Assembly: GCA_963840165.1 (NCBI GenBank) | Contig: CAWIXT010000006.1 | Location: 310,244-374,243 of the forward strand | Direction: 5' to 3' | DNA from: an uncultured Gemmatimonadales bacterium | Lineage (GTDB): Bacteria > Gemmatimonadota > Gemmatimonadetes > Gemmatimonadales > GWC2-71-9 | Length of the DNA: 64,000 nt | Shown here: positions 1 through 64,000 of the stretch, piece after piece | Layout: each line of letters starts with the position of its first letter | How positions within the stretch are numbered: position 1 is the stretch's first letter | Made by a program: the position numbers and the translations under genes | The notes under the pieces: generated by a model | What the model was told of the DNA's origin: nothing | What the model saw: the letters and a program-made list of their open reading frames with translations, nothing else | Database searches by the model: none

Positions 1-39
1 AGAAAACTCGGGAAGGTCTTTGGGCATAGGCTCGATCGC

Positions 40-1666
40 TCATCCGGCCGCGACAACGCGCAGCCGCGGGGTGCGCGCGGCGCGCCCCTGCGCGCTCGGG
101 CCGCGCGCCAGACCAGCTCTACCTGCGTATCGAACGCCTTCTGAAACAGCGTCGACTTGCGCGTCCGCATCGGCCAATTCGACGTCGGGTGAGGAGGCCG
201 CCTCGAGGCTGAGCTGCAGCTGGCCTCGGACGAGTCGCACCTTGACCCCGGTCACCGACTGCGCGTGGGTTCGGTCGAGACCATCGGCGATCCGGAGGAT
301 GCCGCTCAGCCGCGCGATCAGCCTCCGCTCCTCCGACGAGGCGCGGGCGAGGTTCTCGTGCGACTTCTTCGGAAACGCCCGCCGGTGATATCGGGCCACA
401 TTGGCGATCAGCTCGACCTCGTGGGGCGAGAAGCCCGGCAGCTCGCCGTGCATGATCAGGTGATAGGCATGCTTGTGGTGCTTGGAGTGACTGATCAGGT
501 AGCCGATGTCGTGCAGGAGGGCCGCAGCCTGCAGCACGTCGCGGCTGTCCGCCGGCAACTCGAAGCGGTCCTTGAGGCCGTCGAAGATCTGGAGCGCCAG
601 GGTGGCCACCTGCTCGCAGTGACGCTCGTTGGACCGGCACTTGCGCGCCAGACGGCGGACCCACTCCATCCGATTGCCCGGCAGTGGGAATCTGGGCCAC
701 CGGCCGACGCCCGGGCAGACTCGGAGATCATCTGCAGCAGCAGGCCGTCGCGGATGCCGCGTTCGTTCACCAGGATCTGCTGGGTTCCCAGCCGCCTCAC
801 CAGGCGGCTGATGACGCGTGGCGCCCGGCCACGATGATGTCGGCCCGGTCCGCGCTCAGCCCCGGCATCTGGCGGCGGGCCTCCAGCGGCGCTTCCCGGA
901 GCCGGTCCAGCAGGTGGATGATCTCGGCAGGCGTCAGCACGTAGCCCTGCACCGATCCGTGCCGGCCCTCGCGCTGCCACTTCGACATGTGGGCCAGGGC
1001 GGTGAAGGTTCCCGCCGCTGCCGACCATGATCTCGGCCCGGTGCGCCGGCTGCCGGATGGTCGCCCGGAGCCTGCGGTCGATCTCCTGCCTTCATCTGCT
1101 TCCAGTGCTTGTCGCGGAGCGGATCGGACCGGACGAAGCGCTCGGTGACCCTGACCGCGCCCAGCGGAAGCGAGTAGACCTGATCGATGGCGGTTCCGGC
1201 CGAGAGGATGACCTCGACGCTGCCGCCGCCGATGTCCACCACCGCGGTGGAGCGGCCCTCGAGATCGAAGTGCCGGGCGGCGCTGCGGAAGGCCAGCTGG
1301 GCCTCCTCGTCACCGGAGATGACATCGATGCGAAGCTTATGCTGCCGCAGGACTTCCCGGGTGAAGGCCCGCCCGTTGGCCGCCTCCCGGACCGCGCTCG
1401 TGGCGATCGCCCGGATGCTCGGTGACTTTGAAGCCGTCGGCGATCGCCTTCATCTTCCCGATGGCGGCGAGCGCCCGCTCCACCGCCTCATCCGACAGCC
1501 GGCCGGTCCGGTCCAGATGCTCGCCCAGCCGCACCATCTCCCGCTCTTCGTCCAGGATCCGGTAGGTGTCATCGTCCTGGACCTCGGCGACGATCAGCCG
1601 GATGGTGTTGGTGCCGACGTCGATGGCGGCAAGCCGGGGCTGTGCCGAGGGCAGCGGACTAGTCAT
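40..1666 (-). pseudogene. ppx: Exopolyphosphatase / pppGpp phosphohydrolase, long Ppx/GppA form with HD domain; interrupted by at least 5 frameshifts; 3' end uncertain
   Basis: One protein is spread over minus-strand ORFs 1337..1714, 934..1242, 495..1028, 797..988 and 40..669. The N-terminus has AIDVGTNTIRLIV, the middle VVDIGGGSVEV, and the C-terminal HD region LLHDIGYLISHSKHHKHAY. The ATG at 1666 gives [18 protein letters not shown]. Shift points were read at about 1415, 1088, 1008, 830 and 690, with a possible further one near 165. Confidence 0.8.
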
Positions 1667-1794
1667 GGGCTTCCGATAGATATCTACCAAGAAGCGCTCC
1701 GCCGCCAGCCGCAATCGTCACGAAACGGTAACGATTGGGCAGGCGGGCAAGGGTCCTGTGATGCGGTTGGCTCCCCCTAATCCAGGTCTCCGTA

Positions 1795-2370
1795 TCAGCG
1801 GCTGGCCCCGGCCGGCTCCTGCTGATGAGCTTCCACGAACCAGAGCCACTGGTCGATCCCGCGCGAGATCTCGGTCAGAACGTCCGCGCTCCCGGCGTCC
1901 TCCAGCTCGTTCATCTCCTCGATCCCGATGCGAACGGTGCGTCCGAAAACAGCCAGGGCATCCGAGAGCGCTGCCACATGGTCGGTCCCGGACGAGATCG
2001 TCAGGGGATAGCCGGGCAGCGTCGTGCGCTTGGCCACGACACCGACGGTCCCTTCCGCGATGCCACCGAGCTGCACCACCCGCTCCGCAAGGAGGTCGAT
2101 GTACTCCTCCACCGCCTCATTGATCTCGTCAAACAGCTTGTGCAAAGCGATGAACTCGGGCCCCTTCACGTTCCAGTGGGCCTGCTTGCACTGGGTCTGC
2201 AGATCGATTGCCTCGGCCAGGCGCTGGTTCAGGAGCTCGGCGACTTGAGCCCTGGTCTCCCGGGGTAGATCGTTTTTGGTCGGGTAGAGCCGGCTCTCGG
2301 CGAACCGAGTCTCGGTAGCCTCGCGGGAAACCTGGGAACGCTCCGGGGGACGGGTGATAGTACGGGTCAT
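1795..2370 (-). CDS. dps: Dps family DNA-binding ferritin-like protein (191 aa)
   Basis: This is the C-terminal 191 aa of ORF 1795..2799, starting at the ATG at 2370 (MTRTITRPP). It carries the ferritin-like motif HWNVKGPEFIALHKLFDE. An AAGGAGAA Shine-Dalgarno lies just upstream. Confidence 0.9.
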   Translation of the reverse strand: MTRTITRPPERSQVSREATETRFAESRLYPTKNDLPRETRAQVAELLNQRLAEAIDLQTQCKQAHWNVKGPEFIALHKLFDEINEAVEEYIDLLAERVVQLGGIAEGTVGVVAKRTTLPGYPLTISSGTDHVAALSDALAVFGRTVRIGIEEMNELEDAGSADVLTEISRGIDQWLWFVEAHQQEPAGASR

Positions 2371-2429
2371 GATGACTTCTCCTTGAATCGAAGCAGCAGC
2401 GAACGTGGGTGCGATGCCAGGGCCGCCCT

Positions 2430-2903
2430 CTAGCGCGACACGATAAACAGGGCGAGCGCGATGGCGACGAGGTCCTCTGACACGGCCACGACCGGGTCGG
2501 GGACCTTGAGGGCCGCCACCAGGCGGGTCCGACCCCAATATCCCGCAAACGCTCCGACGAGTCCACCGGTTCCTCCCAGCACTGCTCCGAGCACGAGGGA
2601 CCGGCCGCCGGACGCACACAGGCAGGCACCCGAGAGCCCACCAAGCACCACCCTTGCCATCAGCGGACCCGGCGCGGTACGGCTGGGAGTGCGGGGATGC
2701 AAGTCGGCGAGGTATTCGGCGGCGGCCAACAGCGAAAACCCGACCAAAGCAACCGTGGATCCCATGAAAGCGAGGGCGGAGCTCTCCAGCTGGAGCCATC
2801 CAAGGCGCGCTCCCCAGCTCACGGCGGCGGGAGCCGTCAGGGAGCGCAAACCCGCGACGAAACCGATCAGGCCGGCTAGCGCGAAGACGCTATCGCTTTG
2901 CAT
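2430..2903 (-). CDS. Integral membrane protein, DUF4126-like
   Basis: Intact 157-aa ORF with an ATG start. It has four Gly/Ala-rich hydrophobic segments. The family assignment is from memory of the sequence style only. Confidence 0.55.
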   Translation of the reverse strand: MQSDSVFALAGLIGFVAGLRSLTAPAAVSWGARLGWLQLESSALAFMGSTVALVGFSLLAAAEYLADLHPRTPSRTAPGPLMARVVLGGLSGACLCASGGRSLVLGAVLGGTGGLVGAFAGYWGRTRLVAALKVPDPVVAVSEDLVAIALALFIVSR

Positions 2904-3053
2904 ATGCTGATGTTAGGGAAGATGGCCGGGAGTGCTTGCACTTTGGTGTTCTCCAGAGAGGACGCCCCGGCGAGATGGCGCAGGATACTTATGGATCATA
3001 AGAGTACGGCGGAGGGGAACCGCGGGGCCATTGGACGTTGGTCGAGGGACCTA

Positions 3054-3126
3054 TGAGGGCGGTGGGACTCGAACCCACGACCTAGGGATTAAAAGTCCCT
3101 TGCTCTACCAACTGAGCTACGCCCCC
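3054..3126 (-). tRNA. tRNA-Lys (anticodon UUU)
   Basis: The reverse complement folds as a cloverleaf: acceptor GGGGGCG/CGCCCTC, anticodon stem AGGGA/TCCCT with loop CTTTTAA, and T-arm GTGGG TTCGAGT CCCAC. No CCA is encoded. Confidence 0.9.
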
Positions 3127-3298
3127 GAGTCCCTGAATCTTCTTCCCTTATGCGGCTTACACAAGCGTCGCTGTGGCCCTCTGGGCCGAGAATCGGTGCC
3201 GTGGTGGTGCGCGAAGTCACATCCCTGTGCGATAGCGATGGTTACCTTACGCTCGACCCTTGGAGGCGGACTGTCCCACCAGCACGCAGGTAGATGTG

Positions 3299-3502
3299 AT
3301 GGCGCAAATCCCACCGTGGCACTCGATACGCTCACGAGATCGCAATGTGTACCACGACGACGACCAATGCCCGGCAGGCCGGGAGATCGACATAAAATAT
3401 CGCAAGGCGGGCCACCGGTGCCGGAGCCGGTGCCCCATATGTACCAAGTTGCGAGCGGAGTCCCAGAACGCCGAACGACTGGCCCGCCTCACCCCGCTCT
3501 AG
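3299..3502 (+). CDS. Small Cys-rich protein (67 aa), possible zinc-ribbon
   Basis: Internal ATG of ORF 3260..3502. The sequence VYHDDDQCPAGREIDIKYRKAGHRCRSRCPICTKL has a C...C...CxxC arrangement that resembles small conserved proteins seen in many GC-rich bacteria. The ribosome-binding site is weak. Confidence 0.35.
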   Translation: MAQIPPWHSIRSRDRNVYHDDDQCPAGREIDIKYRKAGHRCRSRCPICTKLRAESQNAERLARLTPL

Positions 3503-3511
3503 GATTGTCGC

Positions 3512-5251
3512 TTACTTGATCCGGACGATCTTCGCCACCGACGGGACTCCCGCGCCGTTCAGAATGAACAGCAGGTAGTGCCCGGGAGGGGTGCGTCTGC
3601 GGGACGTGACGGGAGAGACGTTGAGCCCTGTAGCATCTCGAGTAAAGCCCAGGGTCTGGAACCGCTGATTCATGTTCAGTCCGTGCGTGACCGATCCCAG
3701 CCGGATCAGACTCACTTTGGAGATGGCGGCGGCGTCGGGCGTCGCCACCCTGAACGTAGAGTTATACAGCACGGCGCTTGGCGCGCTGGAGATGCGAGGC
3801 CGGGCCCCCTTGAACAGATAGGGCGGAGAGAAGATCTCGGCGCTCTTCTGATCCGGGTTGTTGCTTGAGTCGCCCGACCCGGAGACGAGCACCCTTGCAT
3901 CCGGAAGCAGGAGAGCCGTAGCGTGATAGACCCGAGGCGTCGTACCGCTCGAGAGCGTAGTCCACACACCGGTCTTCGGATTCCACACCTCCGCGCTGCG
4001 CACGACCCGCGTGAGATCGTTGAACCCGCTTCCGCCGGTGCCGCTCGTGGCGAGCACTTCGCCAGTTGGAAGCACCGTTAAAGTGTGATGTCGCCGAGGC
4101 TGGGCCATCGAGCCGGTCCACTGCCAGGCCGGCGTCGCGCTATTGAGGTCGATGGTCTCGGCCGTCGCCGTGGTGCGGCCGCCGCCGGCGTAGAGAATCT
4201 TCCCCGGCTCGTACATCACCGCCGACCCATAATCTCTCACGCCGAACCGGCGCTCGCCCACCGTGGTCCATTTGCCGCTACCCGAGATGTCCAGCATTCG
4301 GGTAGTTCGCTGCTCGCCCGCATAGAACAGCTTCCCCGCGCGGGGCTCCAGAAAGATGACCGGGTAGTAGGGCAGCGTGAGGCTGGCGCCGGTAAGTCTC
4401 CTGACCACTCCGTTGTTCCAGACCTCGGGGACCGGGACGATCACCCCGTTCTGGTCTTTCCCCGATACCGCGACCATCTCGCCGTTTGACATGGTGGCGA
4501 CGGTGGGGTACCAACGCCCCCGCTGCATCGGGGTAGAAGCAGACCAACTCGTCCCGTTGAAGAGAGAGATGTTGGGGTAGCCGTGCTCCATGGATATGTG
4601 CCCGCCGAAAACTACCAGCCGTCCGTCGGAGGCGAAGGCGTGCCCGCTGCAGAAGAGCGGCACAGGACTGGCCCGGGCAGTGAACGTCCGGGTGATGGGG
4701 TCCCACAGCTGAGGGTCACCATCCAGACCCCAGGACAGGACCTTGCCGTTGCTCAGCAGGTTCAGGTGTACCGCGACGATCTGCGGCACACCCCACGCGA
4801 AGGGCGCGCTCCAGGATCCGGCCTGTGCCAGCGTGGCGGCGGCAAGCTGGCCGGTGAAGCCGGTAGGCGTGCAGGGAACCTCATCGTTGGCCCGGGTGAT
4901 GCTGACCCGTCCCTCGAAGGAAAGCTCGACGGAGCCGCGGCTCCTGGTCTCTATCTCCGCCTCTGCCACCGACGGATCCTCCTCGGGGGCAGGCTGAAGG
5001 GTCACGCCGCCTTCTTCGGTGGTTCCGATCACCCGCCAGCTGACGCTCACCGGAACAGAGTAGGAGCTAGCAACAATGAACCGGTTGCCGCACACATAAG
5101 ACAGACGGATGGGCTGGTCACTGTCGTCCGCGGGCTGGCCGGGACCGGGGGAATTTGGCGCGGGCCCCGCGCCCTCTTCGGAAGTGTCGCGACATGCCGA
5201 GGTGACAAACACAACGGCAACCGCCCACCGCAGCAGGGGGCGGACTGCCAT
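3512..5251 (-). CDS. Secreted/lipoprotein kelch beta-propeller protein, galactose/glyoxal-oxidase-like with a C-terminal DUF1929-type Ig-like domain
   Basis: The ATG at 5251 gives MAVRPLLRWAVAVVFVTSAC, a lipobox-like signal. The body has repeated kelch-like blades. The C-terminus PPGHYLLFILNGAGVPSVAKIVRI is typical of the E-set domain of galactose-oxidase relatives. There are no frameshifts. Confidence 0.7.
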   Translation of the reverse strand: MAVRPLLRWAVAVVFVTSACRDTSEEGAGPAPNSPGPGQPADDSDQPIRLSYVCGNRFIVASSYSVPVSVSWRVIGTTEEGGVTLQPAPEEDPSVAEAEIETRSRGSVELSFEGRVSITRANDEVPCTPTGFTGQLAAATLAQAGSWSAPFAWGVPQIVAVHLNLLSNGKVLSWGLDGDPQLWDPITRTFTARASPVPLFCSGHAFASDGRLVVFGGHISMEHGYPNISLFNGTSWSASTPMQRGRWYPTVATMSNGEMVAVSGKDQNGVIVPVPEVWNNGVVRRLTGASLTLPYYPVIFLEPRAGKLFYAGEQRTTRMLDISGSGKWTTVGERRFGVRDYGSAVMYEPGKILYAGGGRTTATAETIDLNSATPAWQWTGSMAQPRRHHTLTVLPTGEVLATSGTGGSGFNDLTRVVRSAEVWNPKTGVWTTLSSGTTPRVYHATALLLPDARVLVSGSGDSSNNPDQKSAEIFSPPYLFKGARPRISSAPSAVLYNSTFRVATPDAAAISKVSLIRLGSVTHGLNMNQRFQTLGFTRDATGLNVSPVTSRRRTPPGHYLLFILNGAGVPSVAKIVRIK

Positions 5252-5404
5252 GGAACAACCACCGAGCACAGGCCCTCCTGCCGCTCTGGTGCGGTTGATC
5301 TCGAGTAAATATGGAATCCGGTAGCTCAACCTTATGACCTAAGCTGCAGCCCGTCAAGCGACACGCCTCTTCCCTCCGGGCTCGCCCGCCTGTAGTCTCC
5401 GCCC

Positions 5405-6079
5405 ATGAGAATCCTGGTGACGGGCACTGACTCCCACGTAGGTAAGACGTGGGCGGGATGTGCACTGGCACAGGCGCTTCGAAGCGCCGGGCGCCGGGTG
5501 GTGGCGGTAAAGCCGGTGGAGACCGGGTGCCACGGTGCACCAGGGGATCGAGAGGACGGCGTGCTGCTGGCCCAGGCAACCGGGCAGTCGCAGCCTGCCC
5601 ACGCCATTTTTCGCGTGACCGATCCGGTGCCACCCGCGCTCGCCAGCGACCGCTCCGGCATCACCATCGACTTCGATGCGCTGGTGCTGAAGCTGGAGCG
5701 CTACGCCGACGACGCCGACTATCTCCTGATCGAGGGGGTGGGAGGCCTGCTCACGCCGATGACGTGGGAGTGGAACATGGTGGACGTGGCCAAGGCGCTG
5801 GGCGCCTGCGTCCTCGTGGTGGCGGTCGATCGGGTGGGGGCGATCAACGGCACACTGCTCGCCCTCAGCGCGCTCGAGCTGGCAGGGGTGTCCTGTGCTG
5901 GGGTCTTACTCACCACACCGGAGTCGCCCGATCAGACCACCGGAGTGAACGGGCCCGCGATCGCTCGACTGTCGGGGCTGGATCGCGTCGTGACCGCGCC
6001 GAGAACGGCATATCCCGACCGTACCGAAGCGATGCGCACGGTGGTCAGCTGGCTGAGCCGGATGCCGGTGGCTACGTGA
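5405..6079 (+). CDS. bioD: ATP-dependent dethiobiotin synthetase
   Basis: MRILVTGTDSHVGKTW P-loop, and IEGVGGLLTP. The ORF is 224 aa and intact. Confidence 0.9.
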   Translation: MRILVTGTDSHVGKTWAGCALAQALRSAGRRVVAVKPVETGCHGAPGDREDGVLLAQATGQSQPAHAIFRVTDPVPPALASDRSGITIDFDALVLKLERYADDADYLLIEGVGGLLTPMTWEWNMVDVAKALGACVLVVAVDRVGAINGTLLALSALELAGVSCAGVLLTTPESPDQTTGVNGPAIARLSGLDRVVTAPRTAYPDRTEAMRTVVSWLSRMPVAT

Positions 6080-6081
6080 AC

Positions 6082-6245
6082 GGGGAGGACGGGAAGGACG
6101 GGAAGGACGGGAAGGCGGGAACCAACAGACTCGTATCGCGATGCTAAGTAGCCCTGCTAAGACAGCGGTTTGGACCGCGCACCATGAATTGTAGATGTCT
6201 CCTCTTTCCCGTCTTTCCCGCCCTTCCCGCCTAACCCTTCCCCTC
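6082..6245. repeat. Paired inverted arrays of a 9-bp tandem repeat, (GGACGGGAA)n and its complement, around a lower-GC spacer of about 78 bp
   Basis: The left arm (6082-6122) reads ggggaggacgggaaggacgggaaggacgggaaggcgggaac. The right arm (6201-6245) reads cctctttcccgtctttcccgcccttcccgcctaacccttcccctc. The element sits between the convergent bioD and pepN ends. Confidence 0.85.
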
Positions 6246-8616
6246 AATCTGTCGCTCGATCGCCTCCAGCACCCAGCGCCGCACCCAGGGCCGAGAGTCG
6301 CTCCCGGTGCTGAACCAGCGCGGTCAGCGCCCGAGTGTCTCCCTCGGAGGCCAGGGTGGCCAGCACCAGGGACGGCAGCTGCTGGTCGCCGAGAATCTTT
6401 TCCAGTCCGTCGATGAGCGTCGAATCAGGCGCGCGGGCCGCGGCGGCGATCGCCGCGTTCTGAATGACGTCGCGGTAGGAGGACGTGGTCGAGCCCGGCC
6501 AGCACCGGGGCCGAGACCCGACCGAATCGATGCGGGCGAGAACGGCAAGCGCGCCGGCTCGGACCTCGTAGCTCGAGTCGCGCTTCCAGGCATTCAGGGC
6601 GGCGGTCTGCGCCCGCTCCCGCCCAGAGCTCCCAGGCTGCTGATTGCCGCCTCCCGCACCGCGGCGGAGGTGTCGCGCATCGCGGCCTCCAGCGGCGGTA
6701 GCGCCACCCGCGCCGGGAACCGGCGCAGCGCCCTCGCCGCCTCAGCCCGGGTCAGATAGTAGTCCGCCCGCTGGGCCGCTCGCGCCAGCGCCGCTGCCGC
6801 AAGCGAGTCGTCGGCCGCGCTGGGCCAGCTGATCGATCACCCAGCTCCGGTTCCAGAGATCGGGATCGCGAAACAGCTGGGTGGCCAGCCAGCGAGTCGG
6901 CTGCTCGAAGGCGAGCGTCTTGACCATGGCGTTGTTCTCGTCGAACACCACCATCTGGGGCTGCGATTTCACGCCCTCCGATCAGGATGACCTGCTCCCG
7001 CCGGTCCAGCTGGACCCGCTTCCGCACGTCCCCGGCTGAGGTGCCCACCCGGATCATGACCGGCCCCTGAAAGACCAGCGGGGTGGCGAACCGAAGACCG
7101 GAGCTGTCGGCTCGGGCGGTGTCCACCTGGGATCTGGTGCACCGTCAGCGCAAGCGTCCCCGCGACGGAATCGTACGCGGCAGTGACGTTGAACTCGGGG
7201 TAGCCCGCCGGATAGATCCACTGGTTCCAGAACCAGTCCAGGTTCCGCCCGGTGGCATAGAGCACCGCGCGCCGGAGATCGTCGCTGGTGGCGTTGCCGA
7301 AGGCATGCCGGGTGAGATACCGGTTGATGGAGGCCCAGAACCGCTCCGGACCCAGATGCTTCTTCAGCATCTGCAGGACCAGGGCGCCCTTGGTGTAGAC
7401 GTTGTTGGAGTTGAACGACGGCCAGCGGCACCCGCCGCCGGGCATCGGCGGCCAGGAAACGCCGGTACTCGTCGAGGTAGAAGTCGTCCTCCGCATGGCG
7501 GCCCAGCTTCGTGCCCCAGTACTGCCCGGCCATGAACTCGGCCATCCCCTCGTTGAGCCAGTAGTTGGACCAGTTCTCGGTGGTGACCAGGTTGCCGAAC
7601 CACTGGTGGGCGAGCTCATGCGGGATCAGCGAGTGGCGATACCAGGGCCGGTCGCGATAGGCTCGGGCATCCGGCAGCCAGTCCACCAGGGTGGTGGCGC
7701 CCACGTTTTCCATCCCGCCGATGAAGTCGGTGACGGTGGTCTGCGGGTAGCCGGCCCAGGGGTACTTCACGCCGGTGAGCCGGGTGAAGACCTCCATCAT
7801 GTCCGGTGTCGCGCCGAAGAGGCGGCGAGCCAGCGGCAGGTCCTCGGAGTAGACGTAGTACTCCAGCGGGATGTCACGCCAGCGCTCGGTCACCTTGGTC
7901 AACGGCGCAACTACCAGCGAGACCAGATAGGTCGAGGCGGGCCGCTCCTGACGCCAGTGCACGGTGTGGGTCCGCTGCTTTGCCGCGGCCGGAGAGCCTC
8001 GACTCACCGGATCGGGTTTGTCGCTCACCAGCCGGCCGTTCGAGACAACCGTGAGACCCACCGGCACCCGGGCGATCAGCTCCCAGGTCGCCTTGTCGTG
8101 GGGGCCGGCGTAGGTGGGAATCCAGTTGGGATTGCCGTCGGTGCCGCCGCCGCTGTACACCTGCTGGGTCCGCCGTCGGCGGCCGGGCTCGGCCTTGAAG
8201 AAGTAGAGACCGCGGCCCTGCATCACCTTGCCGCGATAGTCGATGGTGAGACGCATCGTGTCGCGGAAACCGGCCGGTCGCGGCAGCCGCACGACGATCG
8301 AATCACCCACCCGCGAATACTGGACGGGCGGACGGGCGGACGGGCGGACGGTTGAACGCGCCGAGCTCAGGGTGACGGTGCGGACGGCCAATCGCCGACC
8401 CATGTTCAGTACGATCGAATCCAGTCCCGGCTTGAGCGACACGAGCGTGGTGCTCACGTTGCCGTCGAAGGCGGTGGCATCCCAGTCGAAGTTGCCGACC
8501 TCGATGCGCTGATGAATGAGGTCGTAGTCGTGCGACGGGGTATCGCGGCCGCTGAGGATCCGTTCGGCGTTGGACTGCTGCGCCGAGAGCGAGGCGAGCC
8601 CCAGGAGCATCCTCAT
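6231..8616 (-). pseudogene. pepN: M1-family aminopeptidase N with a C-terminal HEAT-like repeat region; at least 6 frameshifts
   Basis: The GGMENVG exopeptidase motif and HELAHQWFGN...WLNEG gluzincin motif lie in ORF 7054..8625. The protein continues in other frames (6969..7619, 6752..7126, 6742..6972, and unlisted frames down to about 6231). The ATG at 8616 gives MRMLLGLASLSAQQ. Confidence 0.8.
8322..8379. repeat. 8-bp tandem array (GGACGGGC x3.75) plus a core-like segment embedded in frame in the pepN coding sequence
   Basis: Plus-strand ggacgggcggacgggcggacgggcggacgg occupies 8322-8351. The adjacent gctcagggtgac is identical to 12 nt of the intergenic core element. The region is translated as TVTLSSARSTVRPSARPPVQ in ORF 7054..8625. 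Confidence 0.7.
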
Positions 8617-8689
8617 CCCGAGCAACGCGAGGGATCAGCCGGCGCACGCGCGGACGTCGAGTAGGTCCCTCGCTGCGCTCAGGATGAGG
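8611..8689. repeat. Palindromic core element: two inverted arms of about 25 bp with a loop of about 27 bp
   Basis: cctcatcccgagcaacgcgagggatc (8611-8636) faces ggtccctcgctgcgctcaggatgagg (8664-8689). It lies between the pepN start and the rnhB stop. Confidence 0.8.
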
Positions 8690-8701
8690 AGCCCTCTTGG
8701 A

Positions 8702-9338
8702 TCACAGCGACAGAGTCAGCTGGGCGAGCGGAGCGAAGGTCAGACGATGGTGCCTGGTGGGGCCGAGTGCCTGGATGCCTTCCTGATGCTCCTCGGTGCC
8801 GTAGCCCTACATTGGTGTGCCAGCCGTAGCCGGGATGGCGGACGGCCAGCCGGTGCATGAGGAGGTCGCGAACCGTCTTGGCCAGGATGGCGGCAGCCGA
8901 GATCGACTGGCAGCGCGCATCGCCGTCTACCAGGGCGTCGTGGGGGTAACCGATTTCGGGCAGCGGAAGGCCGTCGATGAGGATGCGGTAGGGGCGGCCC
9001 AGCACGGCGCGGCGAATGAGCTGGCCGATGGCCCGGCGCATGGCCAGGGCGGTGGCGACGCGGATGTTGTAGCGGTCGATCTCGTGGGCCGAGGCCGCAC
9101 CGATGCCGAAGGCGATGACGCGGCCCCGGATCTTCTCGGCCAGCCGCGCTCGCTTGCGCGGCGGAAGGATCTTGCTGTCGCGGAGACCCCGAACGCAGGA
9201 GCAACCGGCAGGAAATACAACGGCCGCAGCCACCACTGGTCCAGCCAGGGGGCCGCGGCCGGCCTCGTCAACACCGACGAGGAGATGCTCCTCCGCCCAA
9301 ACCGCCCGTTCGCGGATCAGTGTGGGTCGAGGGGCCAT
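8702..9338 (-). pseudogene. rnhB: Ribonuclease HII; one frameshift near 8810
   Basis: VGVDEAGRGPLAGPVV is in ORF 8679..9338. After HPGYGWHTN the conserved tail [30 protein letters not shown] is only readable after shifting one frame, and the stop then falls at 8702. Confidence 0.85.
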
Positions 9339-9342
9339 CGGC

Positions 9343-9690
9343 TCAGCTCTCGCGCTTCTCCCGGATTCGGGCGGCCTTGCCGCTCAGCGCGCGCAGGTAG
9401 TACAGCTTGGCGCGGCGCACCCGGCCCCGGCGCACCAGGTCGACCGAGGCGATGGTCGGGCTGTGCAGCGGGAAGAGCCGCTCGACCCCGACACCGGCCG
9501 AGATCTTCCGGACCGTGAAGGTCTCGCTGATCCCGCCGCCCCGCTTGGCGATGACCATCCCCTCGAACGCCTGGAGCCGCTCCTTGTCGCCCTCGCGGAC
9601 GCGGACCATGACCCGGACGGTGTCTCCCGGCTCGAATGCAGGAATGTCCGTGCGCAAGCCCTCACGGGCCACTTCTGCCAATCGCTCCAT
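9343..9690 (-). CDS. rplS: 50S ribosomal protein L19
   Basis: Intact 115-aa ORF with [35 protein letters not shown]. Confidence 0.95.
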
Positions 9691-9779
9691 GGTCCCATCC
9701 TCCTTCGGTCGTTCGGTATACGGAAAAGCTGCAACGATCTTAGTACTATGACCCGATTTGTCATCTGGCCTGCGACCGA

Positions 9780-9846
9780 GTCATCCGGAGTGCAACGAAG
9801 GATCCCTTCGATAGCGCGCAGAGATCCTTCGCTTCGCTCAGGATGA
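9780..9846. repeat. Palindromic core element (second copy of the 8611-type hairpin pair)
   Basis: gtcatccggagtgcaacgaaggatccc faces agatccttcgcttcgctcaggatgac. It lies between trmD and rplS. It accounts for the spurious peptide VILSEAKDL in ORF 9761..10513. Confidence 0.8.
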
Positions 9847-10523
9847 CGAATCGTGCTTCTCCCACAGGTCCGGCCGTCGCTCCCGGGTCAGCCGCTCCGA
9901 TTCCGCCTGCGCGCCACGCCGCGATCTCGGCGTGATTTCCCGAGCGCAGCACTTCGGCACCTCCAGCCCCCGATACTCCGGCGGCCGGGTATAGCTCGGC
10001 GGGCTCAGCAACCCGTCGTAGTGCGAGTCGGCGCTGGCCGATTCGTGATCGCCCAACGCGCCGGGCAGCAGCCGTACCACCGCATCGAGGACACACAGAG
10101 CGCCGCCGGCTCGCCTCCCGACAGCACGAAGTCGCCGATCGAGAGCTCCTCGGTGGCGAGCCCATCGGCCACCCGCTGGTCCACGTCCTTGTAGTGACCA
10201 CACAGCAGCGTGAGCCGTTCGACCCAGCGAGAAGCGCACCGCGTCGTCGTGGGTGAAGCGTCGCCCGCGCGCCGAGAGCAGCACGATCGGTCCGGTGGGC
10301 CGGAGCGTATCCACCGCCTCGAAGAACGGCTCCGGCTTCAGCACCATTCCCGCGCCGCCGCCATACGCGTAGTCGTCCACCGTCGAGTGGCGGTCGTGGG
10401 TGAAGTCTCGCAGCTGCACCAGGCGGAACTGACCAGTCCGGCCGCCGCGGCCCGGCCCGGAATGCTCGCTGCCACGTAGGGCGCGATGACTTCCGGAAAG
10501 AGGGTGACGACATCGATGGTCAA
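9838..10523 (-). pseudogene. trmD: tRNA (guanine37-N1)-methyltransferase; about 5 frameshifts
   Basis: A TTG start at 10523 gives MTIDVVTLFPEVIAPYV. The segments [45 protein letters not shown] and VLRSGNHAEIAAWR are all present, but in alternating frames. Confidence 0.85.
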
Positions 10524-10526
10524 CGT

Positions 10527-10638
10527 CGGTACGGCGGTAGGGCGGTAGGGCGGTATGCGTGAGCCCGTCTCGGATTCCATTCGGCACCCCTCACCTGCTG
10601 TTTACCGCCGTACCGTCCTACCGCCCTACCGCCTATCC
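10527..10638. repeat. Paired inverted arrays of the 8-bp repeat GGCGGTAG/CTACCGCC
   Basis: cggtacggcggtagggcggtagggcggtatgcg (10527-10558) faces tttaccgccgtaccgtcctaccgccctaccgcctatcc (10601-10638). The pair fills the whole rimM-trmD intercistronic gap. Confidence 0.85.
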
Positions 10639-11155
10639 CTCGATCAGTCCCTCCGGCGGCGTCACCACCAGCCTCCGCCCCGCCCGATCCACCTGCTGCA
10701 CGAACTCCTTCTTGTACGGCAGGAGAAACTCGCGCTTGGGCCCCTGCACCTCGATCATGATCCCCGAGGGGATCTCGTACACCGCGGAGACCAGCCCCAG
10801 CGGGGTCTCGTCCGGGCAGCCGCACGGAGAACCCGTCGAGCTCGTGGAGGTAGACCTCGTCGTCTGCCGGCGGCGTCAGCTGATCGGCCGGGACCCCGAG
10901 GAACGTGCCCCGGAACGGATCCAGCGCGTCGCGGCTGTCCACCTCCGCGAACTTCACCAGCCACTCGCGATGGTATTCCCTGCTGCGCTCGACCGTCAGC
11001 GGTCCGGCGACCGTCTCGCCGGCCAGGTTCACCACCCAGAGCTGCCGGCCCGGCGCGAAGTGGGTACCGGGATCGGCCGTCAGCGGGAACAGGGTGCAGT
11101 CACCCTTCAATCCGTGAGGCTTCCGCAGCCGGCCGACGACTACGTGGGCAGTCAC
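10633..11155 (-). pseudogene. rimM: 16S rRNA processing protein RimM; one +1 frameshift near 10814
   Basis: GTG start followed by VVVGRLRKPHGLKGD. After ELDGFSV, the PRC-barrel part (PLGLVSAVYEIPSGIMIEVQGPKREFLLPY...PPEGLIEG stop) reads in the next frame. Confidence 0.8.
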
Positions 11156-11259
11156 GAGTCACGAGTCACGAGTCACGAGTAACGCCGGCAGGCTATGATA
11201 ACACCGACCGAGCGGGCAGCTACCGACTCAGCGACTCGCGACTCGCGACTCGCGACTTC
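11149..11259. repeat. Paired inverted arrays of 7-bp repeats, (GTCACGA)n and (CGACTCG)n
   Basis: cagtcacgagtcacgagtcacgagtcacgagtaacg (11149-11184) faces ccgactcagcgactcgcgactcgcgactcgcgacttc (11223-11259). The pair overlaps the rpsP 3' end and the rimM start. Confidence 0.85.
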
Positions 11260-11511
11260 TGTCGAGAACACCCCCGCCTGCTTCAGCAGCGACTGCACCG
11301 TGTCCGACGGCGTCGCTCCCTTGGCGATCCATTGCCGAGCCTTCTCCGCGTCGACCTTGATCTTGTCGGCGGCCGTCTCGCCCTTCGGGTTGTAGGTGCC
11401 GATGATCTCGATGAAGCGCCCGTCGCGGGGCGCCTCCTGGTCGGCGATCACGATGCGGTAGAGCGGAAGCTTTTTCCGGCCGATCCGGCGGAGACGAATG
11501 CGAGTTGCCAT
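11173..11511 (-). CDS. rpsP: 30S ribosomal protein S16, with a C-terminal tail of about 30 aa encoded by the repeat element
   Basis: [35 protein letters not shown]. The ORF runs through the 7-mer array ([12 protein letters not shown]) before reaching its stop at 11173. Confidence 0.9.
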
Positions 11512-11532
11512 GTGGGTTCCTGAGTGTGCGGG

Positions 11533-12878
11533 TTAACCGGGGAATCCGCCGCGTCCGAAAGGCAGCTTCAGACCGGCGCCTCCGGTCTTCCCCGCGATCT
11601 TCATGAACTTCTGCATCTGCTTGAACTGCGACAGCAAGGTGTTGACTTCCTGCACCGTGCGGCCCGACCCCTTGGCGATGCGCAGCCGGCGCTGGCCGTT
11701 GATGACGTCCGGGTTGCTTCGCTCCTTCGGCGTCATCGACAGCACGATCGCCTCGACGTGCTTCAGCTTCTTGTCGTCCAGCTTGGCCGCCTGCAGCATG
11801 GCCGGGTTCATCCCCGGCAGCATGCCGAGCACGTTCTTGAGCGGCCCCATCTTCTGCATCTGCCGCATGGCGTTCAGGAAGTCGCCCAGGTCGAGCCCCT
11901 TCTTCGACTGGACCTTCTTGGCCAGCCGCTCGGCTTCCTTCTCATCGACCGTCGTCTGCGCCTTCTCGACCAGCGACAGGATGTCGCCCTGCTGCAGGAT
12001 CCGCCCCGCCAGCCGGTCGGGATGGAACGGCTCCAGCGCGTCGAGCTTCTCGCCCACGCCGATGTACTTGATCGGCGCGTGGGTGACGCCGTAGATCGAG
12101 AGCGCCGCGCCGCCCCGGGCGTCGCCGTCCATCTTGGTCAGCACCACGCCGGTGATGCCGAGCGCGTCGTGGAAGCCCTGCGCGATCCGGACCGCGTCCT
12201 GGCCGGTCATGCCGTCGGCGACGAGCAGAATCTCGTGGGGCGACACCGCCGCCTTGAGCCGCTTCAGCTCGTCCATCATCTCGTCGTCGATCTGCAGCCG
12301 GCCCGCGGTGTCCACGATGACGGTCCGGGCCCGGGCCTTGCCCGCCGCCACGATCCCGTCGCGCACGATCTTGACGACGTCCTGGTTGCGCATTGTCGCT
12401 GTGGACCCCGACCTCGACCTGGCGTCCCAGCGTGTGCAGCTGGTCGATGGCTGCGGGACGGTACACGTCGGCCGCCACCAGGAACGGCGCCTTCTGCTCC
12501 AGCTTCAGCCGCCTGGCCAGCTTGCCGGCCGTGGTCGTCTTGCCCGACCCCTGCAGGCCGACCAGCAGGATGACCGTCGGCGGCACCGTGGCGTGCGCGA
12601 TCGGCGCCTGCTTCTCGCCCAGCAACAGCGACCAGCTCGTCGTACACGATCTTGACCAGCTGGTGGCCCGGCCGGACCTCCTTCAGTGCGGCGAGCCCGA
12701 TCGCCTTCTCCTGGACCCGGGTAAGGAAGTCCCGGGTCAGATCGAAGCTGACGTCGGCCTCGAGCAGAATCCGCCGGATCTCCCGGAGCCCTTCCTTGAC
12801 CGCCTCTTCCGTCAGAACGCCGCGCCCGGTAAGCCGCTGGAGCGTGGCGTTGAGTTTGCTCGAAAGCTCGTCGAACAT
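11533..12878 (-). pseudogene. ffh: Signal recognition particle protein Ffh; two frameshifts, near 12630 and 12395
   Basis: The N domain MFDELSSKLNATLQRLTG is in ORF 12276..13085. The G domain [15 protein letters not shown] is in 11942..12625. DTAGRL, DGDARGG and the Met-rich M domain are in 11533..12393. Confidence 0.9.
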
Positions 12879-12916
12879 AAGCCCGTAAGAGTAGCAGCGG
12901 AGCGGACTTTCTTCAA

Positions 12917-13076
12917 GGCGGGCGGACTGGCGGGCGGACAGGCGGCAGGCGGACAGGCGGCAGGCGGACAGGCGGACAGGCGGACAGGCGGACAGGCGGA
13001 CAGGCGGACAGGCGGACAGGCGGACAGGCGGACAGGCGGACAGGCGGACAGGCGGACAGGCGGACAGGCGGACAGA
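12917..13076. repeat. Long tandem array of the 8-bp unit GGCGGACA: about 14 perfect plus about 5 degenerate units, roughly 160 bp
   Basis: Read directly from the sequence: ggcggacaggcggacagg... runs without interruption from about 12963 to 13075, with degenerate units from 12917. It lies in the ffh / DUF445 divergent intergenic region. Confidence 0.95.
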
Positions 13077-13085
13077 AGGGAACAC

Positions 13086-13220
13086 CTCATCCCGAGCAAC
13101 GCGAGGGATCTGCTCAGTCAGTTCCCGAACAATGTTGAGTAGGTGCTGCGCTCGCTGGACTCACGCAGGCTGAGGTGTCCTGTTTCCGTCCGCCTTACCG
13201 CCCTACCGCCTTACCGCCTA
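13086..13220. repeat. Single core-element arm plus a C-rich 8-mer array (CTTACCGC/CCTACCGC)
   Basis: cctcatcccgagcaacgcgagggatc at 13086-13110 is identical in 25/26 nt to 8611-8636. tgtcctgtttccgtccgccttaccgccctaccgccttaccgcc lies at 13177-13220. Confidence 0.65.
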
Positions 13221-13229
13221 ATTTCCACC

Positions 13230-14494
13230 ATGCAGCCCAGCGCGCCGATGCAGCCTATCAGAGACGAGGAAGAGCGGCAGCGGCAGCTCGACCGCATGAA
13301 GCGCCGGGCCACCGGGCTCCTGGTGTTCATGGGGGCCGTCTTCTGGTGGCCCGCGTGCTGGAGCCGCGCTACCCCTGGCTCGGCTACGTCCGGGCCACCG
13401 CCGAGGCCTCACTGGTCGGCGGCATCGCCGACTGGTTTGCCATCACCGCGCTGTTCCGCCACCCGCTCAACCTGCCGATCCCCCACACCGCGATCATCCC
13501 CAGCCGGAAGGACAAGATCGGACGCAGCCTCGGCAACTTCGTGCAGAACAACTTCCTGTCGCCCGAGGTCCTTTCGGCCAAGCTGCGAGCCGCCGAGATC
13601 AGCCGCCGGGCTGCCGAGTGGCTGGCCGATCCGGAGAACGCGCGGAAGGCCGCGCGCAACATCGGCGTCGGTGCTGCAAAGCGCGGGCAAGGTATCCGGG
13701 ACGAAGACGTGCACGCGCTGCTGGACCGGAGCGTGATCGAGCCGCTACGGCGGGTGCCGATCGCGCCGGTGTTATCGAAGGGGCTGGAGCTGCTCACGGT
13801 GGACGACCGGCACCAGCAGCTGCTCGACCGGGTCATCAGGTGGCTGACCACGCTGGTGGCCGAGAACGAGGCGCTGATCCGGGACCGGATCCGGGAGGAG
13901 AGCCCCTGGTGGGTACCGGAGATGGTGGACGACAGGATTCACCGGAAGGTGCTGGGCGGGATCGAGCGGACCCTCTATGAGGTTGGGGTCGATCCGGATC
14001 ATCGACTGCGACATCAGTTCGATCAGCTGCTCAGCGAGTGGATCGTTCAGCTGCAGGAGTCACCGGAGGTGATCGCCCGGGCCGAGGCGATCAAGCAGCA
14101 GGTGCTCGATCCCGAAACCAGCGGGCGGATGGCCGCGTCGCTCTGGAACGAGGTCGAAGAGGCGCTGGGCCGCCAGGACCAGTCGAGCGAGGGCGGAGCG
14201 CTCGATGCGGTGGCCCGGGGCCTCTCGGCGCTGGCGCGAGCGGCGCTGGACGATGAAGCGCTGCTGGAAAAGATCGACGGCTGGGTCATCGGGGCGGTGC
14301 TGCGGGTGGTGGATCAGCACCGCCACGAAGCCGGCCAGCTGATCGCCCAGACTGTAAGCGCGTGGGATCCCGAGGAGACCTCGCGCCGGATCGAGCTGCT
14401 GGTGGGGAGAGACCTGCAGTTCATCCGTATCAACGGCACCTTAGTCGGTGGCTTGGTGGGGCTACTGCTCTACTCCGCCACCAGGCTGCTTTAG
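13230..14494 (+). pseudogene. DUF445-family membrane protein; one frameshift near 13340
   Basis: The N-terminus MQPSAPMQPIRDEEERQRQLDRMKRRATGLLVFMGAVF is in ORF 13143..13736. The remainder (GGIADWFAITALFRHPLNLPIPHTAIIP ... INGTLVGGLVGLLLY) is in ORF 13175..14494. Confidence 0.7.
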
Positions 14495-14517
14495 TTCGGA
14501 ACCGGGTGCCGCAGAGT

Positions 14518-16621
14518 TCATCTGAGTGTTACCCGCACCGGATGGCTGGACGAAGTGATCGTTCCATTTCCTAGCTGTCCCGAGGCGTTGAGGCCCCAGC
14601 AGTATCCGGCGCCTTCGTTGGTGATTCCGCACGCGTGTGAGCCACCGGCATCAATCTGGGTGAAGCTGATGCCGCCTTCCACGGGCGCCGGCACCAACTG
14701 CGGACTAGCCGTGCCGCCCCCAAGTGCCCGCCCCCAGCAGTAGCCGGTACCGCTCGAGCCCAGACCACAGCTGAAGGCGTCGCCGGCGCTCAGGGCGCTG
14801 AACTCGATCCCACCTGCGACCGCCACTGGCGTGGTACGCCCGGTGGTCGAGCCGTCCCCTATGGCACCGGCACCATTGGCCCCCCAGCAGAAGGCCTGAC
14901 CATTGGAGATGGCACAGCTATGATATGTGCCTACCGTTAGACTCCCCGGCACGAACACCAGCGATGTTGACACCGGTCGTGGAGTGGTGCTGCACACCAG
15001 ACCGTCGCAGAGCTCGGTCAGCGCCGTGCTGCCCGTCCCAAGCTGCCCATTGGCATTCACGCCCCAGCAGAAGGCCCGGCCGGAGATGTCGATCGCGCAT
15101 GAGTGCGCAGCCCCGGCGGCGGCCGATCCGAAGCTGCTTGCGGACAGGAGTACAGGAACAGCCTGCTCGTCGGTTCTTCCATTGCCGATCTGCCCGAACC
15201 GGCCATCGCCCCAGCAATACACCCGGGCCGAGGTAGTCAGCGCGCAGTTTACGAACCCTTGATTGCTGGTGACCGAACCAGTCGTGCTCCCGAGAGAAAC
15301 ATCCACTCGACGCACTGCCAGGCCCCCCGCCACCGCCGCGGGTGTATCCTGCCGCACCGACCAGGTGCCGTTACCCACCTGAGAGTACTCGTTGTTTCCC
15401 CAGCAGTAGGCCTTTCCAGTCACACTGCGGCCACAGGTATTTCGATGGCCGGCATGGATGCCAGCCCAGGTCACCGCGCCCGAGATTGGCAGCGGTTTCG
15501 ATGAGCTGGTAGGTAGGGCGGCGAGCTGTCCCGACGAATTGCTGCCCCAGCACAAGGCCTCACCCGTAGTGGTCACGCCGCACGTGTGTTGCTGTCCGGC
15601 GCTCACCGCGGCTAAAGCAAGAACGCTGAGTGTTGGGCTCTGACTTTGGAGCGGGGCACCATCAATGGTGGCGTGAATTGGCGCCGACGCCGTAGCACCC
15701 GTGGCCGTAAACAGGGCTGTGTACGTACCGTCTCCGCGATCCAGGGTACTGCCAAACGATCCCGCCGCCGGCTGCCCCAGGCTGAACGTCACGGTCCATC
15801 CACCGGTGGTGAGCGGGTTGCCGGCAGCGTCTCTCGCGTGAAGTGTTACTGTCACCGTGTCACCCACCAGAAGCCGTGAAACCGGCGCGGTAATCGTCGA
15901 CGGCACCGGCGCCACGTCGAATGCTGCCGACGTTGCGAACTGCGCATCCGGCCCGGTGGCCGTCAGCTGATAACCCGGACCGGCGACATCGATCGCCAGA
16001 TCATTGAAGGTCGCAATCCCGCCCACGGCACTGACAACGGTGGTACCCGACAAGGTGGCGCCCGCCGAGTTGGGGGCGACCTGCAGGGAGATCGTCACCG
16101 GGCCGGCTACCAGTTGTCCGGCACCGTCACGGACGTGGATTATGGGCTGCTGAGCGAACGTCTCACCCGCCGTGGCGCCACTGGGTTGCCGCGCAAAGCT
16201 CAGCTCGGACATGCCTGGAGGCAGCTCGGAAACGTCAAAAGTTGCGGACGTGGCAGACTGGATCCCCGCTCCGGTAGCGACGAGCTTGTAGTCCGAGCCT
16301 GCGGCACTGACAGCAAGATCCGCAAAGCTCGCTCTCCCAGCACTGGCGGTCATGACGGTGGTGCCGGATAAGGCAACACCGCTGGTCGTGGGTATCAGCG
16401 TAACGCTGATGGATATGGCGTCGGTAACCAGTTGACCTCCGCCGCCACGAATTTCGATGATCGGCTGCTGAACGAACGGCACGCCGGCTGTTGCACCAGT
16501 CGGTTGCTGCACAAAGACCAGTGAGATGGGCAGGCTCTCCTCGTGGGTGCTCCGCCACAGCTGACACTGCCGAACAGCACCGGCAGAATGCAAAGCCGCA
16601 GAATTTTGCGGTCGAGAGCAT
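14518..16621 (-). pseudogene. Surface lipoprotein with tandem Ig-like domains and a seven-blade RCC1-repeat beta-propeller; two frameshifts inside the signal peptide
   Basis: Seven CWGxNxxGQLG-type blades (CWGSNSSGQLA, CWGNNEYSQVG, CWGDGRFGQIG, CWGVNANGQLG, CWGANGAGAIG, CWGRALGGG, CWGLNASGQLG). Two near-identical modules of about 100 aa (QQPxGATAG...) plus a Big-like module. The lipoprotein signal KILRLCILPVLFGSVSCGG is only readable in a neighbouring frame between the ATG at 16621 and the main ORF. Confidence 0.75.
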
Positions 16622-16871
16622 GAGTCGGATTCACAGATATCGCCCCATGGTTGGTTGGGACTTGGAACCGCTGAGACGCAAGCAAAGAAAAGACTCCGAA
16701 GCCCGCTGATCCCCGAGCAGGAGGCATGCCAACGGGGAATCAACTGGGGTCTAGCTGGCGGGGTAGCCAGGCAACCTCATAGAATGAGCGATCCCGTCCG
16801 CCGGACGAGGGTTATGGGCAGCATTCACATCTTAGAGGTGGGTGGTGCGGCGTCTTACAAAGCAAGAGGGC

Positions 16872-18077
16872 CTATTTGTCTACGGCGACCATCGGCACGT
16901 CGCCCCAGCCGTCCCAGTGCACCGGCGCCAGCACATACCGCATCACCGGCTTACCGTCGAGCTCGAAGGTCTCCAGCAGAGTCCGGTACCCTTCCCGGCT
17001 GGTTTGCCTCAGCTTGCCACCGAATCCCCAGGTGAACCGGTCGGCCGAGCGCTTGTCGTCCCAGGCGAGATACCACACCAGCGCGGGGCCCGCCGGCGTG
17101 GCAACGACCCGATAGCGATCACCGCCCCAGCCGGCCGGACGGATCTCGCGCAGCGCCTGGCGGCCCGACAGATGCGCCATGAGGATGTGGATCTCGCTCT
17201 CGCCGAGGACATCCTCGTAGATCTTCTCCGAATTGGTGGTAAAGGTCAGCGCAAGCGGCTGTTCCCGGAGGTAGCGTTCGGGAAACATGATCTGCTCGGT
17301 CGAGACCGGCATGCGCGGACCAAACGGCACCGTGTCACGCAGCGGCGAGTTTCGCCACCAGTGCATGAACTCCGCTCCAGCCAGATACGGAAAGATGAGC
17401 GCCTCGCGTACGATCAGCGGCGCCTTGGCAAACACCGGCATCGACGATTGCTGCTGCCGGACCTGTTGGCGATAAAGCTCCCAGAACTCCGGGTTGGCCG
17501 TGACGTTCTGGCCTGATGCGAGAACCTCGATCGAGGCGAGCGTGGCCTGGCCTTCGAGGACCGCCTGAGCCGCGGTGAGACGGTCGTTGTTGGACCCGTC
17601 GTACAGGATGGAGTCGAGCGGGATGTACTGGCCCTGAAGCGCGTGGATCATCTCGTGCGCGAGCACCAATCGCAGCTGGGACGGATCGGCATCGGCCACC
17701 GCGAACAGCATCGCGGAATCGGGATCGTAGTATCCCGCTACCTGTTCGGTGTACAGGTCGAGCAGCAGCGCGCGGAGCTGGAGCGAGTCGGGCAACAGGC
17801 CGAACAGCTTATAGGTAGTCTCCAGCCCCTTCAGTTTGGGAGGGGGGAGCTGCTCGTCCAGCTTCCTTATCAGGTAGCCCCTGACCTGTTCCCGGGTGCG
17901 GCTTGCGACTCGGGGCCGGCTCTTGAACTTGAGACCCGCGGCGCGTTCGACCGGCGCCTGGAGGCTGTCCACCAGCCGCTCCATGGTCGCTGCGCCGGGC
18001 CGCGCAGGCGCATCGCCCCGGCAGCCAGGCAGCAGGAGTGTCACGGAGACTCCGATGGTCTGCCAGATGTGTCTCAT
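16872..18077 (-). CDS. Putative zinc metalloprotease lipoprotein (HExxH)
   Basis: The ATG at 18077 gives MRHIWQTIGVSVTLLLPGC (lipobox). The motif LAHEMIHALQ is followed by LEGQATL. The start overlaps the pilD stop (ATGA). The N-terminal 231 aa of ORF 16872..18770 is read-through over pilD. Confidence 0.6.
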   Translation of the reverse strand: MRHIWQTIGVSVTLLLPGCRGDAPARPGAATMERLVDSLQAPVERAAGLKFKSRPRVASRTREQVRGYLIRKLDEQLPPPKLKGLETTYKLFGLLPDSLQLRALLLDLYTEQVAGYYDPDSAMLFAVADADPSQLRLVLAHEMIHALQGQYIPLDSILYDGSNNDRLTAAQAVLEGQATLASIEVLASGQNVTANPEFWELYRQQVRQQQSSMPVFAKAPLIVREALIFPYLAGAEFMHWWRNSPLRDTVPFGPRMPVSTEQIMFPERYLREQPLALTFTTNSEKIYEDVLGESEIHILMAHLSGRQALREIRPAGWGGDRYRVVATPAGPALVWYLAWDDKRSADRFTWGFGGKLRQTSREGYRTLLETFELDGKPVMRYVLAPVHWDGWGDVPMVAVDK

Positions 18078-18877
18078 GCGCCGGCCAGGTATCGGCTGTA
18101 CCAGCCTATCAGGGCGGGTCCGGCCTCGTAGCAGATGGCGGCGCCGATGGCCAGAAAGATTCCGAACGGCACCAGCTTCTTCTGGCCTATGAGCAGGAGC
18201 GGCAGGAAGACCAGACTGCCTGCCAGAGCTCCGAGGAAGATGGTCAGCAACACTCCCTGCCAGCCAAGGAACGCGCCCACCATCGCCATCATCTTGATGT
18301 CTCCACCGCCCATCGCGTCCTCCTTGAACACCCAGGTTCCCACTGTCCCCACAAGCCAGAGGATGCCGAACCCCACCACCGCCCCCAGCAGGGCGGCCCC
18401 GAGCCCCTCCAACCCTCCTGCCAGGCTGAAGAGCAGGCCGATGACGAGCCCGCCCCAGGTAAACTCGTCGGGAATGATGTACTTGCGCGCATCCGTCATG
18501 GCGATGCCCAGCAGCAGTGTACCAAAGACCGCGCCGCGGAGCGCCTCCAGGGTCAGTCCCCGGCGCCACACCATGTAGCCCCACAGCGCGGCGGTGGCGA
18601 GCTCGATCAGCGGATACATGATTGAGATCGGCTGGCTGCAGCCGCGGCAGCGGCCCCGGAGCAGCAGCCAGGAGACCACCGGAACGTTCTCGTACCACGA
18701 CAGTCCCTTGCCGCACCGGGGGCAATGGGACCGGGGATGCACGATCGATTCCTGGGGCTCCGCTCCCCACCGCAGGATGCAGACGTTGAGGAAGCTTCCG
18801 ATCAGCGCCCCGAACAGCGCGCCGTAGAGGACGCCGAGCGGATCGGGATGAGCCAGCTCAATCACGGGTGACCTCAT
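18074..18877 (-). CDS. pilD: Prepilin peptidase (A24 family)
   Basis: CPRCGKGLSWYENVPVVSWLLLRGRCRGC zinc motif, the catalytic-Asp region GGGDIKMMAMVGAFLG, and multiple TM segments. The ATG at 18877 is preferred. Confidence 0.85.
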   Translation of the reverse strand: MRSPVIELAHPDPLGVLYGALFGALIGSFLNVCILRWGAEPQESIVHPRSHCPRCGKGLSWYENVPVVSWLLLRGRCRGCSQPISIMYPLIELATAALWGYMVWRRGLTLEALRGAVFGTLLLGIAMTDARKYIIPDEFTWGGLVIGLLFSLAGGLEGLGAALLGAVVGFGILWLVGTVGTWVFKEDAMGGGDIKMMAMVGAFLGWQGVLLTIFLGALAGSLVFLPLLLIGQKKLVPFGIFLAIGAAICYEAGPALIGWYSRYLAGA

Positions 18878-19637
18878 GCAGGAGGATGCCGGCGGCAACG
18901 GCCACGTTGAGGGATTCGACGCCGCGAGTCATAGGGACCCCGATCCGCCGGGTGGCGGCTGCTTCGAGACTGGGACTCACGCCGGCGCCTTCGTTCCCGA
19001 CCACCAGGAGGATCGGGGGCCGCTCGGGCGTGCGGCGCGGCACGCGGTCCAGGCTTTCCCCGCCGACGGCCGCCACCCAGATCTCGGCCCGTTGCAGGTG
19101 GCCCCAGGCCACCATTTCCTCGGGGGTGGCGGCAACCGACGGCAGACGAAAGGTGGCGCCCATACCGGAGCGGACGACCTTGGGGTTGGTCAGATCGGCC
19201 GTGCCTCTGAGAGCGATGACGCCGGCGGCGCCCAACCCCAGCGCGGTCCGGAGCATGGTGCCCACGTTGCCCGGATCCTGCACCGCGTCGAGCACCAGCG
19301 CGGCCATGCCGGGCATCAGCCGGATGTCGGCCAGGCTCCAGCTCTTCGGCTCTACCACCGCGGTTACGCCCTGCGGATGCTCGGTGTCGGCGAGACCTTC
19401 GAGCTCCGCGTCACTCACCTCCTCCAGCCGGATTCCGCGCTCGAGCAGAGCAGCTTTCAGCGACTTCCCGCGGGTGGTAGCTTCCAGCGCTGGAGACACG
19501 GCGGCGCCTCGGATGTTGATGCCGGTGGCGAGCGCCTCTTCGACCAGACGAATTCCTTCGGCCAGCGCCAGGCCGCGCCGCTCCCGGCCGCGGCGTCGGT
19601 GAAGGTCCCGGACCAGCGTCTGGAGGGAGCTGCTCAT
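18858..19637 (-). CDS. TrmH/SpoU-family RNA 2'-O-methyltransferase
   Basis: This is the C-terminal 259 aa of ORF 18858..20417, from the ATG at 19637. It contains [28 protein letters not shown] and [15 protein letters not shown]. Confidence 0.8.
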
Positions 19638-19652
19638 GCTGAGACCCACCCG

Positions 19653-20430
<778 letters not shown>

Positions 20431-20447
<17 letters not shown>

Positions 20448-21279
20448 TGCCCTCGATCAGGGCGCCAAGATCGCCCGTCACCCGGCCGGCCGTCTCCATC
20501 ACCTCCTCGTGATTGAGTTTGGTTGGTGAGATGCCGGAGGCGAGGTTAGTCACCACGGAGAAGCCGAGACAGCGAAGCCCACGGGCCCGTGCGGCGATCA
20601 CCTCGATCACGGTAGACATCCCCACCGCATCGCCACCGAGCCGGTCCAGCATGCGGATCTCGGCGGGAGTCTCGAAGCTGGGCCCCAGCAGCTGGACGTA
20701 GACCCCTTCGTCCAGGCCCAGCCGCTTTTCTCGCGCCACATCGCGCGCCAGGCCACGGAGCGCTGAATCATAGGGATCCGACATGTCCGGAAACCGCTCC
20801 TCGCCGGGCAGTACCGGGCCCAGCAGCGGGCTCCGGAATGTCAGGTTGATGTGGTCGGCAATGAGCATCAACGCTCCCTGGGCGAAGGTTCGGCGGATCC
20901 CGCCGGCTGCATTGGTCAGCAGGAGAGTCTTGACGCCGAGAGCCGCGAAGGTGCGCACCGGCAGCGCTGCCACCTCTGGGTCATGCCCTTCATAGAGATG
21001 GAACCGCCCGCTCTGGGCAATGATCTCCTTGCCGCCCAGGCTTCCCGCCACCAGCTCTCCGCCGTGGCCGATCACCGTGGGCTCAGGAAAACCGGGGACG
21101 TCACGATAGGGAATCGTGACCCGATCCTGAATTCGTTGGGTGAAGAATCCGAGGCCCGATCCCAAGACGACTGCGATTGACGGTGTGAAGGTGCCAAGCC
21201 GTTGTCTGACCGCATCGGCAGCTTGCCGCACTTGATCCGATACCGCTGCCCCGCTGCCCCGCTGCCCCGCCTCCGTCAC
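20431..21279 (-). CDS. punA: Purine nucleoside phosphorylase (PunA-type); start uncertain
   Basis: VVLGSGLG, HGGELVAG, LTNAAGG and GDAVGMSTV. The GTG at 21279 overlaps the nupC stop (GTGA). An internal GTG about 17 codons downstream is an alternative start. Confidence 0.85.
21243..21270. repeat. 8-bp tandem repeat (CCGCTGCC x3; GGGGCAGC on the minus strand)
   Basis: ccgctgccccgctgccccgctgccccgc lies directly after the nupC stop. If the GTG at 21279 is the punA start, it is translated as GQRGSGAA. Confidence 0.8.
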
Positions 21280-22685
21280 AACAGAATTCCGGCAATCGTG
21301 GCCGAAAGGAAATTCGCGAGTGTGCCGGCAAGCATCGCGCGGATGCCCAGCCGGGCCAGGTCCCGCTTGCGGTCGGGAACCAGGGCTCCGATGCCGCCGA
21401 GCTGGATGCCCACCGAGCTGAAGTTGGCAAATCCGGCCAGCGCGAACGACGCGATGATGAACGACCGCGGGTCCAGCTGGCCCTTCATTGGGCCCAGCTC
21501 CGCGTACGCGATGAATTCATTCAGGACCATCCGGGTGCCCAACAGGCTTCCGATGACGTCGCTGTCATGCCACGGCACGCCCATCACCCACGCGATTGGG
21601 CGGAAGACCCAGCCCAGCACCGTCTGGAGGTTGGAGGGGAACCACTCGACATAGCTGTGTACCGCGGCGAACCCGCCATTGAGCAACGCGACCAGCGCCA
21701 CGAAGGAGACCAGCATCGCGATCACGTTGAGCATCAGATTGAGGCCTTCGCTGGTTCCTCGCGCCGCCGCGTCCAGCAGGTTCACGTCTTGCTTCGGCAT
21801 GTCGAGTTTGACCTTCCCGTACGTCTCGGGCACCTCGGTCTCCGGCTCGAAGAGCTTGGCCATCATGATGGTGCCCGGCGCGGTCATGATCACCGCGGTA
21901 AGCAGATGCCGAGCCTCGATCCCGAACGCGATGTAGGCCACCATGATGGAACCCGAAATGTGAGCCATGCCCGATGTCATCACCGTCATAAGCTCGGAGC
22001 GGGTCATCCGCTGCAGGAACGGCCGGATCGTCAGTGGAGCCTCGGTTTGGCCCATGAAGATGGATGCCGCCACATTCAGGCTTTCGGCCCCGCTCGCCCC
22101 CATTACCCGGCTCATGAGCGCCGCGAACGCACGTACGATGACCTGCATGATCCCGAGATAGTACATGATGGCGAAGAGTGCGCTGACGAAGATGATGGCC
22201 GGCAGCAGCTGAAACGCAAAGATGACTCCCAGGCTGGAGTCGGGCTTGCCCAGCTCACCGAAGACGAACTGCGAGCCGACATACGAGTAATTGAGAATCG
22301 AGGTCACGAAGCTGCCCAGCGCGCGGAACAGTTGCTGGCCGGCTGGAATCCGGAGCACGAAGATCGCGAACAGCAGCTGGAAGCCCAGACCCCAGGCCAC
22401 GACGCGCCAGCGGATTTGTCTCCGGTTGTGGGAGAGTGCAATGGCGATTGCCAGGATGGCGACGATGCCAAGAAGGCCTCTGAGGCGGAGCCACACGCTC
22501 GCCGGCTCGGACGGGGGCGGGGAGCTGGGCTCCTGGGTGGCAGCGACTATCGGAGAATCGGCCTGAGCCGGCGGCGTCTGCTGCGCCAGCACGTGGTTGA
22601 CGCCCTGCCAGGTGAGTCCCGGCAGCACCCAGGCGGCGAACATCGCGCCGGCGAAGAGGAGAACCGCAAGGATCGCAGCACGCAT
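21276..22685 (-). CDS. nupC: NupC/CNT-family nucleoside transporter
   Basis: Intact 469-aa polytopic ORF. The conserved stretches GSQFVFGELG, FAFQLLPAIIFVSAL and NEFIAYAEL are typical of concentrative nucleoside transporters. Confidence 0.85.
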   Translation of the reverse strand: MRAAILAVLLFAGAMFAAWVLPGLTWQGVNHVLAQQTPPAQADSPIVAATQEPSSPPPSEPASVWLRLRGLLGIVAILAIAIALSHNRRQIRWRVVAWGLGFQLLFAIFVLRIPAGQQLFRALGSFVTSILNYSYVGSQFVFGELGKPDSSLGVIFAFQLLPAIIFVSALFAIMYYLGIMQVIVRAFAALMSRVMGASGAESLNVAASIFMGQTEAPLTIRPFLQRMTRSELMTVMTSGMAHISGSIMVAYIAFGIEARHLLTAVIMTAPGTIMMAKLFEPETEVPETYGKVKLDMPKQDVNLLDAAARGTSEGLNLMLNVIAMLVSFVALVALLNGGFAAVHSYVEWFPSNLQTVLGWVFRPIAWVMGVPWHDSDVIGSLLGTRMVLNEFIAYAELGPMKGQLDPRSFIIASFALAGFANFSSVGIQLGGIGALVPDRKRDLARLGIRAMLAGTLANFLSATIAGILL

Positions 22686-22698
22686 GCTTACGTCTCCG

Positions 22699-23724
22699 TC
22701 AGCGGATGTCGGCCAGCTCGTCCCGCGCTCGGCTCAGAAGCTCGAGCCGCTCGGGCCAGGGAAGGAAGGCTCCAGCGAACCCATTCAGAATCAGCTGGTC
22801 GATCTCCGCTCGGGAAAACCCGAGCTCGGTGTGCGCGCGCCAGTACTCATCGCTCTGCGAAACGCCGGCCATGAGCCAGCCATCGGTGCACAGGGTCACG
22901 TTGAGGCCGGCATCAAAGTAGCCTCGAACCGGGTGTTCCGATGCCCGGCTGACCGCACGGGTCTGCACGTTGCTGGTGATATTCGCCTCGATCAGGATCT
23001 GGCGGTCGCGGATATACGCCATGAGCTGGGGGTTCTCGTAGAGACGGGTTCCGTGCCCGATCCGGTTGGCGTGACACAGGTGCACCGCATCAGCGATCGA
23101 TTCAGCGCCGGCCGCCTCGCCCGCGTGCACGGTGACCCCCAGAAGTCCCCGGGCTGCTATGTCGAATGCGGCGCGGTGGTTTCCCGGAGGACGCCCGGCC
23201 TCCCCGCCGGCCAGATCGAAAGCCACCACGCCCTGGTCCCGGAGGCCTACAGAGCACTCGGCGATTTCGACCGACACGGCAGGATCGTAGTGCCGAAGGG
23301 AGCAGTTGATCGCCCGGGCTACGACTCCAAAGTCGCGCTCACCGCGAGCCAGTCCGCGAAGCTCTGCCTGCATGACCTCGTCCAAGGTCAAACCTTGTCT
23401 CTGGCTCAAGTGGGGGCAGTAGCGGACCTCGAGATAGCGGACGTTGTCGCGGGCTGCGTCTTCCACCATTTCATAGGCGACCTGCTCGATCGCCTCGGGA
23501 GTCTGCAGCAGCGGGATCGTAAGGTCGAACCGGTCCAGGTAGTCCTGCAGATCGGCAGCGTCGTCCACCAGCATGAACCGGCCCAGCGCCTCCGGTTCGT
23601 AGGACGGCAGGACCGCCTTCGCCTTGCCGGCCAGCTCGATCATCGTGCTGGGCCGCAGCGACCCATCCAGATGCACGTGAAGCTCGGCTTTGGGCAGCCG
23701 GCCGATCAGCTCACGCGTCAGCAT
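22699..23724 (-). CDS. add: Adenosine deaminase
   Basis: LPKAELHVHLDGSLRP, VTVHAGE, HGT and the TDG-type metal ligands. Intact, 341 aa. Confidence 0.9.
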   Translation of the reverse strand: MLTRELIGRLPKAELHVHLDGSLRPSTMIELAGKAKAVLPSYEPEALGRFMLVDDAADLQDYLDRFDLTIPLLQTPEAIEQVAYEMVEDAARDNVRYLEVRYCPHLSQRQGLTLDEVMQAELRGLARGERDFGVVARAINCSLRHYDPAVSVEIAECSVGLRDQGVVAFDLAGGEAGRPPGNHRAAFDIAARGLLGVTVHAGEAAGAESIADAVHLCHANRIGHGTRLYENPQLMAYIRDRQILIEANITSNVQTRAVSRASEHPVRGYFDAGLNVTLCTDGWLMAGVSQSDEYWRAHTELGFSRAEIDQLILNGFAGAFLPWPERLELLSRARDELADIR

Positions 23725-23953
23725 CGCTATTCATAACCTTCCGGGACCGGATCACTACGCGAAGGATGGCCCCACCGGCGAGAGGAGCGTCGGAGGAGAG
23801 CTCGATGCCGCGTCCGTCCGTCACGTACGCTGCCCCGCACCCGACCTGGCGCTCCAGCTCCGGATCGAAGGCGCGCACCGCCGAAGCGACATCAGAGCCG
23901 GCCGGAAGATCCACCGTGCCGGCGTTCACGAACACCCGAATGGTTTCGCTCAC
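23711..23953 (-). CDS. Small hypothetical protein (80 aa), translationally coupled within the nucleoside operon
   Basis: ATG start. It overlaps the upstream 5'-nucleotidase stop by 4 nt and the add start by 14 nt. I did not recognise any motif. Confidence 0.45.
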   Translation of the reverse strand: MSETIRVFVNAGTVDLPAGSDVASAVRAFDPELERQVGCGAAYVTDGRGIELSSDAPLAGGAILRVVIRSRKVMNSDADA

Positions 23954-26900
23954 CGGCTCGCCTTAAATCCGGGAGAGGCCCGCACGTCCACCGGCTGGGG
24001 CAAACGCCGCAAATGGGTGACGAGGGCCTCCACGTCGAGTATGGTGGCCGGCGCGGAGGGCAGGCGGGCCAGCATCAGGTATCCATCGCCGCCGGAGGCC
24101 AGGAAGTCGTCCACCGCGAGGGTATACTCGGCGCCCGACTGGAGCTTCTGGCCCCGCTGTAGCTCTACGCTCCGCACCCGCTTTCCCGGAGGCCGCCGGG
24201 GGTCGTAGCGCACCTGGAGTCCTGCCAGGTAGGCCGCCGGACTGCCTTGCGCCAGGGCATGCTCCAGCACCTCCCGGAGCTGCCTGCCGGTCAGTGTCAC
24301 CTTTACGAGACTGCTTTGCGAGGGCTGAATCTCGAACAGCTGGCCGTAGGTGACCGGGCCGGCGGGAAGATCGGCTCGGACCGACGCGTCTCCTACCAGA
24401 CCGACATCCGCCCGCAGCACATTGCGGCGGGCTTCCGCGATCAGCCCGCCCAGACGCTGCTGCCGGTCTTCCCGGCTGAGCGGAGCCTTGATGGTTGCCA
24501 CCACTCGGCTGGTGATCGAGTCGGTCCGCCGGCGGTAGCTCTCCACCAGCGCTGCCATTTCCGGATCGGGCTTGACCCGGTCGGCGCTGACCGGCTCGAT
24601 TCGGGTCCTTACTTCTCTCCCCCCGGCAGAGGTCTTCACCAGATCGGCGACCGCGACGGAGCTGCCCTCCGGACCGGCCGCAACGATTGAGATCCCGGCG
24701 ATCCGGGTGTTGACCAACTGGTGCGTATGTCCGCCCACCAGCAGGTCCAGGGTCCGGGATTCTACGGCATCGGCCAAACGAATCGCCTCGCCGCTGCAGA
24801 CCGGCCCGTCGCAGCTCCCACCAGCGTGGGCCAGCAACACGGTGAGATCGGGGCGCAACGCCCGGACCTCGGCCAACACATCGTGAATAGCCAGCGCGCC
24901 CTCGCCGAAGCGAAGTCCGGCAGTGAATTCTGGCTTGACGCTGGTCTTGGCGTCGGCAGTAATGTAGCCCACTACCGCCACCTTCAGTCCTCCGACGGGC
25001 AGCACCATGTATGGCGCTACCCATTCGGGCCGCCGCCCGGTAGCCGAATCGAAGACGTTTGCCGCCAACCAGCGATATCGCGTCTCCGACATCCGGCGCC
25101 GCAGTGTGTCGAGCGACCACTGCAGGTCGTGCTCGGCCAGCGCGGTGGCCGCAATGCCCAGCCGGTTGAGCACCTCCACCATGGCGCGTCCGCGCGTGAC
25201 GTTGGATGCCACGCTGCCATGCATGGCGCCGCCGGCATCGAGCCGGAGCGCGGGACACGCGCAGTCCACTTCCAGGCTGTCCAGAGTCGCTGCGAGCGCC
25301 GCAGCTCCCCCGCTGGAAGTGCCCTGCTCCCGGATGTGAGGCAGCAAGGCCCCATGGAGATCCGCGGTGGCCAGCACCCGAAGGAGCAGCGTGTCCCGGG
25401 GACCCACCGGCACCGGGCGAGCCGGTACCCTGAACAGGCCGCGAACCGCGGTGGCAGCCACCTCCGGAACAATCCGCCACTCGCGAAGTCCATAGTCCGA
25501 AGGCTCGATGGTTTTCCGAGCCCGGACCTCCTGGATGAGGAGGTCCCGAATGTTTTCCTTCCTGTCATAGACCACCGGCGCGCCGCGCAGCATGGTGTAG
25601 CCACCCGCGCCGGTCTGGCGGTGGCTGTTCACCGCGAGGGTGAAGCTGTGGGTCGGGGTCACCGGGCGTCCACCGACGCCGAGATTGCGGATGCGGTCGC
25701 CGATCGGCCGCCGGAGGTCGATATCGTACCGGACGCCGGCGATCATGTCGAAATCGTAGCCGGGCACGCCCGGATCAATCGAGATGCGGCCGGCGGCATC
25801 GGCCCGGTAGTAGCGGGCGCTGTGTTCCAGATACTCCTTGAGCTGGGCGCCGCTGATGCGCACGGCGCGAAGGGTATTATCGAATGGATAGAGGGCCACC
25901 AGATCCCTGATCCGGATGGCGCCGCTGTCGAAACCGGCCCTGAGATTGAACGCTGACGCCGCCGATAGCTGGGCCCGGGTGCGCTCGAGCTGTACCGAGT
26001 GGATGAAACTCATGATTGCGCTTGGTTCCAGCCGGGCCGCCGCCGCGGACATCGGCCCCGTGGCCTCACCCAGTTGGGTGTCGGCCCAGCCGAGCACCGC
26101 GGCGTGCGCCGAAGCCAGCCGCTGGCTTATGCGGGCCGAAGGGGGCACCCCGGCCGTTGGCACCAGCTCCGCCGCGACCCGCACCGGCTTCCAGCCCCGC
26201 GCCTGTCGCACCAGAGAGATGTGCGTGACCGAGACACTCGCGCCGAACGGCCGCGGCTGCACGAAGTGCACCCCGCCTATGACCGTGTCGCGGATTTCCC
26301 GGTGCGAGTGGCCCACCACCACCAGATCGGGCGGCGAAGCAAGACCCGCGAAAGCGGCTGCCACGTGCTCCCCCCCAACGCCGGTGGTGTCGTAGGACGC
26401 CGCGCCACTGAGCCCGCTGTGTACGATGGCGATGGCCAGATCGGATTCGCTCCGCAGCTGATCCATCACCCGTGAGGCCGCGGCGGGAATCCGGTCGACC
26501 CGCACTCTTCCCGCGAGCTGGTCGCGGTTCCACACCTGCGCCCCGGGGGTGGTGAAGCCGGTCACACCGACCCGCACTCCCTGCCTCTGGAGCACCACGA
26601 AGGCGGGATAGAGCAGCGTGTCCGCAGGGAGAGAGTACAGATTGGCGCTGACGTAGGGAAACGCGGCGCCCGCAAAGATCGCCCGCATGGCTTGGAGTCC
26701 CCAGTCGAACTCGTGGTTCCCCGGAGTGGCGACGTCGTAACCGGTCAGATTCATCGCTTCCACGACCGGGTTGGGATCCCGCGGAGCAACCCGGCCGAAA
26801 TAGGCGGCAAACGCGTCGCCCTGGATGGCGTCCCCCGCGTCCACCAGCACCACCTGCCCTGGATAGCGCGACTTCAAGGAATCCACGATCGTAGCCACGC

Positions 26901-27084
26901 GTGACAGCCCGCCCTGAAACGGCTGATTGGCCACGTAATCCCAGTCGGTAGCGTGGCCGTGCACGTCGGTCGTCGCAACCACAATCACGTGGGCCGTATC
27001 GGCCCGATACGCCGGCGGATGAACGCCGGGCTGCGACAGCAGCAGGGCTGACGAGAGGAATTGCAACAGAGTAGTGGGGAACAT
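23950..27084 (-). CDS. Secreted bifunctional 5'-nucleotidase / 2',3'-cyclic phosphodiesterase-like protein with two tandem UshA-type modules
   Basis: There are two metallophosphoesterase modules (VVATTDVHGH...GNHEFD and LATADLHGA...GGHTH). Each is followed by a 5'-nucleotidase C-terminal substrate-binding domain. The ATG at 27084 gives the signal-like MFPTTLLQFLSSALLLSQPG. Confidence 0.85.
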   Translation of the reverse strand: MFPTTLLQFLSSALLLSQPGVHPPAYRADTAHVIVVATTDVHGHATDWDYVANQPFQGGLSRVATIVDSLKSRYPGQVVLVDAGDAIQGDAFAAYFGRVAPRDPNPVVEAMNLTGYDVATPGNHEFDWGLQAMRAIFAGAAFPYVSANLYSLPADTLLYPAFVVLQRQGVRVGVTGFTTPGAQVWNRDQLAGRVRVDRIPAAASRVMDQLRSESDLAIAIVHSGLSGAASYDTTGVGGEHVAAAFAGLASPPDLVVVGHSHREIRDTVIGGVHFVQPRPFGASVSVTHISLVRQARGWKPVRVAAELVPTAGVPPSARISQRLASAHAAVLGWADTQLGEATGPMSAAAARLEPSAIMSFIHSVQLERTRAQLSAASAFNLRAGFDSGAIRIRDLVALYPFDNTLRAVRISGAQLKEYLEHSARYYRADAAGRISIDPGVPGYDFDMIAGVRYDIDLRRPIGDRIRNLGVGGRPVTPTHSFTLAVNSHRQTGAGGYTMLRGAPVVYDRKENIRDLLIQEVRARKTIEPSDYGLREWRIVPEVAATAVRGLFRVPARPVPVGPRDTLLLRVLATADLHGALLPHIREQGTSSGGAAALAATLDSLEVDCACPALRLDAGGAMHGSVASNVTRGRAMVEVLNRLGIAATALAEHDLQWSLDTLRRRMSETRYRWLAANVFDSATGRRPEWVAPYMVLPVGGLKVAVVGYITADAKTSVKPEFTAGLRFGEGALAIHDVLAEVRALRPDLTVLLAHAGGSCDGPVCSGEAIRLADAVESRTLDLLVGGHTHQLVNTRIAGISIVAAGPEGSSVAVADLVKTSAGGREVRTRIEPVSADRVKPDPEMAALVESYRRRTDSITSRVVATIKAPLSREDRQQRLGGLIAEARRNVLRADVGLVGDASVRADLPAGPVTYGQLFEIQPSQSSLVKVTLTGRQLREVLEHALAQGSPAAYLAGLQVRYDPRRPPGKRVRSVELQRGQKLQSGAEYTLAVDDFLASGGDGYLMLARLPSAPATILDVEALVTHLRRLPQPVDVRASPGFKASR

Positions 27085-27199
27085 GCAGGAATATCGGGAA
27101 GGGCGAGGAGGGAAGGAAGGCATGCGCTGAGCGAACCCGAAGGGACGCGGCTGCCGCCCTTGCGAACATTCACCTGGCCGTATATCTGTTTAGGCGAAT

Positions 27200-27559
27200 A
27201 TGGCCACCTCGGCTGCAGATCTGTTGCTCGCGGTTGCGGAGCCCACCCGGCTGCGCATCCTGAACTGCCTGGCGGCAGCGCCTCTGTTCGTCTCCGACCT
27301 TCAAGCCGTGCTCGACCTGCCCCAGCCCACGGTATCCCGCCATTTGCAGGTGCTCCGCCGGGCCGACCTGGTGCGGGATACGCCGATTGCCCAGTTCGTG
27401 CTGTACCGCTTGCGGCGAAACGGAGGAGCCCACGGACGAATGCTGGCCGCCATCCTCGATGCCGTCGTCCATGACGATGGCGTGCTCCGCGCCGAGCGGC
27501 ACCGCGCCGCCGATCGGAGCCGGTCCCATACCCGAAGCCGAGTCCAGGAGCCCGCATGA
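27200..27559 (+). CDS. ArsR/SmtB-family transcriptional regulator
   Basis: LAVAEPTRLRILNCL...VSDLQAVLDLPQPTVSRHLQVLRRADLV winged-helix signature. The stop overlaps the next start (ATGA). Confidence 0.8.
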   Translation: MATSAADLLLAVAEPTRLRILNCLAAAPLFVSDLQAVLDLPQPTVSRHLQVLRRADLVRDTPIAQFVLYRLRRNGGAHGRMLAAILDAVVHDDGVLRAERHRAADRSRSHTRSRVQEPA

Positions 27560-28263
27560 CGCATCGGATTCTCGTAGTCGACGACGAGCCCGACATCACG
27601 GCCCTGGTGGCGTATCACCTGGCAAAGTCAGGGCTACGCGTCTCGACCGCCGCGAACGGGACGGATGCCCTCAAGGCGGCCCGGGAGGAGCGACCCGATA
27701 TCGTCATCCTCGATCTGATGCTGCCAGGTGTATCGGGCTACGATATCCTGGCCGAGTTGCGCAAACGGGAGGAAACCCGCGATGTCGGCGTCATTCTCCT
27801 GACCGCGCGGCGGGAGGAGACCGACCGAATTCGAGGTCTCTCCCTGGGGGCGGACGACTACCTCACCAAGCCGTTCTCGCCGCAAGAGCTGTCGCTTCGG
27901 GTGAGCGGTTTGCTGCGACGGCTGGGCAGCCCTGCCGTCAGTGCGGGGTCAACCCTGAGCGCCGGTCCGATCGTGATCGATCGGTCGGCTCACCGGGCCA
28001 CCATTCACGGGCAGGAGCTGAGCCTGACGGCGACCGAGTACAAACTCCTGCTCACGCTGGTCGAGCGCCGGGGGAGGGTGCAATCGCGGCCCCAGCTGCT
28101 CGAGATCGTCTGGGAAGCGCAGCCCGACATCCAGACCCGTACCGTGGACATGCATGTGCAGCGGCTCCGGACCAAGCTGGGTGACGCCGGGAAACTGATC
28201 GAGACGGTGCGGGGATTCGGCTACCGCTTCAAGGGGAATGAGCGCGGGGCCCGGGCCCGGTGA
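27556..28263 (+). CDS. phoB: OmpR/PhoB-family response regulator
   Basis: ILVVDDEPDI, the phospho-acceptor context DIVILDLMLPG, and KPF. The C-terminal winged helix has LTATEYKLLLTLV...VDMHVQRLRTKL. The symbol is inferred from family plus pst neighbourhood. Confidence 0.75.
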   Translation: MTHRILVVDDEPDITALVAYHLAKSGLRVSTAANGTDALKAAREERPDIVILDLMLPGVSGYDILAELRKREETRDVGVILLTARREETDRIRGLSLGADDYLTKPFSPQELSLRVSGLLRRLGSPAVSAGSTLSAGPIVIDRSAHRATIHGQELSLTATEYKLLLTLVERRGRVQSRPQLLEIVWEAQPDIQTRTVDMHVQRLRTKLGDAGKLIETVRGFGYRFKGNERGARAR

Positions 28264-30014
28264 CATTTGTCCGCCGATTGGTCCTGGGCTCGGTCCTCAT
28301 ACTGACCCTGGCTGTCGCCATCCTGCTCTGGGTCGCCGAACGGTCGCTCCGGCGAGATCTCGAAGGCGAGATCGCGCACACGCTGGAGAACGAGGCCAAG
28401 CTGGTTCGCGAGGCCCTCCGCCCGGACTCCACGGCCTGGCAAGCCGCCGTCATCCAATTGGCCCGCCAGGTCGGGCATCGGATCACCCTCGTCGACCGCG
28501 AAGGCCGGGTCCGGGCCGACAGCGACTTCCCCGCCGGACCGCTCCCCGCCATCGAGAGCCACGCCCAGCGCCCTGAGGTGGTCGTCGCTCTGAGGGGAGG
28601 CCGGGGCGTGGCAAGTCGGCGCAGCGACACCGTGGGGCAGCCGTTTCTCTACGTGGCGATACCAGGGGGGCCGGGCGTGGTGCGGGTCGCCGCGGGGCTG
28701 GAGCAGGTGGACGAGGTGGTCCGCCGGGCCCAGAGCGCCGTCGCCGGTGCCGCGTTACTGGCGCTGCTGGTCGGAAGCCTGCTGGCGCTGGCCGCAGGAA
28801 GGTCCATCGCGCAACCGCTCATCCAGATCAGCGCCGCCGCCCGGGCCATCGCGGCCGGCGCTCCGCCGCGATTTCCCCGATCCGGTATTCCCGACATTGA
28901 CGGGCTGGTACAGGCGCTGCGGCAGATGCACCGGCAGCTGGGTGACCGCTTCGAGGATCTCCGGCGGGAGCAGGCCGAAACGGCCGCTTTGGTGGAATCG
29001 ATGGTCGAAGGGGTCATCGCCGCGGACGGGCGGGGCCGCATCATCACGGCCAACGTGGCGGCGCGCCGGCTGCTCGGCTACAGCCTTACGGAGGAGCTGC
29101 CCGACCTACCGGAGCTCTTCCGGGTGAAGGCCGCCCGGCAGGTCGTGGACGCCGTCCTCCAGGGGCAAGCGGTGCAGGACCGGGAGCTGGAAGTGGATGA
29201 GCGCGCCATCCTGATGAACGCCAGGCCGCTCCCCTCGGGTGGCGCGGTGCTGGTGATCCACGATCTGACAGAGATCCGGCGGCTGGAAACAGTGCGGCGC
29301 GACTTCGTGGCCAATGTGTCCCACGAGCTCAAGACCCCGCTGACCTCGATCTCCGGCTATGCCGAGACGCTGCTGACCGACGCGCCCGATCCGGACACGA
29401 CCCGCCGCTTCCTGGGTACCATCCTGGAGAACGCCCGCCGGATGCAGCGGCTGGTAGACGATCTGCTGGATCTCGCACGGATCGAGGTTGGTCGCTGGCA
29501 GCCGGAGCCTGAGCCGACTGACGTGGCTGAAACGGCCCGGGAGATGTGGAGTGAGCTGGCCGAGCGGGCCGCGGCACGGGGCGTCGAGTTCACCGTGGAG
29601 ACGGAGCCGGCCGCGGGCAACCTCCATGCGGACGCCGACGCATTGCGCCAGATCCTGACCAATCTGCTGGAGAATTCACTCCGGCACACCGGCCGGGGCG
29701 GACGCATTGTCTGTCGAAGCCGGCTGGAAAACGGCGGAGTGGCGGTGAGCGTCTCAGATAATGGCTCGGGGATTCCCCATGAGCATCTGCCGCGGATCTT
29801 CGAGCGATTCTATCGAGCCGATCAGTCTCGCTCACGGGACGAGGGGGGCACAGGCCTGGGCCTGGCTATCGTGAAGCACCTGGTCGAGGCGCACGGCGGC
29901 AGGGTCTATGCAGAAAGTGAGCGGGGGGTAGGAACCACGGTCACCTGCTGGTTCCCTGCATCGAGCGCCACGCCCAGCGATCCTCTGGTGGAGGCCTCGC
30001 AGACCTCCCGATAG
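28260..30014 (+). CDS. phoR: Sensor histidine kinase, PhoR-like (2 TM, periplasmic domain, HAMP, PAS, HisKA, HATPase)
   Basis: H-box SHELKTPLTSISGY, N-box LLENSLRH, and G-boxes DNGSGIP and GTGLGLAIVKH. The GTG start overlaps the phoB stop. Confidence 0.75.
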   Translation: MTFVRRLVLGSVLILTLAVAILLWVAERSLRRDLEGEIAHTLENEAKLVREALRPDSTAWQAAVIQLARQVGHRITLVDREGRVRADSDFPAGPLPAIESHAQRPEVVVALRGGRGVASRRSDTVGQPFLYVAIPGGPGVVRVAAGLEQVDEVVRRAQSAVAGAALLALLVGSLLALAAGRSIAQPLIQISAAARAIAAGAPPRFPRSGIPDIDGLVQALRQMHRQLGDRFEDLRREQAETAALVESMVEGVIAADGRGRIITANVAARRLLGYSLTEELPDLPELFRVKAARQVVDAVLQGQAVQDRELEVDERAILMNARPLPSGGAVLVIHDLTEIRRLETVRRDFVANVSHELKTPLTSISGYAETLLTDAPDPDTTRRFLGTILENARRMQRLVDDLLDLARIEVGRWQPEPEPTDVAETAREMWSELAERAAARGVEFTVETEPAAGNLHADADALRQILTNLLENSLRHTGRGGRIVCRSRLENGGVAVSVSDNGSGIPHEHLPRIFERFYRADQSRSRDEGGTGLGLAIVKHLVEAHGGRVYAESERGVGTTVTCWFPASSATPSDPLVEASQTSR

Positions 30015-31153
30015 CTCAGGTCCAGACGGTCCAACTCGCGGTCCCACGTGAGCCCCTCGGCCGTGCGGCGAGCCCCTCGAGAAAGCCGCTCGGTGAGACT
30101 CCAATCCTCAGCCAGTTTCACCATTGCTGCTGCCATTGCCCCAATGTCCCCTTCGGGGCAGGCAAGACCGTTCTTGCCATTGCGAAGATGATCCCGCACC
30201 CCGCCCGCCGGGCTCGCAATCACGGGGAGGCCGCTCGCCATAGCTTCCAGGACCACAAGCCCCAGGGTTTCCGTTACGGAGGCGAAGACGAACGCGTCAC
30301 AGTTCGCGTAGAGATCGGGCAGCCGGCTTTTCCGCTCCAGGAATCCCAGGAAGGTGACTCCGGGCGGAGCAGCGGCCCGGAGTTCGGCTTCGCGGGGGCC
30401 CGTGCCCGCCATGATCAGGTGGATGACACCTCGCGGCAGGCTTTCGCAGGCCAGTCTAAACGCGTGAATGACCTGGTCGGCCCGCTTCTCGGCGGCCAGC
30501 CTGCCGACATACAGGAACGTGAAGCGGCTCCCTATGCCGAAGGCGGCACGCATCTCCTGAGAGCGCCGCCCCGGATGGAACAGCTCCGCATCCACACCGC
30601 GTCCCCACACCTCGGCGTCAGAAACATTCAGCCGAACCAGATCATCCCGCGAGGCGGTTGACGGAGTGTAGACCCGGCGGCTCCGCCGATGGAACCGACC
30701 CAGGTACGACGACACGGCTCCCCGAAGCCAGGATGTTCCGTACGCGACGGCGTAGCGCGCGAAGTCGGTGTGATACGACGACACCATCGGGACTCCCGCG
30801 CGGGCCGCGGCGATCTGACCCATCCGGCCCACTCCGAATTCGGTGGCACAATGAATCAGGTCGGGCCGAAATTGTCGAACCAGCGCGGTCAGGGCGCGGG
30901 AAGAGGGCAAGGCCAACCGCACTTCGGGGTAGAGCGGCAGCGGTACGCTGGAAATGGAGACCAGCTCGACAGGAAGGCTCCCCGCCCCCTCCGCGCCATC
31001 CCAGTCCGAGGCTCCTGAGGCTGCCGGATATCGTGGCGCCACTACTAGGCAATCCCAATTGCGGCGTGCCAGTCCCCCCACCGATAGGGAGGTGACCACC
31101 GAGACCCCATTGAGCTGAGGTGGATATGTATCGGTGCAATAGAGAACCCGCAT
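29906..31153 (-). CDS. GT4-family glycosyltransferase
   Basis: The ATG at 31153 gives MRVLYCTDTYPPQLNGVS. The ExFG-type region is SVTETLGLVVLEAMASGLPVIAS. The 3' end overlaps the convergent phoR by about 108 nt. Confidence 0.8.
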   Translation of the reverse strand: MRVLYCTDTYPPQLNGVSVVTSLSVGGLARRNWDCLVVAPRYPAASGASDWDGAEGAGSLPVELVSISSVPLPLYPEVRLALPSSRALTALVRQFRPDLIHCATEFGVGRMGQIAAARAGVPMVSSYHTDFARYAVAYGTSWLRGAVSSYLGRFHRRSRRVYTPSTASRDDLVRLNVSDAEVWGRGVDAELFHPGRRSQEMRAAFGIGSRFTFLYVGRLAAEKRADQVIHAFRLACESLPRGVIHLIMAGTGPREAELRAAAPPGVTFLGFLERKSRLPDLYANCDAFVFASVTETLGLVVLEAMASGLPVIASPAGGVRDHLRNGKNGLACPEGDIGAMAAAMVKLAEDWSLTERLSRGARRTAEGLTWDRELDRLDLSYREVCEASTRGSLGVALDAGNQQVTVVPTPRSLSA

Positions 31154-31192
31154 CGAGACTCCCGGAGTGGACGTCCCAAGCTGCCCCCGGGA

Positions 31193-31209
31193 CGTCACGG
31201 TTTGGTCAA
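31193..31209 (-). promoter_or_regulatory. Candidate Pho box (two 11-bp-phased units) upstream of the GT4 gene
   Basis: The minus strand reads TTGACCaaaccGTGACG, 40-56 nt upstream of the GT4 ATG. It matches the unit and spacer pattern seen at 40792 and 37234. Confidence 0.35.
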
Positions 31210-31326
31210 ATGTGAGTCTCGATTGGTACCGGGATGCCCGGCGGGTCGAGCGATCCGGTGTTCGTTACCGATTCGTCGCGCGCCTGCGGCCATTCGGTTG
31301 CGAGTTGTGGAGAGATTTGTGGATAC

Positions 31327-31863
31327 ATGGAAACATCGATCCTGGTCCGAATCAGCGCCCGGGACAGAGTTCTTATGGCCCGGTACGCCATTGCGCCCAC
31401 CGCGCCGCAACCCTTGCGCGCGGTATGGACCGCGATCACCCACCTCGGTGGCACCGGTCCTACGCTTCTGGCGGCAGGCCTGCCATGGTTCGCGTGCTGC
31501 GCCTTGCACCACGCCTCGCGACTCGCCCTGGCAACGCTGGTACTCTCACATCTCGTGGTGCAGCTCGTGAAACGGACGGTGGGCCGGGGCCGGCCCGCGA
31601 GGTGCGACTGCGTCGCTCTGGTGCGGGAGCCGGACCGATTTTCGTTTCCTTCCGGACATTCGACCGCTGCCATGGCCGTCGCGCTTTCGTATGGCGCCGT
31701 GTTCCCGGCCTGGGCCCTTCCACTGGTGATCGTCGCCGTCGTGGTTGGATTCTCCCGGATCCGCCTGGGGGTGCACTATCCCAGCGATGTTCTCGTCGGC
31801 CAGCTCATTGCAGCGGCCACAGCTGGTGCGGTGTCGCTGTTCCCTTGGCTCAGCCCACCGTGA
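31327..31863 (+). CDS. PAP2-family phosphatase (phosphatidic acid / lipid phosphate phosphatase type)
   Basis: All three PAP2 motifs are present: KRTVGRGRP, PSGHS and SRIRLGVHYPSDV. The protein is polytopic. The ATG at 31327 is preferred over the longer ORF start at 31234. Confidence 0.85.
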   Translation: METSILVRISARDRVLMARYAIAPTAPQPLRAVWTAITHLGGTGPTLLAAGLPWFACCALHHASRLALATLVLSHLVVQLVKRTVGRGRPARCDCVALVREPDRFSFPSGHSTAAMAVALSYGAVFPAWALPLVIVAVVVGFSRIRLGVHYPSDVLVGQLIAAATAGAVSLFPWLSPP

Positions 31864-31882
31864 ACCAGACCGAGCGTAACGA

Positions 31883-32479
31883 CTACAGCTTGTTGGCATA
31901 GCTGAGAACCTTGTACCGCCCTCCCCGCTCCAGGATCTGAGTCAGCAGCCGAACCGAGATCGCCTTACCCCCCTGATCCCGCAGATGGAGAACGCAGGGG
32001 CCCGCCACTGTGTTCTTACCCTCGCGGCTCGCTTCCGGGCCGCAGTCGTGGCCCAGAAGCTCGAGACGCTGCCCGCCGTAGACGGCAAGCGCCCGGCGAA
32101 TCCCCCGCTCGCTGCGTTGTTGGAGCAGGTACCACATCAGACCTGGTTCCAGATCATAGGGAGGAAGACCTTGCGCCGCGGTGGGGTAGTACAAATAGGC
32201 GAACTCGGCGCGGCTGACCGCCATCGAGGCGAGGGCGGCCGTGTCGCGCCGCGCCAGTGCGGCAACGTACGCGGCCACCAGCGAGTCACGACTGCCATAC
32301 CCGCTTTCAAGCCGGGTGACCGGCTCCAGCCCTTTTCGAAAGCGCTGAATCGACGAGTCCCGGGGAATGAAACTGTCGACTACCCGCGCGGCGGCTGTGG
32401 TGCTGCGGCCCTCACCGTTCTCGCAGCCGGCCAGGATGCCGGCCCCGATTACAAGCACTGCCCTTAATAACATCGGCAT
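31883..32479 (-). CDS. Hypothetical lipoprotein
   Basis: MPMLLRAVLVIGAGILAGC lipobox. Intact 198-aa ORF and last gene of the TonB-receptor operon. I recognised no family. Confidence 0.5.
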   Translation of the reverse strand: MPMLLRAVLVIGAGILAGCENGEGRSTTAAARVVDSFIPRDSSIQRFRKGLEPVTRLESGYGSRDSLVAAYVAALARRDTAALASMAVSRAEFAYLYYPTAAQGLPPYDLEPGLMWYLLQQRSERGIRRALAVYGGQRLELLGHDCGPEASREGKNTVAGPCVLHLRDQGGKAISVRLLTQILERGGRYKVLSYANKL

Positions 32480-32543
32480 GGAGTTCCCGGCGTCGAGACC
32501 AGGATAGAGAGATGCAACTCCCTATCCTGGACCCCCGATGTCG

Positions 32544-34220
32544 TTAGTTCGTGGCGTAGTTGGTCCAACCCTGCCACCACTTGGCTCCCGCTGGATCCGC
32601 CGCGCCGAAATAGGTGGTGTTCGTCAAGGTCCCACCGAAAAAGCCGGCAGTGTATTCCGGAGGAATCACGACAGTTCCGGCTCCGGATGCCGCCGCCGAC
32701 CCTGCCGCCGGCGTCCAGTCCAGCGAGGCCGGGATCAGGCTGGTAAAGAGCGACGCCGCGGTTCCGCCCGAGACGACGTGGTTGGACGTCGCGAAAGCAC
32801 CCGCCTTGCCGAAGTTGGTGCCGGCGTCCTCGTCGTAATTCAACGCATTTTCCGCGAGCAGCAGGTTGGAGATGTTCAGCGAGTCGGCCGTCATGAGGGC
32901 GTCGGTCTCCGCATCTCTCACCGACAGACCCTGGCGCTGCCAGCGGGCCACGATGCCGTTGGTCAGGTAGCCGCCAGTTCCTCGGCGGAGCACCATCCCC
33001 ACGTCCCCACCGCTGGTGAGCGGTGTCGCGGTACCGGGGCCGACCAGTGTGAAGTTGGCAAAGACCGGGACCGAGAACGGCTGGGTAGCAAAGCCCAGAG
33101 CGCAGCCGGCACCGTTACAGCCGTCAGCCTCGAAACCCTGAGGATCGCTCGCGGGGACCCCGGCACTAGGCGCTGGGTCCGGCCGCGCGGACTGGAAGCC
33201 TATAAGGAACTGGTTCTGGCCCCGATAGCCTTCGGTCCAGTCGAAGTGGTCGTCGCCCGATTCATAGGAGACCAGGTAGCGCCCATCGACCGCGCCGCCC
33301 CACCACTCAAAGGAGTCGTCGAGGCCGGCCAGCGACTGAACGTACTCCAGTGTGGTTCCTGAACCGACAGCGTACATCGACAGGCTGTTGAGCTCCTGCC
33401 CGCTGCCCGCCGAGACGTCATAGCCGGCAAACTCGATCCGGACGTAGCGCAGCGTGCCGCTGTTGTCAGCGTTATCGGTCCCGCCCGAGTAATCCTCGGT
33501 GAACCCCTGGGGCCCCTCGGTAAGCACCGGCGGGGTGCGGTTGATGATGCCGTTACCGATGATGAGGAGCCCTCCCCAATCCCCTGGAGCGCGGGATCCA
33601 GCCGGCCTGCCCGACGTAAACACGATGGGCGCCTCGGCCGTGCCTTGAGCGTCGATCGAGGAGCCACGCAGAATCCACAGGGAGCTTCCCGCCTCTTCCG
33701 GATCGCCGACGATGGTGGTGCCCGGTTGAATCGTGAGGGTGGCCGCGTTGCCCACTTTCACGTAGCCGTTCAAGGTGTACAACGTGTCGGCATACAAGGT
33801 GCGGTCGGCCGAGATGTTGCCTGTCAGCGTCGCGACTTTCGCCCCGGCCACGGATGTGTTCACGGCCGAGCTGAACGTACCGGTCCCGTTGGCGTTCACG
33901 GCCGCCACCCGGTAACTGTAGGAGGCACCGGGGGTCACCGCCGCGTCGGTGTAGCTGGTCCCCGTGATCGTCCCACCGACCGCGGTAAAGGTGCCGGGAG
34001 CCGATGACTCAGCGCGCTCGAGTACATAACTCGTCGCGCCGCTGACGGCGGTCCAGGCAACCTCGACGGACGTCTCCCCTGCCGTGGCAGTCAAGCCGGT
34101 AGGTGCCGGCGGAGTCGCCGGCGGTTCTGTCAGGTCGTCATCGCCGCAGCCGGCCAGGAAGCCGGTCAGAAGCACTGCTGCTGCGGCAGCGCGAAGCGAG
34201 CGGGTGGAGAGCAACATCAC
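32544..34220 (-). CDS. Lipoprotein with an N-terminal fibronectin type III domain and a beta-helix-like body, partner of the adjacent TonB-dependent receptor
   Basis: LLTGFLAGC lipobox. Fn3 signature APTGLTATAGETSVEVAWTAVSGATSYVLER...YSYRVAAVN. The remainder is Gly/Thr/Asn-rich. It lies immediately downstream of the receptor gene. Confidence 0.6.
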   Translation of the reverse strand: MMLLSTRSLRAAAAAVLLTGFLAGCGDDDLTEPPATPPAPTGLTATAGETSVEVAWTAVSGATSYVLERAESSAPGTFTAVGGTITGTSYTDAAVTPGASYSYRVAAVNANGTGTFSSAVNTSVAGAKVATLTGNISADRTLYADTLYTLNGYVKVGNAATLTIQPGTTIVGDPEEAGSSLWILRGSSIDAQGTAEAPIVFTSGRPAGSRAPGDWGGLLIIGNGIINRTPPVLTEGPQGFTEDYSGGTDNADNSGTLRYVRIEFAGYDVSAGSGQELNSLSMYAVGSGTTLEYVQSLAGLDDSFEWWGGAVDGRYLVSYESGDDHFDWTEGYRGQNQFLIGFQSARPDPAPSAGVPASDPQGFEADGCNGAGCALGFATQPFSVPVFANFTLVGPGTATPLTSGGDVGMVLRRGTGGYLTNGIVARWQRQGLSVRDAETDALMTADSLNISNLLLAENALNYDEDAGTNFGKAGAFATSNHVVSGGTAASLFTSLIPASLDWTPAAGSAAASGAGTVVIPPEYTAGFFGGTLTNTTYFGAADPAGAKWWQGWTNYATN

Positions 34221-34326
34221 GTGGCCTCGAGTCAGAAGGGTTCCATAAAGTCGGGGTTACTGCCAGTCCGCGAATCAATGGTTTGCGTACCACCGATCGA
34301 GCACGGAAACGTCACGATCGGGTCAC

Positions 34327-37083
34327 TCACGGCTGCCAGCTCGCACCCAGGGAGAAGACCCGGCCGATCTTGTAGCGGCTCCGCAGAATTCCGCCCTGGG
34401 TGGCCCGGTACGGCGTGTCCAGCAGGTTTCTGGCTTCCAGCTTGAACGTGGTGTGCGCGAATACCGGCACCTGGAGAGAGAAGTCCACGATATGGCGGGC
34501 CTCCTCATAGGTGTCGGGGAATGGTTGAGCGCCCGCCTCCAGGATGCGCGGGCCCACCACGTTGTAGAGCGCAGTCCCGGTCACCCCTCCCGCGCTGGCG
34601 AAGGTCACCCCGCCGTTTACCACATACTCGGCCTGACCCACCATGGGACGGTCCGCGTTGGTCAGCACCGCCGTGCCCGGGGTAATCGTGCTGCGCATGA
34701 GTGTGGTGTTGGCAAAGATGGTGAACGGCACCAGACTGGGACTGAGGAAATCCAGGTTCTTCCTGACCTCCAGCTCGACCCCGTAGTTCTCCGCCTTCTC
34801 CGCATTGACGAAGCTGTTGGCCAGGGCGCCGGTCTGCACCACGAAGACCCGCTCGATGGGATCGTCGAATCGTTTGGCGAACACCGCCAGGCTCAGGACC
34901 TCCCCCGGACGGGGATACCACTCCCAGCGCAGATCGTAGTTCTGAATCAGGGCTCGCTGGAGATCAGGGTTGCCGAAGGTGATGAGTCCGCCGATCGGCT
35001 CGAAGGAGCTGACATCGGCGATCTCACGGTACTCCGGCCGGGAGAGCGTCTGGCTCGCCGAGGCCCTGAGCACCTGGTCGTCGGTCAGCTGGTAGTTCAG
35101 CGCAAGCGAGGGCAGGATGTCGGTGTTCTCGCGGGAAGTGGCGGACGGCTCCCCTTGAGGGCTCAGGGTATTGAGGTCCAGGGTCCACCGCTCCAGCCTC
35201 GCTCCCCCGATGAGTCGCAGGCGCGAGGTCACCGGCAGCTCCACCAGGGCGTATCCCGCCGCGAGACGGTCCCGGGCGTCGTAACGGCCGCCATTGGCGT
35301 TGATGAAGAGAGAAAGCCTGCTGTCCTGGGCGTAGGGCCCGGCAAAAATCTGTTCGGGCACGACCTGGCGGTCCGCCAGTGAGAGAGCCCGATTGGTAAT
35401 GTCGAACGCCCGGCTGTCGACATCCCGGTCCACCGCTCTGAATGCCGCACCGGTCTTGATCATGGCAGGGCTCGATGTCGAGCCGAGGATCAGGCGGTAA
35501 TTAGCGGCCCCGTCATAGCTGCTCTCATCGAGCTCGCTGAAGGTCCGGGTAGCGGATTGCGCGCCGCCCCACCAATCCAGCGGAACCGACGTGCCGGTGA
35601 CTGGATCGATGCTGGTCCGATACGCGATGTCAGAGCGGTCCGGCTCGTTACGGCTGACGTGGGATCCAGTGAACGACCAGTCCACGACATGGCTCGAGCC
35701 GAGCAGATGCTCGCCTGCGAGTTGATGGGAGCGCACGGTCCGCTGGACGAACGTCAGACGGGTGACATCGAGATCGACGTTGAACTCCTCGTTCTCGCCT
35801 GCAAGCCGGACGGCCTCGTTGTCAGCGCTTCGGTTATACGTGTTATTGAAGGAGAGCTTGCTGTTGGCGCCAAGCCGGGTACTGAGATTCGCGATTCCGC
35901 CCCACAGCACGTTGTTCCGGGAGGTTGAACCGGCACTCTCGTTATAAGGGCGGAATCCGGCGCTGCTGCTTTGGATCAGGGCACGAGACTCCTCCAGCCG
36001 CGCTTCCTGTCCGTACGAGTAGGTGAAAGAACCGATGTACCCGATCGGCTGGTTGAAGACCGGGTCTTCGCCTCCAATACTGACGCCGAAGCTGGCGTTG
36101 CCGGTGCCGGTTCCTGGCTGCGCGGACCAGGCATTCCTAAAGGAGCTGATGATGTTGTTGACGTCGGTCTGGCTGGCGCCGCTCAGATCGCCTGCGGCCA
36201 CCGCTGGAGCGGGGATTTGACGCGCGTCGCCCGGCATGCCGCGCCACTCACTGCCGGTGGTCGGCGCCCGATAGAGATCCTTGCCGCTGGCAGCCGTGTT
36301 GAGGCCGGCCATGGCCGAGAAGTTGATGACCCGCCCGGCCGGAAACTCCCGGGTCTTGAGGTTGACGGAGGCGCCGGAGAAGTCACCGGGCTGATCCGGA
36401 GTGAACGTCTTTGAGGTGGTGATTCCTTCCAGGAGGCTGGAGGGGAAGATGTCCAGCGGCACCACCTTCCGCTCTGGCTCCGGACTCGGGACTCGAACGC
36501 CGTTGAGCGAGGTAGTGGTGTATCGCTCTCCCAGGCCCCGAACGAACACATACTTGCCGTCCTGGACGGTGACGCCACTCACCCGCTGGACCGCCTGGCC
36601 CGCGTCGCTGTCCGGACTCTTCTCGATCTGTTCGCTGGTGACGGAGCTGACGATGTTGGTGGCGTTTCGCTGCTCATCCAGCGCCCGGTTGACTGTTCCC
36701 CGTTCTGCCTCGGCGCTCACTTCGATCTCCGCCAGCTGAACGGCGGACGCAGATAGCGCGATATCCTGTACCGCGGTCCCTCCCGCGGGAACCACGACGC
36801 CGGTGACCACCTTCGGCGCAAAGCCGATCATGCGCACCCGGATCGCCACCGGACCGGCGGGTACCGGATTGAGCGCGTATCGTCCGTCCAGCGCCGAGGT
36901 GGTGATGAGGTTGGATTCCACGACCTCGATTTGGGCCCCGGCTACCGGAGCTCCTTGCTCCGCGTCGACGACCCGGCCTACCACTCGCCCGACATCCTGC
37001 GCGACGAGGGGCTGGCTGGCGAAACCGGGGCCGAGCAGGAGACTTGCAAGAGCAACACGTTGCAACAGAGGGGGAGTGGGCAT
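34327..37083 (-). CDS. TonB-dependent outer-membrane receptor with an N-terminal carboxypeptidase-regulatory-like domain
   Basis: The N-terminal GRVVDAEQGAPVAGAQIEV...DGRYAL...IRVRMIGF fold is followed by a plug (IVSSVTSEQIEKSPDSDAGQAVQRVSGV) and a long beta-barrel. The barrel ends in the ...RVFSLGASWQP terminal strand. Confidence 0.9.
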   Translation of the reverse strand: MPTPPLLQRVALASLLLGPGFASQPLVAQDVGRVVGRVVDAEQGAPVAGAQIEVVESNLITTSALDGRYALNPVPAGPVAIRVRMIGFAPKVVTGVVVPAGGTAVQDIALSASAVQLAEIEVSAEAERGTVNRALDEQRNATNIVSSVTSEQIEKSPDSDAGQAVQRVSGVTVQDGKYVFVRGLGERYTTTSLNGVRVPSPEPERKVVPLDIFPSSLLEGITTSKTFTPDQPGDFSGASVNLKTREFPAGRVINFSAMAGLNTAASGKDLYRAPTTGSEWRGMPGDARQIPAPAVAAGDLSGASQTDVNNIISSFRNAWSAQPGTGTGNASFGVSIGGEDPVFNQPIGYIGSFTYSYGQEARLEESRALIQSSSAGFRPYNESAGSTSRNNVLWGGIANLSTRLGANSKLSFNNTYNRSADNEAVRLAGENEEFNVDLDVTRLTFVQRTVRSHQLAGEHLLGSSHVVDWSFTGSHVSRNEPDRSDIAYRTSIDPVTGTSVPLDWWGGAQSATRTFSELDESSYDGAANYRLILGSTSSPAMIKTGAAFRAVDRDVDSRAFDITNRALSLADRQVVPEQIFAGPYAQDSRLSLFINANGGRYDARDRLAAGYALVELPVTSRLRLIGGARLERWTLDLNTLSPQGEPSATSRENTDILPSLALNYQLTDDQVLRASASQTLSRPEYREIADVSSFEPIGGLITFGNPDLQRALIQNYDLRWEWYPRPGEVLSLAVFAKRFDDPIERVFVVQTGALANSFVNAEKAENYGVELEVRKNLDFLSPSLVPFTIFANTTLMRSTITPGTAVLTNADRPMVGQAEYVVNGGVTFASAGGVTGTALYNVVGPRILEAGAQPFPDTYEEARHIVDFSLQVPVFAHTTFKLEARNLLDTPYRATQGGILRSRYKIGRVFSLGASWQP

Positions 37084-37175
37084 GGGCCTTCCGTCACGGG
37101 GGATCGAGGCAGCTCAGGCAGGCTGCCAGGTGTCTGCCGGTACGGAGGGATCCTGCGCGAAACCGGTCGCGGCGG

Positions 37176-37203
37176 CACAACGATTGTGCAACGGAACGGT
37201 CAC
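37176..37203 (-). promoter_or_regulatory. Candidate degenerate Pho box upstream of the TonB receptor gene
   Basis: The minus strand reads GTGACCgttccGTTGCAcaatcGTTGTG: three GT-initiated hexamers at exact 11-bp phasing, 93-120 nt upstream of the ATG at 37083. The second and third units are imperfect. Confidence 0.3.
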
Positions 37204-37233
37204 GGGGCACTTCCGGGGGGCACACCTACGCCT

Positions 37234-37261
37234 GGGACCCGTCGTTTACCTGTTCGTTACA
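37234..37261 (+). promoter_or_regulatory. Candidate Pho box (three 11-bp-phased units) upstream of the porin-pstS1 transcription unit
   Basis: GGGACCcgtcgTTTACCtgttcGTTACA, followed 8 nt later by TATGCT (37270-37275) as a possible -10. The porin ATG is at 37350. Confidence 0.45.
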
Positions 37262-37349
37262 GAAAAGCTTATGCTCCGTGACCTGATTTCAGCTTCTTAG
37301 CACCCGTGTTGGACGGCACCGTCTTCCACCACCATCCCGAAAGGGGCCT

Positions 37350-38534
37350 ATGAGCCTGCAGGCGCGAAGAACCGCGATGGGAATCGGGCTGGTTGTTGCT
37401 CTCGGAGCAGCTACGGCGAGTGCCCAGACTACCTACCCGAACGTCAAACTCTCGGGACGCCTCCAGGCCCAGGCCTATTACTTCTCCAATGAGGAATTCG
37501 CTGCCGTGGTGGGGCCCACCAGCAGCATGTTCATCCGGCGGGCCCGGATCGAGGCGCGGGGGCAGATCTCCGAGAACGTGAGCGTATACGTGCAGCCGTC
37601 GTTCGAAGGCGGACGCAATCTCAGCGGCCTGACCACCACCTGTACCTCAACCCCCGTGCCGGCCGGGGGTGGCACTCCGGTGATCACCTGCCGGAGCACC
37701 GGCCGCAGCGGATTTCGGCTGCGCGACGCCTACATTGACGTGCTCTTCAGTCCGGTAACCAGCAAGGGAGCGCTATACCTCCGGGCCGGACAGGAGAAGC
37801 GCCCCTTCAGCCGCTACGAGCTGACTTCTTCCAACAACCTGCCGTCGATCGAGCGCGGCGGCGGAACGGGCCTGCTGCCCCGCGCGTCCAATGATCTGTT
37901 CGGGGGAGCCGGTTTTCTCTCCCATGATGTGGGCGCCAGCGTGCGCTACGAGTACAAGCTGGGGGACACCCGCCTGATCACGGTCAAGTTCGGCGCCTAC
38001 AACGGGCAGGGCGAGAGTCTCAACGACGTCAACAGCCAGAAGAGCTTCGGGGCCCGGGGAACCGTGGGACTCACGTCCAAGCTCGAAGTCGGCGGCTCGT
38101 GGTTCGCTCATGACGGCATTGTCACGGTAGGAGGCGTGCCCGACTCCAGCTTCACCAACTATGCGTTCGACATTGACGCTCAGTGGGGCAAGCCGGGCGA
38201 CGAAGGACTGTTCGCCCTGGCGGAGTACCTGCACGGCAACGACGCTACCGCGTCAAAATTCACAATCCAGGGCGTGCAGGCCGTTGCGGCGTACAACATC
38301 CGCATGACCAGCCCCACGTCCTGGCTCTACGCGATCGAGCCGTCGTTCAGGGTTGACCTGGCGGATCCCAACACCGACGCGGAGGGTGATCGGGTCACCA
38401 CAATCACCGGCGTCTTCGGCATCTACATGTCGAGCCGGGCGCAGCTGCGGGTGGGCTACGAACGGCAGAGCTTCCAGGACGACCTGCTTCCGAGCATCAG
38501 CGGCGTGCGCAGCGCGCTGACCGTGAACTTCTAA
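37350..38534 (+). CDS. Phosphate-selective porin O/P family outer-membrane protein
   Basis: Signal peptide ...ALGAATASAQ. The N-terminal KLSGRLQAQAYYF...MFIRRARIEARGQISENVSVYVQPSF pattern is typical of OprO/OprP-like porins. The protein ends in ...SALTVNF. It lies directly upstream of pstS. Confidence 0.75.
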   Translation: MSLQARRTAMGIGLVVALGAATASAQTTYPNVKLSGRLQAQAYYFSNEEFAAVVGPTSSMFIRRARIEARGQISENVSVYVQPSFEGGRNLSGLTTTCTSTPVPAGGGTPVITCRSTGRSGFRLRDAYIDVLFSPVTSKGALYLRAGQEKRPFSRYELTSSNNLPSIERGGGTGLLPRASNDLFGGAGFLSHDVGASVRYEYKLGDTRLITVKFGAYNGQGESLNDVNSQKSFGARGTVGLTSKLEVGGSWFAHDGIVTVGGVPDSSFTNYAFDIDAQWGKPGDEGLFALAEYLHGNDATASKFTIQGVQAVAAYNIRMTSPTSWLYAIEPSFRVDLADPNTDAEGDRVTTITGVFGIYMSSRAQLRVGYERQSFQDDLLPSISGVRSALTVNF

Positions 38535-38550
38535 TCAACGAGGACCGAGG

Positions 38551-39594
38551 ATGACCACGCGACATCTGCTGGTGCTGGGGGCAGCCGCCCTTGCTTTCGG
38601 CACGCCTGCCGCGGCCCAGAAACTGACCGGCGCCGGCGCAACGTTCCCGAACCCGATTTACACCAAGTGGTTCGACGCGTACAACAAGAAGACCGGCATC
38701 GAGATCAACTACCAGTCTATCGGGTCCGGCGGAGGCATCCGCCAGTACACCGAGGGCACCGTCGACTTCGGCGCCACCGACGGCCCCATGAACGAGTCCC
38801 AGATCCAGGCGGTGAGCGGCAACGTCCTCCATGTTCCCGCCGTGCTGGGCGCGGTGGTGGTGACCTACAACCTCCCCACCCTGGGAGACACCAAGCTCAG
38901 GTTCGACGGCAACCTGCTGGTCGACATCTTCATGGGCCGGGTGACCAAGTGGAACGACCCCAAGATCGCGGCGCTCAATCCGGGCGTGAAGCTGCCCGGC
39001 ATAGACCTCATCGTGGTGCATCGCTCCGACGGTTCCGGCACCACCTATGTGTTTACCGACTACCTGAACAAGTTTTCCCGGGAGTGGAAGGACAAGGTCG
39101 GCTACGCGACGTCGGTGAACTGGCCGGTTGGGCTGGGTGGCAAGGGCAATGAGGGCGTGACTCAGCAGGTAAAGCAGGTCGAAGGCGCGCTCGGGTACGT
39201 GGAGCTGATCTATGCCCTGTCCAACAACCTGCCGTACGCCCAGGTCAAGAACCCAGCGGGAAATTTCAGCACTCCGTCTCTGGAATCGGTGACTGCCGCC
39301 GCCGCAGGCATCAAGCTGCCCAAGGACACCGACTTCCGGGTGTCGATCACCAATGCGCCGGGCGCGGACGCATACCCAATCGCCTCGTTCACCTGGCTGC
39401 TGGTTCGGAAGGACAACAAGGATACTGCCAAGGCCAAGCTGATCCGGGATTTCCTGACCTGGATGATTACACCCGAGGCCCAGAGAATGGCCTCCGACCT
39501 CCACTATGCACCGCTGCCGGCGCCGGTGATCGCTCTGGTCCAAGAGCGCCTGTCCACGCTGAAAGCGGGCGGCAAATCAATCGCCTCGCGCTGA
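38551..39594 (+). CDS. pstS: Phosphate ABC transporter substrate-binding protein (signal-peptidase-I type)
   Basis: LTGAGATFPNPIYTKWF, YQSIGSGGGIRQ, TVDFGATDGPM and HRSDGSGTT. A GAGGA Shine-Dalgarno precedes the ATG. Confidence 0.9.
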   Translation: MTTRHLLVLGAAALAFGTPAAAQKLTGAGATFPNPIYTKWFDAYNKKTGIEINYQSIGSGGGIRQYTEGTVDFGATDGPMNESQIQAVSGNVLHVPAVLGAVVVTYNLPTLGDTKLRFDGNLLVDIFMGRVTKWNDPKIAALNPGVKLPGIDLIVVHRSDGSGTTYVFTDYLNKFSREWKDKVGYATSVNWPVGLGGKGNEGVTQQVKQVEGALGYVELIYALSNNLPYAQVKNPAGNFSTPSLESVTAAAAGIKLPKDTDFRVSITNAPGADAYPIASFTWLLVRKDNKDTAKAKLIRDFLTWMITPEAQRMASDLHYAPLPAPVIALVQERLSTLKAGGKSIASR

Positions 39595-39613
39595 CGGGGC
39601 ACCTGCGTCTGGG

Positions 39614-39643
39614 AACGGCCGGGGCCGCGAGGCGCCGGCCGTT
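39614..39643 (+). terminator. Weak stem-loop (possible attenuator) after pstS1
   Basis: AACGGCCGG-12 nt-CCGGCCGTT forms a 9-bp stem. Only TTT follows, so it is not a canonical intrinsic terminator. Confidence 0.3.
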
Positions 39644-39706
39644 TGCACATCCGGCGGAACCGGATCACCTTGGAGCGAGGGTTAGCGCTCCACCCTGGAG
39701 GAGCCT

Positions 39707-40768
39707 TTGCCGAGAACCAGATGTCACCACCTGATCGGCCTGACGGTTGTCGTGGCCGCATGTGGAGGGGACCAGCGGACGCCAGGAGCATCCACGGACG
39801 GCTCCGCCCCACGACGGAGCGGTCCGGCGCTGACCGGCGCCGGGGCTACCTTCCCCGCTCCACTCTACACCAAGTGGTTCGATGTCTTCGCCCGGGAGAC
39901 CGGGATTCAGATCAATTACCAGTCGATCGGATCCGGCGGCGGCATCCGTCAATTTATCGAGGGCACGGTGGACTTCGGCGCCACCGACGGTCCCATGACG
40001 GACCAACAGATTGCGGCGGTTGAAGGAAACGTCCTGCACCTGCCCACCGCGCTCGGTGCCGTCAGCGTGACCTACAACCTCCCCACGCTCGGCGCGACCC
40101 CGCTTGCCTTCGACGGTCGGGCCCTGGCCGGGATTTTTCTGGGACGGATTACCCGCTGGAACGATCCGCGGCTGGCAGCCCTGAATCCCGGAGTGAGCCT
40201 GCCTCCGGACGATATCGTAGTGGTTCGGCGCTCGGACGGGTCGGGGACCACCTTCATCTTCACCGACTATCTCTCCAAGGTCTCGCCCGAATGGACCGAT
40301 AACGTCGGAAGGGGGACGGCGGTGAACTGGCCTGTGGGGCTCGGCGGCAAGGGCAATGAAGGTGTCACCCAGCAGGTCAAGCAAGCCCCGGGCACTATCG
40401 GGTATGTCGAACTGATTTATGCCATCTCCAACAAACTCCCGTCAGCCCGGATCCGGAACGCGGCCGGGGCGCTGGTCCAGCCGACCCTGAAGAGCGTGGC
40501 GGCCGCCGCGGCGGGCGCGAAGCTGGGACCCGACACTGATTTCCGGGTCTCGATCACCAACGCACCGGGTGGCGATTCATACCCGATTGCGTCCTTTACC
40601 TGGCTGTTGATCAGAAAACAGGATCCCGACACCATCCGGGCCCGGACCATCGCGACCTTTCTGAAATGGATGCTGGAGCCACCGGCCCAGCGGATGGCAG
40701 CCGACCTGCACTACGCGCCATTGCCGGTTCCGGTCATCGAGCTGGCCCGGAGAAGGATTCCGGACTAG
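39707..40768 (+). CDS. pstS: Phosphate ABC transporter substrate-binding protein, lipoprotein paralogue
   Basis: A TTG start is preceded by GGAGGAG. LIGLTVVVAACGG is a lipobox. The same PstS motifs are present (GAGATFPAPLYTKWF, YQSIGSGGGIRQ, RRSDGSGTT). Confidence 0.9.
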   Translation: MPRTRCHHLIGLTVVVAACGGDQRTPGASTDGSAPRRSGPALTGAGATFPAPLYTKWFDVFARETGIQINYQSIGSGGGIRQFIEGTVDFGATDGPMTDQQIAAVEGNVLHLPTALGAVSVTYNLPTLGATPLAFDGRALAGIFLGRITRWNDPRLAALNPGVSLPPDDIVVVRRSDGSGTTFIFTDYLSKVSPEWTDNVGRGTAVNWPVGLGGKGNEGVTQQVKQAPGTIGYVELIYAISNKLPSARIRNAAGALVQPTLKSVAAAAAGAKLGPDTDFRVSITNAPGGDSYPIASFTWLLIRKQDPDTIRARTIATFLKWMLEPPAQRMAADLHYAPLPVPVIELARRRIPD

Positions 40769-40791
40769 TCCCTTTTCTAAGGCGCGCGCCC

Positions 40792-40819
40792 GTGACCCGT
40801 CCGTTACAAAGCCGTGACG
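40792..40819 (+). promoter_or_regulatory. Candidate Pho box (three perfect 11-bp-phased units) upstream of pstC
   Basis: GTGACCcgtccGTTACAaagccGTGACG. TAAGAT at 40841-40846 is a possible -10, only 5 nt before the pstC ATG at 40852. Confidence 0.5.
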
Positions 40820-40851
40820 ATTCGCGGAGAAGCCGCCTGTAAGATCCTCCC

Positions 40852-41838
40852 ATGACCGTCACCACCGAGCCCGTTGCCACCGCTGCTCCCCCAGCCGCTC
40901 CGTCTTTGGAGCGGGCCGAGTATGGCGACCGCGCCTTCAAAGGGATCCTGACGCTCGCCGCGCTGGCCGTGCCGATCCTGCTGGGCTTTCTGGTCTACGA
41001 GCTATGGGATGGGGCCTCGCTGGCTATTGCGCGCTATGGCTTTGGGTTCGTCACCAGCAGCACCTGGGACCCGGTGGCGGAGGATTTCGGCGCGCTGCCG
41101 CTGATCTTTGGCACTCTGGCCTCCTCTCTCCTGGCTCTCCTCATTGCCGTGCCGCTCTCGCTCGGCGTCGCCATTTATCTAACGGAGTTTGCCCCCAAGC
41201 CGGTGCGACAGCCGGTCGCCTTCCTGATCGGGTTGCTGGCGGCCATCCCCAGCGTAGTCTATGGGCTGTGGGGGATCTTTGTGCTGATCCCGCTGCTTCG
41301 CACGACCGTCTTTCCCTTCCTGAGAGACACGCTCGGCTTCCTGCCGTTCTTTCAGGGGCCGATTTACGGACCGTCGATGCTGGCGGCGGGAATCATTCTG
41401 GCCATCATGGTGATGCCCTACATTATGTCGGTCGGACGCGAAGTGCTCCTGGCTGTACCCAACACCCAGCGAGAGGCCGCGTTGGCCCTGGGAGCGACCC
41501 GCTGGGAGGCGGTAACGACAGCGGTCCTGCCCTACGCGCGGTCCGGCATCGTTGGCGCCGTCATCCTGGGGCTGGGCCGCGCGCTGGGCGAGACCATGGC
41601 GGTCACGATGCTGATCGGAAATCGGCACGAGATCGCGACCTCCCTCTTCGCGCCCGGCTATACCATGGCCGCGGCGATCGCCAATGAGTTCTCCGAGGCG
41701 GTCGGCGACTTGCACCTGTCCGCGCTGGCCTACGTCGCCTTTCTGCTGTTCCTCGTCACCGTGATCGTCAACGCCGGCGCGCGGCTGCTGATCTGGCGGG
41801 TGGCCCGTGGGTCAGGGGCAGGGAGCAGCGCGCTGTGA
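40852..41838 (+). CDS. pstC: Phosphate ABC transporter permease PstC
   Basis: 328-aa polytopic ORF with the EAA-type loop [15 protein letters not shown]. Its position after pstS supports the call. Confidence 0.9.
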   Translation: MTVTTEPVATAAPPAAPSLERAEYGDRAFKGILTLAALAVPILLGFLVYELWDGASLAIARYGFGFVTSSTWDPVAEDFGALPLIFGTLASSLLALLIAVPLSLGVAIYLTEFAPKPVRQPVAFLIGLLAAIPSVVYGLWGIFVLIPLLRTTVFPFLRDTLGFLPFFQGPIYGPSMLAAGIILAIMVMPYIMSVGREVLLAVPNTQREAALALGATRWEAVTTAVLPYARSGIVGAVILGLGRALGETMAVTMLIGNRHEIATSLFAPGYTMAAAIANEFSEAVGDLHLSALAYVAFLLFLVTVIVNAGARLLIWRVARGSGAGSSAL

Positions 41839-42680
41839 ATCGCCGGACGCTGCGGCGGTTCTTCAGCAATTTGATGGTGGGCCTGATGATCGGGTCCGTC
41901 GTCGTGGCGCTGCTGCCGCTCTTCTTCATCCTGATCAATTTGATCCTGAAGGGAGCGGGGAGCTTATCGCCGGACTTCTTCACCAAGATGCCGGCACCCG
42001 CGGGGGAGAGTGGGGGCGGGGTTGCTCACGCACTGGTAGGCACGCTCCTCATCGTGGGAATGGCGAGCCTGATGGGATTGCCCATCGGCATCGGCGCGGG
42101 CATCTACTGCGCCGAATACCCCAACAGCCGGCTCACCTGGGTCACCCGATTCGTGGCCGATGTCATGAACGGCACGCCGTCCATCGTGGTCGGCGTGTTC
42201 GCCTGGGCCTGGATCGTGGCGCAACAGAAACACTTCTCGGCGCTGGCGGGAAGCGTCGCGCTGGCGCTGCTCATGATTCCCATGGTCCTCCGGACAACCG
42301 AAGAGATGATCAAACTGGTGCCGAACTCGCTGCGCGAGGCGGCGCTGGCCCTGGGCTATCCGCGCTGGCGGACCAGTCTGTCGGTGGTGGTACGTGCAAC
42401 CTTGCCCGGCATCATGACCGGAGGCCTGCTGGCGGTGGCTCGGATCGCGGGAGAAACCGCCCCTCTCCTGTTCACCGCTCTCGGTAGCCAGTACCTGAGC
42501 TTCGATATCAATCAGCCGATGGCGGCCCTGCCGCTGACGGTGTTCACCTATGCGACCGGCCCCTATGAGGAATGGCACCAGTACGCGTGGGCGGCCGCGC
42601 TGGTGCTCATCATGGTCGTCTTCGTTCTGAGTCTGGGAGCCCGACTGGCGGTTCGCCGGAGGTTCACCCTCAATGGCTGA
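41835..42680 (+). CDS. pstA: Phosphate ABC transporter permease PstA
   Basis: 281-aa polytopic ORF with [15 protein letters not shown]. The start overlaps the pstC stop. Confidence 0.9.
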
Positions 42681-43509
42681 ATCCGCGGTGAGCAAAGCGC
42701 TTCCAGTTTCCGCCGGCGCCATACCGCCGGCTCCCGTGGCCCCTCCGGGGGCCCAGCCCAAGATGGCCACCGACAAGCTCACTGCCATGTATGGCAAGTT
42801 CACGGCGGTGAAGGGAGTGTCGCTCGGCTTTGCGCCCAATCAGGTGCACGCCCTGATCGGACCTTCCGGCTGCGGCAAGTCCACCTTCCTGCGCACCCTC
42901 AACCGGATGCACGAGCTTTCGGACAACGGCTGGATTACCGGCCGGGTCCTGCTCGAGGGCGAGGACATCTATGCGCCGAGGGTGAATGCCATGCAGCTGC
43001 GCCGCCGGGTCGGGATGGTCTTCCAGCGTCCCACACCGTTCCCCACCATGTCGGTGTACGACAACGTCGCGGCCGGGCTCCGGGTGAACCGCAGCCTCCC
43101 TCGCTCCGAGCTCGATAGCGTGGTGGAGCGTTCGCTGCGCCAGGCCGCTCTCTGGGAAGAGGTCAAGGACCGGCTCAAGGCCAGTGCCATGGCGCTTTCG
43201 GGCGGCCAGCAGCAGCGGCTCTGTATCGCCCGAACCATTGCGCCGTCGCCGGACGTGGTCCTCCTGGACGAGCCTACGGCCTCGCTCGATCCCCAGGGCA
43301 CCCAGCGGATCGAGGAGCTGCTGTTCGACCTGAAGCGGCACTTCACGATCGTCATCGTCACCCACAACATGCAGCAGGCCGCCCGGGTGTCCGACACCAC
43401 GACGTTTTTCTACCTCGGCACCATGGTCGAGACCGGCCGTACCCGGCAGATCTTCACGGCGCCACGGAACGAGCAGACCGAGGCCTACATCACGGGAAGG
43501 TTCGGATGA
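42673..43509 (+). CDS. pstB: Phosphate ABC transporter ATP-binding protein PstB (intact copy)
   Basis: Walker [10 protein letters not shown], signature [13 protein letters not shown], Walker [12 protein letters not shown], and C-terminal EAYITGRFG. Confidence 0.9.
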
Positions 43510-44354
43510 GCACTACCATGACTCCCAGGCCCTTCGTCACTGCACCGCAGGTAACGCTGGCCCCGCGCCAGCCGGTGGCCCCACTCGGTTCCAGAGGAGC
43601 CCCAGCGGTGGACGTGCGGGACTTCAGCTTCTTCTACGGGCCCCGTCAGGCGCTCGAAGAATCTGACCTTCGCCATCGAGCGCCGGGCGGTCACCGCGAT
43701 CATCGGCCCCTCGGGGTGCGGCAAGTCCACCTTCCTCCGCTCCATCAACCGGTTGAACGACCTCATCCCAGGCGTCCGCCACCGCGGGGATATCCTGGTC
43801 GAGGGCACCTCCGTCTTCGGTTCCGGGACCGATCTGGTCTCGCTGCGCCAGCGGGTGGGCATGGTGTTTCAGCGGCCCGAACCCGTTTCCCAAGTCGGTC
43901 TTCGACAACGTGGCATACGGGCCGGCACTCAACGCCCTGGTCACGCGGCGCGACCTGCCCGATCTGGTCGAGCGCTGCCTGCGTCAGGCCGCGCTGTGGG
44001 ATGAAGTGAAAGACCGGCTCGAGGAGCTCGGCACCGGCCTGTCCGGAGGGCAGCAGCAGCGGCTCTGCATCGCCCGGGCGCTGGGCAATCAGCCCGAGGT
44101 GCTGCTGATGGACGAGCCCTGCTCGGCACTCGACCCCATCGCCACTCAGAAGGTGGAGGAGCTGATCTTCGATCTGAAGCAGCACTACACCATCGTGATC
44201 GTAACCCACAACATGCAGCAGGCCGCGCGGGTCTCGGACTACACCGGCTTCTTCGACCGCGGGCGAGCTCATCGAGTTCGACGAGACCGAGCGGCTCTTC
44301 ACCAAGCCGCAGCACGAGCGGACCGAAGCGTACATCACCGGGAGATTCGGATGA
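43506..44354 (+). pseudogene. pstB: Second PstB ATP-binding protein; three +1 insertions
   Basis: The protein reads correctly only by shifting at about 43650, about 43880 and about 44258. The recovered sequence is FYGPRQAL / [25 protein letters not shown]...VGMVFQRP / [14 protein letters not shown]...[13 protein letters not shown]...DYTGFFDR / [30 protein letters not shown]. The three insertions total 3 nt, so the stop is back in the original frame. Confidence 0.85.
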
Positions 44355-45061
44355 GCCTCGACGTCCATCGCCACTTTCACGATGAGCTGAGCCACGTCAA
44401 GGTCCGGCTGCTGACCATGTCGGGCGAGGCGGAAGCCGCGCTCGGGCTGGCAGTAGAGGCGCTGCTGGAGCGGGACAGCGAGAAGGCCCAGCGGGTCATC
44501 GCCGGCGACCGGGTGATCGACGCCATGGAAGTCGAGATCGAGGAGCAGAGCATCAATCTCCTGGCGTTGCAGCAGCCGATGGCCCGGGACCTCCGGATGC
44601 TCACATCGGCGCTCAAGATCGCCAACGATCTCGAGCGGGTGGGAGACCACGCGGTCAACATCGCGCAGTCCGCCGAGCGGCTGAACCAGGCCCGTCCCAT
44701 CGCGCCAGAGCCCGAGATCGTGGACATGGCCCGGCTGGCGCGGGAGATGCTCTCCGATGCGCTCGAGGCCTTCATCCGGGGAGACGCCGAAGCGGGGCGC
44801 GAAGTCTGCCGCAGGGACGACAAGGTGGATGCGCTGCATCGGTCGGTATTCCGGATTTTGCTGACCCACATGATGGAGGATCCCCACACCATCGGCTCCG
44901 GTATGGAGCTGTTTCTGGTGAGCCGCAACCTCGAACGGGTGGCCGACCTGGCTACGAACATCGGCGAAGACGTGGTGTTCCTGGTGGAGGGCCGCTCAAT
45001 CAAGCACCACTCCGAGGATCGGGGCGAAGCCCGCAAGGATCCGGCACCGACCAGGAAGTGA
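44351..45061 (+). CDS. phoU: Phosphate signalling complex protein PhoU
   Basis: The ATG at 44351 overlaps the pstB2 stop (ATGA). Both PhoU repeats are present, with [15 protein letters not shown] and [16 protein letters not shown]. Confidence 0.9.
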
Positions 45062-45957
45062 AGCGGCCCGCCGAGCGCCTGGCGGCAATCGACGTGGGCT
45101 CCAACACCGTCCTCCTGACGGTGGCCGATTTCGACCGGGATACCGGCCTGACCGTCGTCGAGGAGGCCGAAGACCAGCCCCGCCTCGGCTCAGGAATCGC
45201 CGGGGGCCGCCTGAGTGAGGCCTCCATGGCGCGGGCCCTCCTCTCCCTGACCCGCATGAGAGACACATGTCGGCGCCTGGGCGTGCAGCGAACGGCGGCC
45301 GCAGCTACCGCCGCCGTGAGAGAAGCCGAAAATGGGCCCGACTTCGTGGAGCGGGTTCGGGCGCTCGACATCCCGCTCCGCATCATCTCCTCCGACATCG
45401 AGGCGGCACTCTCCTACCGCTCGGCAGCCTATCGCTTCCCCGGCGATGAGCCCACGCTCGTCGCCGACATCGGTGGCGGCAGCCTGGAGCTGATCAGCTC
45501 GAGTGGGGGGCGCGCGCTGCGGTCCGACTCCTTGCCGCTGGGAGCAGTGAGGCTGACTGAGCTCGGGACCTCGGGCGAGCAGCTACACGCGCACATCCGA
45601 GGCGTCCTCAGCCGAGCGATGGTGCCCGAATGGCGGCACTCGAGAATCATCGGGTCGGGAGGAACCTTTGCGACCCTGGCGGCCATGGTGCTCGCCGGTC
45701 GGAAGTCCAGCACCCACCCCGTCCACGGCACGACCATTCGGGCGGGAGAGGTGACGCAGCTGCTGGATACCTTGTCGGGCCTCACGCCGGAGCAGAGGCG
45801 TCAGACGCCGGGACTCAAGCCGGAGCGGGCCGACATTATCGTGGCGGGTATTGCTGTGGTCGCCGAGCTGCTGGTAATGGCCGAGGCGGGAGGCGTTACG
45901 GTCAGCGGGTTCGGCTTGAGAGACGGGCTACTGCTCGAGATGGCCGGAATGCAATAG
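45058..45957 (+). CDS. ppx: Short Ppx/GppA-family phosphatase (ASKHA domains only, no HD domain)
   Basis: [16 protein letters not shown] and [11 protein letters not shown]. It is 299 aa. The GTG start overlaps the phoU stop. Confidence 0.8.
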
Positions 45958-46040
45958 TCATTGCGAGGGCGCTAGCCCGAAGCAATCCCGCCGCGAACGC
46001 AACCGGATCGCCACGCGGCCGACGGGCCGCTCGCGATGAC
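45957..46040. repeat. Palindromic element of the GTCATTGCGAG type
   Basis: gtcattgcgagggcgctagcccgaagcaatcc ... ccgctcgcgatgac. The termini GTCATTGCGAG/CTCGCGATGAC are inverted with one mismatch. It fills the gap between the convergent ppx and ALDH ends. Confidence 0.75.
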
Positions 46041-46045
46041 TGCGG

Positions 46046-48502
46046 TTACTCCCCGTAAGGGATCCAGATGTTCTTCACCTGGGTGGCCTGCTCCAGGAAC
46101 TCCTCGCCTGCACCGCGCCGTTGGTCCGCCCAATCCCGCCCCTTTCCATGGTCTACCCAGGTACGCTTCATATTCCCGGTGGACAGACGTTCCACCTCGG
46201 CCGACATCTCAGCCGTACCGAAGTACCATAACCCATCCACGTCGTCATGAGCAGCGAGAACCGGAGCCAGCTCTTCGCTGCTGCCGGTCACGAGATTGAT
46301 CACGCCGGCGGGCACATCGGAGGTGTCCAGCACCTGGTAGAGCTCGGTAGCGACCAGCGGTGCCTGCCGCGAGGGAATGGCCACGACGGTATTGCCCATG
46401 GCGATGGGCGGCAGGACAGTCGATAGCAGGGAGAGCAGCGGCTGCTCATCGGGACACACCACACCCATGACACCGATCGGCTCGGGCATGGCCAGCGTCA
46501 CATTGCGGTACGGCGTATGATGTACCGCCCCATCGTACTTGTCGGCCCAAGCAGCGTAGACGTAGATCCGCTCGATGGCCAGCTCCACCTCCCGCGCCGC
46601 CATGGCCGCATCGCCGGTGCTCATGGCAATCCGGCCGCTGAACTCTTCGGCGCGCGCGGCCAGATTTTCCGCCAGGTAGTAAAGCACCTGGGCCCGGTTG
46701 TGGGCCGTGCCACCCCCCCAGCCGGCCGCCTTGTGCGCCGCTTCCACCGCGTTGCGAATGTCCTTGCGGTTTCCCTGCCCCACCTCACCGATCTGGCGGC
46801 CGGATGCATCCATCACGGGCAGGCTGTAGCCCGAATCCGGACGCACCTGCTTACCGCCGATGTAGAGCTTGGCGGTTCGGTTGATCGGGGGGACGGGCGG
46901 ACCGGCGGACGGGCGGACGGGCTGCCGTAAGGGTGGGCGTTCGGCCGAAGCAGCCGACTTTCTCGTCTTGCTTCGGGCTGCCTGTCTGCCTGTCCGCCTG
47001 TCCGCCTGTCCGCCCGTCCGCCCGTCCGCCTGCTCGTCCGTCCGCCAGCGAAGGTACTCCCGCAGCCCCTCGCGCCCGCCTTCACGGCCGAAGCCACTCT
47101 CGCGATATCCACCAAATCCGCTGGCGGCGTCGAATACGTTGGTGCAGTTCACCCAGACGGTGCCGGCTTTGAGCTGGGGCGCGATATCGAGGGCGAGGTT
47201 GATGTTCTCGGTCCAGACGCTGGCAGCCAGGCCGTAGCGGGTGTTGTTGGCCAGCTCGACCGATTCGGCCGGAGTGCGGAAGGTCATGAGGACCACCACC
47301 GGTCCGAAGATCTCCACCTGGGCAATGGTGGCGGCGGGCGACACCTCGGTGAACAAGGTCGGCGGAAAGAACCAGCCATCGGCCGGGCAGCTCCAGGAGG
47401 GCTGCCAGAGGGTGGCGCCTTCGTCCTCGCCCCGGCGCACCAGGTCCTGGATTTTCTCCAGCTGAACCGGGGCGATGATGGCCCCCATGTCTACCGCCTT
47501 GTCGAGCGGGTCCCCCACCCGCAGCGTCTCCATTCGCTGCTTCAGCTTGGTCACCAGCCGCTCGGCCACCCCCTCCTGGACCAGGATGCGGGACCCGGCG
47601 CAGCACACCTGGCCCTGATTGAACCAGATGGCATCCACCACCCCCTCGACCACGCTGTCGAGATCGGCGTCCGAGAAGACGATGAATGGCGACTTCCCGC
47701 CCAGCTCCAGCGAGAGCTTCTTGCCGCTGCCGGCCGTGGCGGAGCGGATTATGCGGCCCACTTCGGTCGAGCCGGTGAACGCGATCTTGTCTACATCGGG
47801 GTGCCCCACCAGCGCTGCGCCGGCGCGTCCGTCTCCGGTGATGATGTTGATCACACCTGGCGGCAGGCCGATCTCCTGGGATAGCTCGGCGAACCGGAGA
47901 GCGGTGAGCGAGGTGAACTCCGCCGGCTTGAGCACCACCGTGTTACCCATGGCCAACGCCGGCGCGATCTTCCAGGCCAGCATGAGGAGCGGGAAATTCC
48001 AGGGGATGATCTGCCCGATCACGCCCAGCGGCAGGCGGCCAGGTAGCTCCTGCTCCATCAGCTGGGCCCAGCCCGCATGATGATAGAAGTGGCGGGCCAC
48101 GAGGGGCACGTCGATGTCGCGCGATTCCCGTATCGGTTTTCCGTTGTCGAGCGATTCCAGGACGGCCAGCAGGCGGCTGTGTTTCTGTACCTCCCGCGCC
48201 AACGCGTAGAGATACCGGGCTCGGCCGTGCCCACCGAGCGACCACCAGAGCGGCTGCGCCGATCGGGCGGCGCGGACGGCACGGTCTACCTCGGCATCGG
48301 TGGCCTGCGCCAGCCGCGCCACCGGCTTCCCGGTGGCCGGGTTCAACGTCTCGAAGCTGTCACCCTTTCCCGCTATCCACTCCCCACCGATGAAAAGACC
48401 GAACCGTCGCCCGTGGGCCTCGAGCCACTGGTTTACCGGGCCTACTCCTTCGGGAGCCGGTCCATAGTCCATCGACTGGAAGATTTCGGGAACTGATGCC
48501 AT
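46046..48502 (-). CDS. Fused aldehyde dehydrogenase: a full catalytic ALDH joined by a repeat-encoded linker to a truncated ALDH-like (NAD-binding only) module
   Basis: The N-terminal half has ELGGKSP and FNQGQVCCAGSR (catalytic Glu and Cys). The C-terminal part of about 280 aa (AKLYIGGKQVRPDSGY...KNIWIPYGE) is ALDH-like, but I could not see a catalytic Cys. There is no stop between the two halves. The ATG at 48502 has a GGAGG Shine-Dalgarno. Confidence 0.75.
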   Translation of the reverse strand: MASVPEIFQSMDYGPAPEGVGPVNQWLEAHGRRFGLFIGGEWIAGKGDSFETLNPATGKPVARLAQATDAEVDRAVRAARSAQPLWWSLGGHGRARYLYALAREVQKHSRLLAVLESLDNGKPIRESRDIDVPLVARHFYHHAGWAQLMEQELPGRLPLGVIGQIIPWNFPLLMLAWKIAPALAMGNTVVLKPAEFTSLTALRFAELSQEIGLPPGVINIITGDGRAGAALVGHPDVDKIAFTGSTEVGRIIRSATAGSGKKLSLELGGKSPFIVFSDADLDSVVEGVVDAIWFNQGQVCCAGSRILVQEGVAERLVTKLKQRMETLRVGDPLDKAVDMGAIIAPVQLEKIQDLVRRGEDEGATLWQPSWSCPADGWFFPPTLFTEVSPAATIAQVEIFGPVVVLMTFRTPAESVELANNTRYGLAASVWTENINLALDIAPQLKAGTVWVNCTNVFDAASGFGGYRESGFGREGGREGLREYLRWRTDEQADGRTGGQADRRTGRQAARSKTRKSAASAERPPLRQPVRPSAGPPVPPINRTAKLYIGGKQVRPDSGYSLPVMDASGRQIGEVGQGNRKDIRNAVEAAHKAAGWGGGTAHNRAQVLYYLAENLAARAEEFSGRIAMSTGDAAMAAREVELAIERIYVYAAWADKYDGAVHHTPYRNVTLAMPEPIGVMGVVCPDEQPLLSLLSTVLPPIAMGNTVVAIPSRQAPLVATELYQVLDTSDVPAGVINLVTGSSEELAPVLAAHDDVDGLWYFGTAEMSAEVERLSTGNMKRTWVDHGKGRDWADQRRGAGEEFLEQATQVKNIWIPYGE
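46887..47046. repeat. Paired inverted 8-mer arrays (GGACGGGC/GGCGGACA family) forming the ALDH interdomain linker
   Basis: ggggggacgggcggaccggcggacgggcggacgggc (46887-46922) faces gcctgtctgcctgtccgcctgtccgcctgtccgcccgtccgcccgtccgcctgctcgtccgtccgcc (46979-47046). A spacer of about 57 nt separates them. The element is translated as DEQADGRTGGQADRRTGRQAARSKTRKSAASAERPPLRQPVRPSAGPPVPP. Confidence 0.85.
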
Positions 48503-48521
48503 TGAACCTCCGCAAAAGCTC

Positions 48522-48718
48522 ACCACAGAGGACACAGAGGGCTCCTCTAACCGAGTGGCTCACGACATCGCGTGATTCGACTTCTTAAGAGAAATCTTTG
48601 GGTGGGCTCCTAACCGCATGGAGCTCCAACTCAATCCCACAAAAAACATCTTCAGGTAGTGGATCCCGCGATGTCGAAAACTTCGCCGGTCGCCGGCACC
48701 CTCTGTGTCCTCTGTGGT
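48522..48718. repeat. Nested palindromic element (about 197 bp) between deoC and the ALDH gene
   Basis: The outer inverted repeat is 20 bp and perfect: accacagaggacacagaggg (48522-48541) against ccctctgtgtcctctgtggt (48699-48718). The inner inverted repeat is 10 bp and perfect: cgacatcgcg (48563-48572) against cgcgatgtcg (48667-48676). The core is lower in GC. Confidence 0.85.
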
Positions 48719-48764
48719 AAAAAATGGGTGGGGAGCTGGGGCAAAGCCAGATTTCGCGGACGTG

Positions 48765-49781
48765 TCATATTGTGGGGTGTCGGTGAGCAGCTGAATATCG
48801 CCCGGTCACGAAGTGCTCCAACTGGCGCTCGAGGTCGGCCAGCAGGGTGCTCGCGCCGAAGCGGAACAGATGGGGGCGGAGCCAGGCATCGCCCAGCTCG
48901 TCCTTCACCAGCATCAGCCAGTCCAGGGCCTCTCTGGCGGTGCGAATGCCGCCGGCCGCCTTGAGTCCCACCAGCTGCCCGGTACGCTCATGGTAGTCGC
49001 GAATGGTTCGAGCCATTACCAGCCCCACCGGCAGCACGGCATTCACACTTTCCTTGCCGGTCGAGGTCTTGATGAAGTCGGCGCCCGCCATCATACACAC
49101 CAGGCTGGCTCGCGCCACGTTGCGGAGGGTGCCGAGCTCACCGGTCGCGAGGATGGTTTTGATGTGGGCGTCGCCGCAGGCCTCGCGCATGGCGCGCACT
49201 TCCTGGTACAGGCCGGGCCAGTCCTCCCGCAGCACGTAGCCGCGGGTGATCACGACGTCGATCTCCTCCGCCCCCGCCGCCACCGAGGAGCGGATCTCCG
49301 CCACTCGCTGCTCGAACGGTGAGAGCCCGGCGGGAAAGCCGGTAGAGACCGCCGCCACCGGGATCCCCGACGCTTGAAGCGCGTCGAGCGCCGTCTCTAC
49401 GAAGGCGTGGTAGACACAGACCGCCGCCGCGCGGATGGGAAGCTGGGCCGCGCCCATTGCCTCGAGCAGCTCCGGGCGAACCGGCCGGCGCGCCTTGGCG
49501 CAGAGCCGGCGTACCCGGCCCGCGGTATCGTCGCCGGAGAGAGTGGTGAGATCCAACAGGGTGACGGCTCGTAACAGCCAGGCGGCCTGCCACTCTTTCT
49601 TGACGGTTCGACGAGTCCGAAGCGTCGCAGTCCGGCGCTCGACTGCGCTCCGGTTGACCCTCATCTCCTCGACCCAATCCAGCTCCAGCGGCATCCCGGG
49701 ATTCCGGGGCGTGACTGGCACGTCGAGCGGTCCAGGTCGGGAAGGCGAGACCGGGCGCTGCTGGTTTGGCATGTCGTGCAT
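48765..49781 (-). CDS. deoC: Deoxyribose-phosphate aldolase (long form)
   Basis: LLDLTTLSGDDT and the Schiff-base lysine context ADFIKTSTGK. It is 338 aa. Confidence 0.85.
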   Translation of the reverse strand: MHDMPNQQRPVSPSRPGPLDVPVTPRNPGMPLELDWVEEMRVNRSAVERRTATLRTRRTVKKEWQAAWLLRAVTLLDLTTLSGDDTAGRVRRLCAKARRPVRPELLEAMGAAQLPIRAAAVCVYHAFVETALDALQASGIPVAAVSTGFPAGLSPFEQRVAEIRSSVAAGAEEIDVVITRGYVLREDWPGLYQEVRAMREACGDAHIKTILATGELGTLRNVARASLVCMMAGADFIKTSTGKESVNAVLPVGLVMARTIRDYHERTGQLVGLKAAGGIRTAREALDWLMLVKDELGDAWLRPHLFRFGASTLLADLERQLEHFVTGRYSAAHRHPTI

Positions 49782-49818
49782 GATTCAGAACATAGAGGAT
49801 AGACGAAGCACCGGTAAG

Positions 49819-49874
49819 ACGGGGCTGCCCCTGATGCACTTGGCCTTGCGGCCCCGGTGCCCCGCTGCCCCGCC
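49819..49874. repeat. GGGGCAGC-family 8-mer repeats (C-rich on the plus strand) with a short complementary upstream arm
   Basis: gacggggctgcccctg (49819-49834) and gccccggtgccccgctgccccgcc (49851-49874). It lies between the deoC start and the rhomboid stop. Confidence 0.7.
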
Positions 49875-49879
49875 TCGAC

Positions 49880-50641
49880 CTACCGCTCCTGGTACCCCAG
49901 CCTGTTCGTGGTCCGAGCCATCGCCCGATGCTGGGCCACCAGGTCAGGGTCCTTGAAGATCTGAATCAGCAGCGCTCCCGCGATGAACCCGCCGGCGTGG
50001 GCCCAGAATGCGACACCGCCTTCCGCCGAACCGGAAAGCCCGCCGCCGATCAGCTGCAGCAGGAACCAGTAGCCCAGCATCAGGTAGGCCGGGACTACGA
50101 TGCGTGTGATGAAGATTGCCAGGATCACCAGCATGTGCACTCGAACCTTGGGGTACAGCACGATGTACGCCCCCATGACACCACTGATCGCGCCCGAGGC
50201 GCCAACCATGGGTATCGCGCTCGACGGATTCATGAAGGTCTGGGCCGCCGCCGCGGCAATGCCACAAAGCAGGTAAAAGGCGAGGTAACGGACGTGGCCC
50301 ATGGAGTCTTCGACGTTGTTTCCGAACACCCACAGGAACCACATGTTGCCTATGAGATGAAACCACCCGCCGTGGAGAAACATCGAAGTGAGGGGGGTAA
50401 ACCAGGTCTGCTCGTCGCCCAGCATGCAGACCGTCTGGTTGCCCATTGGGACGGTGGCGCCCTGAGGAACCAGTCCCAGAAACTCGCCCGGGATGAGACC
50501 CAGCTCGCAGACCGACCGCGACAGATGGGGCTCCGCGCCCATGCCCTGTACCAGCACCCATACCAGGACGTTCGCTCCGATTAGAAGGAACGTCACGACC
50601 GGCGTGGCGAGAGTCGGGTTATCGTCCCGGTAGGGGAACAT
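49880..50641 (-). CDS. Rhomboid-family intramembrane serine protease
   Basis: FLHGGWFHLIGNMWFLWVFG and the catalytic GASGAISGVMGAY, with ...AHAGGFIAG later. About six TM segments. Confidence 0.85.
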   Translation of the reverse strand: MFPYRDDNPTLATPVVTFLLIGANVLVWVLVQGMGAEPHLSRSVCELGLIPGEFLGLVPQGATVPMGNQTVCMLGDEQTWFTPLTSMFLHGGWFHLIGNMWFLWVFGNNVEDSMGHVRYLAFYLLCGIAAAAAQTFMNPSSAIPMVGASGAISGVMGAYIVLYPKVRVHMLVILAIFITRIVVPAYLMLGYWFLLQLIGGGLSGSAEGGVAFWAHAGGFIAGALLIQIFKDPDLVAQHRAMARTTNRLGYQER

Positions 50642-50668
50642 GGCTCAATATAAGCGAGCCGTGATCGT

Positions 50669-51808
50669 CTATTTGGTAGGGGATTCGGTGTTCACCAGCT
50701 CGGGCTTGCTGACGGCCGGCCGGCGGATCTCCTGATCAAGCGAGGGACGGTCCTCTCGGGTGAACGGTTCCAGTGTGACGGGCTGGCCGCTGTCCGCCGA
50801 CCGATAGAGCGCTCGAATCACTCGCACGTCCGCCAAGCCTTCCCAGCCGGACGGCTCGGCCGGAGCACCAGTCAGAATGCACTCGGAGAAGCTGATCAGC
50901 TCTGGGGCGAACTGATCCCTCTTGGGGAACGTGCGCTCGCGGCTCCTGCCGTCGATCGTCACCCGCTGCTTCAGCTCTCCGGCGTACTCGTATGCCGGGT
51001 CCAACACCAGCTCTCCCTTGGTCCCGACCACGCGGTAGGTGGAGACATCGGCCCCGTTGAAGCTGCAGGTAAAGCTGGCCACCCTTTCCCGCCCCGGGAA
51101 ACGCAGAATGGCGGCGATTGTCTCCTCGCATTGCTGGAACCGTGGATCGCCGTTGTTGGCGCTGAATGCCACCACCTCCATCGGTTCCGCACCATACAGA
51201 TTACGGACGGCGTTGATGCAGTACACTCCGATGTCGTAGAGCGGGCCGCCGCCCAGGTCCCGCGGGTTCAGGCGGATGTCACCCTGCTTCACCTGCATGG
51301 TGAACACCGAATCGAACAGCCGGGGTTCGCCCAGGCGCCCTCCTTGTACTAAATCGATTGCCTTGAGATTGGCTTCCTCGAAGTGAAGCCGATAGGCAAT
51401 CATGAGTTTCACCCCGTTGTCCTCGGCTGCCCGGATCATGGCGAGACAGTCTTCCTCGGTCACTGCCATCGGCTTTTCACAGAGCACGTGCACACCGGCA
51501 CGGGCGGCACGTTCGGAGTATTCGCGGTGGAGGTGGTTGGGAAGAGCGATGTAGACGGCATCCACCAAGCCGCTCCCGAGGCACTCATCGAACTGATCGT
51601 AGGAGAAGCGGGCTTTCACCTTGTAGCGGCGCCCAAGCTTTTCCAGCTTCTCCGGATCGTCGGATACCAGCGCTGTCACCTCCGAGTTTTCCGCGTGGGC
51701 AAATGCGGGCAGGACCGCCACCTGCGCAATGTGACCCAGGCCGATCACCCCGTAACGGACCTTCCTCTTCCCAGCCTGCTTAGGGGTTTCCTTACGGGCG
51801 CGCGGCAT
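50669..51808 (-). CDS. Gfo/Idh/MocA-family NAD(P)-dependent oxidoreductase
   Basis: Rossmann start VRYGVIGLGHIAQ, then EKPMA. It is 379 aa. Confidence 0.8.
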   Translation of the reverse strand: MPRARKETPKQAGKRKVRYGVIGLGHIAQVAVLPAFAHAENSEVTALVSDDPEKLEKLGRRYKVKARFSYDQFDECLGSGLVDAVYIALPNHLHREYSERAARAGVHVLCEKPMAVTEEDCLAMIRAAEDNGVKLMIAYRLHFEEANLKAIDLVQGGRLGEPRLFDSVFTMQVKQGDIRLNPRDLGGGPLYDIGVYCINAVRNLYGAEPMEVVAFSANNGDPRFQQCEETIAAILRFPGRERVASFTCSFNGADVSTYRVVGTKGELVLDPAYEYAGELKQRVTIDGRSRERTFPKRDQFAPELISFSECILTGAPAEPSGWEGLADVRVIRALYRSADSGQPVTLEPFTREDRPSLDQEIRRPAVSKPELVNTESPTK

Positions 51809-51911
51809 GGTTGGTCCTCAACAACTCCAAGGAAAACAGGGCTTCACCGGCTCCAGGCCAGAGAAGCCCCAGGTTCAGGCGTAGGAAGTTCGGGCTCCGG
51901 GGGAAACGCCG

Positions 51912-52061
51912 CTACAGCGCTCGGCGGCCCTGGATCAACTGCATGACAGCCAGAATGACGGCAATTACCAGCAGCACATGGATGAACCCGCCCAGGCTGT
52001 ATGACGTGACGACCCCCAGCAGCCAGAGCACCAGGAGTATCACGAAGATCGTCCACAGCAT
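51912..52061 (-). CDS. Small membrane protein of the lmo0937 family (49 aa), absent from the supplied ORF track
   Basis: My translation of the minus strand from the ATG at 52061 gives MLWTIFVILLVLWLLGVVTSYSLGGFIHVLLVIAVILAVMQLIQGRRAL, with the stop at 51912. It closely resembles the widespread two-TM mini-protein family ending in GRR. Confidence 0.7.
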   Translation of the reverse strand: MLWTIFVILLVLWLLGVVTSYSLGGFIHVLLVIAVILAVMQLIQGRRAL

Positions 52062-52102
52062 GGCTACCTCCTCACGTTGGGATGAACCCACTGAACAACT
52101 CG

Positions 52103-52128
52103 TTGAGTTCCTCGACCGCTGAACTCAA
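52103..52128. promoter_or_regulatory. Perfect 8-bp inverted repeat TTGAGTTC-N10-GAACTCAA upstream of dnaK (HAIR-like half-sites)
   Basis: Read directly from the sequence. It lies 184 nt upstream of the dnaK ATG, in the divergent region shared with the small membrane protein gene. Confidence 0.3.
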
Positions 52129-52311
52129 CCCAACGTAAGCCCCCTCGGATGAAAGCGTCGTGATTCATGTCACGACTCCCTGTCACCCTTGCACTTGGGC
52201 CTATTTTAAGCCAAAACGGCAGCCTTAGGCGGTATGAGCCTTGCTCGTGCCCATCCCAGGAAACGCGGCGGAGAACGCCGCCAGGCAGCAGGACCTCTTT
52301 TCGGAGTCGAC

Positions 52312-54233
<1,922 letters not shown>

Positions 54234-54237
<4 letters not shown>

Positions 54238-54337
54238 CCCGAGGGTACCTCGGGTCACCCTGAGGCGGGAGTCGCCGAATGGTCCGTGACCCGAGGGTAC
54301 CTCGGGTCACCCTGAGGCGGGAATCGCCGAAGGGGAC
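54234..54337. repeat. Two tandem 52-bp repeats, each starting with a 25-nt palindrome
   Basis: gtgacccgagggtacctcgggtcaccctgaggcggga(g/a)tcgccgaa occurs at 54234 and 54286. The palindrome GTGACCCGAGG-GTA-CCTCGGGTCAC has an 11-bp stem. The first copy begins within the dnaK stop codon. Confidence 0.9.
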
Positions 54338-54348
54338 AGTCCAAACCA

Positions 54349-54383
54349 GGGGCCGGAGTGGATCCCGGCCCCCATTCTGTTTT
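54349..54383 (+). terminator. Rho-independent terminator of dnaK
   Basis: GGGGCCGG-agtggatc-CCGGCCCC forms an 8-bp GC stem and is followed by attctgtttt. Confidence 0.6.
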
Positions 54384-54479
54384 GACACCCAATGTGCCGA
54401 AACTCACCATGGCGGGTGGCTGTACTGTTAAATTGGACGGGTGCTGTATGATCCCCACGCTTCGCCGAAGGACCGCTCG

Positions 54480-56042
54480 ATGTCTTCACGATCGCTAAAC
54501 TGGCTCAAGTTCGGTGGTTTGGTCGCCCTGGCCTTTGCCTTGGGGCTGCTCTTTGCGGGGTTGTTGGACCTGCCCAACCGCTCGGCGGCCCAGGAACAGG
54601 GGCGCCAGACAAGCGCCATCGCCAAAGTCCCGGCCCCCTCCATCCCTGCGGCGCTGCCCCTCCAGGAGCTCAGTGAGGCGTTTGCCGCCGTCGCCGAGCA
54701 TGTCAAGCCAAGCGTGGTGTATATCCGGTCCCAGCGCACGGAGAGCACCACCAGGCAGCGGGTCCCGCGAGGCATGGAGCGGTTATTTCCCCAGTTCCGC
54801 CCCCGGGACGAGATCGAGCAGGGCAGCGGCTCGGGGTTCGTGGTGTCGTCCGACGGGTTCATTCTCACCAACAATCACGTAGTCGAGGGTGCCGAGCAGG
54901 TGACGGTCCGGCTGCTGGATCGGCGTGAGTTCAAAGCCAAGGTCATCGGCACCGACCCGAACACCGACGTGGCCGTGCTCAAGATCGATGCGAAGGGACT
55001 GCCACCCGTGGCACTGGGGAACAGTGAGGATGCGCGGGTAGGTGAATGGGTGCTCGCCATCGGCAACCCGCTCGGCGAGGGCCTCACCTTCACCGTGACG
55101 TCCGGTATCGTGAGCGCCAAGGGCCGGGCCCTCAACGGCCTTCCGGGCCGGGGCCAGGGCAGCATCCAGGACTTCATTCAGACCGATGCGGCCATCAACC
55201 CCGGCAACTCGGGCGGACCGCTTGTCAGCGTCAGGGGTGAGGTCATCGGGATCAACTCCGCGATTGCCAGCGAAACCGGCTTCTACTCCGGCTATGGCTT
55301 TGCCATCCCTATCAACCTCGCGCGCACCGTCATGAACCAGCTGGTGGAAACCGGTTCGGTGCACCGGGCCGCGCTGGGAGTCTCCATCGACAACGTCACC
55401 CTCACCGATGCCGAGTATGTCGGGCTCCCGGAAATCCGGGGTGTCGTAGTGAAGGACATTCCCAACGAGGATTCCCCGGCTAAGGCCGCCGGTATCGTTC
55501 CCGGCGATGTGATCGTCTCGGTCGACAGCAAGCCGGTCGAGCGGGTCGGTCAACTCCAGCAGGTCATCGGCTTTCGGAAGCCGGGCGACGTGGTCAAAGT
55601 CGAAGTCGCCCGGAAGGGGGGCGTGCGCAAGACCTTCGACGTCAAGCTCCAGGCCCTCAACGACCAGCCGCAGGTGGCCAGCGCCGAGGAGGGCGAGACC
55701 GAGAACGGCGGCGAACCGGCCGGGACGGCAATGAACCGGCTGGGGATCAGTGTGGAGCCGGTCACTCCCAGCGTTGCCCAGCAGCTTCAGCTTCCCCAGG
55801 ACATGCGGGGCCTGGTCGTCACGGATGTGACGCCCGGTGGACCGGCCTGGGAGACCCTGGTGGACGATCCGCAGCGCAACGGACCCGACATCATTCTATC
55901 GGTGGAGGGCAAGCCGGTGCGGACGGAAGCCGAGCTCCGCAACGCTCTCAAGGCCGAGAAGCCCGGGAGCATCGTCTCACTCGGCATCTACAACCCGCGG
56001 AGCCGCAGCCGCAGGGTGGATCGGATCCGGCTCGGGGAGTAA
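54480..56042 (+). CDS. htrA: Periplasmic serine endoprotease, HtrA/DegP/DegQ family, with two PDZ domains
   Basis: The ATG at 54480 is preceded by GAAGGA. An N-terminal TM anchor is present. The catalytic residue contexts are TNNHVV, DVAVLKI and GNSGGPLV. Two PDZ-like regions follow. Confidence 0.9.
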   Translation: MSSRSLNWLKFGGLVALAFALGLLFAGLLDLPNRSAAQEQGRQTSAIAKVPAPSIPAALPLQELSEAFAAVAEHVKPSVVYIRSQRTESTTRQRVPRGMERLFPQFRPRDEIEQGSGSGFVVSSDGFILTNNHVVEGAEQVTVRLLDRREFKAKVIGTDPNTDVAVLKIDAKGLPPVALGNSEDARVGEWVLAIGNPLGEGLTFTVTSGIVSAKGRALNGLPGRGQGSIQDFIQTDAAINPGNSGGPLVSVRGEVIGINSAIASETGFYSGYGFAIPINLARTVMNQLVETGSVHRAALGVSIDNVTLTDAEYVGLPEIRGVVVKDIPNEDSPAKAAGIVPGDVIVSVDSKPVERVGQLQQVIGFRKPGDVVKVEVARKGGVRKTFDVKLQALNDQPQVASAEEGETENGGEPAGTAMNRLGISVEPVTPSVAQQLQLPQDMRGLVVTDVTPGGPAWETLVDDPQRNGPDIILSVEGKPVRTEAELRNALKAEKPGSIVSLGIYNPRSRSRRVDRIRLGE

Positions 56043-56048
56043 CTAGCA

Positions 56049-56194
56049 GCGGGTAACCGGGTAACCGGGTAAGCCGGTAGAGTACACGAGGGGGCCAGAA
56101 GCTGAATAGAGCTCGGCCCCTTCGCTGCGCTCAGGGTGACAGAGGCTCTCCCCCCCGGCCTACCCGCTTACCCGCCCACCCGCTGTCCCGCTAC
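56049..56194. repeat. Paired inverted 8-mer arrays (GGGTAACC / TACCCGCY) enclosing a single core-element arm
   Basis: gcgggtaaccgggtaaccgggtaagccggtagag (56049-56082), core ccccttcgctgcgctcagggtgaca (56117-56141), and ggcctacccgcttacccgcccacccgctgtcccgctac (56157-56194). Confidence 0.8.
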
Positions 56195-56202
56195 TTTCAA
56201 AC

Positions 56203-56901
56203 ATGCCGCTCCGTGGAATCATCTTCGATATCGATGGCACCCTCGTCGACACCAATCCCGCCCACGTCGAGGCCTGGCGCAGGGCCTTTCAGCGGCTGGG
56301 GTACGACGTGCCTGTGAGTCGTATTGTGGTCGAGATCGGCAAAGGGGGGGACCTGCTGGTCCCGTCAGTCCTCGGGCAAGAAGCGGAGAAACGTCACGGA
56401 GAGACGCTCCGGAAGCTGCAGAAGGAAGAGTTTCTCGCTATCGCCGAACGGGAGTCCTTCCGGGTCTTTCCTTGTGTGCCGGAGCTCTTCCAGGCTCTGC
56501 GTGATCGACACATCCGGACCGCTCTGGCCACCTCGAGCGACCAGAAGCACCTTCAGGGTGTCTGCCGGAGCGCGGGCCTCGATCTTCCGAGTCTGGCGGA
56601 CGTCCTGGTCACCAAAGACGACGCCCAGGCCAGCAAGCCCGAGCCCGACCTGGTGGTCGTCGCCTGGGAGAAGCTGGCGGTGGCTCCCACCGAGTGTGCC
56701 ATGGTGGGCGACACCATCTATGACGGACAGGCCTGCCAGGCCGCTGGGGTCGTGTTCCTGGGCCTGGAGTCCGGCGGCACTCCGGCAGAGGCACTGCTGG
56801 AAGCCGGCGCCCGGGGGGTATGGCACGATACCGGCCACCTCTACGCCGACCTGGATCATGCGCTCGAGCTTGCCGCTCTCTCGGCGGTTTCCAGACGATA
56901 G
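56203..56901 (+). CDS. HAD-superfamily hydrolase (subfamily IA, phosphatase-like)
   Basis: Motif I IIFDIDGTLVDT, motif II ATSS, and motif III/IV K...VGDTIYD. It is 232 aa. Confidence 0.8.
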   Translation: MPLRGIIFDIDGTLVDTNPAHVEAWRRAFQRLGYDVPVSRIVVEIGKGGDLLVPSVLGQEAEKRHGETLRKLQKEEFLAIAERESFRVFPCVPELFQALRDRHIRTALATSSDQKHLQGVCRSAGLDLPSLADVLVTKDDAQASKPEPDLVVVAWEKLAVAPTECAMVGDTIYDGQACQAAGVVFLGLESGGTPAEALLEAGARGVWHDTGHLYADLDHALELAALSAVSRR

Positions 56902-56930
56902 CCTCCCTCGCACTCAGGAGCTGCATCCGA

Positions 56931-57200
56931 ATGACCACCAGCGAAGAGACCGACTGGATGAACCATCCCGCTATCCGGGCCCTGGTGGATCAGGCGAACA
57001 CCTTGCAGCTCGAAGAGCGGATCACGCTGGTCAAAGGTTTGATCCCCGGCATAGCGGACGCACTCTCGGAGGAGGAATACGAGCAGTTCGTCACCTTCAT
57101 CAGGCTCAAGGGCGAGCGGTACCACGAGGCGAAATCCCATCCGGGCGCCGGCCGGGCCGAGCGACACATCCCGGGTGAGCGCGAGCTGGAAGGACGGTAG
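56931..57200 (+). CDS. Small hypothetical protein (89 aa)
   Basis: The ATG at 56931 within ORF 56820..57200 gives MTTSEETDWMNHPAIRALVDQANTLQLEERITLVKGLIPG. The composition looks coding, but I recognised no motif. Confidence 0.45.
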   Translation: MTTSEETDWMNHPAIRALVDQANTLQLEERITLVKGLIPGIADALSEEEYEQFVTFIRLKGERYHEAKSHPGAGRAERHIPGERELEGR

Positions 57201-57283
57201 GCAGCGGGGCAGCGGGGCAGCGGGGCAGCGGGGCAGCGGGGCAGCCAAACTAGCAAATTGTCACCCTGAGCGCAGCGAGGGGG
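57200..57283. repeat. 8-bp tandem array (GGCAGCGG x5.5, five GGGG tracts) followed by a core-element arm
   Basis: ggcagcggggcagcggggcagcggggcagcggggcagcggggcagcc (57200-57246), and tgtcaccctgagcgcagcgaggggg (57259-57283). The latter is the 24/25 reverse complement of 56117-56141. Confidence 0.9.
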
Positions 57284-57293
57284 CGGAGATACG

Positions 57294-58970
57294 ATGACGA
57301 AATGGATCTCAATAAGCTTTGGCGTCGCCCTCCCGATTGCACTACTATCATCCTGCAAACCCGATCCGTCAGACGCCAAGGCCTCATCCTCAGTTGAATC
57401 CGACTCGCCCATCGGACAGAAACTCGCCCAGTACACCCCGGTTCGCCTGACCTCGGATCTGGACAAGCTGAGCGAGAATGAGCGTCGAATGATCCCCCTC
57501 CTGATCGACGCTGCCCGCTTCATGGATGCGATCTACTGGCAGCAGTCCTACGGAAACCGTGACTCACTGCTGAGCTCGCTCAGCGACCCGCGGGTCCGCC
57601 GATACGCCGAGATCAACTACGGACCCTGGGACCGGCTGGAGAACAACACTCCGTTTGTGCCGGGCGTCGAGGCCAAACCCAAGGGAGCCGCCTTTTACCC
57701 GCGGGACATGACCGCGGAAGAGTTCGAGGCGGCAGCTGCCAAGTCTCCTTCTGCGGGAAAGGCATTGCGGAGCCAGTACACGATTGTGCGGCGCGACTCG
57801 GCCGGCGGGCTCGTGGCGATCCCGTACCATCAGGTATTTGCCGAGCAGGTGGCCCCTGCGGCAGCGAAGATCCGGGAAGCCGCTGCGCTGGCCGAGGATC
57901 CCGGGCTCCGCCGCTATCTCGAGCTCCGGGCCAGGGCCCTCGAGACCGACCAGTATCAGCCTAGTGACCTGGCCTGGCTCGACATGAAGGACAACACCAT
58001 CGAAGTGGTGATCGGCCCGATCGAGACTTATGAGGATCAGCTGTTCGGAAACAAGGCCGCCAATGAAGCTTTCGTACTGATCAAGGACAAGGAGTGGAGC
58101 GGAAGGCTGGCGCGCTACGCCGCCATGCTACCCAGCCTGCAAAGTGAGCTGCCGGTGCCGGCCGCGTACAAGCGCGAGAAGCCCGGCAGCGATTCCGACC
58201 TGAACGCCTATGATGCGGTCTACTACGCCGGCGATGCCAACGCGGGATCCAAGACGATCGCGATCAACCTGCCCAACGATGAGGAAGTGCAACTACGGAA
58301 GGGAACCAGGCGGCTTCAGCTGAAGAACGCCATGAAGGCGAAGTTCGAGAAGATTCTGGTTCCTATCGCCGGCGAGCTGATCGCGGAGGATCAGAAGCAG
58401 CACATCAATTTCGACGCATTCTTCTCCAATATCATGTTTCATGAGGTCGCGCACGGCCTCGGCATCAAGAACCTGGTGGGGCGGAAAGGCACCGTCCGGG
58501 AGGCGCTCAAGGAACAAGCCGGCGCGCTGGAAGAAGGAAAGGCCGACATCCTCGGTCTGTACATGATCACCAAGCTCCACGAGCGAGGCGAGCTGAAGGA
58601 AGGGACCCTGGACGACAACTACGTGACCTTCCTTGCGGGAATCATCCGGTCGGTTCGGTTCGGCGCCTCCAGCGCGCACGGCCGCGCCAATGCCGCGCAA
58701 TTCTCGTTCTTTCAGGATCAGGGAGCCTTCGCGCGTGACTCGTCTACCGGCCGCTACCGGGTGGACGTTGCCAAGATGCGGACGGCCGTCGATGCCCTCG
58801 CAGGTCAGATCCTGCGTTTCCAGGGCGATGGCGATCACGCCGGAGTGGCCAGGTTCATGGCCGAACGGGGGAAGCTTCCCGCCACGCTCCAGCAGGATCT
58901 AACCCGCCTGGGGTCGCGTGGCATTCCCGTGGATATCGTCTTCGAGCAGGGCGCTGAGGTATTGGAGTGA
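57294..58970 (+). CDS. Zinc metallopeptidase lipoprotein, M49 (dipeptidyl-peptidase III)-like
   Basis: ALLSSC lipobox. It has FHEVAHGLG (HExxH) and, 28 residues later, EEGKADILG. This matches the two-motif arrangement of short bacterial DPP III-like enzymes. The family call is from memory. Confidence 0.6.
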   Translation: MTKWISISFGVALPIALLSSCKPDPSDAKASSSVESDSPIGQKLAQYTPVRLTSDLDKLSENERRMIPLLIDAARFMDAIYWQQSYGNRDSLLSSLSDPRVRRYAEINYGPWDRLENNTPFVPGVEAKPKGAAFYPRDMTAEEFEAAAAKSPSAGKALRSQYTIVRRDSAGGLVAIPYHQVFAEQVAPAAAKIREAAALAEDPGLRRYLELRARALETDQYQPSDLAWLDMKDNTIEVVIGPIETYEDQLFGNKAANEAFVLIKDKEWSGRLARYAAMLPSLQSELPVPAAYKREKPGSDSDLNAYDAVYYAGDANAGSKTIAINLPNDEEVQLRKGTRRLQLKNAMKAKFEKILVPIAGELIAEDQKQHINFDAFFSNIMFHEVAHGLGIKNLVGRKGTVREALKEQAGALEEGKADILGLYMITKLHERGELKEGTLDDNYVTFLAGIIRSVRFGASSAHGRANAAQFSFFQDQGAFARDSSTGRYRVDVAKMRTAVDALAGQILRFQGDGDHAGVARFMAERGKLPATLQQDLTRLGSRGIPVDIVFEQGAEVLE

Positions 58971-59770
58971 AGCAGGAGGTTCTGGTTGGGAGCCTTCGAC
59001 GGCGCAGGCGGTCACGCAGACCGGTCCCCCCCAGTCCCCCAAACGTCCGGAACTGGGTGGTTTACGTCGCGTTGGTCCTGCTGGTCGGCGGGCTGATGTT
59101 GAGTGGCGTTCTCGTCGACCAGCCCAGGACTCTGCCGTTACCTGCCCTGGCTCAGGCCACCGATGTCCGATCTACGATCTGGGAAAACTCCGATTCGATG
59201 CAGATCGAGGTGGCCTGGGATCTCACCCTTTCCGGGCCCGAGGGGGTCCCGGACTCGGTACGCATCCGCATCACTCGCGAAGTCGCGGCCGACACAACTA
59301 TTCTGACGCAGCTCGGGTCTGCCCTGGCTGACACCACGAACCTTCCGGCTCCGAAACCCGGACAGACGGTCAGAGGCGTGTCCTGCGTGTCGGCCCAGCA
59401 TGCCGTCGAGGTGCCGGTTGAGGAGGTGTGCACTCCATGGCAGTATGTCCGACCCCTCGCCACTGCCAGCGCGGGAAGCAACCCGGTCGTCAGCCAGATC
59501 GTGGTGCAGCCGAGTGGATTACAGGTGGATCCTGACGTGGACGGACGATGTGCGGAGTGGCAGCGGACTCACTCGCCTGATTCGGTATGGATCGAAGTAA
59601 ATCTGACTGCCGTTCCAGAATGCACTGGCCCGAACGACAAGCCGATCGTGGCGCAGTTCTGTGCCTTTGCCGTCCTCCGAGACGGGCGCAGAGCCAAGAC
59701 CGCCAGTTCGAGCAACAGCCGCTACTGTGACGAGCTCTTTGCCGAGTGGATCCGGGAACGGTATTCCTGA
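58967..59770 (+). CDS. Hypothetical membrane-anchored protein with a Cys-containing extracytoplasmic domain
   Basis: The start overlaps the upstream stop. The Arg-rich N-terminus is followed by one TM segment (WVVYVALVLLVGGLMLSGVLV). Six Cys lie in the soluble part. Confidence 0.5.
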   Translation: MKQEVLVGSLRRRRRSRRPVPPSPPNVRNWVVYVALVLLVGGLMLSGVLVDQPRTLPLPALAQATDVRSTIWENSDSMQIEVAWDLTLSGPEGVPDSVRIRITREVAADTTILTQLGSALADTTNLPAPKPGQTVRGVSCVSAQHAVEVPVEEVCTPWQYVRPLATASAGSNPVVSQIVVQPSGLQVDPDVDGRCAEWQRTHSPDSVWIEVNLTAVPECTGPNDKPIVAQFCAFAVLRDGRRAKTASSSNSRYCDELFAEWIRERYS

Positions 59771-60744
59771 GATTCGGAACCGCGCTTTTGTTCGGTGACA
59801 TCGCGCTGAGTTCCCCAGGCACCCACCAGCTGACCCCGTTCGAAAATTCCCACCAGATTGTTCACGAAGTACTTCGCGTTGCCGTAGCGATCGATCTCCT
59901 GCGATTCGGCGTCCTCCAACCGATAGCCACTGCGGATGAAATCTCTCAGGTACGCCGCATTATCGGGGTTGGACGGCGGACAGAACACCACCAGCCGGGT
60001 TCCGATCACGTCCGCGGCCGTACGGAAGCCATACATCCTGGCAAAGGCGTCGTTGCACTCCGCCAGGAGTGAATAGAGGTAGAGGTGCTCGACCTGTTCG
60101 TCTTCCGGAAGGGTGATGTCCAGCGGCTTCTCATGATGAAACCGCCAGGTCGCTTCGGTCGTGACTTCGATGAAAGGAGGAGGTGTCTGCCGGGTCCCGG
60201 ATGAGAACGCGATCGAGCCGCCGGCAGCCTCGAAGGGGCTCGGAGGAAGCTTTTCAGCGGGGGCCGTCGCCGCGCTTCTCGGACCGGCAGCGGGGGCCGG
60301 CACTGAACCACGTCGGATTCGGTAGAGTGCAGTCAGCGCCAGACCGGCCACGAGAACCCCGGGACTACTCGACACCACCGCGGCAAGCACCGCGGCGACG
60401 ATTCCCGGGCCGGGCCCGCCGTAGAGAGCACTGATTGCTACCGCGACCAGGAGCACCGGGCTTGCGTCCCATCCCAGGGCCACGTTCAAACCCTGCATCA
60501 GCGCCACCGCGGCGGTGACCGAGAGAATAGAAACGCCGTAACGCAGCAAAGTCGCGCGGGGCCAGCTGGAGGAAGCTTTGGGAGACCTGCTAGCGGACAC
60601 GAGCGGATCGTCCTGGGGCTGTAGGTGTTTAAAGTACGGCGGTTCCGATGGGGGCACAACAGAGAATGATGCGCCGCGGCAGAAGGCGGTCGCGGCGGGT
60701 GGGGCCGGGAACTCCCGGGGCGGCCTGCTGCCCCCCGGAAGCAT
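59722..60744 (-). CDS. Membrane protein with a C-terminal PAS-like domain; start uncertain
   Basis: Hydrophobic N-terminal half. The C-terminal EQVEHLYLYSLLAECNDAFARMYGF...RYGNAKYFVNNLVGIFERGQLVGAWGTQRDVTEQKR looks like a PAS fold. No kinase domain follows. Confidence 0.45.
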   Translation of the reverse strand: MLPGGSRPPREFPAPPAATAFCRGASFSVVPPSEPPYFKHLQPQDDPLVSASRSPKASSSWPRATLLRYGVSILSVTAAVALMQGLNVALGWDASPVLLVAVAISALYGGPGPGIVAAVLAAVVSSSPGVLVAGLALTALYRIRRGSVPAPAAGPRSAATAPAEKLPPSPFEAAGGSIAFSSGTRQTPPPFIEVTTEATWRFHHEKPLDITLPEDEQVEHLYLYSLLAECNDAFARMYGFRTAADVIGTRLVVFCPPSNPDNAAYLRDFIRSGYRLEDAESQEIDRYGNAKYFVNNLVGIFERGQLVGAWGTQRDVTEQKRGSESQEYRSRIHSAKSSSQ

Positions 60745-60761
60745 CCCGTCTATCTGGTGTG

Positions 60762-61787
60762 TTAGACCTGCGCCAAACGGCGCTCCGGGCCGGTGTAGCT
60801 GGAGTCGTGCCGATAGCGGCGCTCGTTCCCACGCCACGCCTCGCCGTTCCCTGACTGCTCGATGCGGGCTTCTTCCCTCCGAACCGTCTCCGAGACCCGC
60901 TCGGTGTCCTGAACCTGCCGCTTCTTGAGGTTCACCTCTTCCCGGACCACAGGCGTTTTCTCGACTCGCACCTCTTCCTCCATCAACGGGATGCGAACCT
61001 CTTCTCCCTCATCGATCGAGCCGCTCGCGTCCCGGCCACTCGCCGCCGGCCGGCGCTCGATGACGACCTCTTCCCGGGTCACCGGAACCTCGACCGTGCG
61101 CTCCTCGGTCACAACTTCCTTGCGGAGACGCACCTCCCCCGCCTGCACCCGGTCCTTCTCCACCCGCAGCTCCTCTTCACGCAGCTCCATGGTACGGGAA
61201 TCCTCGTAGGTACCCGCCCCCGAGGTCGCGCCAGCGCTCATCACCCCACCCGCACTTCCACGAGAACTCGATCCCAGGTCGGCGCCGCTCTCCAACAGGC
61301 ATCCGCGGGCTTCCGCTTCCCGGCCCTCGGCATTCACCGTGACCAGCGTGCCACCAGCCTTGAATCCCTCGTCGAAATGGCGGGCATCTTCCTCCGGGAT
61401 GCCCATGCCCATGAGCGCACCCAGCAGGCCACCCGCCGCCGCGCCGATGCCGGCCCCGGCGAGAGTAGAGGCCAGAGCACCGCCGGCGATGATTGGTCCC
61501 ACGCCCGGGATCGCGAGAGCGCCGACCCCAGCCAGGAGGCCGATGACGCCGCCCAGCACCCCACCACTGATAGCACCGGTTGCAGCGCCTTCGGCTGCTT
61601 GGGTTCCGGTGCCTTCGATCAGCTCCTGCTGCTGTCCCCGGTCCCGCATGGCCACGCCGATCTGGTTCTCGGAGAAGCCCTCGTCCTTGAGCCTCTGGAT
61701 GGCCCGCTCGGCGTCCACCTGGTTCCGGAACAGTCCTACGACGGTGCTACCCTGTCCGGTAGGGTCCGAGTTGGTTCGTCTGCTCAT
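60762..61787 (-). CDS. General stress protein with an N-terminal GsiB/17M-like region, a Gly-zipper membrane segment and a C-terminal YsnF/AvaK (DUF2382) domain
   Basis: VVGLFRNQVDAERAIQRLKDEGF, a GxxxG-rich hydrophobic core, and the repeated charged motifs EEELRVEKDRVQAGEVRLRKEVVTEERTVEVPVTREEV and EEEVRVEKTPVVREEV. AAGGAG precedes the ATG. Confidence 0.7.
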   Translation of the reverse strand: MSRRTNSDPTGQGSTVVGLFRNQVDAERAIQRLKDEGFSENQIGVAMRDRGQQQELIEGTGTQAAEGAATGAISGGVLGGVIGLLAGVGALAIPGVGPIIAGGALASTLAGAGIGAAAGGLLGALMGMGIPEEDARHFDEGFKAGGTLVTVNAEGREAEARGCLLESGADLGSSSRGSAGGVMSAGATSGAGTYEDSRTMELREEELRVEKDRVQAGEVRLRKEVVTEERTVEVPVTREEVVIERRPAASGRDASGSIDEGEEVRIPLMEEEVRVEKTPVVREEVNLKKRQVQDTERVSETVRREEARIEQSGNGEAWRGNERRYRHDSSYTGPERRLAQV

Positions 61788-62067
61788 TTCAAAGCTCCTT
61801 GGATCTGCGATTTGCGATGGCTGTCTTCGCTGCCGCTATGCGGTACGTGCAGATCAATAAAAATCGAGGTTTTGCCTCGCAAGGCGAGGCACGAATCGAG
61901 AACGTATCCGCGGGGAGATCATGATGAAGTGATCAGCCTCACCATTTCGGAATCGGATTTCAGAGGTAAACCGCCTGGTTGCTCATCGGGAACGATGCGA
62001 GGAAAGCCTGTGGTGTCGTCGGAAGGGAGGCGGTGGCGACGGGAAGCGGAAGCTATATTGAGGCTAC

Positions 62068-62149
62068 GCGAACGTGGCGGAACTGGCAGACGCGCAGGAC
62101 TTAGGATCCTGTCCCGTAAGGGGTGCGGGTTCAATTCCCGCCGTTCGCA
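62068..62149 (+). tRNA. tRNA-Leu (anticodon UAG)
   Basis: Perfect acceptor GCGAACG/CGTTCGC. Anticodon stem CAGGA/TCCTG with loop CTTAGGA. Long variable arm TCCCGTAAGGGGT. T-arm GCGGG TTCAATT CCCGC. Confidence 0.9.
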
Positions 62150-63723
62150 CTCCCCAACACCTCCATCGCGGCGTTGCGGCCGTTGATGCCTATCACGCTG
62201 CCACCCGGATAGGTCCCGGCTCCACACAGATACACGCCTTTCATCGGTGTGCCCGGCGTGAGCCGCCGGTCCCACATGTACTCGGGCAGGCACTCACCCT
62301 GAAAGATGTGCCCGCCGGCCAGTCCCGTTCTCCGCTCGATGTCCGGCGGTCCCATGACTTCCATGTGGAGGACGGCCTTCGGGATATTGCTGCAGAAACG
62401 TCCGATCGAGCCGAGCGCCACCCGCGCGACTTCCTCCCGCCGGCTGTTCCAGTCGCCGGCGGCAAAGGTATAGGGCACCGGCTGGGCAAACACGCTCATC
62501 GTGTGGCGCCCTGGAGGGGCCACGGTGGGGTCGTGGGAGCTCTGGAAGTAGAGCTCGGTCCAGAGCCGGTCGGGCAGCTCCCCGGCCATCGACGCCTGGT
62601 GCTGCTGAAGCCACTCGGCCTTGGAGAGCGGTGTGTTCACCTGGCCGAAATGGTGGGGCTCCAACGTCCCTGGCCGCGCGGTGAAGTCCGGCAACTCCTC
62701 CAGGGCGACGGTGATCTTGAGCGTACACCCGGTGATCGGCACGGCTTCGACCTGCGTTCGCCAGGCCGGATCGGCCGCGCCGTCGAGCAACCCCAGTGTA
62801 GTCCGGGGATCGGCGTTGGAGACTATCACCGGAGCGTACATGCGCTCACCGCCTGCGAGCTCTACCCCTTCGCCGGGGAGGATGCGTCGAACCGGGACCC
62901 CTGCGGCAACCACCGCGCCGGCCTCCTGCGCAGTGTCGCACAGAAGGAAGGAAACCAGTCCCATACCACCCTGAACGTAGCCCCACATGCCGGGCAGGCC
63001 GCCCATGCACCCGGAGGCATGATGGAAGTGAATTGAGGCGGTGCCGGGATCGTGGGGACTGGCCCTGGTACCGATGACTCCCTGTCCCAACAGCGACTGC
63101 TGGAGCCGCTCATCGTCGAGGTAACGTTCCACGAACTGCACCATCGACCAATCGAACAGGAGGGCCATTGCCTCCGGGTCCCCCTTGAGCCGGGACTCGA
63201 TCTCCCGGCGCGATGGGGCCTTTCCGATCCACACGTCACCGCTGCCCTGGGGCCTCAGCGCGTTCCGGACCCGCTGCTTGAGGTGGGTCATAGCTCGCCA
63301 CCCGGCGAGGTCGCCGGGCGCGAAGCGCTGAATCTCCTGGTCGGCCCGGGCGTCGTCTCCCCAGAGCTGGACGCTGGTTCCGTCCTCGAACGGCACGAAA
63401 AGCCCCGGGCTGGCCGGATGCCAATCGAGCCCCCGGCGTACCAGATCCAGCTCCTCGATGACCAGGGGATGCAGCAGGCCACAGACATACGCGCAGGGAG
63501 ACACCCGGTACCCGGGCCAGGGCTCCTCCAGGGTGCAGGCCCCGCCGACCCGGTCGCGCCGCTCCAGTACCAGTACCCGCCGGCCGGCGCGAGCCAGATA
63601 GGTGGCACAAGCAAGGCCGTTGTGTCCCGCTCCCACCACGATCACGTCCCAGCGCTCCGCCGCCAGCGCCTTGAGTGGCCGGGGCAGTCCGATACGGCCC
63701 AGAGTCTTTGCTGTCTGAGTCAC
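62131..63723 (-). CDS. FAD/NAD(P)-dependent oxidoreductase of the phytoene-desaturase (CrtI-like) family
   Basis: Dinucleotide-binding DVIVVGAGHNGLACATYLARAGRRVLVLERRDRVGG. It is 530 aa. The last 6 codons overlap the tRNA-Leu 3' end on the opposite strand. Confidence 0.8.
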   Translation of the reverse strand: MTQTAKTLGRIGLPRPLKALAAERWDVIVVGAGHNGLACATYLARAGRRVLVLERRDRVGGACTLEEPWPGYRVSPCAYVCGLLHPLVIEELDLVRRGLDWHPASPGLFVPFEDGTSVQLWGDDARADQEIQRFAPGDLAGWRAMTHLKQRVRNALRPQGSGDVWIGKAPSRREIESRLKGDPEAMALLFDWSMVQFVERYLDDERLQQSLLGQGVIGTRASPHDPGTASIHFHHASGCMGGLPGMWGYVQGGMGLVSFLLCDTAQEAGAVVAAGVPVRRILPGEGVELAGGERMYAPVIVSNADPRTTLGLLDGAADPAWRTQVEAVPITGCTLKITVALEELPDFTARPGTLEPHHFGQVNTPLSKAEWLQQHQASMAGELPDRLWTELYFQSSHDPTVAPPGRHTMSVFAQPVPYTFAAGDWNSRREEVARVALGSIGRFCSNIPKAVLHMEVMGPPDIERRTGLAGGHIFQGECLPEYMWDRRLTPGTPMKGVYLCGAGTYPGGSVIGINGRNAAMEVLGSANGGN

Positions 63724-63823
63724 GGGGATGCTCCAGGAGCGATCACTCGAGTGCCTCCGGGCGGTCGAGCTGCCCCTCTATGGCTCTGCTTCGGAGTTCG
63801 GGACCGGGACGGAAGAGTATGGC

Positions 63824-64000
63824 TCAGCCGGCGAGAAGCTTACGAACCGCCTCACGCAGGGTGGCCACGCTGAACGGCTTGTAGACGGTAGGCACATCGT
63901 CCGGCAGTCCCTGCTCCAGCCGCCGGCGGGAGATGTCGTCAATGTGGAGGATCGGAAGCGACGGAAAGTCCTGGCGGACCCGCTCGATCAGCTCGGGCCC
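63824..64000 (-). CDS. Response-regulator receiver domain protein, C-terminal fragment (runs off the window)
   Basis: My minus-strand translation gives ...GPELIERVRQDFPSLPILHIDDISRRRLEQGLPDDVPTVYKPFSVATLREAVRKLLAG stop. The KPF motif is typical of receiver domains. Confidence 0.55.
   Translation of the reverse strand, partial: GPELIERVRQDFPSLPILHIDDISRRRLEQGLPDDVPTVYKPFSVATLREAVRKLLAG

Follow-up and report, generated by a model that had tools for sequence, protein, structure and literature searches.

What does the divergent pair of a GT4 glycosyltransferase gene and a PAP2 phosphatase gene beside phoB-phoR do in this uncultured Gemmatimonadales bacterium from soil? A lipid renovation pathway built on PlcP and Agt is known from Sinorhizobium, Agrobacterium, SAR11, Roseobacters and P. 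aeruginosa (PlcP/PA3219, Agt1/PA3218, Agt2/PA0842), and a first-pass annotation of the 64,000-nucleotide stretch analyzed here (the window) had proposed a phosphate-sparing variant of it, with the PAP2 enzyme in the role of PlcP. The divergent pair is indeed present next to phoB-phoR; the coordinates first given for both are those of the longest open reading frames, and a spacer of 173 bp separates the genes. The relevant features are:

27556-28263, plus strand: phoB; best NCBIfam match PhoB (TIGR02154, 244 bits, below the curated cut-off)
28260-30014, plus strand: phoR; best NCBIfam matches PnpS/PhoR (328/297 bits, below the curated cut-offs)
29906-31153, minus strand: GT4 retaining glycosyltransferase, Agt-like lipid glycosyltransferase, 415 aa (Pfam, orthologue alignment)
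31178-31183, minus strand: CAGCTT, candidate -10-like promoter element, 10 nt downstream of the GT4 Pho box
31194-31221, minus strand: GT4-directed Pho box made of three direct repeats at 11-bp spacing, GAGAC-N6-TTGAC-N6-GTGAC, its end 40 nt ahead of the GT4 ATG
31262-31279, plus strand: Pho box toward PAP2, TCGTTAC-CGAT-TCGTCGC, 47 nt upstream of the PAP2 ATG
31327-31863, plus strand: PAP2 membrane lipid phosphate phosphatase, 178 aa (PF01569, three catalytic motifs intact)

Orthologue alignments place the actual GT4 start at 31153 (MRVLYCTD..., 415 aa) and the PAP2 start at 31327 (METSILV..., 178 aa), the latter also on the basis of an identical 178-aa database protein. The 3' ends of phoR and the GT4 gene are convergent and overlap by 109 bp (29906-30014); the disordered tail of the GT4 protein (the last ~25 residues) is the part overlapping phoR on the opposite strand.

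The pair does not merely adjoin phoBR but is located inside a Pho island of roughly 25 kb, which also holds nucleoside scavenging genes. To one side of the pair stand arsR-phoBR, to the other a TonB receptor, porin O/P, pstSSCAB-phoU and ppx. Despite scores below the equivalog cut-offs, the assignment of PhoB and PhoR is backed by the adjacent pstSSCAB-phoU-ppx genes downstream, and the two proteins are the presumed regulators at both Pho boxes. Synteny of the GT4-PAP2 pair with phoBR is kept in 30 Gemmatimonadales species-level genomes. In a sister lineage, which additionally has an NPP-type phosphodiesterase, the pair has left the vicinity of phoBR, yet GT4 keeps its upstream Pho box (L070/L074).

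GTKAC direct repeats with 11-bp periodicity occur in both the GT4 and the PAP2 promoter. An 18-nt Pho-box matrix, trained only on the sites in the porin, TonB-receptor, pstC and fn3-lipoprotein promoters, was scanned over 127,966 positions of the window. The match at 31262-31279 (plus strand) scored 16.4, rank 7 overall and second among the non-training positions, and the match at 31194-31211 (minus strand) scored 14.9, rank 9 overall and fourth among the non-training positions; both are on the correct strand for their gene, and the best other non-training match stands upstream of a ppx gene. Matches scoring 10 or more, which arise from background at 2.25e-4 per position, were present toward GT4 in 23 of the 31 orthologous spacers, in most of them at a constant distance of 38-46 nt from the ATG, and 24 of the 31 had one toward PAP2. 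The GT4-side box forms a conserved block across the 31 aligned spacers, the PAP2-side block GTTAC-N6-GT(G/A/C)GC is conserved in the orthologues, and footprint conservation of both boxes extends over about 30 Gemmatimonadales genomes. Simply counting consensus matches over the window gave, on its own, no significant excess (12 found vs 7.6 expected). Judged by matrix rank and by conservation in orthologous spacers, the Pho-box-like sequences that had been noted upstream of both genes are real, beyond chance. CAGCTT at 31178-31183 is conserved in the spacer alignment, and the porin/pstS Pho box is also trailed by CAGCTT (37290-37295); we regard the hexamer as a candidate -10-like promoter element.

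The GT4 protein matches the Pfam families Glyco_transf_4 and Glycos_transf_1, its AF2 model (pLDDT 83.8) has a GT-B fold, and the two glutamates of its motif E295-x7-E303 do not vary across 37 sequences. Over 93% of its length it shares 34% identity with P. aeruginosa Agt2/PA0842 (E 3e-63), about the distance between Agt2 and Phaeobacter Agt (35%, PMC8528852). For Agt2, the conversion of DAG and UDP-GlcA to GADG, the Pi induction and the Pho box have all been shown experimentally (PMC8528852). Its relatives further include a PlcP-linked Agt of Thiodictyon, an MgtA-like gene in the menD locus and the GpgS family, and all relatives with inferable function act on lipids. The top NCBIfam model, the GlcNAc-PG synthase GpgS, scores 161 bits against a cut-off of 480, a match at family level only, because the DAG-specific Agt2 obtains 135 bits on the same model. 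An automatic name on the protein is 'glycosyltransferase involved in cell wall biosynthesis'. By homology, the GT4 is related to Agt2, Agt and MgtA and belongs to a lipid-glycosylating clade; the grouping with cell-wall or exopolysaccharide transferases that the first-pass annotation had considered did not emerge. Its placement relative to Agt is resolved to the clade but not further, as the neighbour-joining tree is star-like and does not place the window GT4 as an Agt2 orthologue.

The PAP2 protein matches PF01569 with 66.9 bits (cut-off 27.2), has seven predicted helices and yields an AF2 model with a pLDDT of 83.5. All three catalytic motifs reported earlier (K82-x6-R89-P90, P108-S-G-H111 and S143-R-x5-H150-x3-D154) are intact and invariant in 36 orthologues, and both enzymes of the pair look catalytically competent. 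The JGI automatic name is undecaprenyl-diphosphatase. The best fold matches are B. subtilis PgpB/YodM (5jki, a PGP phosphatase, top) and Aquifex aeolicus LpxE (6ebu); the latter, of the same size (about 180 aa), is also the best sequence match among solved structures (E 9e-11), followed by B. subtilis and E. coli PgpB. These small multifunctional PAP2s share the fold and the three motifs, but their identity to the window PAP2 is only 20-26% (Foldseek alignments), their substrates are lipid A 1-phosphate, PGP and C55-PP, and they have no Agt-like GT4 as a partner. In NCBIfam, undecaprenyl-diphosphate phosphatases and PgpB come closest, with bit scores of 57 vs a cut-off of 250 (SepP), 40 vs 229 and 31 vs 261. 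The nearest curated or solved relatives act on undecaprenyl diphosphate, PGP and lipid A, and none of these matches comes near its family cut-off. The GT4-paired PAP2s of Bacillus and Ralstonia are 34-35% identical and represent the best full-length matches in the plasmid collection, whereas DedA- or DAG-kinase-linked PAP2s of other contexts match in the catalytic core only.

In many contexts examined, relatives of the GT4 adjoin or are fused with a lipid phosphoesterase, which is PlcP-like, a Zn phospholipase C, PlcH or a PAP2. Among relatives with 33-40% identity, three clusters are fused to a Zn-dependent phospholipase C and others to a PlsC acyltransferase, a GDSL lipase or a UDP-glucose dehydrogenase domain. 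As separate genes, Zn-PLC and GT4 occur in Desulfotomaculum, and other relatives combine GT4 with an LpxH-like metallophosphoesterase, or PAP2 with GT4 and UDP-glucose dehydrogenase. At 80 metagenomic GT4 loci, the adjoining gene was a PAP2 in seven cases, NPP plus PAP2 in two, PlcP-like in six, PlcP-like plus PAP2 in two (L104 and L110) and Zn-PLC in two; no lipid phosphoesterase neighbour was seen at those of the 80 loci scoring below ~230 bits on the clade profile. In Ralstonia the GT4 gene (38% identity to the window GT4, 48% to Agt2) is followed by an overlapping gene for a 178-aa PAP2, and in Bacillus mycoides a 176-aa PAP2 precedes the GT4 (34% identity). The pair with homologous partners is found in three phyla, and GT4 paralogues of 27-30% identity that lie in multi-GT clusters are never next to a PAP2 gene. 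As far as gene context tells, the GT4-PAP2 pairing is specific to the Agt-like clade.

Like the PlcP-Agt systems, the locus combines a GT4 of the same clade, Pho boxes in the promoters, a lipid phosphoesterase gene paired with the GT4 gene and, as the expected product, a phosphorus-free glycosyl-diacylglycerol. Unlike them, its genes are divergent and do not form one operon, the GT4 is not assigned as an orthologue of any characterised Agt, and the partner is a PAP2 monoesterase instead of an LpxH-like metallophosphoesterase with phospholipase C activity. PAP2 enzymes hydrolyse monoesters only, and existing PE or PG cannot be cleaved directly as by PlcP; Pi is freed and not a phospho-headgroup. 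The window PAP2 would therefore have to draw on freshly synthesised phosphatidic acid or depend on a PLD-like step before it. Plants under Pi starvation use a PLD-plus-PAP route, and in plastids and cyanobacteria PAP2-type phosphatidic acid phosphatases (LPP gamma, epsilon) feed the SQD2/MGD glycolipid synthases. The latter route, more used in Pi stress, likewise leads from phosphatidic acid via PAP2 to diacylglycerol and then to a glycosyltransferase, but its genes are neither paired nor under a bacterial PhoB box, and the likeness drawn here is one of pathway logic. Nakamura et al. 2007 is cited on this in PMC4796936, and PMC3586718 describes GlcA-DAG as a product of SQD2. The PAP2 phosphatidic acid phosphatases that serve TAG synthesis in bacteria (Streptomyces coelicolor Lpp alpha/beta; Mycobacterium smegmatis; Rhodococcus) show that a bacterial membrane PAP2 is able to form diacylglycerol from phosphatidic acid (PMC3599759, PMC8225852); compared by function, they differ in directing diacylglycerol to storage lipid, without Pho control and without a GT4 partner.

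We consider it moderately probable that the pair is a PhoBR-controlled two-gene lipid-renovation module, in which diacylglycerol made by PAP2 is glycosylated by GT4. It is rather unlikely that the genes are co-regulated without acting in sequence, with GT4 making a phosphorus-free glycolipid from diacylglycerol of other origin and PAP2 acting on another envelope lipid (e.g. undecaprenyl diphosphate, PGP, lyso-PA or lipid A 1-phosphate) for Pi scavenging or a lower surface charge in Pi stress. The LpxE and PgpB matches, the curated family matches with the JGI name, and the joint occurrence of PlcP-like and PAP2 genes at L104 and L110 point that way. Against it stand the family scores far below their cut-offs, the homologous GT4-paired PAP2 in Bacillus, which is without lipid A, the core-only similarity of PAP2s from other contexts, and a clade-specific pairing in which PAP2 takes the place where relatives have diacylglycerol-producing phospholipases.

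The same phospholipase C partners, yielding diacylglycerol and not PG, make a glycosylated phospholipid quite improbable as the product. In that case PAP2 would be a PGP phosphatase supplying phosphatidylglycerol for GT4 to glycosylate, as GpgS does for GlcNAc-PG; the top PAP2 fold match is a PGP phosphatase, and next to the Ralstonia pair lie a gene resembling GpgS (405 bits) and one with DUF2334, a domain that we take to be equivalent to GpgD's COG3233. GpgS, part of the P. aeruginosa GpgSDF system for GlcN-phosphatidylglycerol synthesis (PMC12713373), also glycosylates a membrane glycerolipid and gives the GT4 its highest score among curated families, but at 161 bits far below 480, with Agt2 scoring similarly. 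The window genes that were scanned with Pfam include no gpgD or gpgF homologue (deacetylase/flippase partners), and a glycosyl-PG, which retains phosphorus, fits poorly with Pho control. Scarcely credible is an ordinary role in envelope polysaccharide, with GT4 acting on a polyprenyl-linked sugar or polysaccharide, PAP2 recycling undecaprenyl diphosphate and the proximity to phoBR a lineage accident. The automatic names of both proteins and the generic PDB fold matches of the GT4 (MshA, BshA, PglA) would suit it. Yet no flippase, polymerase or further GT was seen around the pair (ORFs, Pfam), the paralogues in multi-GT clusters lack a PAP2 neighbour, all relatives with inferable function act on lipids, several others are fused to lipid-metabolising enzymes, and the conserved Pho boxes outlast relocation of the pair.

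Under the favoured lipid-renovation reading, Pi limitation would lead phospho-PhoB to bind the two back-to-back boxes in the 173-bp spacer and switch on both genes. The integral membrane PAP2 would turn phosphatidic acid or a very similar glycerolipid monoester into diacylglycerol and free Pi, probably at the periplasmic face, beside the co-induced porin and PstS, as homology to solved membrane PAP2s suggests. Diacylglycerol would flip across the membrane, and the peripheral cytoplasmic GT4 would use a UDP-sugar to attach a hexose or hexuronic acid to it; the resulting phosphorus-free glycosyl-diacylglycerol would replace phospholipid. Counting against this reading, the lipids reported from cultured Gemmatimonadota, all from rich media, comprise PE, PG, DPG and aminolipid and no glycolipid. 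In the literature we found no description of the GT4-PAP2 pairing, and the first-pass annotation had likewise been aware of none for a PAP2 variant of the pathway.

The proposed remodelling module is thus supported by the Agt2-like GT4, the conserved Pho boxes, the Pho island and the recurrent GT4-PAP2 pairing, with one part to be revised. PAP2 would occupy the position that PlcP, Zn-PLC or PlcH has in other bacteria, as it does genomically among the relatives, but a simple substitution of PlcP is doubtful because L104 and L110 have both enzymes and the sister lineage adds an NPP phosphodiesterase; PAP2 may be a complementary step rather than a substitute. Most likely, the pair swaps phosphorus-containing membrane lipids for sugar lipids under phosphate scarcity, with a phosphatase in the role that a phospholipase has in known bacteria.

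Our analysis upholds the divergent gene pair described by the first-pass annotation: both open reading frames, the Pfam domains of the GT4 glycosyltransferase and all three PAP2 motifs are present. The coordinates proposed there were those of the two longest open reading frames. Starts were set by orthologue alignments, for the PAP2 also by an identical 178-aa database protein.

29906-31153 (-), GT4 glycosyltransferase, start at 31153 (MRVLYCTDTYPPQLNGVS..., 415 aa)
31327-31863 (+), PAP2 membrane phosphatase, start at 31327 (METSILV..., 178 aa)

A divergent spacer of 173 bp separates the two genes, and the labelled close orthologues of both proteins belong to uncultured Gemmatimonadales. Third-position GC is 0.72-0.74 in the pair versus 0.80-0.82 in the flanking Pho genes (window GC ~66%), which may mean that the two genes are expressed at another level or arose separately in evolution. 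The coding ends of phoR and GT4 overlap convergently on opposite strands by 109 bp (29906-30014); a comparable overlap of ~94 bp, calculated from orthologue coordinates, is seen in the related locus L002. The GT4 tail inside this overlap (residues ~392-415) is predicted to be disordered, and its conservation may merely mirror the phoR HATPase domain on the opposite strand. In addition, transcription of the regulator and of its target might interfere with each other through the overlap.

The pair had been described as lying beside phoB-phoR. It does adjoin these genes, but this understates its setting, as it occupies the central part of a Pho island extending from ~20.4 to 46 kb of the window.

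Gene content of the Pho island, in order
1, purine nucleoside phosphorylase, CNT nucleoside transporter, adenosine deaminase
2, 5'-nucleotidase, two modules
3, arsR-phoB-phoR
4, GT4, PAP2
5, small hypothetical gene, fn3/beta-helix lipoprotein, TonB-dependent receptor
6, phosphate porin O/P
7, two pstS, pstC, pstA, pstB, a second pstB remnant joined to phoU, ppx

Thirty species-level genomes of Gemmatimonadales, in which GT4 identity reaches down to 61%, share the order 5'-nucleotidase, arsR-phoBR, GT4, PAP2, (receptor operon), porin. Two more metagenomic contigs share the island order, and in one of them porin-pstSSCAB-phoU follows directly after PAP2. The receptor, lipoprotein and 198-aa hypothetical genes stand in series at 31883-37205 (-), with high-scoring Pho boxes ahead of the receptor (37188-37205) and the lipoprotein gene (34311-34328); since this gene set is missing in the relatives' loci L008, L025, L028 and L075, we regard it as an optional insert between PAP2 and porin. 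The ArsR/SmtB-family gene (27200-27559) is found upstream of phoB in 30/30 related genomes, and in the window its stop overlaps the phoB start, coupling it translationally to phoB-phoR. No strong match to the Pho-box matrix described below was detected in the 5'-nucleotidase/arsR spacer, and, as far as we know, ArsR-type proteins have no described function in pho operons. The open reading frame at 43485-45061 encodes PhoU domains plus the C-terminal piece of an ABC ATPase; because phoU is preceded by two pstB genes in relatives, L075 among them, the second pstB of the window appears to be frameshifted or fused. At the left end of the window a Ppx/GppA-type gene (40-1734, -) is split into at least four reading frames, representing either a pseudogene or long-read assembly errors; a second ppx at 45058-45957 is intact.

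Domains, E-x7-E motif and fold of the glycosyltransferase are those of a retaining GT-B enzyme of CAZy family GT4. Above the Pfam thresholds, it matches Glyco_transf_4 N-terminally (101 bits vs 28.5) and Glycos_transf_1 C-terminally (119.8 bits vs 26.4), both glutamates of E295-x7-E303 are invariant in 37 sequences, and the AF2 model (pLDDT 83.8) consists of two Rossmann domains with TM 0.74-0.76 to MshA and BshA. A Foldseek search of this model against the PDB returned generic GT4 enzymes only and gave no functional discrimination. The best curated model is GpgS (GlcNAc-phosphatidylglycerol synthase, NF053787), which the protein matches with 161 bits, far below the cut-off of 480. A genuine GpgS-like Ralstonia protein scores 405, an MgtA-like protein 134 and the P. 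aeruginosa glycosyltransferase Agt2 135; as Agt2 is specific for diacylglycerol, the match must be read at the family level only. Agt2, whose gene directly follows plcH-plcR, was recognised by this synteny in the P. aeruginosa locus L059 and in the published description (PMC8528852). It is PA0842, a Pi-induced enzyme with a Pho box that has been shown experimentally to form glucuronosyl-diacylglycerol from diacylglycerol and UDP-GlcA (PMC8528852). Our GT4 aligns with Agt2 over residues 1-385 of 415 (E 3e-63).

Annotated relatives came from plasmid and chromid records searched in translation. The Thiodictyon relative is divergent from an LpxH-like metallophosphoesterase gene, the classic PlcP-Agt layout, and the Tsukamurella relative lies between menD and a menaquinone methyltransferase gene, a position that we take to be that of mycobacterial mgtA. 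The relatives from Ralstonia wenshanensis and Bacillus mycoides each adjoin a PAP2 of 176-178 aa.

Identity and score of GT4 against annotated relatives
Ralstonia, PAP2-linked, 38% identity, 228 bits
Bacillus, PAP2-linked, 34% identity, 221 bits
P. aeruginosa Agt2, 34% identity, 199 bits
Tsukamurella, MgtA-like, 31% identity, 154 bits
Thiodictyon, PlcP-linked Agt, 34% identity, 135 bits

The Ralstonia protein and Agt2 are 48% identical to each other. Among 1.8 billion cluster representatives, searched exhaustively, there were also fused relatives (33-40% identity): in three distinct clusters the fusion partner is a Zn-dependent phospholipase C, and in others a PlsC-type acyltransferase, a GDSL lipase or a UDP-glucose dehydrogenase domain. 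Based on the GpgS scores, the annotated relatives and the lipid-enzyme fusions, we assign GT4 by sequence to the membrane-lipid-glycosylating branch of the family and not to the cell-wall/exopolysaccharide enzymes. Clustering with the latter, which the first-pass annotation named as evidence against its own proposal, was not observed; the relatives whose function could be inferred act on lipids. The phylogenetic placement stands at the family level, i.e. within the Agt clade, but not below it: built from 130 members of the clade, the neighbour-joining tree is star-like and assigns no orthology to GT4. A single-sequence scan of the genome collection yielded 30 close Gemmatimonadales orthologues and otherwise mostly paralogues of 27-35% identity outside the phylum; these often adjoin additional GT4 genes, never a PAP2, and are uninformative on the pair. 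Database names ("phosphatidylinositol alpha-1,6-mannosyltransferase", "cell wall biosynthesis", "undecaprenyl-diphosphatase") are inconsistent automatic labels and were given no weight.

The phosphatase matches PF01569 with 66.9 bits (vs 27.2) and carries the motifs KxxxxxxRP, PSGH and SRxxxxxHxxxD at residues 82-90, 108-111 and 143-154, with catalytic residues invariant in 36 orthologues. Its AF2 model shows a polytopic membrane fold of seven helices, the N-terminal one charged, and best matches B. subtilis PgpB (TM 0.68) and Aquifex LpxE (TM 0.64). Scores stay below the curated NCBIfam cut-offs for undecaprenyl-diphosphate phosphatases of the SepP and YbjG/BcrC types (NF047884, 56.8 vs 250; NF008813, 40.3 vs 229) and for PgpB (NF007975, 30.6 vs 261). 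In the plasmid collection the best full-length matches are the GT4-paired PAP2s of Bacillus and Ralstonia, of equal length and 34-35% identical; plasmid PAP2s that match in the catalytic core alone were disregarded, since they stand beside DedA or DAG kinase genes or by themselves, contexts with no relation to the pair. To our knowledge, a PAP2 can yield diacylglycerol by one route only, the dephosphorylation of phosphatidic acid, and does not directly attack PE or PG. Bacterial PAP2s that make diacylglycerol from phosphatidic acid occur in triacylglycerol-producing actinomycetes. Judged by gene context and homology with solved enzymes, phosphatidic acid is the presumed substrate here as well.

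Gene context supplies the strongest argument. The neighbourhoods of eight further GT4 relatives were examined, six of them informative and two repeating the Pho-island layout of the window, and 80 metagenomic GT4 loci, sampled blind, were scanned with small profiles.

Informative neighbourhoods of GT4 relatives
Desulfotomaculum arcticum, Zn-PLC then GT4
GT4 relative, GT4 then LpxH-like metallophosphoesterase
GT4 relative, PAP2, GT4 and UDP-glucose dehydrogenase in order, ppx nearby
L070 (5164-9122) and L074 (5189-9206), Gemmatimonadota-like contigs, operon with NPP-type phosphodiesterase (PF01663), PAP2 and second GT4, divergent from the GT4 orthologue
GT4 relative, PHP phosphoesterase divergent from GT4

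Genes adjoining GT4 in the 80 metagenomic loci
PAP2 only, 7
NPP and PAP2, 2
PlcP-like, 6
PlcP-like and PAP2, 2
Zn-PLC, 2

All loci with a phosphoesterase neighbour (19/19) have a GT4 scoring above ~230 bits on the clade profile, and no GT4 of the sample below ~230 bits has such a neighbour. The operon of L070 and L074 suggests a two-step headgroup removal (PLD-like cleavage followed by a phosphatase) and a diglycosyl lipid product. UDP-glucose dehydrogenase is fused to or adjoins relatives (protein P0325, loci L071 and L095). Thus Agt-like GT4 travels with a lipid phosphoesterase in many contexts examined, and the neighbourhoods, the 80-locus sample and the Bacillus and Ralstonia matches together identify a particular small PAP2 subfamily as one of its interchangeable partners in at least three phyla. 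The other partner types known to us, PlcP, PlcH and Zn-PLC, all produce diacylglycerol. The idea that PAP2 acts in place of PlcP gains from this interchangeability with PlcP, PlcH and Zn-PLC; "substitution" may nevertheless be too simple a term, because a PAP2 and a PlcP-like enzyme co-occur in two loci. On the Ralstonia wenshanensis megaplasmid (L060, 6001-9730), an Agt2-like GT4-PAP2 operon lies tail-to-tail with the near-GpgS glycosyltransferase (405 bits) and a DUF2334 gene, presumably of the same COG3233 as GpgD, with rpoN and a sigma-54 activator nearby; the region gives the impression of a compact island for remodelling membrane-lipid headgroups.

A plain IUPAC count of Pho boxes was not significant across the window, and we therefore adopted a matrix together with phylogenetic footprinting. 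In the 31 aligned orthologous GT4-PAP2 spacers there is little conservation outside discrete blocks, which read CGAGAC-N6-TTCAC-N6-GTGAC towards GT4 and GTTAC-N6-GT(G/A)GC towards PAP2. GTKAC repeats with 11-bp spacing are also the conserved blocks of the receptor/porin spacer, and three of them in tandem precede pstC and likewise the lipoprotein gene. An 18-nt matrix was trained on the receptor/porin, pstC and lipoprotein promoters only, i.e. independently of the pair, and both strands were scanned (127,966 positions). The top non-training match (1717-1734, score 20.4) lies directly upstream of the frameshifted ppx/gppA gene and serves as an independent sanity check. The boxes of the pair, each on the correct strand, are as follows.

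31262-31279 (+), PAP2-directed Pho box, score 16.4, second best non-training match, 47 nt from the start codon
31194-31211 (-), GT4-directed Pho box, score 14.9, fourth best non-training match, 40 nt from the start codon

Matches of at least 10 occur in 23/31 orthologous spacers towards GT4 and 24/31 towards PAP2, at a background rate of 2.25e-4 per position. In the sister lineage (L070, L074) the divergent pair does not adjoin phoBR and the proteins are 61-62% (GT4) and 44-47% (PAP2) identical to those of the window; GTGAC-N6-TTCAC-N6-GTCAC is retained 25-50 nt upstream of GT4. The boxes comprise at least two direct repeats of 7 bp with 11-bp periodicity in place of the -35 element, as in the pst promoter of the same genome. 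Being conserved, matrix-supported and retained in the sister lineage, they lend good in silico support to the view that both genes belong to the PhoB regulon, with binding and induction by PhoB the presumed consequence. The Pho-box-like sequences reported earlier for both promoters have accordingly gained statistical backing from the matrix and the 31 spacers. A CAGCTT hexamer conserved across genomes follows the last Pho-box repeat by ~8-11 nt in the GT4 promoter (31178-31183) and the porin/pstS promoter (37290-37295) and may be a -10-like element of PhoB-dependent promoters in the phylum. Upstream of the PAP2-GT4 operon on the Bacillus mycoides plasmid (L061, 4360-4410), the hexamers TTTACA, TTATTA, TCAATA and TTATTA at 11-bp spacing resemble the Bacillus PhoP box, which in such AT-rich DNA is weak evidence.

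We lean towards a three-step mechanism, at somewhat better than even odds. Going by the boxes, Pi limitation would switch on both divergent promoters via PhoR/PhoB. PAP2 would turn phosphatidic acid or a related monoester into diacylglycerol and Pi, probably at the periplasmic leaflet as its homology with PgpB and LpxE suggests, in which case Pi would be freed beside the co-induced porin and PstS. Diacylglycerol would then flip and, as the putative acceptor, receive a sugar from a UDP-sugar, the putative donor, by GT4 at the cytoplasmic face; the links between relatives and UDP-glucose dehydrogenase make glucuronic acid a good guess. PAP2 would either divert newly made phosphatidic acid or require a PLD-like step, which the NPP phosphodiesterase of the sister lineage may provide. 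A weak point of the mechanism is that PE, PG, DPG and an aminolipid, and no glycolipid, have been reported from cultured Gemmatimonadota, all on rich media.

The nearest curated and solved relatives of the PAP2 act on C55-PP, PGP and lipid A, all at scores far below family thresholds. The two enzymes might act in parallel, GT4 making a glycolipid while PAP2 dephosphorylates another envelope lipid; this we consider unlikely, as the cross-phylum pairing is specific, and for lipid A the occurrence of the pair in Bacillus led us to reject a 1-phosphatase as the conserved role. A synthesis of glycosyl-PG with PAP2 as PGP phosphatase is considerably less probable still: the GpgS scores speak against it, it fits Pho control poorly, and in contrast to the GpgSDF system the pair has no deacetylase or flippase neighbour (no GpgD/F genes among the window genes scanned against Pfam). 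Least credible of all is ordinary polysaccharide synthesis with C55-PP recycling, given that no other polysaccharide genes surround the pair and the GT4 relatives of inferable function act on lipids.

The favoured PhoBR/PAP2/GT4 mechanism would work like the PlcP-Agt pathway, with GT4 as a family-level member of the Agt clade. In contrast to that pathway the neighbour is a PAP2: no PlcP-type (LpxH-like) metallophosphoesterase adjoins the pair, and the sole nearby Metallophos domain is that of the 5'-nucleotidase. It is well established that in plastids and cyanobacteria a glycolipid synthase is supplied by a phosphatidic acid phosphatase of the PAP2 type; the likeness lies in the proposed chemistry. 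A full-text search of a limited literature collection found no paper linking PAP2 to PlcP-Agt renovation, the Pho regulon or Pho-controlled bacterial glycolipid synthesis. We tentatively suggest, at somewhat less than even odds, that a small PAP2 with or without an NPP-type phosphodiesterase forms a widespread, undescribed arm of bacterial phosphate-stress lipid renovation (Gemmatimonadota, Betaproteobacteria, Bacillus cereus group), feeding diacylglycerol to Agt-like glycosyltransferases and freeing orthophosphate directly on the outer side of the cytoplasmic membrane.

The exchange of phospholipids for glycolipids is a major means of bacterial survival under phosphate scarcity, which in pathogens also alters antibiotic sensitivity, and the known bacterial route depends on the PlcP phospholipase. 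Our results include a Pho-box model for Gemmatimonadota, for which we know of no published counterpart. A conserved PAP2-Agt module, if true, would be a candidate for the diacylglycerol source noted in experiments: the small-PAP2 arm could be the PlcP-independent supply, of unidentified source, that the study of P. aeruginosa plcP mutants explicitly notes (PMC8528852). As a marker, the gene pair could also indicate phosphorus stress in metagenomes and metatranscriptomes from soil, and the module would extend the pathway to the abundant, barely cultured soil Gemmatimonadales as well as to Ralstonia and Bacillus.

Follow-up and report, generated by a model that had tools for sequence, protein, structure and literature searches.

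The 64-kb window (the whole stretch of DNA that was analysed, from an uncultured Gemmatimonadales bacterium) contains short GT(G/T)AC units, repeated at 11 bp upstream of pst and several other genes, and this raises the question of whether they are operators and of which regulon. Direct observation covers the sites themselves, the phase in which the units recur, their retention in relatives and, within the window and the loci compared, their confinement to one set of genes; these results are described below. Judged from sequence, it is likely that the phased repeats are Pho boxes, the predicted operators of a Gemmatimonadota phosphate-starvation regulon. The candidate sites are the following.

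1716..1732, minus strand: candidate operator of a Ppx/GppA-type gene, GTTAC at 1732 and GTGAC at 1721, a strict match
31193..31221, minus strand: candidate operator of the GT4 glycosyltransferase gene, C-GAGAC at 31220, TTGAC at 31209 and GTGAC at 31198
31264..31280, plus strand: candidate operator of the PAP2 phosphatase gene (ATG at 31327), GTTAC at 31264 and GTCGC at 31275
34299..34326, minus strand: candidate operator of the fn3-domain gene, GTGAC at 34326, GTGAC at 34315 and GTGCT at 34304, including a strict pair
37176..37203, minus strand: candidate operator of the TonB-dependent receptor gene, GTGAC at 37203, GTTGC at 37192 and GTTGT at 37181
37245..37283, plus strand: candidate operator of the porin-pstS1 unit, TTTAC at 37245, GTTAC at 37256, one empty phase and GTGAC at 37278
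40792..40819, plus strand: candidate operator of pstC, GTGAC at 40792, GTTAC at 40803 and GTGAC at 40814 in 11-bp phase
40840-40845, plus strand: -10-like TAAGAT of pstC, followed after 6 nt by the pstC ATG at 40852

The core of the unit was determined as y-C-G-T-(G/T/n)-A-C, and an A follows in some units (GTTACA). Around the GT[GT]AC core, position -1 is C in 133 of 158 units and position -2 is C or T; weaker units read GTTGC, GTCGC, TTGAC and GAGAC. Two to four 11-bp-phased units make up one site, and each of the seven sites has two or three units, with additional ones in phase. The five strings of a preliminary description of this DNA were all recovered at their positions, but its list lacked the fn3 site (34326) and the ppx site (1732, outside its range). 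The strict hexamers at 11 bp that it had proposed hold for all three pstC units, but each of the other sites includes degenerate units. An operator is present at the porin as described, but the GGGACC at 37234 is unconserved and the conserved GTGACC at 37278 had been overlooked. Likewise, the units named at GT4 are there, but a third in-phase conserved unit, C-GAGAC (31220-31216), had been missed. The PAP2 unit, described as single, proved to be two (GTTAC-N6-GTCGC, 31264-31279), and the spacers said to recur are mostly the conserved 5' flank (y-C before GT) of the following unit, the remaining spacer positions varying freely. The reported absence of the E. coli core CTGTCAT was confirmed, the coding-strand units being GTGAC/GTTAC.

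Across the 64-kb window, GTKACV-N5-GTKACV was found four times, as compared with 0.12 matches expected, and none of 100 dinucleotide shuffles reached four strict pairs. All strict matches are intergenic, and strict hexamer pairs at other spacings from 6 to 33 number 0-2 per spacing. When up to one mismatch was allowed, 10 pairs were obtained at 11 bp, which is not above other spacings, so that the degenerate sites are not individually significant from window statistics; comparative data from relatives were therefore used. The degenerate sites are supported by their matrix rank, by their retention in relatives (10-53 species for each site class) and by spacing peaks at 11, 22 and 33 bp. With a scoring matrix trained solely on genomes other than that of the window, the seven best matches in the window were ppx, pstC (twice), TonB, fn3, porin and PAP2, and GT4 ranked tenth. 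No pair in the window scored higher than the ppx site (23.1 bits), and the TonB receptor site scored 17.3, exceeding every control spacing. Two further signals were discarded as operators: the high matrix scores at 14-bp spacing are due to a 7-bp tandem array, (AGTCACG)x5 at 11150-11184, and the minus-strand site at 56065 is an 8-bp tandem array, (CGGGTAAC)x3, beside a terminator-like hairpin. The genome contains many 7-9-bp tandem arrays, and (AGTCACG)x5 includes the core. No known RNA family was detected across 30.5-41.5 kb of the window.

The comparison set comprised 69 related Gemmatimonadota loci, centred on pst, and 80 loci when outgroups were included. Across the 69 loci the cores are invariant, with drifting spacers. 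With the pstC triples masked, spacings of 11, 22 and 33 bp were represented by 55, 80 and 39 same-strand GT[GT]AC pairs in these loci, respectively, as against 0-13 (typically about 5) at all other spacings from 5 to 50. About 135 of 155 strict chains in the pst-centred loci directly precede pstC, porin, pstS, fn3, GT4, PAP2 or ppx, and in more than 55 loci a box stands before porin or pstS. Roughly 20 other genes that were checked, all housekeeping genes, were without boxes. In Gemmatimonadota the candidate units face in the same direction as every target gene. Units of the (C)GTKAC type also flank pstS in Verrucomicrobiota loci, there in opposite orientation.

At pstC, the exact arrangement GTGAC-N6-GTTAC-N6-GTGAC is present in 51 of the 61 Gemmatimonadota loci (species) having a pstC upstream region, and in 8 of the 10 exceptions pstC is fused to pstS in one operon. 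An unanchored alignment of this region from 19 species gave a mean identity of 51%, and before the ATG every column varied except those of the three cores, of a single flanking C and of a -10-like TA..TC. In 50 of 53 loci a TAnnnT follows at exactly 21 nt from the final GTGAC, and ATG or GTG comes 5-9 nt further on. The pstC mRNA is thus probably leaderless, and the spacing of -10 and start codon agrees with that of leaderless genes in the literature (PMC3160421, Table 1). The distance from box to -10 is constant within a gene class and different between classes.

The remaining sites recur upstream of the same genes. At the porin, [GT]TTAC-N6-GTTAC-N17-GTGAC was found in 47 loci, the window counted in, and cGTGAC-N6-GTT[GT]C-N6-GT precedes the TonB-dependent receptor gene in 14 loci. 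The GT4 class has the consensus aAtCGagAC-N6-tTcAc-N6-CGTgAC (10 loci), the true ATG of the GT4 gene lying at about 31153, and GTTAC-N6-GT[ACG]G[CT] precedes the PAP2 gene in 15 loci. The fn3 site was observed in 11 loci, either as GTGAC-N6-GTGAC(-N6-GTGc) or as TTGACA-N5-GTGAC-N6-GTsGC. In this gene Pfam detects fn3 alone, relatives carry PF28492, and the AlphaFold model of the protein has a mean pLDDT of 47.5. The ppx site also precedes an 86%-identical gene in one relative locus. Inspection of the upstream regions of pstS2, the 5'-nucleotidase gene and ppx2 revealed no box.

A candidate for the binding protein, together with a kinase, is encoded next to pst-phoU.

27556-28263, plus strand: PhoB-like response regulator, Pfam Response_reg and Trans_reg_C
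28260-30014, plus strand: PhoR/PnpS-like histidine kinase, HAMP-PAS-HisKA-HATPase

The regulator is the only OmpR-family one in the 64-kb window. Its best NCBIfam match is PhoB (243.8 bits, under the curated cut-off of 296.2), and that of the kinase is PnpS/PhoR (296.8 bits, under the curated cut-off of 334.2). The recognition helix reads RTVDMHVQRLR, as compared with RTVDVHIRRLR in E. coli PhoB, and the wing Arg is conserved. When the DNA-binding domain was considered alone, its nearest solved relatives were ArlR and other OmpR-family proteins, not PhoB. Recognition-helix residues were rejected as an explanation of GTKAC versus TGTCA: they differ between Gemmatimonadota (M, Q) and Verrucomicrobiota (T, R), yet the unit is common to both, so no simple residue-to-base rule applies. 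In most species no phased units lie upstream of the arsR-like-phoB-phoR operon, and PhoB autoregulation of the E. coli type is therefore not seen. The candidate autoregulation site was discarded, a different, conserved palindromic element (ATATTCG-N5-CGAATAT) being present there instead, as was TTCACC at 27169 as a box unit, which is promoter spacer. The ArsR-like protein of this operon is encoded at 27200-27559.

For the identity of the binding protein, for activation and for the phosphate signal, we infer the following course of events. Scarce phosphate would lead the PstSCAB-PhoU complex to free the PhoR-like kinase, which would then phosphorylate the PhoB-like regulator (27556..28263). The winged-helix domains of the regulator would bind head-to-tail, one per unit, on the same helix face, and the bound protein would recruit RNA polymerase to promoters with a -10 but without a -35 element. 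Predicted targets are pstCAB-phoU-ppx, with its own promoter and a probably leaderless mRNA; the phosphate-porin-pstS1 unit; the TonB-dependent receptor and fn3-domain genes; a second ppx gene; and the divergent GT4 glycosyltransferase/PAP2 lipid-phosphatase pair, which plausibly swaps phospholipids for glycolipids. For four of these units (TonB receptor, fn3, GT4 and PAP2) we infer the link to phosphate.

The Pho-box reading agrees with what defines such sites elsewhere. Pho boxes are defined by 11-nt direct repeat units with 6-7 conserved and 4-5 variable positions (PMC4415409, PMC2275107), and the y-C-GTKAC core with its variable spacers agrees with this. At least two units adjoin in each of the sites, they are located before pst transporter genes, and they form a (c/t)GT(n)AC repeat as in Desulfovibrio. 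The preliminary description had read them as candidate Pho boxes, which is supported in part: the 11-bp direct repeats, their position before pstC, porin-pstS and neighbouring genes and the adjacent PhoB-like regulator stand, whereas several of its site details were wrong or incomplete. The repeats also proved to be conserved across the order.

A more unusual mode of action may be considered for these Pho boxes, although it appears unlikely. The odd, strictly ordered three-unit pstC operator (near -58, -47 and -36), together with a leaderless pstC, co-directional units at every Gemmatimonadota target, opposite orientation at Verrucomicrobiota pstS, lack of Pho autoregulation through the box and co-transcription of the Pho two-component genes with an ArsR-type repressor, which has a conserved palindromic operator of its own and possibly gates them, could point to a non-canonical activation geometry and a phosphate wiring undescribed for model bacteria.

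Among the alternatives to Pho boxes, the least improbable is that the operators are real and belong to a different member of the OmpR/PhoB family, such as a regulator of envelope stress or nutrient supply whose gene lies outside this locus, the adjacent PhoB-like protein recognising something else. Many regulators of this family use GTnAC-type 11-bp units, and similar units occur in the sites of OmpR (GTTACA-like) and of Streptomyces GlnR (gTnAc-n6-GaAAc). The score of the adjacent protein under the curated PhoB cut-off, the likeness of its DNA-binding domain to ArlR/OmpR-type structures and the lack of a box at phoBR would also be in line with it. However, the targets centre on pstSCAB-phoU, the phosphate-selective porin and ppx, which is the core of Pho regulons (PMC4415409), in 41 of 80 loci (outgroups counted) the regulator and kinase genes are found no more than 10 kb from pstS, and the consensus bound by D. 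vulgaris PhoB is identical (PMC3333781). Another regulator is thus regarded as improbable.

It is very improbable that the hexamers are core promoter elements, either -35-like or recognised by an alternative sigma factor, whose repetition is incidental. Some units do resemble TTGACA (TTGACC at GT4, TTTACC at the porin and TTGACA at the fn3 sites of relatives), but the most conserved ones, GTGAC and GTTAC, fit a -35 poorly and no unit has a -10 partner at 16-18 nt. In addition, the copies, two to four of them and strictly phased at 11 bp, reach to about -60, with the spacing peaks at 11, 22 and 33 bp, and the arsR-like promoter in the same genomes has a different -35-like element, TTGCG. No complete sigma-70 promoter was detected at any candidate site.

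That the pattern arose by chance, from base composition or as a copy of the short tandem arrays, with which the relaxed pair counts and the core within (AGTCACG)x5 would agree, is already refuted by the shuffle test, by conservation in about 50 species while the spacers drift, by the location exclusively upstream of a coherent gene set and by a period of 11 bp against the 7-9 bp of the arrays.

Pho boxes in this phylum would be of practical value. Gemmatimonadota are abundant soil bacteria, polyphosphate accumulators among them. Only six species have been cultured (PMC10581226), and the literature searched contained no account of Pho boxes or regulatory sites in Gemmatimonadota. The box could serve as a sequence tag for phosphate-starvation genes across hundreds of uncultured genomes. 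It also leads to regulon predictions: pstCAB would have a promoter of its own and probably a leaderless mRNA, the regulon would include a phosphate porin and a TonB-dependent receptor together with an fn3-domain protein, and the GT4/PAP2 pair might remodel phospholipids into glycolipids. Furthermore, the (c/t)GTnAC type of PhoB site, documented so far in Desulfovibrio, is extended to two further phyla, which suggests that this type may be widespread beyond Gammaproteobacteria.

[quoted passage not shown] The E. coli pho box consists of two 11-nt units with the core CTGTCAT (PMC4415409), and the PhoB-DNA structure is available (1GXP). The Gemmatimonadota sites share with it the 11-bp direct repeats, presumably with head-to-tail winged-helix binding, and the regulators have a nearly identical recognition helix (RTVDxHxxRLR); at pst promoters the sites may likewise take the place of the -35 element. 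They differ in the core, GTKAC instead of CTGTCAT; only the complement, GTCAC/GTAAC, resembles TGTCA(C/T), so that sequence does not fix their polarity with respect to E. coli. In E. coli about 10 bp lie between the end of the pho box and the -10 hexamer, whereas in Gemmatimonadota pstC some 21 nt separate the -10-like box from the nearest unit, which is centred at about -36. Finally, E. coli phoB has two PhoB sites upstream (PMC10294691), whereas phoBR of Gemmatimonadota has no box in most species.

The Streptomyces coelicolor PHO box is made of 11-nt direct repeat units with the core GTTCACC (PMC2275107). It resembles the sites described here in coming from a high-GC organism, in having 11-nt units that begin with GT, in the varying number of units (two, four, occasionally odd) and in combining strong core units with weaker extension units; a single unit is not enough for binding in S. 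coelicolor, and each of the seven sites described here has at least two. The core is different, GTTCACC instead of (C)GTKAC, and the S. coelicolor sites were footprinted, whereas those of Gemmatimonadota are predicted. The core site of Bacillus subtilis PhoP consists of TT(A/T/C)ACA repeats about 11 bp apart on the coding strand; PMC2275107 cites Liu and Hulett 1998 for this core site. GTTACA, TTTACC and TTCACC units match this TTHACA at 4-5 of 6 positions, but GTGAC, the commonest Gemmatimonadota unit, deviates from it at positions 1 and 3. The kinase of the window has a PhoR/PnpS-like HAMP-PAS architecture, as in B. subtilis PhoR.

The unit agrees with that of Desulfovibrio vulgaris, in which DAP-chip and EMSA defined the PhoB (DVU1083) box as a repeat of (c/t)GT(n)AC (PMC3333781), and AGGTTACAGCATAGTTAC is a validated site (PMC6456213). 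As in Gemmatimonadota, a GTnAC core is preceded by C/T and repeated in an 11-bp register (GTTAC-N6-GTTAC). The D. vulgaris box precedes a pstSCA operon and phoU, and in its por promoter the units are printed in the sense of the forward sigma-54 promoter, which makes it probable that they run in the direction of the gene, as in Gemmatimonadota. The differences are the phylum, the restriction of position 3 to G/T in a conserved, site-specific pattern (GTGAC/GTTAC/GTGAC), the build of the sites from three or four phases, one of them empty at porin and pstS, and the fixed 21 nt to the -10-like box of a probably leaderless pstC. [quoted passage not shown] The kind of site is thus already known from Desulfovibrio, and the Gemmatimonadota instance adds to it.

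The window belongs to a Gemmatimonadales genome, the order in which the nearest named relatives of its PstS1 are found, and has a G+C content of 65.6%. The gene labels of the preliminary description were borne out by Pfam and NCBIfam, which also placed two pstS genes, pstC, pstA, pstB, phoU and ppx beside the following:

27556-28263, response regulator, OmpR/PhoB-type
28260-30014, histidine kinase, HAMP-PAS
true ATG at ~31153, minus strand, GT4 glycosyltransferase
ATG at 31327, PAP2 phosphatase
32544-34220, minus strand, fn3-domain protein, 558 aa
34327-37083, minus strand, TonB-dependent receptor
37350-38534, phosphate-selective porin

Reading-frame changes and in-frame stops were observed in the Ppx/GppA-type gene (1-1666, minus strand) and the pstB-phoU interval (43506-45061, plus strand), where a C-terminal fragment of ABC_tran is joined in frame to PhoU domains. 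These breaks are either assembly errors or pseudogenes.

The five strings described previously, upstream of pstC, porin-pstS1, GT4, the TonB receptor and PAP2, were all found where they had been reported. The strict pattern of the earlier definition, GTKACV-N5-GTKACV, gave four matches in the window where 0.12 were expected; over 100 dinucleotide shuffles the count never reached four. Strict pairs at the other spacings from 6 to 33 bp never exceeded two per spacing. The pstC triple accounts for two of the four matches; the other two are new sites at the fn3 and ppx genes. When one mismatch was allowed, the 11-bp spacing lost its distinctness within the window, so that the degenerate porin, TonB, GT4 and PAP2 sites need outside evidence.

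For this, 80 loci with ±10 kb flanks were taken from a PstS1 scan of species-representative genomes: 69 from Gemmatimonadota (L001-L069, PstS identity 58-93%), two labelled only "bacterium" (L070-L071) and nine mostly from Verrucomicrobiota (L072-L080). Once the pstC triples had been masked, the 69 loci still contained 55, 80 and 39 same-strand GT[GT]AC pairs at 11, 22 and 33 bp, respectively, compared with 0-13 at each remaining spacing within 5 to 50. Among 155 strict-unit chains (11 or 22 bp) counted in these loci and the window, a sampling centred on pst loci, ~135 lay directly upstream of pstC, porin, pstS, fn3, GT4, PAP2 or ppx. Each gene class keeps its own conserved site architecture:

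37245, 37256 and 37278, porin-pstS1, [GT]TTAC-N6-GTTACa-N17-cGTGAC, 47 loci
37203-37176, minus strand, TonB receptor, cGTGAC-N6-GTTgC-N6-GT, 14 loci
31220-31193, minus strand, GT4, C-GAGAC / TTcAC / C-GTGAC in phase, 10 loci
31264-31279, PAP2, GTTAC-N6-GT[ACG]G[CT], 15 loci
34326-34299, minus strand, fn3 gene, GTGAC-N6-GTGAC(-N6-GTGc) or TTGACA-N5-GTGAC-N6-GTsGC, 11 loci; strict pair at 34326-34310, in the gap separating the stop of the TonB receptor from the fn3 gene
1732-1716, minus strand, ppx, GTTAC-N6-GTGAC, window and one relative (L009); strict pair ~50 nt upstream of the Ppx/GppA-type gene

The phased repeats were confirmed and extended to seven promoters, with some corrections. At the porin a conserved operator is indeed present, but conservation does not extend to GGGACC at 37234, and GTGACC at 37278 had been overlooked. 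The PAP2 unit, reported as single, is conserved as the two-part site listed. The supposedly recurring spacers come down to the y-C that is conserved directly before each following unit, and their remaining positions vary.

Of the 61 Gemmatimonadota loci holding the pstC upstream region, 51 have an exact GTGAC-N6-GTTAC-N6-GTGAC there; in eight of the ten exceptions pstC is directly fused to pstS, and two have near-matches. When 19 species were aligned with MAFFT without an anchor (mean column identity 51%), no column 5' of the ATG was invariant except those of the three 5-mers, a single flanking C and the T-A...T-C within a −10-like hexamer. The C at −1 of every unit, TCC before unit 2 and the A after GTTAC were also conserved, although unused for site finding. 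The unit count is odd and the order of units fixed. TAnnnT lay exactly 21 nt past the last GTGAC in 50 of 53 loci, and the start codon followed after 5-9 nt (window 40840-40854), with no Shine-Dalgarno sequence before it in the 53 loci. Documented leaderless genes show a similar −10-to-start geometry (PMC3160421, Table 1). On this sequence pattern pstC looks leaderless, with a promoter of its own that is separate from pstS1 and pstS2. A transcript beginning at the A of the ATG would put the core centres near −58, −47 and −36.

In the other classes the internal geometry is fixed, and the distance to downstream conserved elements differs by class. Relatives with a separate pstS promoter show the 0/11/33 pattern of the porin site. 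A conserved ggcTnntTAnnc element follows the last porin unit by 8-20 nt (47 loci; window 37292-37303), a distance different from that of TAnnnT at pstC, and may serve as a −10 element, if a weak or atypical one. A complete σ70 promoter was found at none of the box sites. The porin and GT4 genes, unlike pstC, retain ribosome-binding sites (GAAAGG/GGAG). No Pho box precedes pstS2 (39595-39706), and a G+C-rich hairpin, ggaacggccggggccgcgaggcgccggccgtttgc (~39612-39645), lies downstream of pstS1; pstS2 expression may therefore be independent of Pho boxes or arise by read-through.

Specificity was evaluated with a matrix trained on 373 units of other genomes, neither the window nor its two closest relatives being included. 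When the whole window was scanned for two units at 11 bp, the top seven matches were at ppx, pstC (twice), TonB receptor, fn3, porin and PAP2, and GT4 ranked tenth. Control-spacing maxima were 14.4-16.7 bits, and only the first four matches beat every control by score alone. No box was found at ~20 other window genes, housekeeping or unrelated, including ferritin-like, RNase HII, Ffh, DnaK, HtrA, peptidase, nucleoside transporter and phosphorylase genes. For the TonB receptor, fn3, GT4 and PAP2 units we infer a phosphate link. In 11-14 relatives the TonB receptor gene is also followed by the fn3 gene and a small ORF, the first two preceded by boxes; this shared order suggests an outer-membrane uptake system under phosphate control. 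The small ORF (198 aa, 31883-32479, minus strand) lies downstream of the fn3 gene; relatives of the fn3 gene carry Pfam PF28492, and the AlphaFold model of the fn3-domain protein is confident only for residues ~35-220.

Short tandem arrays with units of 7-9 bp are numerous in the intergenic DNA, such as (AGTCACG)x5, (GGCGGACA)x18 and (GGCAGCGG)x5.8 (11150-11184 and 11224-11257; 10527-10555 and 10603-10633; 46886-46922 and 46980-47046; 56050-56077 and 56161-56192; 12933-13075; 57200-57245). Several are paired, with mutually reverse complementary units and 50-100 bp between members, and relatives hold comparable arrays (ggtactc, ggaaggacg). These arrays have no relation to the 11-bp boxes.

Apart from the 27556-28263 product, the window encodes no OmpR-family protein. 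Among protein families this regulator best matched PhoB (TIGR02154), with 243.8 bits against a curated cut-off of 296.2, and the kinase best matched PnpS and PhoR, both matches being under their cut-offs, as was that of the regulator. The recognition helix reads RTVDMHVQRLR versus RTVDVHIRRLR in E. coli PhoB (verified against PDB 1GXP/1QQI), and the wing arginine is retained. For the DNA-binding domain alone, ArlR and other OmpR-family proteins were the nearest solved relatives, with E. coli PhoB eighth. An ArsR-type HTH gene (119 aa, 27200-27559, plus strand) runs into the first bases of the PhoB-like gene (ATGA) and, given this overlap, is probably co-transcribed with phoBR. No Pho-type box was found upstream of this unit in the window (region 27124-27559) or in most relatives. 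In 27 relatives a −35-like TTGCG is accompanied by a palindrome, ATATTCG-N5-CGAATAT, ending at the ATG (in the window gTATATCTGtttagGCGAATATG, 27180-27202), probably an ArsR-type self-operator. A divergent 5'-nucleotidase gene shares the upstream region.

Taken together, the phased repeats are likely Pho boxes, and the standard model is the best supported by the sequence data: the phosphorylated PhoB-type regulator would bind the phased units head-to-tail and recruit RNA polymerase, with phosphate as the signal behind activation. There is a modest chance that geometry or wiring is non-canonical, because the pstC operator has an odd number of units in a set order, no box precedes phoBR and the Verrucomicrobial strand is reversed. 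GTTAC-N6-GTGAC(A) adjoins pstS in Verrucomicrobiota and Acidoferrum loci on the strand opposite to pstS (minus strand: L072 9954, L074 9930, L077 9937, L078 8252, L075 8452, L079 8402, L080 8390), in L074 between kinase stop and pstS start and at some sites with a third GTTAC 22 bp upstream, whereas GTKAC is on the target gene's coding strand at every Gemmatimonadota site. The unit thus faces the promoter in opposite directions in different phyla.

The PHO box is defined by 11-nt direct repeat units whose consensus varies by species, being CTGTCAT in E. coli and GTTCACC in S. coelicolor (PMC4415409, PMC2275107). On sequence criteria the present sites belong to this class, and no published Pho box for Gemmatimonadota was found among the papers searched. 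As reported earlier, the Gemmatimonadota units fail the E. coli consensus; they match the Desulfovibrio type, in which the D. vulgaris PhoB box is a (c/t)GT(n)AC repeat established by DAP-chip and EMSA (PMC3333781), with AGGTTACAGCATAGTTAC (GTTAC-N6-GTTAC) as a validated site (PMC6456213). With the same unit also beside pstS in Verrucomicrobiota, the proposed lineage-specific variant does not hold. For an under-studied phylum the Gemmatimonadota box offers a regulon signature that is useful and can be tested, though its kind has been described before.

Follow-up and report, generated by a model that had tools for sequence, protein, structure and literature searches.

In-frame palindromic short-repeat DNA in the interdomain linker of ALDH16 across one Gemmatimonadales clade

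The aldehyde dehydrogenase (ALDH) ALDH16 from Loktanella sp. is known from the structures 6MVR, 6MVS, 6MVT and 6MVU (Liu & Tanner 2019, cited via PMC12041015 and PMC8160307). In this family, packing of the C-terminal domain against the catalytic module lets one monomer mimic a classical ALDH dimer, and the enzyme assembles into a new type of homodimer (PMC12041015, PMC8160307). Bacterial genomes also contain several kinds of repeats with which the DNA described here can be compared. The GGGAATC repeats of Xanthomonas and the GGGGAYT or STRR-type repeats of Nostoc are arrays of G-rich heptamers (Rehm et al. 2015, PMC4692102) that follow one genome-wide consensus, GGGNATC, contain at least four G-tracts and are G-quadruplex-capable. 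These arrays favor positions within about 50 bp of a stop codon and are G-rich on the coding strand, and each Xanthomonas genome harbors 70 to 75 convergent (inverted) array pairs that can form stem-loops (PMC4692102). Rickettsia palindromic elements (RPE) are mobile families of about 150 bp that are conserved in sequence and encode a conserved peptide (reviewed in PMC10969869). Finally, simple-sequence-repeat contingency loci, such as those built on the tetranucleotide repeats of Haemophilus, are described in PMC2651432 and PMC12721329.

We analyzed a 64,000-nucleotide stretch of DNA from an uncultured Gemmatimonadales bacterium, here called the window, in which a single gene encodes two ALDH-like modules (Table 1). 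Like Loktanella ALDH16, the predicted protein combines in one chain a full catalytic ALDH, with its Asn, Glu and Cys, and a ∼270-aa domain resembling the NAD-binding domain of ALDHs. Unlike Loktanella ALDH16, in which the linker between the two is about 20 aa long, the window protein has a linker of 54 aa encoded by a pair of inverted 8-bp arrays.

Table 1. Coordinates of the ALDH16 locus, its parts and its upstream neighbor in the window
Feature	Coordinates	Strand	Description	Basis
ALDH16 CDS	46046..48502	-	818 aa plus stop	ORF list; identical protein P0121; 6MVR match
Catalytic ALDH module	47048..48502	-	aa 1-485	Pfam Aldedh; 6MVR alignment
Interdomain linker	46886..47047	-	aa 486-539, 54 aa; DNA is repeat element throughout	
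Arm 1	46886..46927		tandem 8-mers CGGGCGGA/GGACGGGC, about 5 units, G-rich on + strand	TRF; repeat finder; array scan
Spacer	46928..46975		own small inner hairpin (about 46941-46979); encodes ...ARSKTRKSAASAERPPL...	folds
Arm 2	46976..47046		tandem 8-mers GCCTGTCC/GCCCGTCC, about 8 units, reverse complement of arm 1	TRF; inverted repeats
C-terminal ALDH16-specific domain	46046..46885	-	aa 540-818; Rossmann-like half-ALDH without catalytic domain	
deoC	48765..49781	-	deoxyribose-phosphate aldolase; directly upstream of ALDH16, same strand	NCBIfam TIGR00126

The reading frame can start at an ATG at 48502, giving the 818-aa product, or at an in-frame upstream GTG at 48535, giving 829 aa (ORF 46046..48535, - strand); an identical 818-aa protein is present in a public collection (P0121). 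A phmmer search of the PDB with the whole protein retrieved the bacterial ALDH16 6MVR over both modules, with an E value of 3e-283 and 52 to 53% identity over about 810 columns. The catalytic module aligned with residues 3 to 476 of 6MVR with its motifs conserved, and the C-terminal domain aligned with residues 497 to 766 (E about 1e-80) or, when used as the sole query, with residues 500 to 766 (E 3e-103). Judged by its sequence, the protein is a bacterial ALDH16 (cd07111) and an ordinary member of a known two-module family, while a search of NCBIfam with the fused protein returned no specific family above cut-off. The structural model that AF2 built from a shallow alignment of 47 sequences was poor, with a mean pLDDT of 66.8, values below 50 in the catalytic domain and about 90 in the C-terminal domain. 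This poor model superposed on 6MVR with a TM score of only 0.35 to 0.39 despite the 52% identity, and Foldseek placed structures annotated as "bacterial ALDH16" in its top three matches.

An earlier note on this DNA, made from the letters alone, had described the 818- to 829-aa ORF as a complete ALDH, recognized by ELGGKSP and QVCCAGSR, followed by a second ALDH-like module of ∼280 aa without the catalytic half. Both descriptions agree with the profile matches: ELGGKSP and QVCCAGS are present in the 818-aa protein, the Pfam Aldedh profile spans aa 53 to 499 in full (positions 1 to 460 of 461), and the C-terminal ∼280 aa match positions 15 to 237 of the 461 only, so that the catalytic half is missing. 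The catalytic-module motifs, namely, the IPWNFP Asn, the LELGGK Glu and the QVCCAGSR Cys, are invariant across 47 relatives. From these motifs, together with the conserved deoC neighbor described below, the enzyme is predicted to carry out NAD-dependent aldehyde oxidation.

How the two modules came to be one chain was the question on which the earlier note had offered two answers. The first was that the element created the fusion by replacing the stop codon of one ALDH gene and the start codon of the next. The element does sit exactly where a stand-alone ALDH would end, and elements of its class usually abut stop codons and can lengthen ORFs, as they do in the tails of rimM and rpsP. We confirmed 585 ALDH16 genome loci, 77 of which could be analyzed for the frame of the linker. 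In 75 of these 77, the two modules lie in one stop-free frame, with linkers of 66 to 252 nt, and the fused loci come from Gemmatimonadota, Bacteroidota, Chloroflexota, Acidobacteriota, Myxococcota, Verrucomicrobiota and Armatimonadota. A full-length search gave 120 relatives, every one of 800 to 835 aa. Bacteroidota and other phyla have short, non-repetitive linkers, and plain linkers of 22 to 30 aa are found outside Gemmatimonadota. The two out-of-frame loci (L002 and L003) both lie on error-rich contigs and have more frameshifts inside the ALDH module. Since the one-frame architecture occurs in at least seven phyla, often with non-repetitive, element-free linkers, the fusion predates the element, and the two-module chain is moreover the solved ALDH16 fold. 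A fusion made by the element is, on this evidence, refuted. The orthologue comparison, which the earlier note had itself named as the refuting test for such a fusion, found the same fusion with non-repetitive linkers. Its second answer, invasion of a pre-existing linker, is the one that the orthologues support: by this comparison, the fusion is ancient and older than the element, which settled in an existing linker. When the C-terminal domain alone was used for searching, matches of 256 to 490 aa gave the appearance of separate genes; we rejected these after inspecting their contigs, which showed fragments or frameshifted and error-rich products.

The linker peptide, TDEQADGRTGGQADRRTGRQAARSKTRKSAASAERPPLRQPVRPSAGPPVPP, corresponds to the gap between the stretches aligned with 6MVR (query 486 to 537, target 477 to 496) and is hypervariable among relatives; QPVRPSAGPPVPPINR is an example of a peptide that would span it. 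Secondary structure is absent from about aa 493 to 545 in the AF2 model and the pLDDT is below 50 at aa 491 to 533; poor as that model is, it suggests that the linker is disordered. The earlier note had placed exactly one element, made of two inverted octamer arrays, in the joining codons, and this was borne out by TRF and by the inverted repeats. TRF reported 4.6 copies of CGGGCGGA at 46886 to 46922 and 6.6 copies of GCCTGTCC at 46980 to 47032, the latter array running on to 47046. On the - strand, arm 1 encodes ...PVRPSAGPPVPP and arm 2 encodes TDEQADGRTGGQADRRTGRQ, and a spacer motif like RK(S/V)xxS is common to the window and four other loci (L010, L012, L005 and L004). The two arms form inverted repeats (I1 to I6) that are about 80 to 93% complementary, and the linker strand folds with -101.8 kcal/mol (z = -6.1), a value that none of 200 dinucleotide shuffles reached. 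The frame through the element is stop-free, as had been noted, and in fact five of the six frames lack a stop codon. At Rfam gathering thresholds, the whole window gave two tRNAs and no match at any array, and a promoter and terminator scan of 45900 to 48700 gave no signal above that of shuffled sequences.

In the window assembly, ffh, trmD and an M1 peptidase gene are frameshifted. Because frameshifts affect essential genes, the exact unit counts of the linker copy are uncertain. These frameshifts, and the fact that four short-read contigs (L015, L017, L054 and L063) end within the linker, are what an artifact of error-prone assembly would predict. Yet dozens of independent assemblies, with differing assembler tags in their contig names, show the same in-frame architecture, which makes it hardly credible that the in-frame palindrome is such an artifact. 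In practice, the element calls for caution: short-read contigs break there, and where assemblies slip in it, gene callers split the gene.

What is mildly new in these observations concerns one Gemmatimonadales clade, where almost every ALDH16 linker consists of a palindrome, predicted to be translated, in which the G-rich arm comes before the C-rich arm. About 15 Gemmatimonadales loci have linker hairpins with z scores from about -2 (L007) to -10 and with differing repeat units, and the loci with palindromic linkers form one clade in a neighbor-joining tree. Of the 120 close relatives, nearly all have linkers that are rich in G, R and T and then in P, S and A. Divergence of the linker outpaces that of synonymous sites, yet the linker stays palindromic and in frame. 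Between the window and its nearest relative, amino acid identity is 93.6% and identity at 4-fold sites is 72.7%, but only 41.7% of linker nucleotides are identical. Likewise, L086 and L087 are about 96 to 97% identical across 3 kb, and their linkers cannot be aligned. In other close pairs, the linkers show substitutions or have been replaced as a whole, in frame every time; in one example, the cores are 98.2% identical and the linkers 38%. On the other hand, three independent contigs with cores that are 99.5 to 99.7% identical (P0139, P0141 and P0144) carry identical linkers.

The constancy of the frame bears on whether the element acts as a phase-variation switch. Like the repeats of Haemophilus-type contingency loci, it is a tandem repeat within an ORF with a unit that is not a multiple of three, and slippage would switch the frame. 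The earlier note had pointed out that gain or loss of a single unit breaks the frame, and its arithmetic is correct, as a simulated change of ±8 nt in the linker gave an ALDH-only product ending at a stop 10 to 30 codons past the linker, with the C-terminal domain off. Two loci, again L002 and L003, do change frame inside the linker, but they are frameshifted elsewhere too. Apart from these, no frame-breaking variation in linker length was seen among the 77 loci or the 120 full-length relatives, and neither the three contigs with identical linkers nor the other close pairs show unit indels. Unlike contingency loci of the Haemophilus type, the window locus thus shows no frame-changing polymorphism, has its repeat paired with an inverted copy and encodes a cytoplasmic catabolic enzyme, which is an atypical contingency target. 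We consider such a switch very unlikely.

A hairpin with a function of its own, in RNA or DNA, would explain other features. At about -100 kcal/mol, it might pause the ribosome while the catalytic module folds, or, acting as an internal attenuator or a site of processing, it might adjust how much full-length product is made relative to the truncated one. Strong hairpins are kept clade-wide while the sequence outpaces synonymous sites, and the arms remain complementary as their units change, in a covariation-like manner. However, the arms lack an mRNA-specific signature, with no excess of G.U over A.C mismatches on the sense strand (10 versus 17), and neither the sense nor the antisense linker fold is consistently the stronger. 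The palindrome has been lost in the close relatives L005 and L006, in which the gene is retained, and the other phyla do with plain linkers. The background-level terminator and promoter scan and the lack of an Rfam family also argue against this reading, and the presence of the same architecture in non-coding DNA suggests a general genomic process. Taken together, these points leave a functional hairpin improbable.

Perfect arrays of 7- to 9-nt units in at least three copies occur eight times in the window, compared to none in 100 third-order Markov simulations, and TRF together with array scans gives about 15 arrays of such units per 64 kb, again with none in the simulations. The window contains five inverted array pairs sharing one architecture, in addition to single arrays, and the "intergenic-type" label that the earlier note gave to the element is therefore fair. 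In this respect the class resembles, by analogy, the convergent G-rich repeat arrays of Xanthomonas. As in the Xanthomonas and Nostoc types, head-to-tail arrays of 6- to 9-nt G-rich units are dispersed along the DNA. As in Xanthomonas, the pairs are convergent and stem-loop-capable, with the G-rich arm first in 32 of 38 pairs from the window and the fetched loci, and they lie close to stop codons: 12 of 20 non-linker pairs are within 25 nt of one, against 7.7% for random positions. In the window, pairs near stops are found at bioD, htrA, nupC and the rhomboid gene; the ALDH16 linker copy is the exception, as the linker has no stop. Unlike in Xanthomonas and Nostoc, the window units are specific to their locus (GGACGGGC, CGGTAGGG, ACGGGAAGG, AGTCACG and others) and mostly 8 nt long, none matches GGGNATC, the host belongs to Gemmatimonadota, and one copy of the window type would be translated as part of an enzyme linker across a whole clade. 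Arms and spacers differ in sequence between elements of the window and also within single related loci. No report of such repeats in Gemmatimonadetes turned up in a search of the literature.

These features also bear on whether the linker was reached by a conventional MITE-like insertion that was repeatedly re-inserted or swapped by recombination, rather than by an array evolving in concert in place. As with RPE and intragenic MITEs (PMC10969869), palindromic repeat DNA lies in frame in a metabolic gene and would, if translated as predicted, add a peptide compatible with the fold. The all-or-nothing differences between linkers whose cores are 97 to 98% identical could reflect recombination or re-insertion and not turnover in place. 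The left boundary of the difference is sharp in the comparisons of the window with L085 and of L086 with L087, the same linker "flavors" reappear in separate parts of the core tree, and the outer right edge of the L087 linker retains units of the old type (CCCGTCCGCCT), as though a newer element had come to lie inside an older one. Against this, the core tree behind the recurring flavors is poorly resolved, and at fine scale the core-protein tree is too poorly resolved to tell recombination from parallel turnover. Units and spacers vary among the loci of one genome, with no sequence-conserved copies in the 64 kb of source genome, and a comparison between occupied sites shows no target-site duplication at the window/L085 and L086/L087 boundaries. 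Unlike RPE, the window arms are locus-specific tandem arrays with fast turnover. The unit flavors are one base apart (GGCGGACR, GGCGGAAR and GGCGGTAR), as mutation and homogenization predict. We regard a MITE-like origin as possible but doubtful.

The reading that we prefer, at a probability of roughly 0.8, is that of an ALDH16 with an unconstrained linker that, in one Gemmatimonadales clade, has been filled by a translated palindromic short-repeat element. An ALDH predicted to be catalytically competent is joined in a permanent fusion to a Rossmann-like half-ALDH at its C-terminal side, and the site between them holds a G-rich 8-bp array, a spacer and a reverse-complement array. In structure, this element falls into one class with the hairpin elements beside stop codons elsewhere in the genome. 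With hardly a frame in which the arrays contain a stop, and with a linker that would tolerate any sequence, the element would simply be translated into a low-complexity peptide, rich in G, R, T, D and Q and then in P, S, A and R. Selection would be confined to holding the total linker length at a multiple of three, and array slippage together with exchange between the arms may keep the arms complementary. The element would then be a self-renewing or selfish structure at the DNA level, presumably without function for the enzyme. Pure neutrality is insufficient here, because near-perfect hairpins persist across a clade with strongly diverged synonymous sites; a self-maintaining mechanism or selection on the hairpin is needed.

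A bolder proposal is that inverted arrays with the G-rich arm first are not copies of a transposon but a distinct, self-renewing palindromic class in which arms are homogenized faster than synonymous sites diverge, the ALDH16 copy possibly being kept for a ribosome pause between the modules or as a slippage switch that removes the C-terminal domain. We hold this to be unlikely, though in either case the linker copy, being held to its frame, would be a natural reporter on the generation and upkeep of such palindromes. For the enzyme, the consequences of our preferred reading are small, as the ALDH16 structure is solved and the fusion ancient. For genome biology, a whole bacterial clade tolerates a short-repeat hairpin of about 160 bp within a conserved gene, and the ALDH16 linker offers a natural experiment on how short-repeat palindromes arise, remain symmetric and pass selection.

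The gene upstream of ALDH16 was assigned to deoC because it scored 147 bits for TIGR00126, whose cut-off is 117. No statement of a link between deoC and ALDH16 was found in the ALDH16 reviews PMC12041015 and PMC8160307. In 56 of 62 loci, deoC is immediately upstream of ALDH16, and this conserved neighbor suggests a physiological role for ALDH16, putatively the oxidation of the acetaldehyde that deoxyribose-phosphate aldolase releases.

Both modules of the window protein aligned with 6MVR, a bacterial ALDH16 structure from Loktanella sp. (E = 3e-283), query residues 3-485 covering target residues 3-476 and residues 538-817 covering 497-766, with the IPWNFP, LELGGK, and QVCCAGSR motifs kept. A complete Pfam Aldedh domain spans residues 53 to 499, while the C-terminal 280 residues match only positions 15-237 of the 461-position profile and therefore correspond to the N-terminal half of an ALDH without its catalytic domain. 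In a sequence search of the PDB, this C-terminal module alone found residues 500-766 of the ALDH16 structures 6MVR and 6MVU with an E value of 3e-103, compared to only about 1e-26 for ordinary ALDHs. The "two ALDH modules" of the earlier note are therefore the known architecture of ALDH16 (cd07111), in which the ALDH is followed by an additional C-terminal domain. This domain is similar to an NAD-binding domain, does not bind nucleotide, and forms a new type of dimer contact; the family member of bacteria is active, whereas that of vertebrates is a pseudoenzyme (PMC12041015, PMC8160307). Every testable defining feature of the family is present, and, as judged from its sequence, the window enzyme is an ordinary ALDH16 member. 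A public protein from a 1.23-Mb contig (P0121) is identical to its 818-aa form.

The gap between the modules comprises 54 residues in the window protein versus about 20 in 6MVR. An AF2 model, poor overall, lacks secondary structure from about residue 493 to 545, with pLDDT values below 50 for residues 491 to 533. The 54 codons that join the modules (46886-47047) coincide with two tandem arrays found by TRF, each the reverse complement of the other (complementarity, 82-93%), on either side of a spacer carrying its own small hairpin. The segment folds with -101.8 kcal/mol (z = -6.1; 0 of 200 dinucleotide shuffles as stable) and is free of stop codons in all but one of the six frames.

Features of the window discussed in the text
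Feature	Position	Strand	Remark
ALDH16 ORF	46046..48535	-	829 aa from first GTG; 818 aa from ATG 48502
Linker array 1	46886-46922		CGGGCGGA x4.6
Linker array 2	46980-47046		GCCTGTCC/GCCCGTCC x6.6 or more
Inverted array pair	6078-6231		build like linker element
Inverted array pair	10523-10633		build like linker element
Inverted array pair	11149-11261		build like linker element
Inverted array pair	12916-13221 (or 12959-13221)		build like linker element
Similar pair	about 56048-56192		more degenerate
Single array	8321-8358
Single array	21242-21274
Single array	49850-49873
Single array	57199-57257
bioD stop	6077-6079		adjoins array
htrA stop	56040-56042		adjoins array
nupC stop	21276	-	adjoins array
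rhomboid stop	49880	-	adjoins array
M1-aminopeptidase-like ORF	7054-8634	-
trmD	9838-10587
rimM-like ORF	10520-11155	-
rpsP ORF	11173-11511	-
ffh	11533-13085	-
deoC	48765-49781	-
deoC-ALDH16 spacer	48503-48764		260 nt

The earlier note had proposed that this element fused two adjacent genes or, as a fallback, that it invaded an existing linker. A profile built on the C-terminal module, run against a single genome of each species, yielded 585 confirmed loci, and the best 80 of them belong to Gemmatimonadota, Bacteroidota, Chloroflexota, Acidobacteriota, Myxococcota, Verrucomicrobiota, Armatimonadota, and others. With both modules as tblastn queries, both ends could be placed in 77 loci, and in 75 of the 77 the ALDH module lies directly upstream of the C-terminal module in the same frame; none of the placeable loci has a stop codon in the linker, whose length ranges from 66 to 252 nt (median, 111). 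L002 and L003, which depart from this pattern, are contigs whose ALDH module contains additional frameshifts. A full-length protein search returned 120 relatives, all of 800 to 835 aa. In Bacteroidota and several other phyla the linkers are short and non-repetitive, without unusual folding, the very observation named beforehand as speaking against fusion by the element. Since the same fusion occurs there, it is older than the element; the orthologous deoC-ALDH loci hold one gene rather than two, which refutes the headline idea and supports invasion of a pre-existing linker. The sequence itself (ORF size, complete ALDH plus half module, inverted-array linker) had been read correctly in every detail.

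An inverted array pair forms the linker DNA in about 15 Gemmatimonadales loci, with hairpin z-scores of about -2 to -10. The unit differs among them: GGACGGGC in the window, L010, L012, L016, and L043; GGCGGTAA in L004 and L011; GGCGGTCG in L014; GGACGGTC in L025; GGGACGGC in L013, L020, and L040; GGGAAGAC in L026 and L050; and GGAATGCG in L001. An NJ tree of both modules groups these loci into a single clade; L005 and L006 fall inside it, with linkers that match the others in length but have decayed. The translated signature (G/R/T/D/K-rich codons, then P/S/A/R-rich) is found in nearly all 120 relatives (80-88% identity), whose linkers fall into a few flavours with units one base apart (GGCGGACR, GGCGGAAR, GGCGGTAR, and GGGGCAGC). 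Four short-read contigs (L015, L017, L054, and L063) and two partial proteins (P0016 and P0061) begin in or at the linker. It appears that assemblies break at the palindromic arrays, with truncated "256-320-aa ALDH" gene calls entering public databases as a result.

The linker turns over rapidly. Outside it, the window and its nearest relative, L085, share 93.6% protein identity and 72.7% identity at 4-fold sites; within it, identity is only 41.7%, and the left boundary is sharp. Over 3 kb, the metagenome contigs L086 and L087 share about 96-97% nucleotide identity, but no alignment is possible between their linkers (GGACGGGC/GGACAGGC and GCGGAAAR types, respectively), old-type units being left in L087 only at the outer right edge; a 24-nt indel between deoC and ALDH16 also separates the two contigs. 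Linkers are identical among three contigs whose cores share 99.5-99.7% identity, and other close pairs differ by substitutions, so the close-core pairs compared give no sign of rapid unit-number flicker. A phase switch acting through unit number is unlikely: a simulated gain or loss of one 8-bp unit breaks the frame, as predicted, and truncates ALDH16 10 to 30 codons past the linker, but nothing positive supports such a switch. Among arm mismatches, sense-strand G.U is not more frequent than A.C (10 versus 17) and neither strand folds consistently better, so the arm symmetry looks like a DNA-level property rather than the result of selection on mRNA. A hairpin working as a pause or attenuator likewise lacks positive support and is unlikely.

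The disorder in the AF2 model suggests that the linker may tolerate any sequence, and arrays almost stop-free in every frame could be read through; on these two premises, the sole filter would be that total linker length stays a multiple of three. The palindrome may be renewed by array slippage together with inter-arm exchange or recombination between alleles.

The window holds eight perfect arrays of 7-9-nt units, compared to none in 100 Markov simulations. Its hairpin elements share the build of the linker, two inverted tandem arrays plus spacer, with a different unit at every locus (ACGGGAAGG, CGGTAGGG, AGTCACG, GGCGGACA, CGGGTAAC, and GGCAGCGG) and no Rfam match. Across 38 inverted pairs from the window and loci L004-L083, the G-rich arm comes first in 32, second in 3, and 3 are neutral; a palindrome reads alike on both strands, its 5' arm being G-rich on either, and this order is thus a real structural asymmetry. 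In the window and at other loci, arrays begin within a few bases of a stop codon, the coding strand carrying the G-rich array, and 12 of 20 non-linker pairs have a stop within 25 nt (random positions, 7.7%). By analogy, this arm order and stop proximity make the class most similar to the convergent G-rich heptamer arrays of Xanthomonas and Nostoc (PMC4692102), although the units here vary by locus and depart from the GGGNATC consensus. Rickettsia palindromic elements (PMC10969869) set a precedent for in-frame translation of palindromic repeat DNA but are sequence-conserved mobile copies, unlike those of the window. Two findings are worth keeping: the clade-wide, fast-evolving, always-in-frame palindromic repeat of the ALDH16 linker, and a family of inverted arrays in this genome that lie near stop codons with the G-rich arm first.

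Several individual elements deserve mention. The rimM-like ORF reads through the entire element at 10523-10633 (tail ...GGRAVGRYGGK...AYRPTALPPYRR), rpsP terminates within a heptamer element (tail ...SRESRVAES...), and the M1-aminopeptidase-like ORF encodes VRPSARPP from a single GGACGGGC array (8321-8358), the unit of the ALDH16 linker. An unusually long array of 18 x GGCGGACA (12933-13075) is paired with an inverted partner that is only short and degenerate (13189-13221). Because ffh (-) and a 439-aa ORF (+) start divergently on either side of it, this array is not beside a stop. Inverted array pairs also occur in Armatimonadota (L044), Herpetosiphonaceae (L073), and Verrucomicrobiae (L080).

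The window assembly probably carries indel errors that affect essential genes: ffh is split across frames into three pieces and trmD into two, and the M1 peptidase ORF is nonsense past about residue 400. Exact unit counts in this copy therefore need care; many independent assemblies bear out the linker architecture itself, which is very unlikely to be an assembly artefact.

The gene immediately preceding ALDH16, in the same orientation, is deoC, as it is in 56 of the 62 loci, which represent many phyla (L002-L081); the two genes are thus a conserved pair. Gemmatimonadales also share the wider order rhomboid-deoC-ALDH16-ppx/gppA-phoU-pstB. This adjacency suggests a putative role for ALDH16 in oxidizing the acetaldehyde made by deoxyribose-phosphate aldolase. 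The spacer between the two genes has noticeably lower GC than its surroundings and repeats a GGCTCCT(C)TAACCG motif at about 48540 and about 48606; the equivalent spacer of L010, L044, L046, L078, and L080 contains an inverted heptamer-array element.
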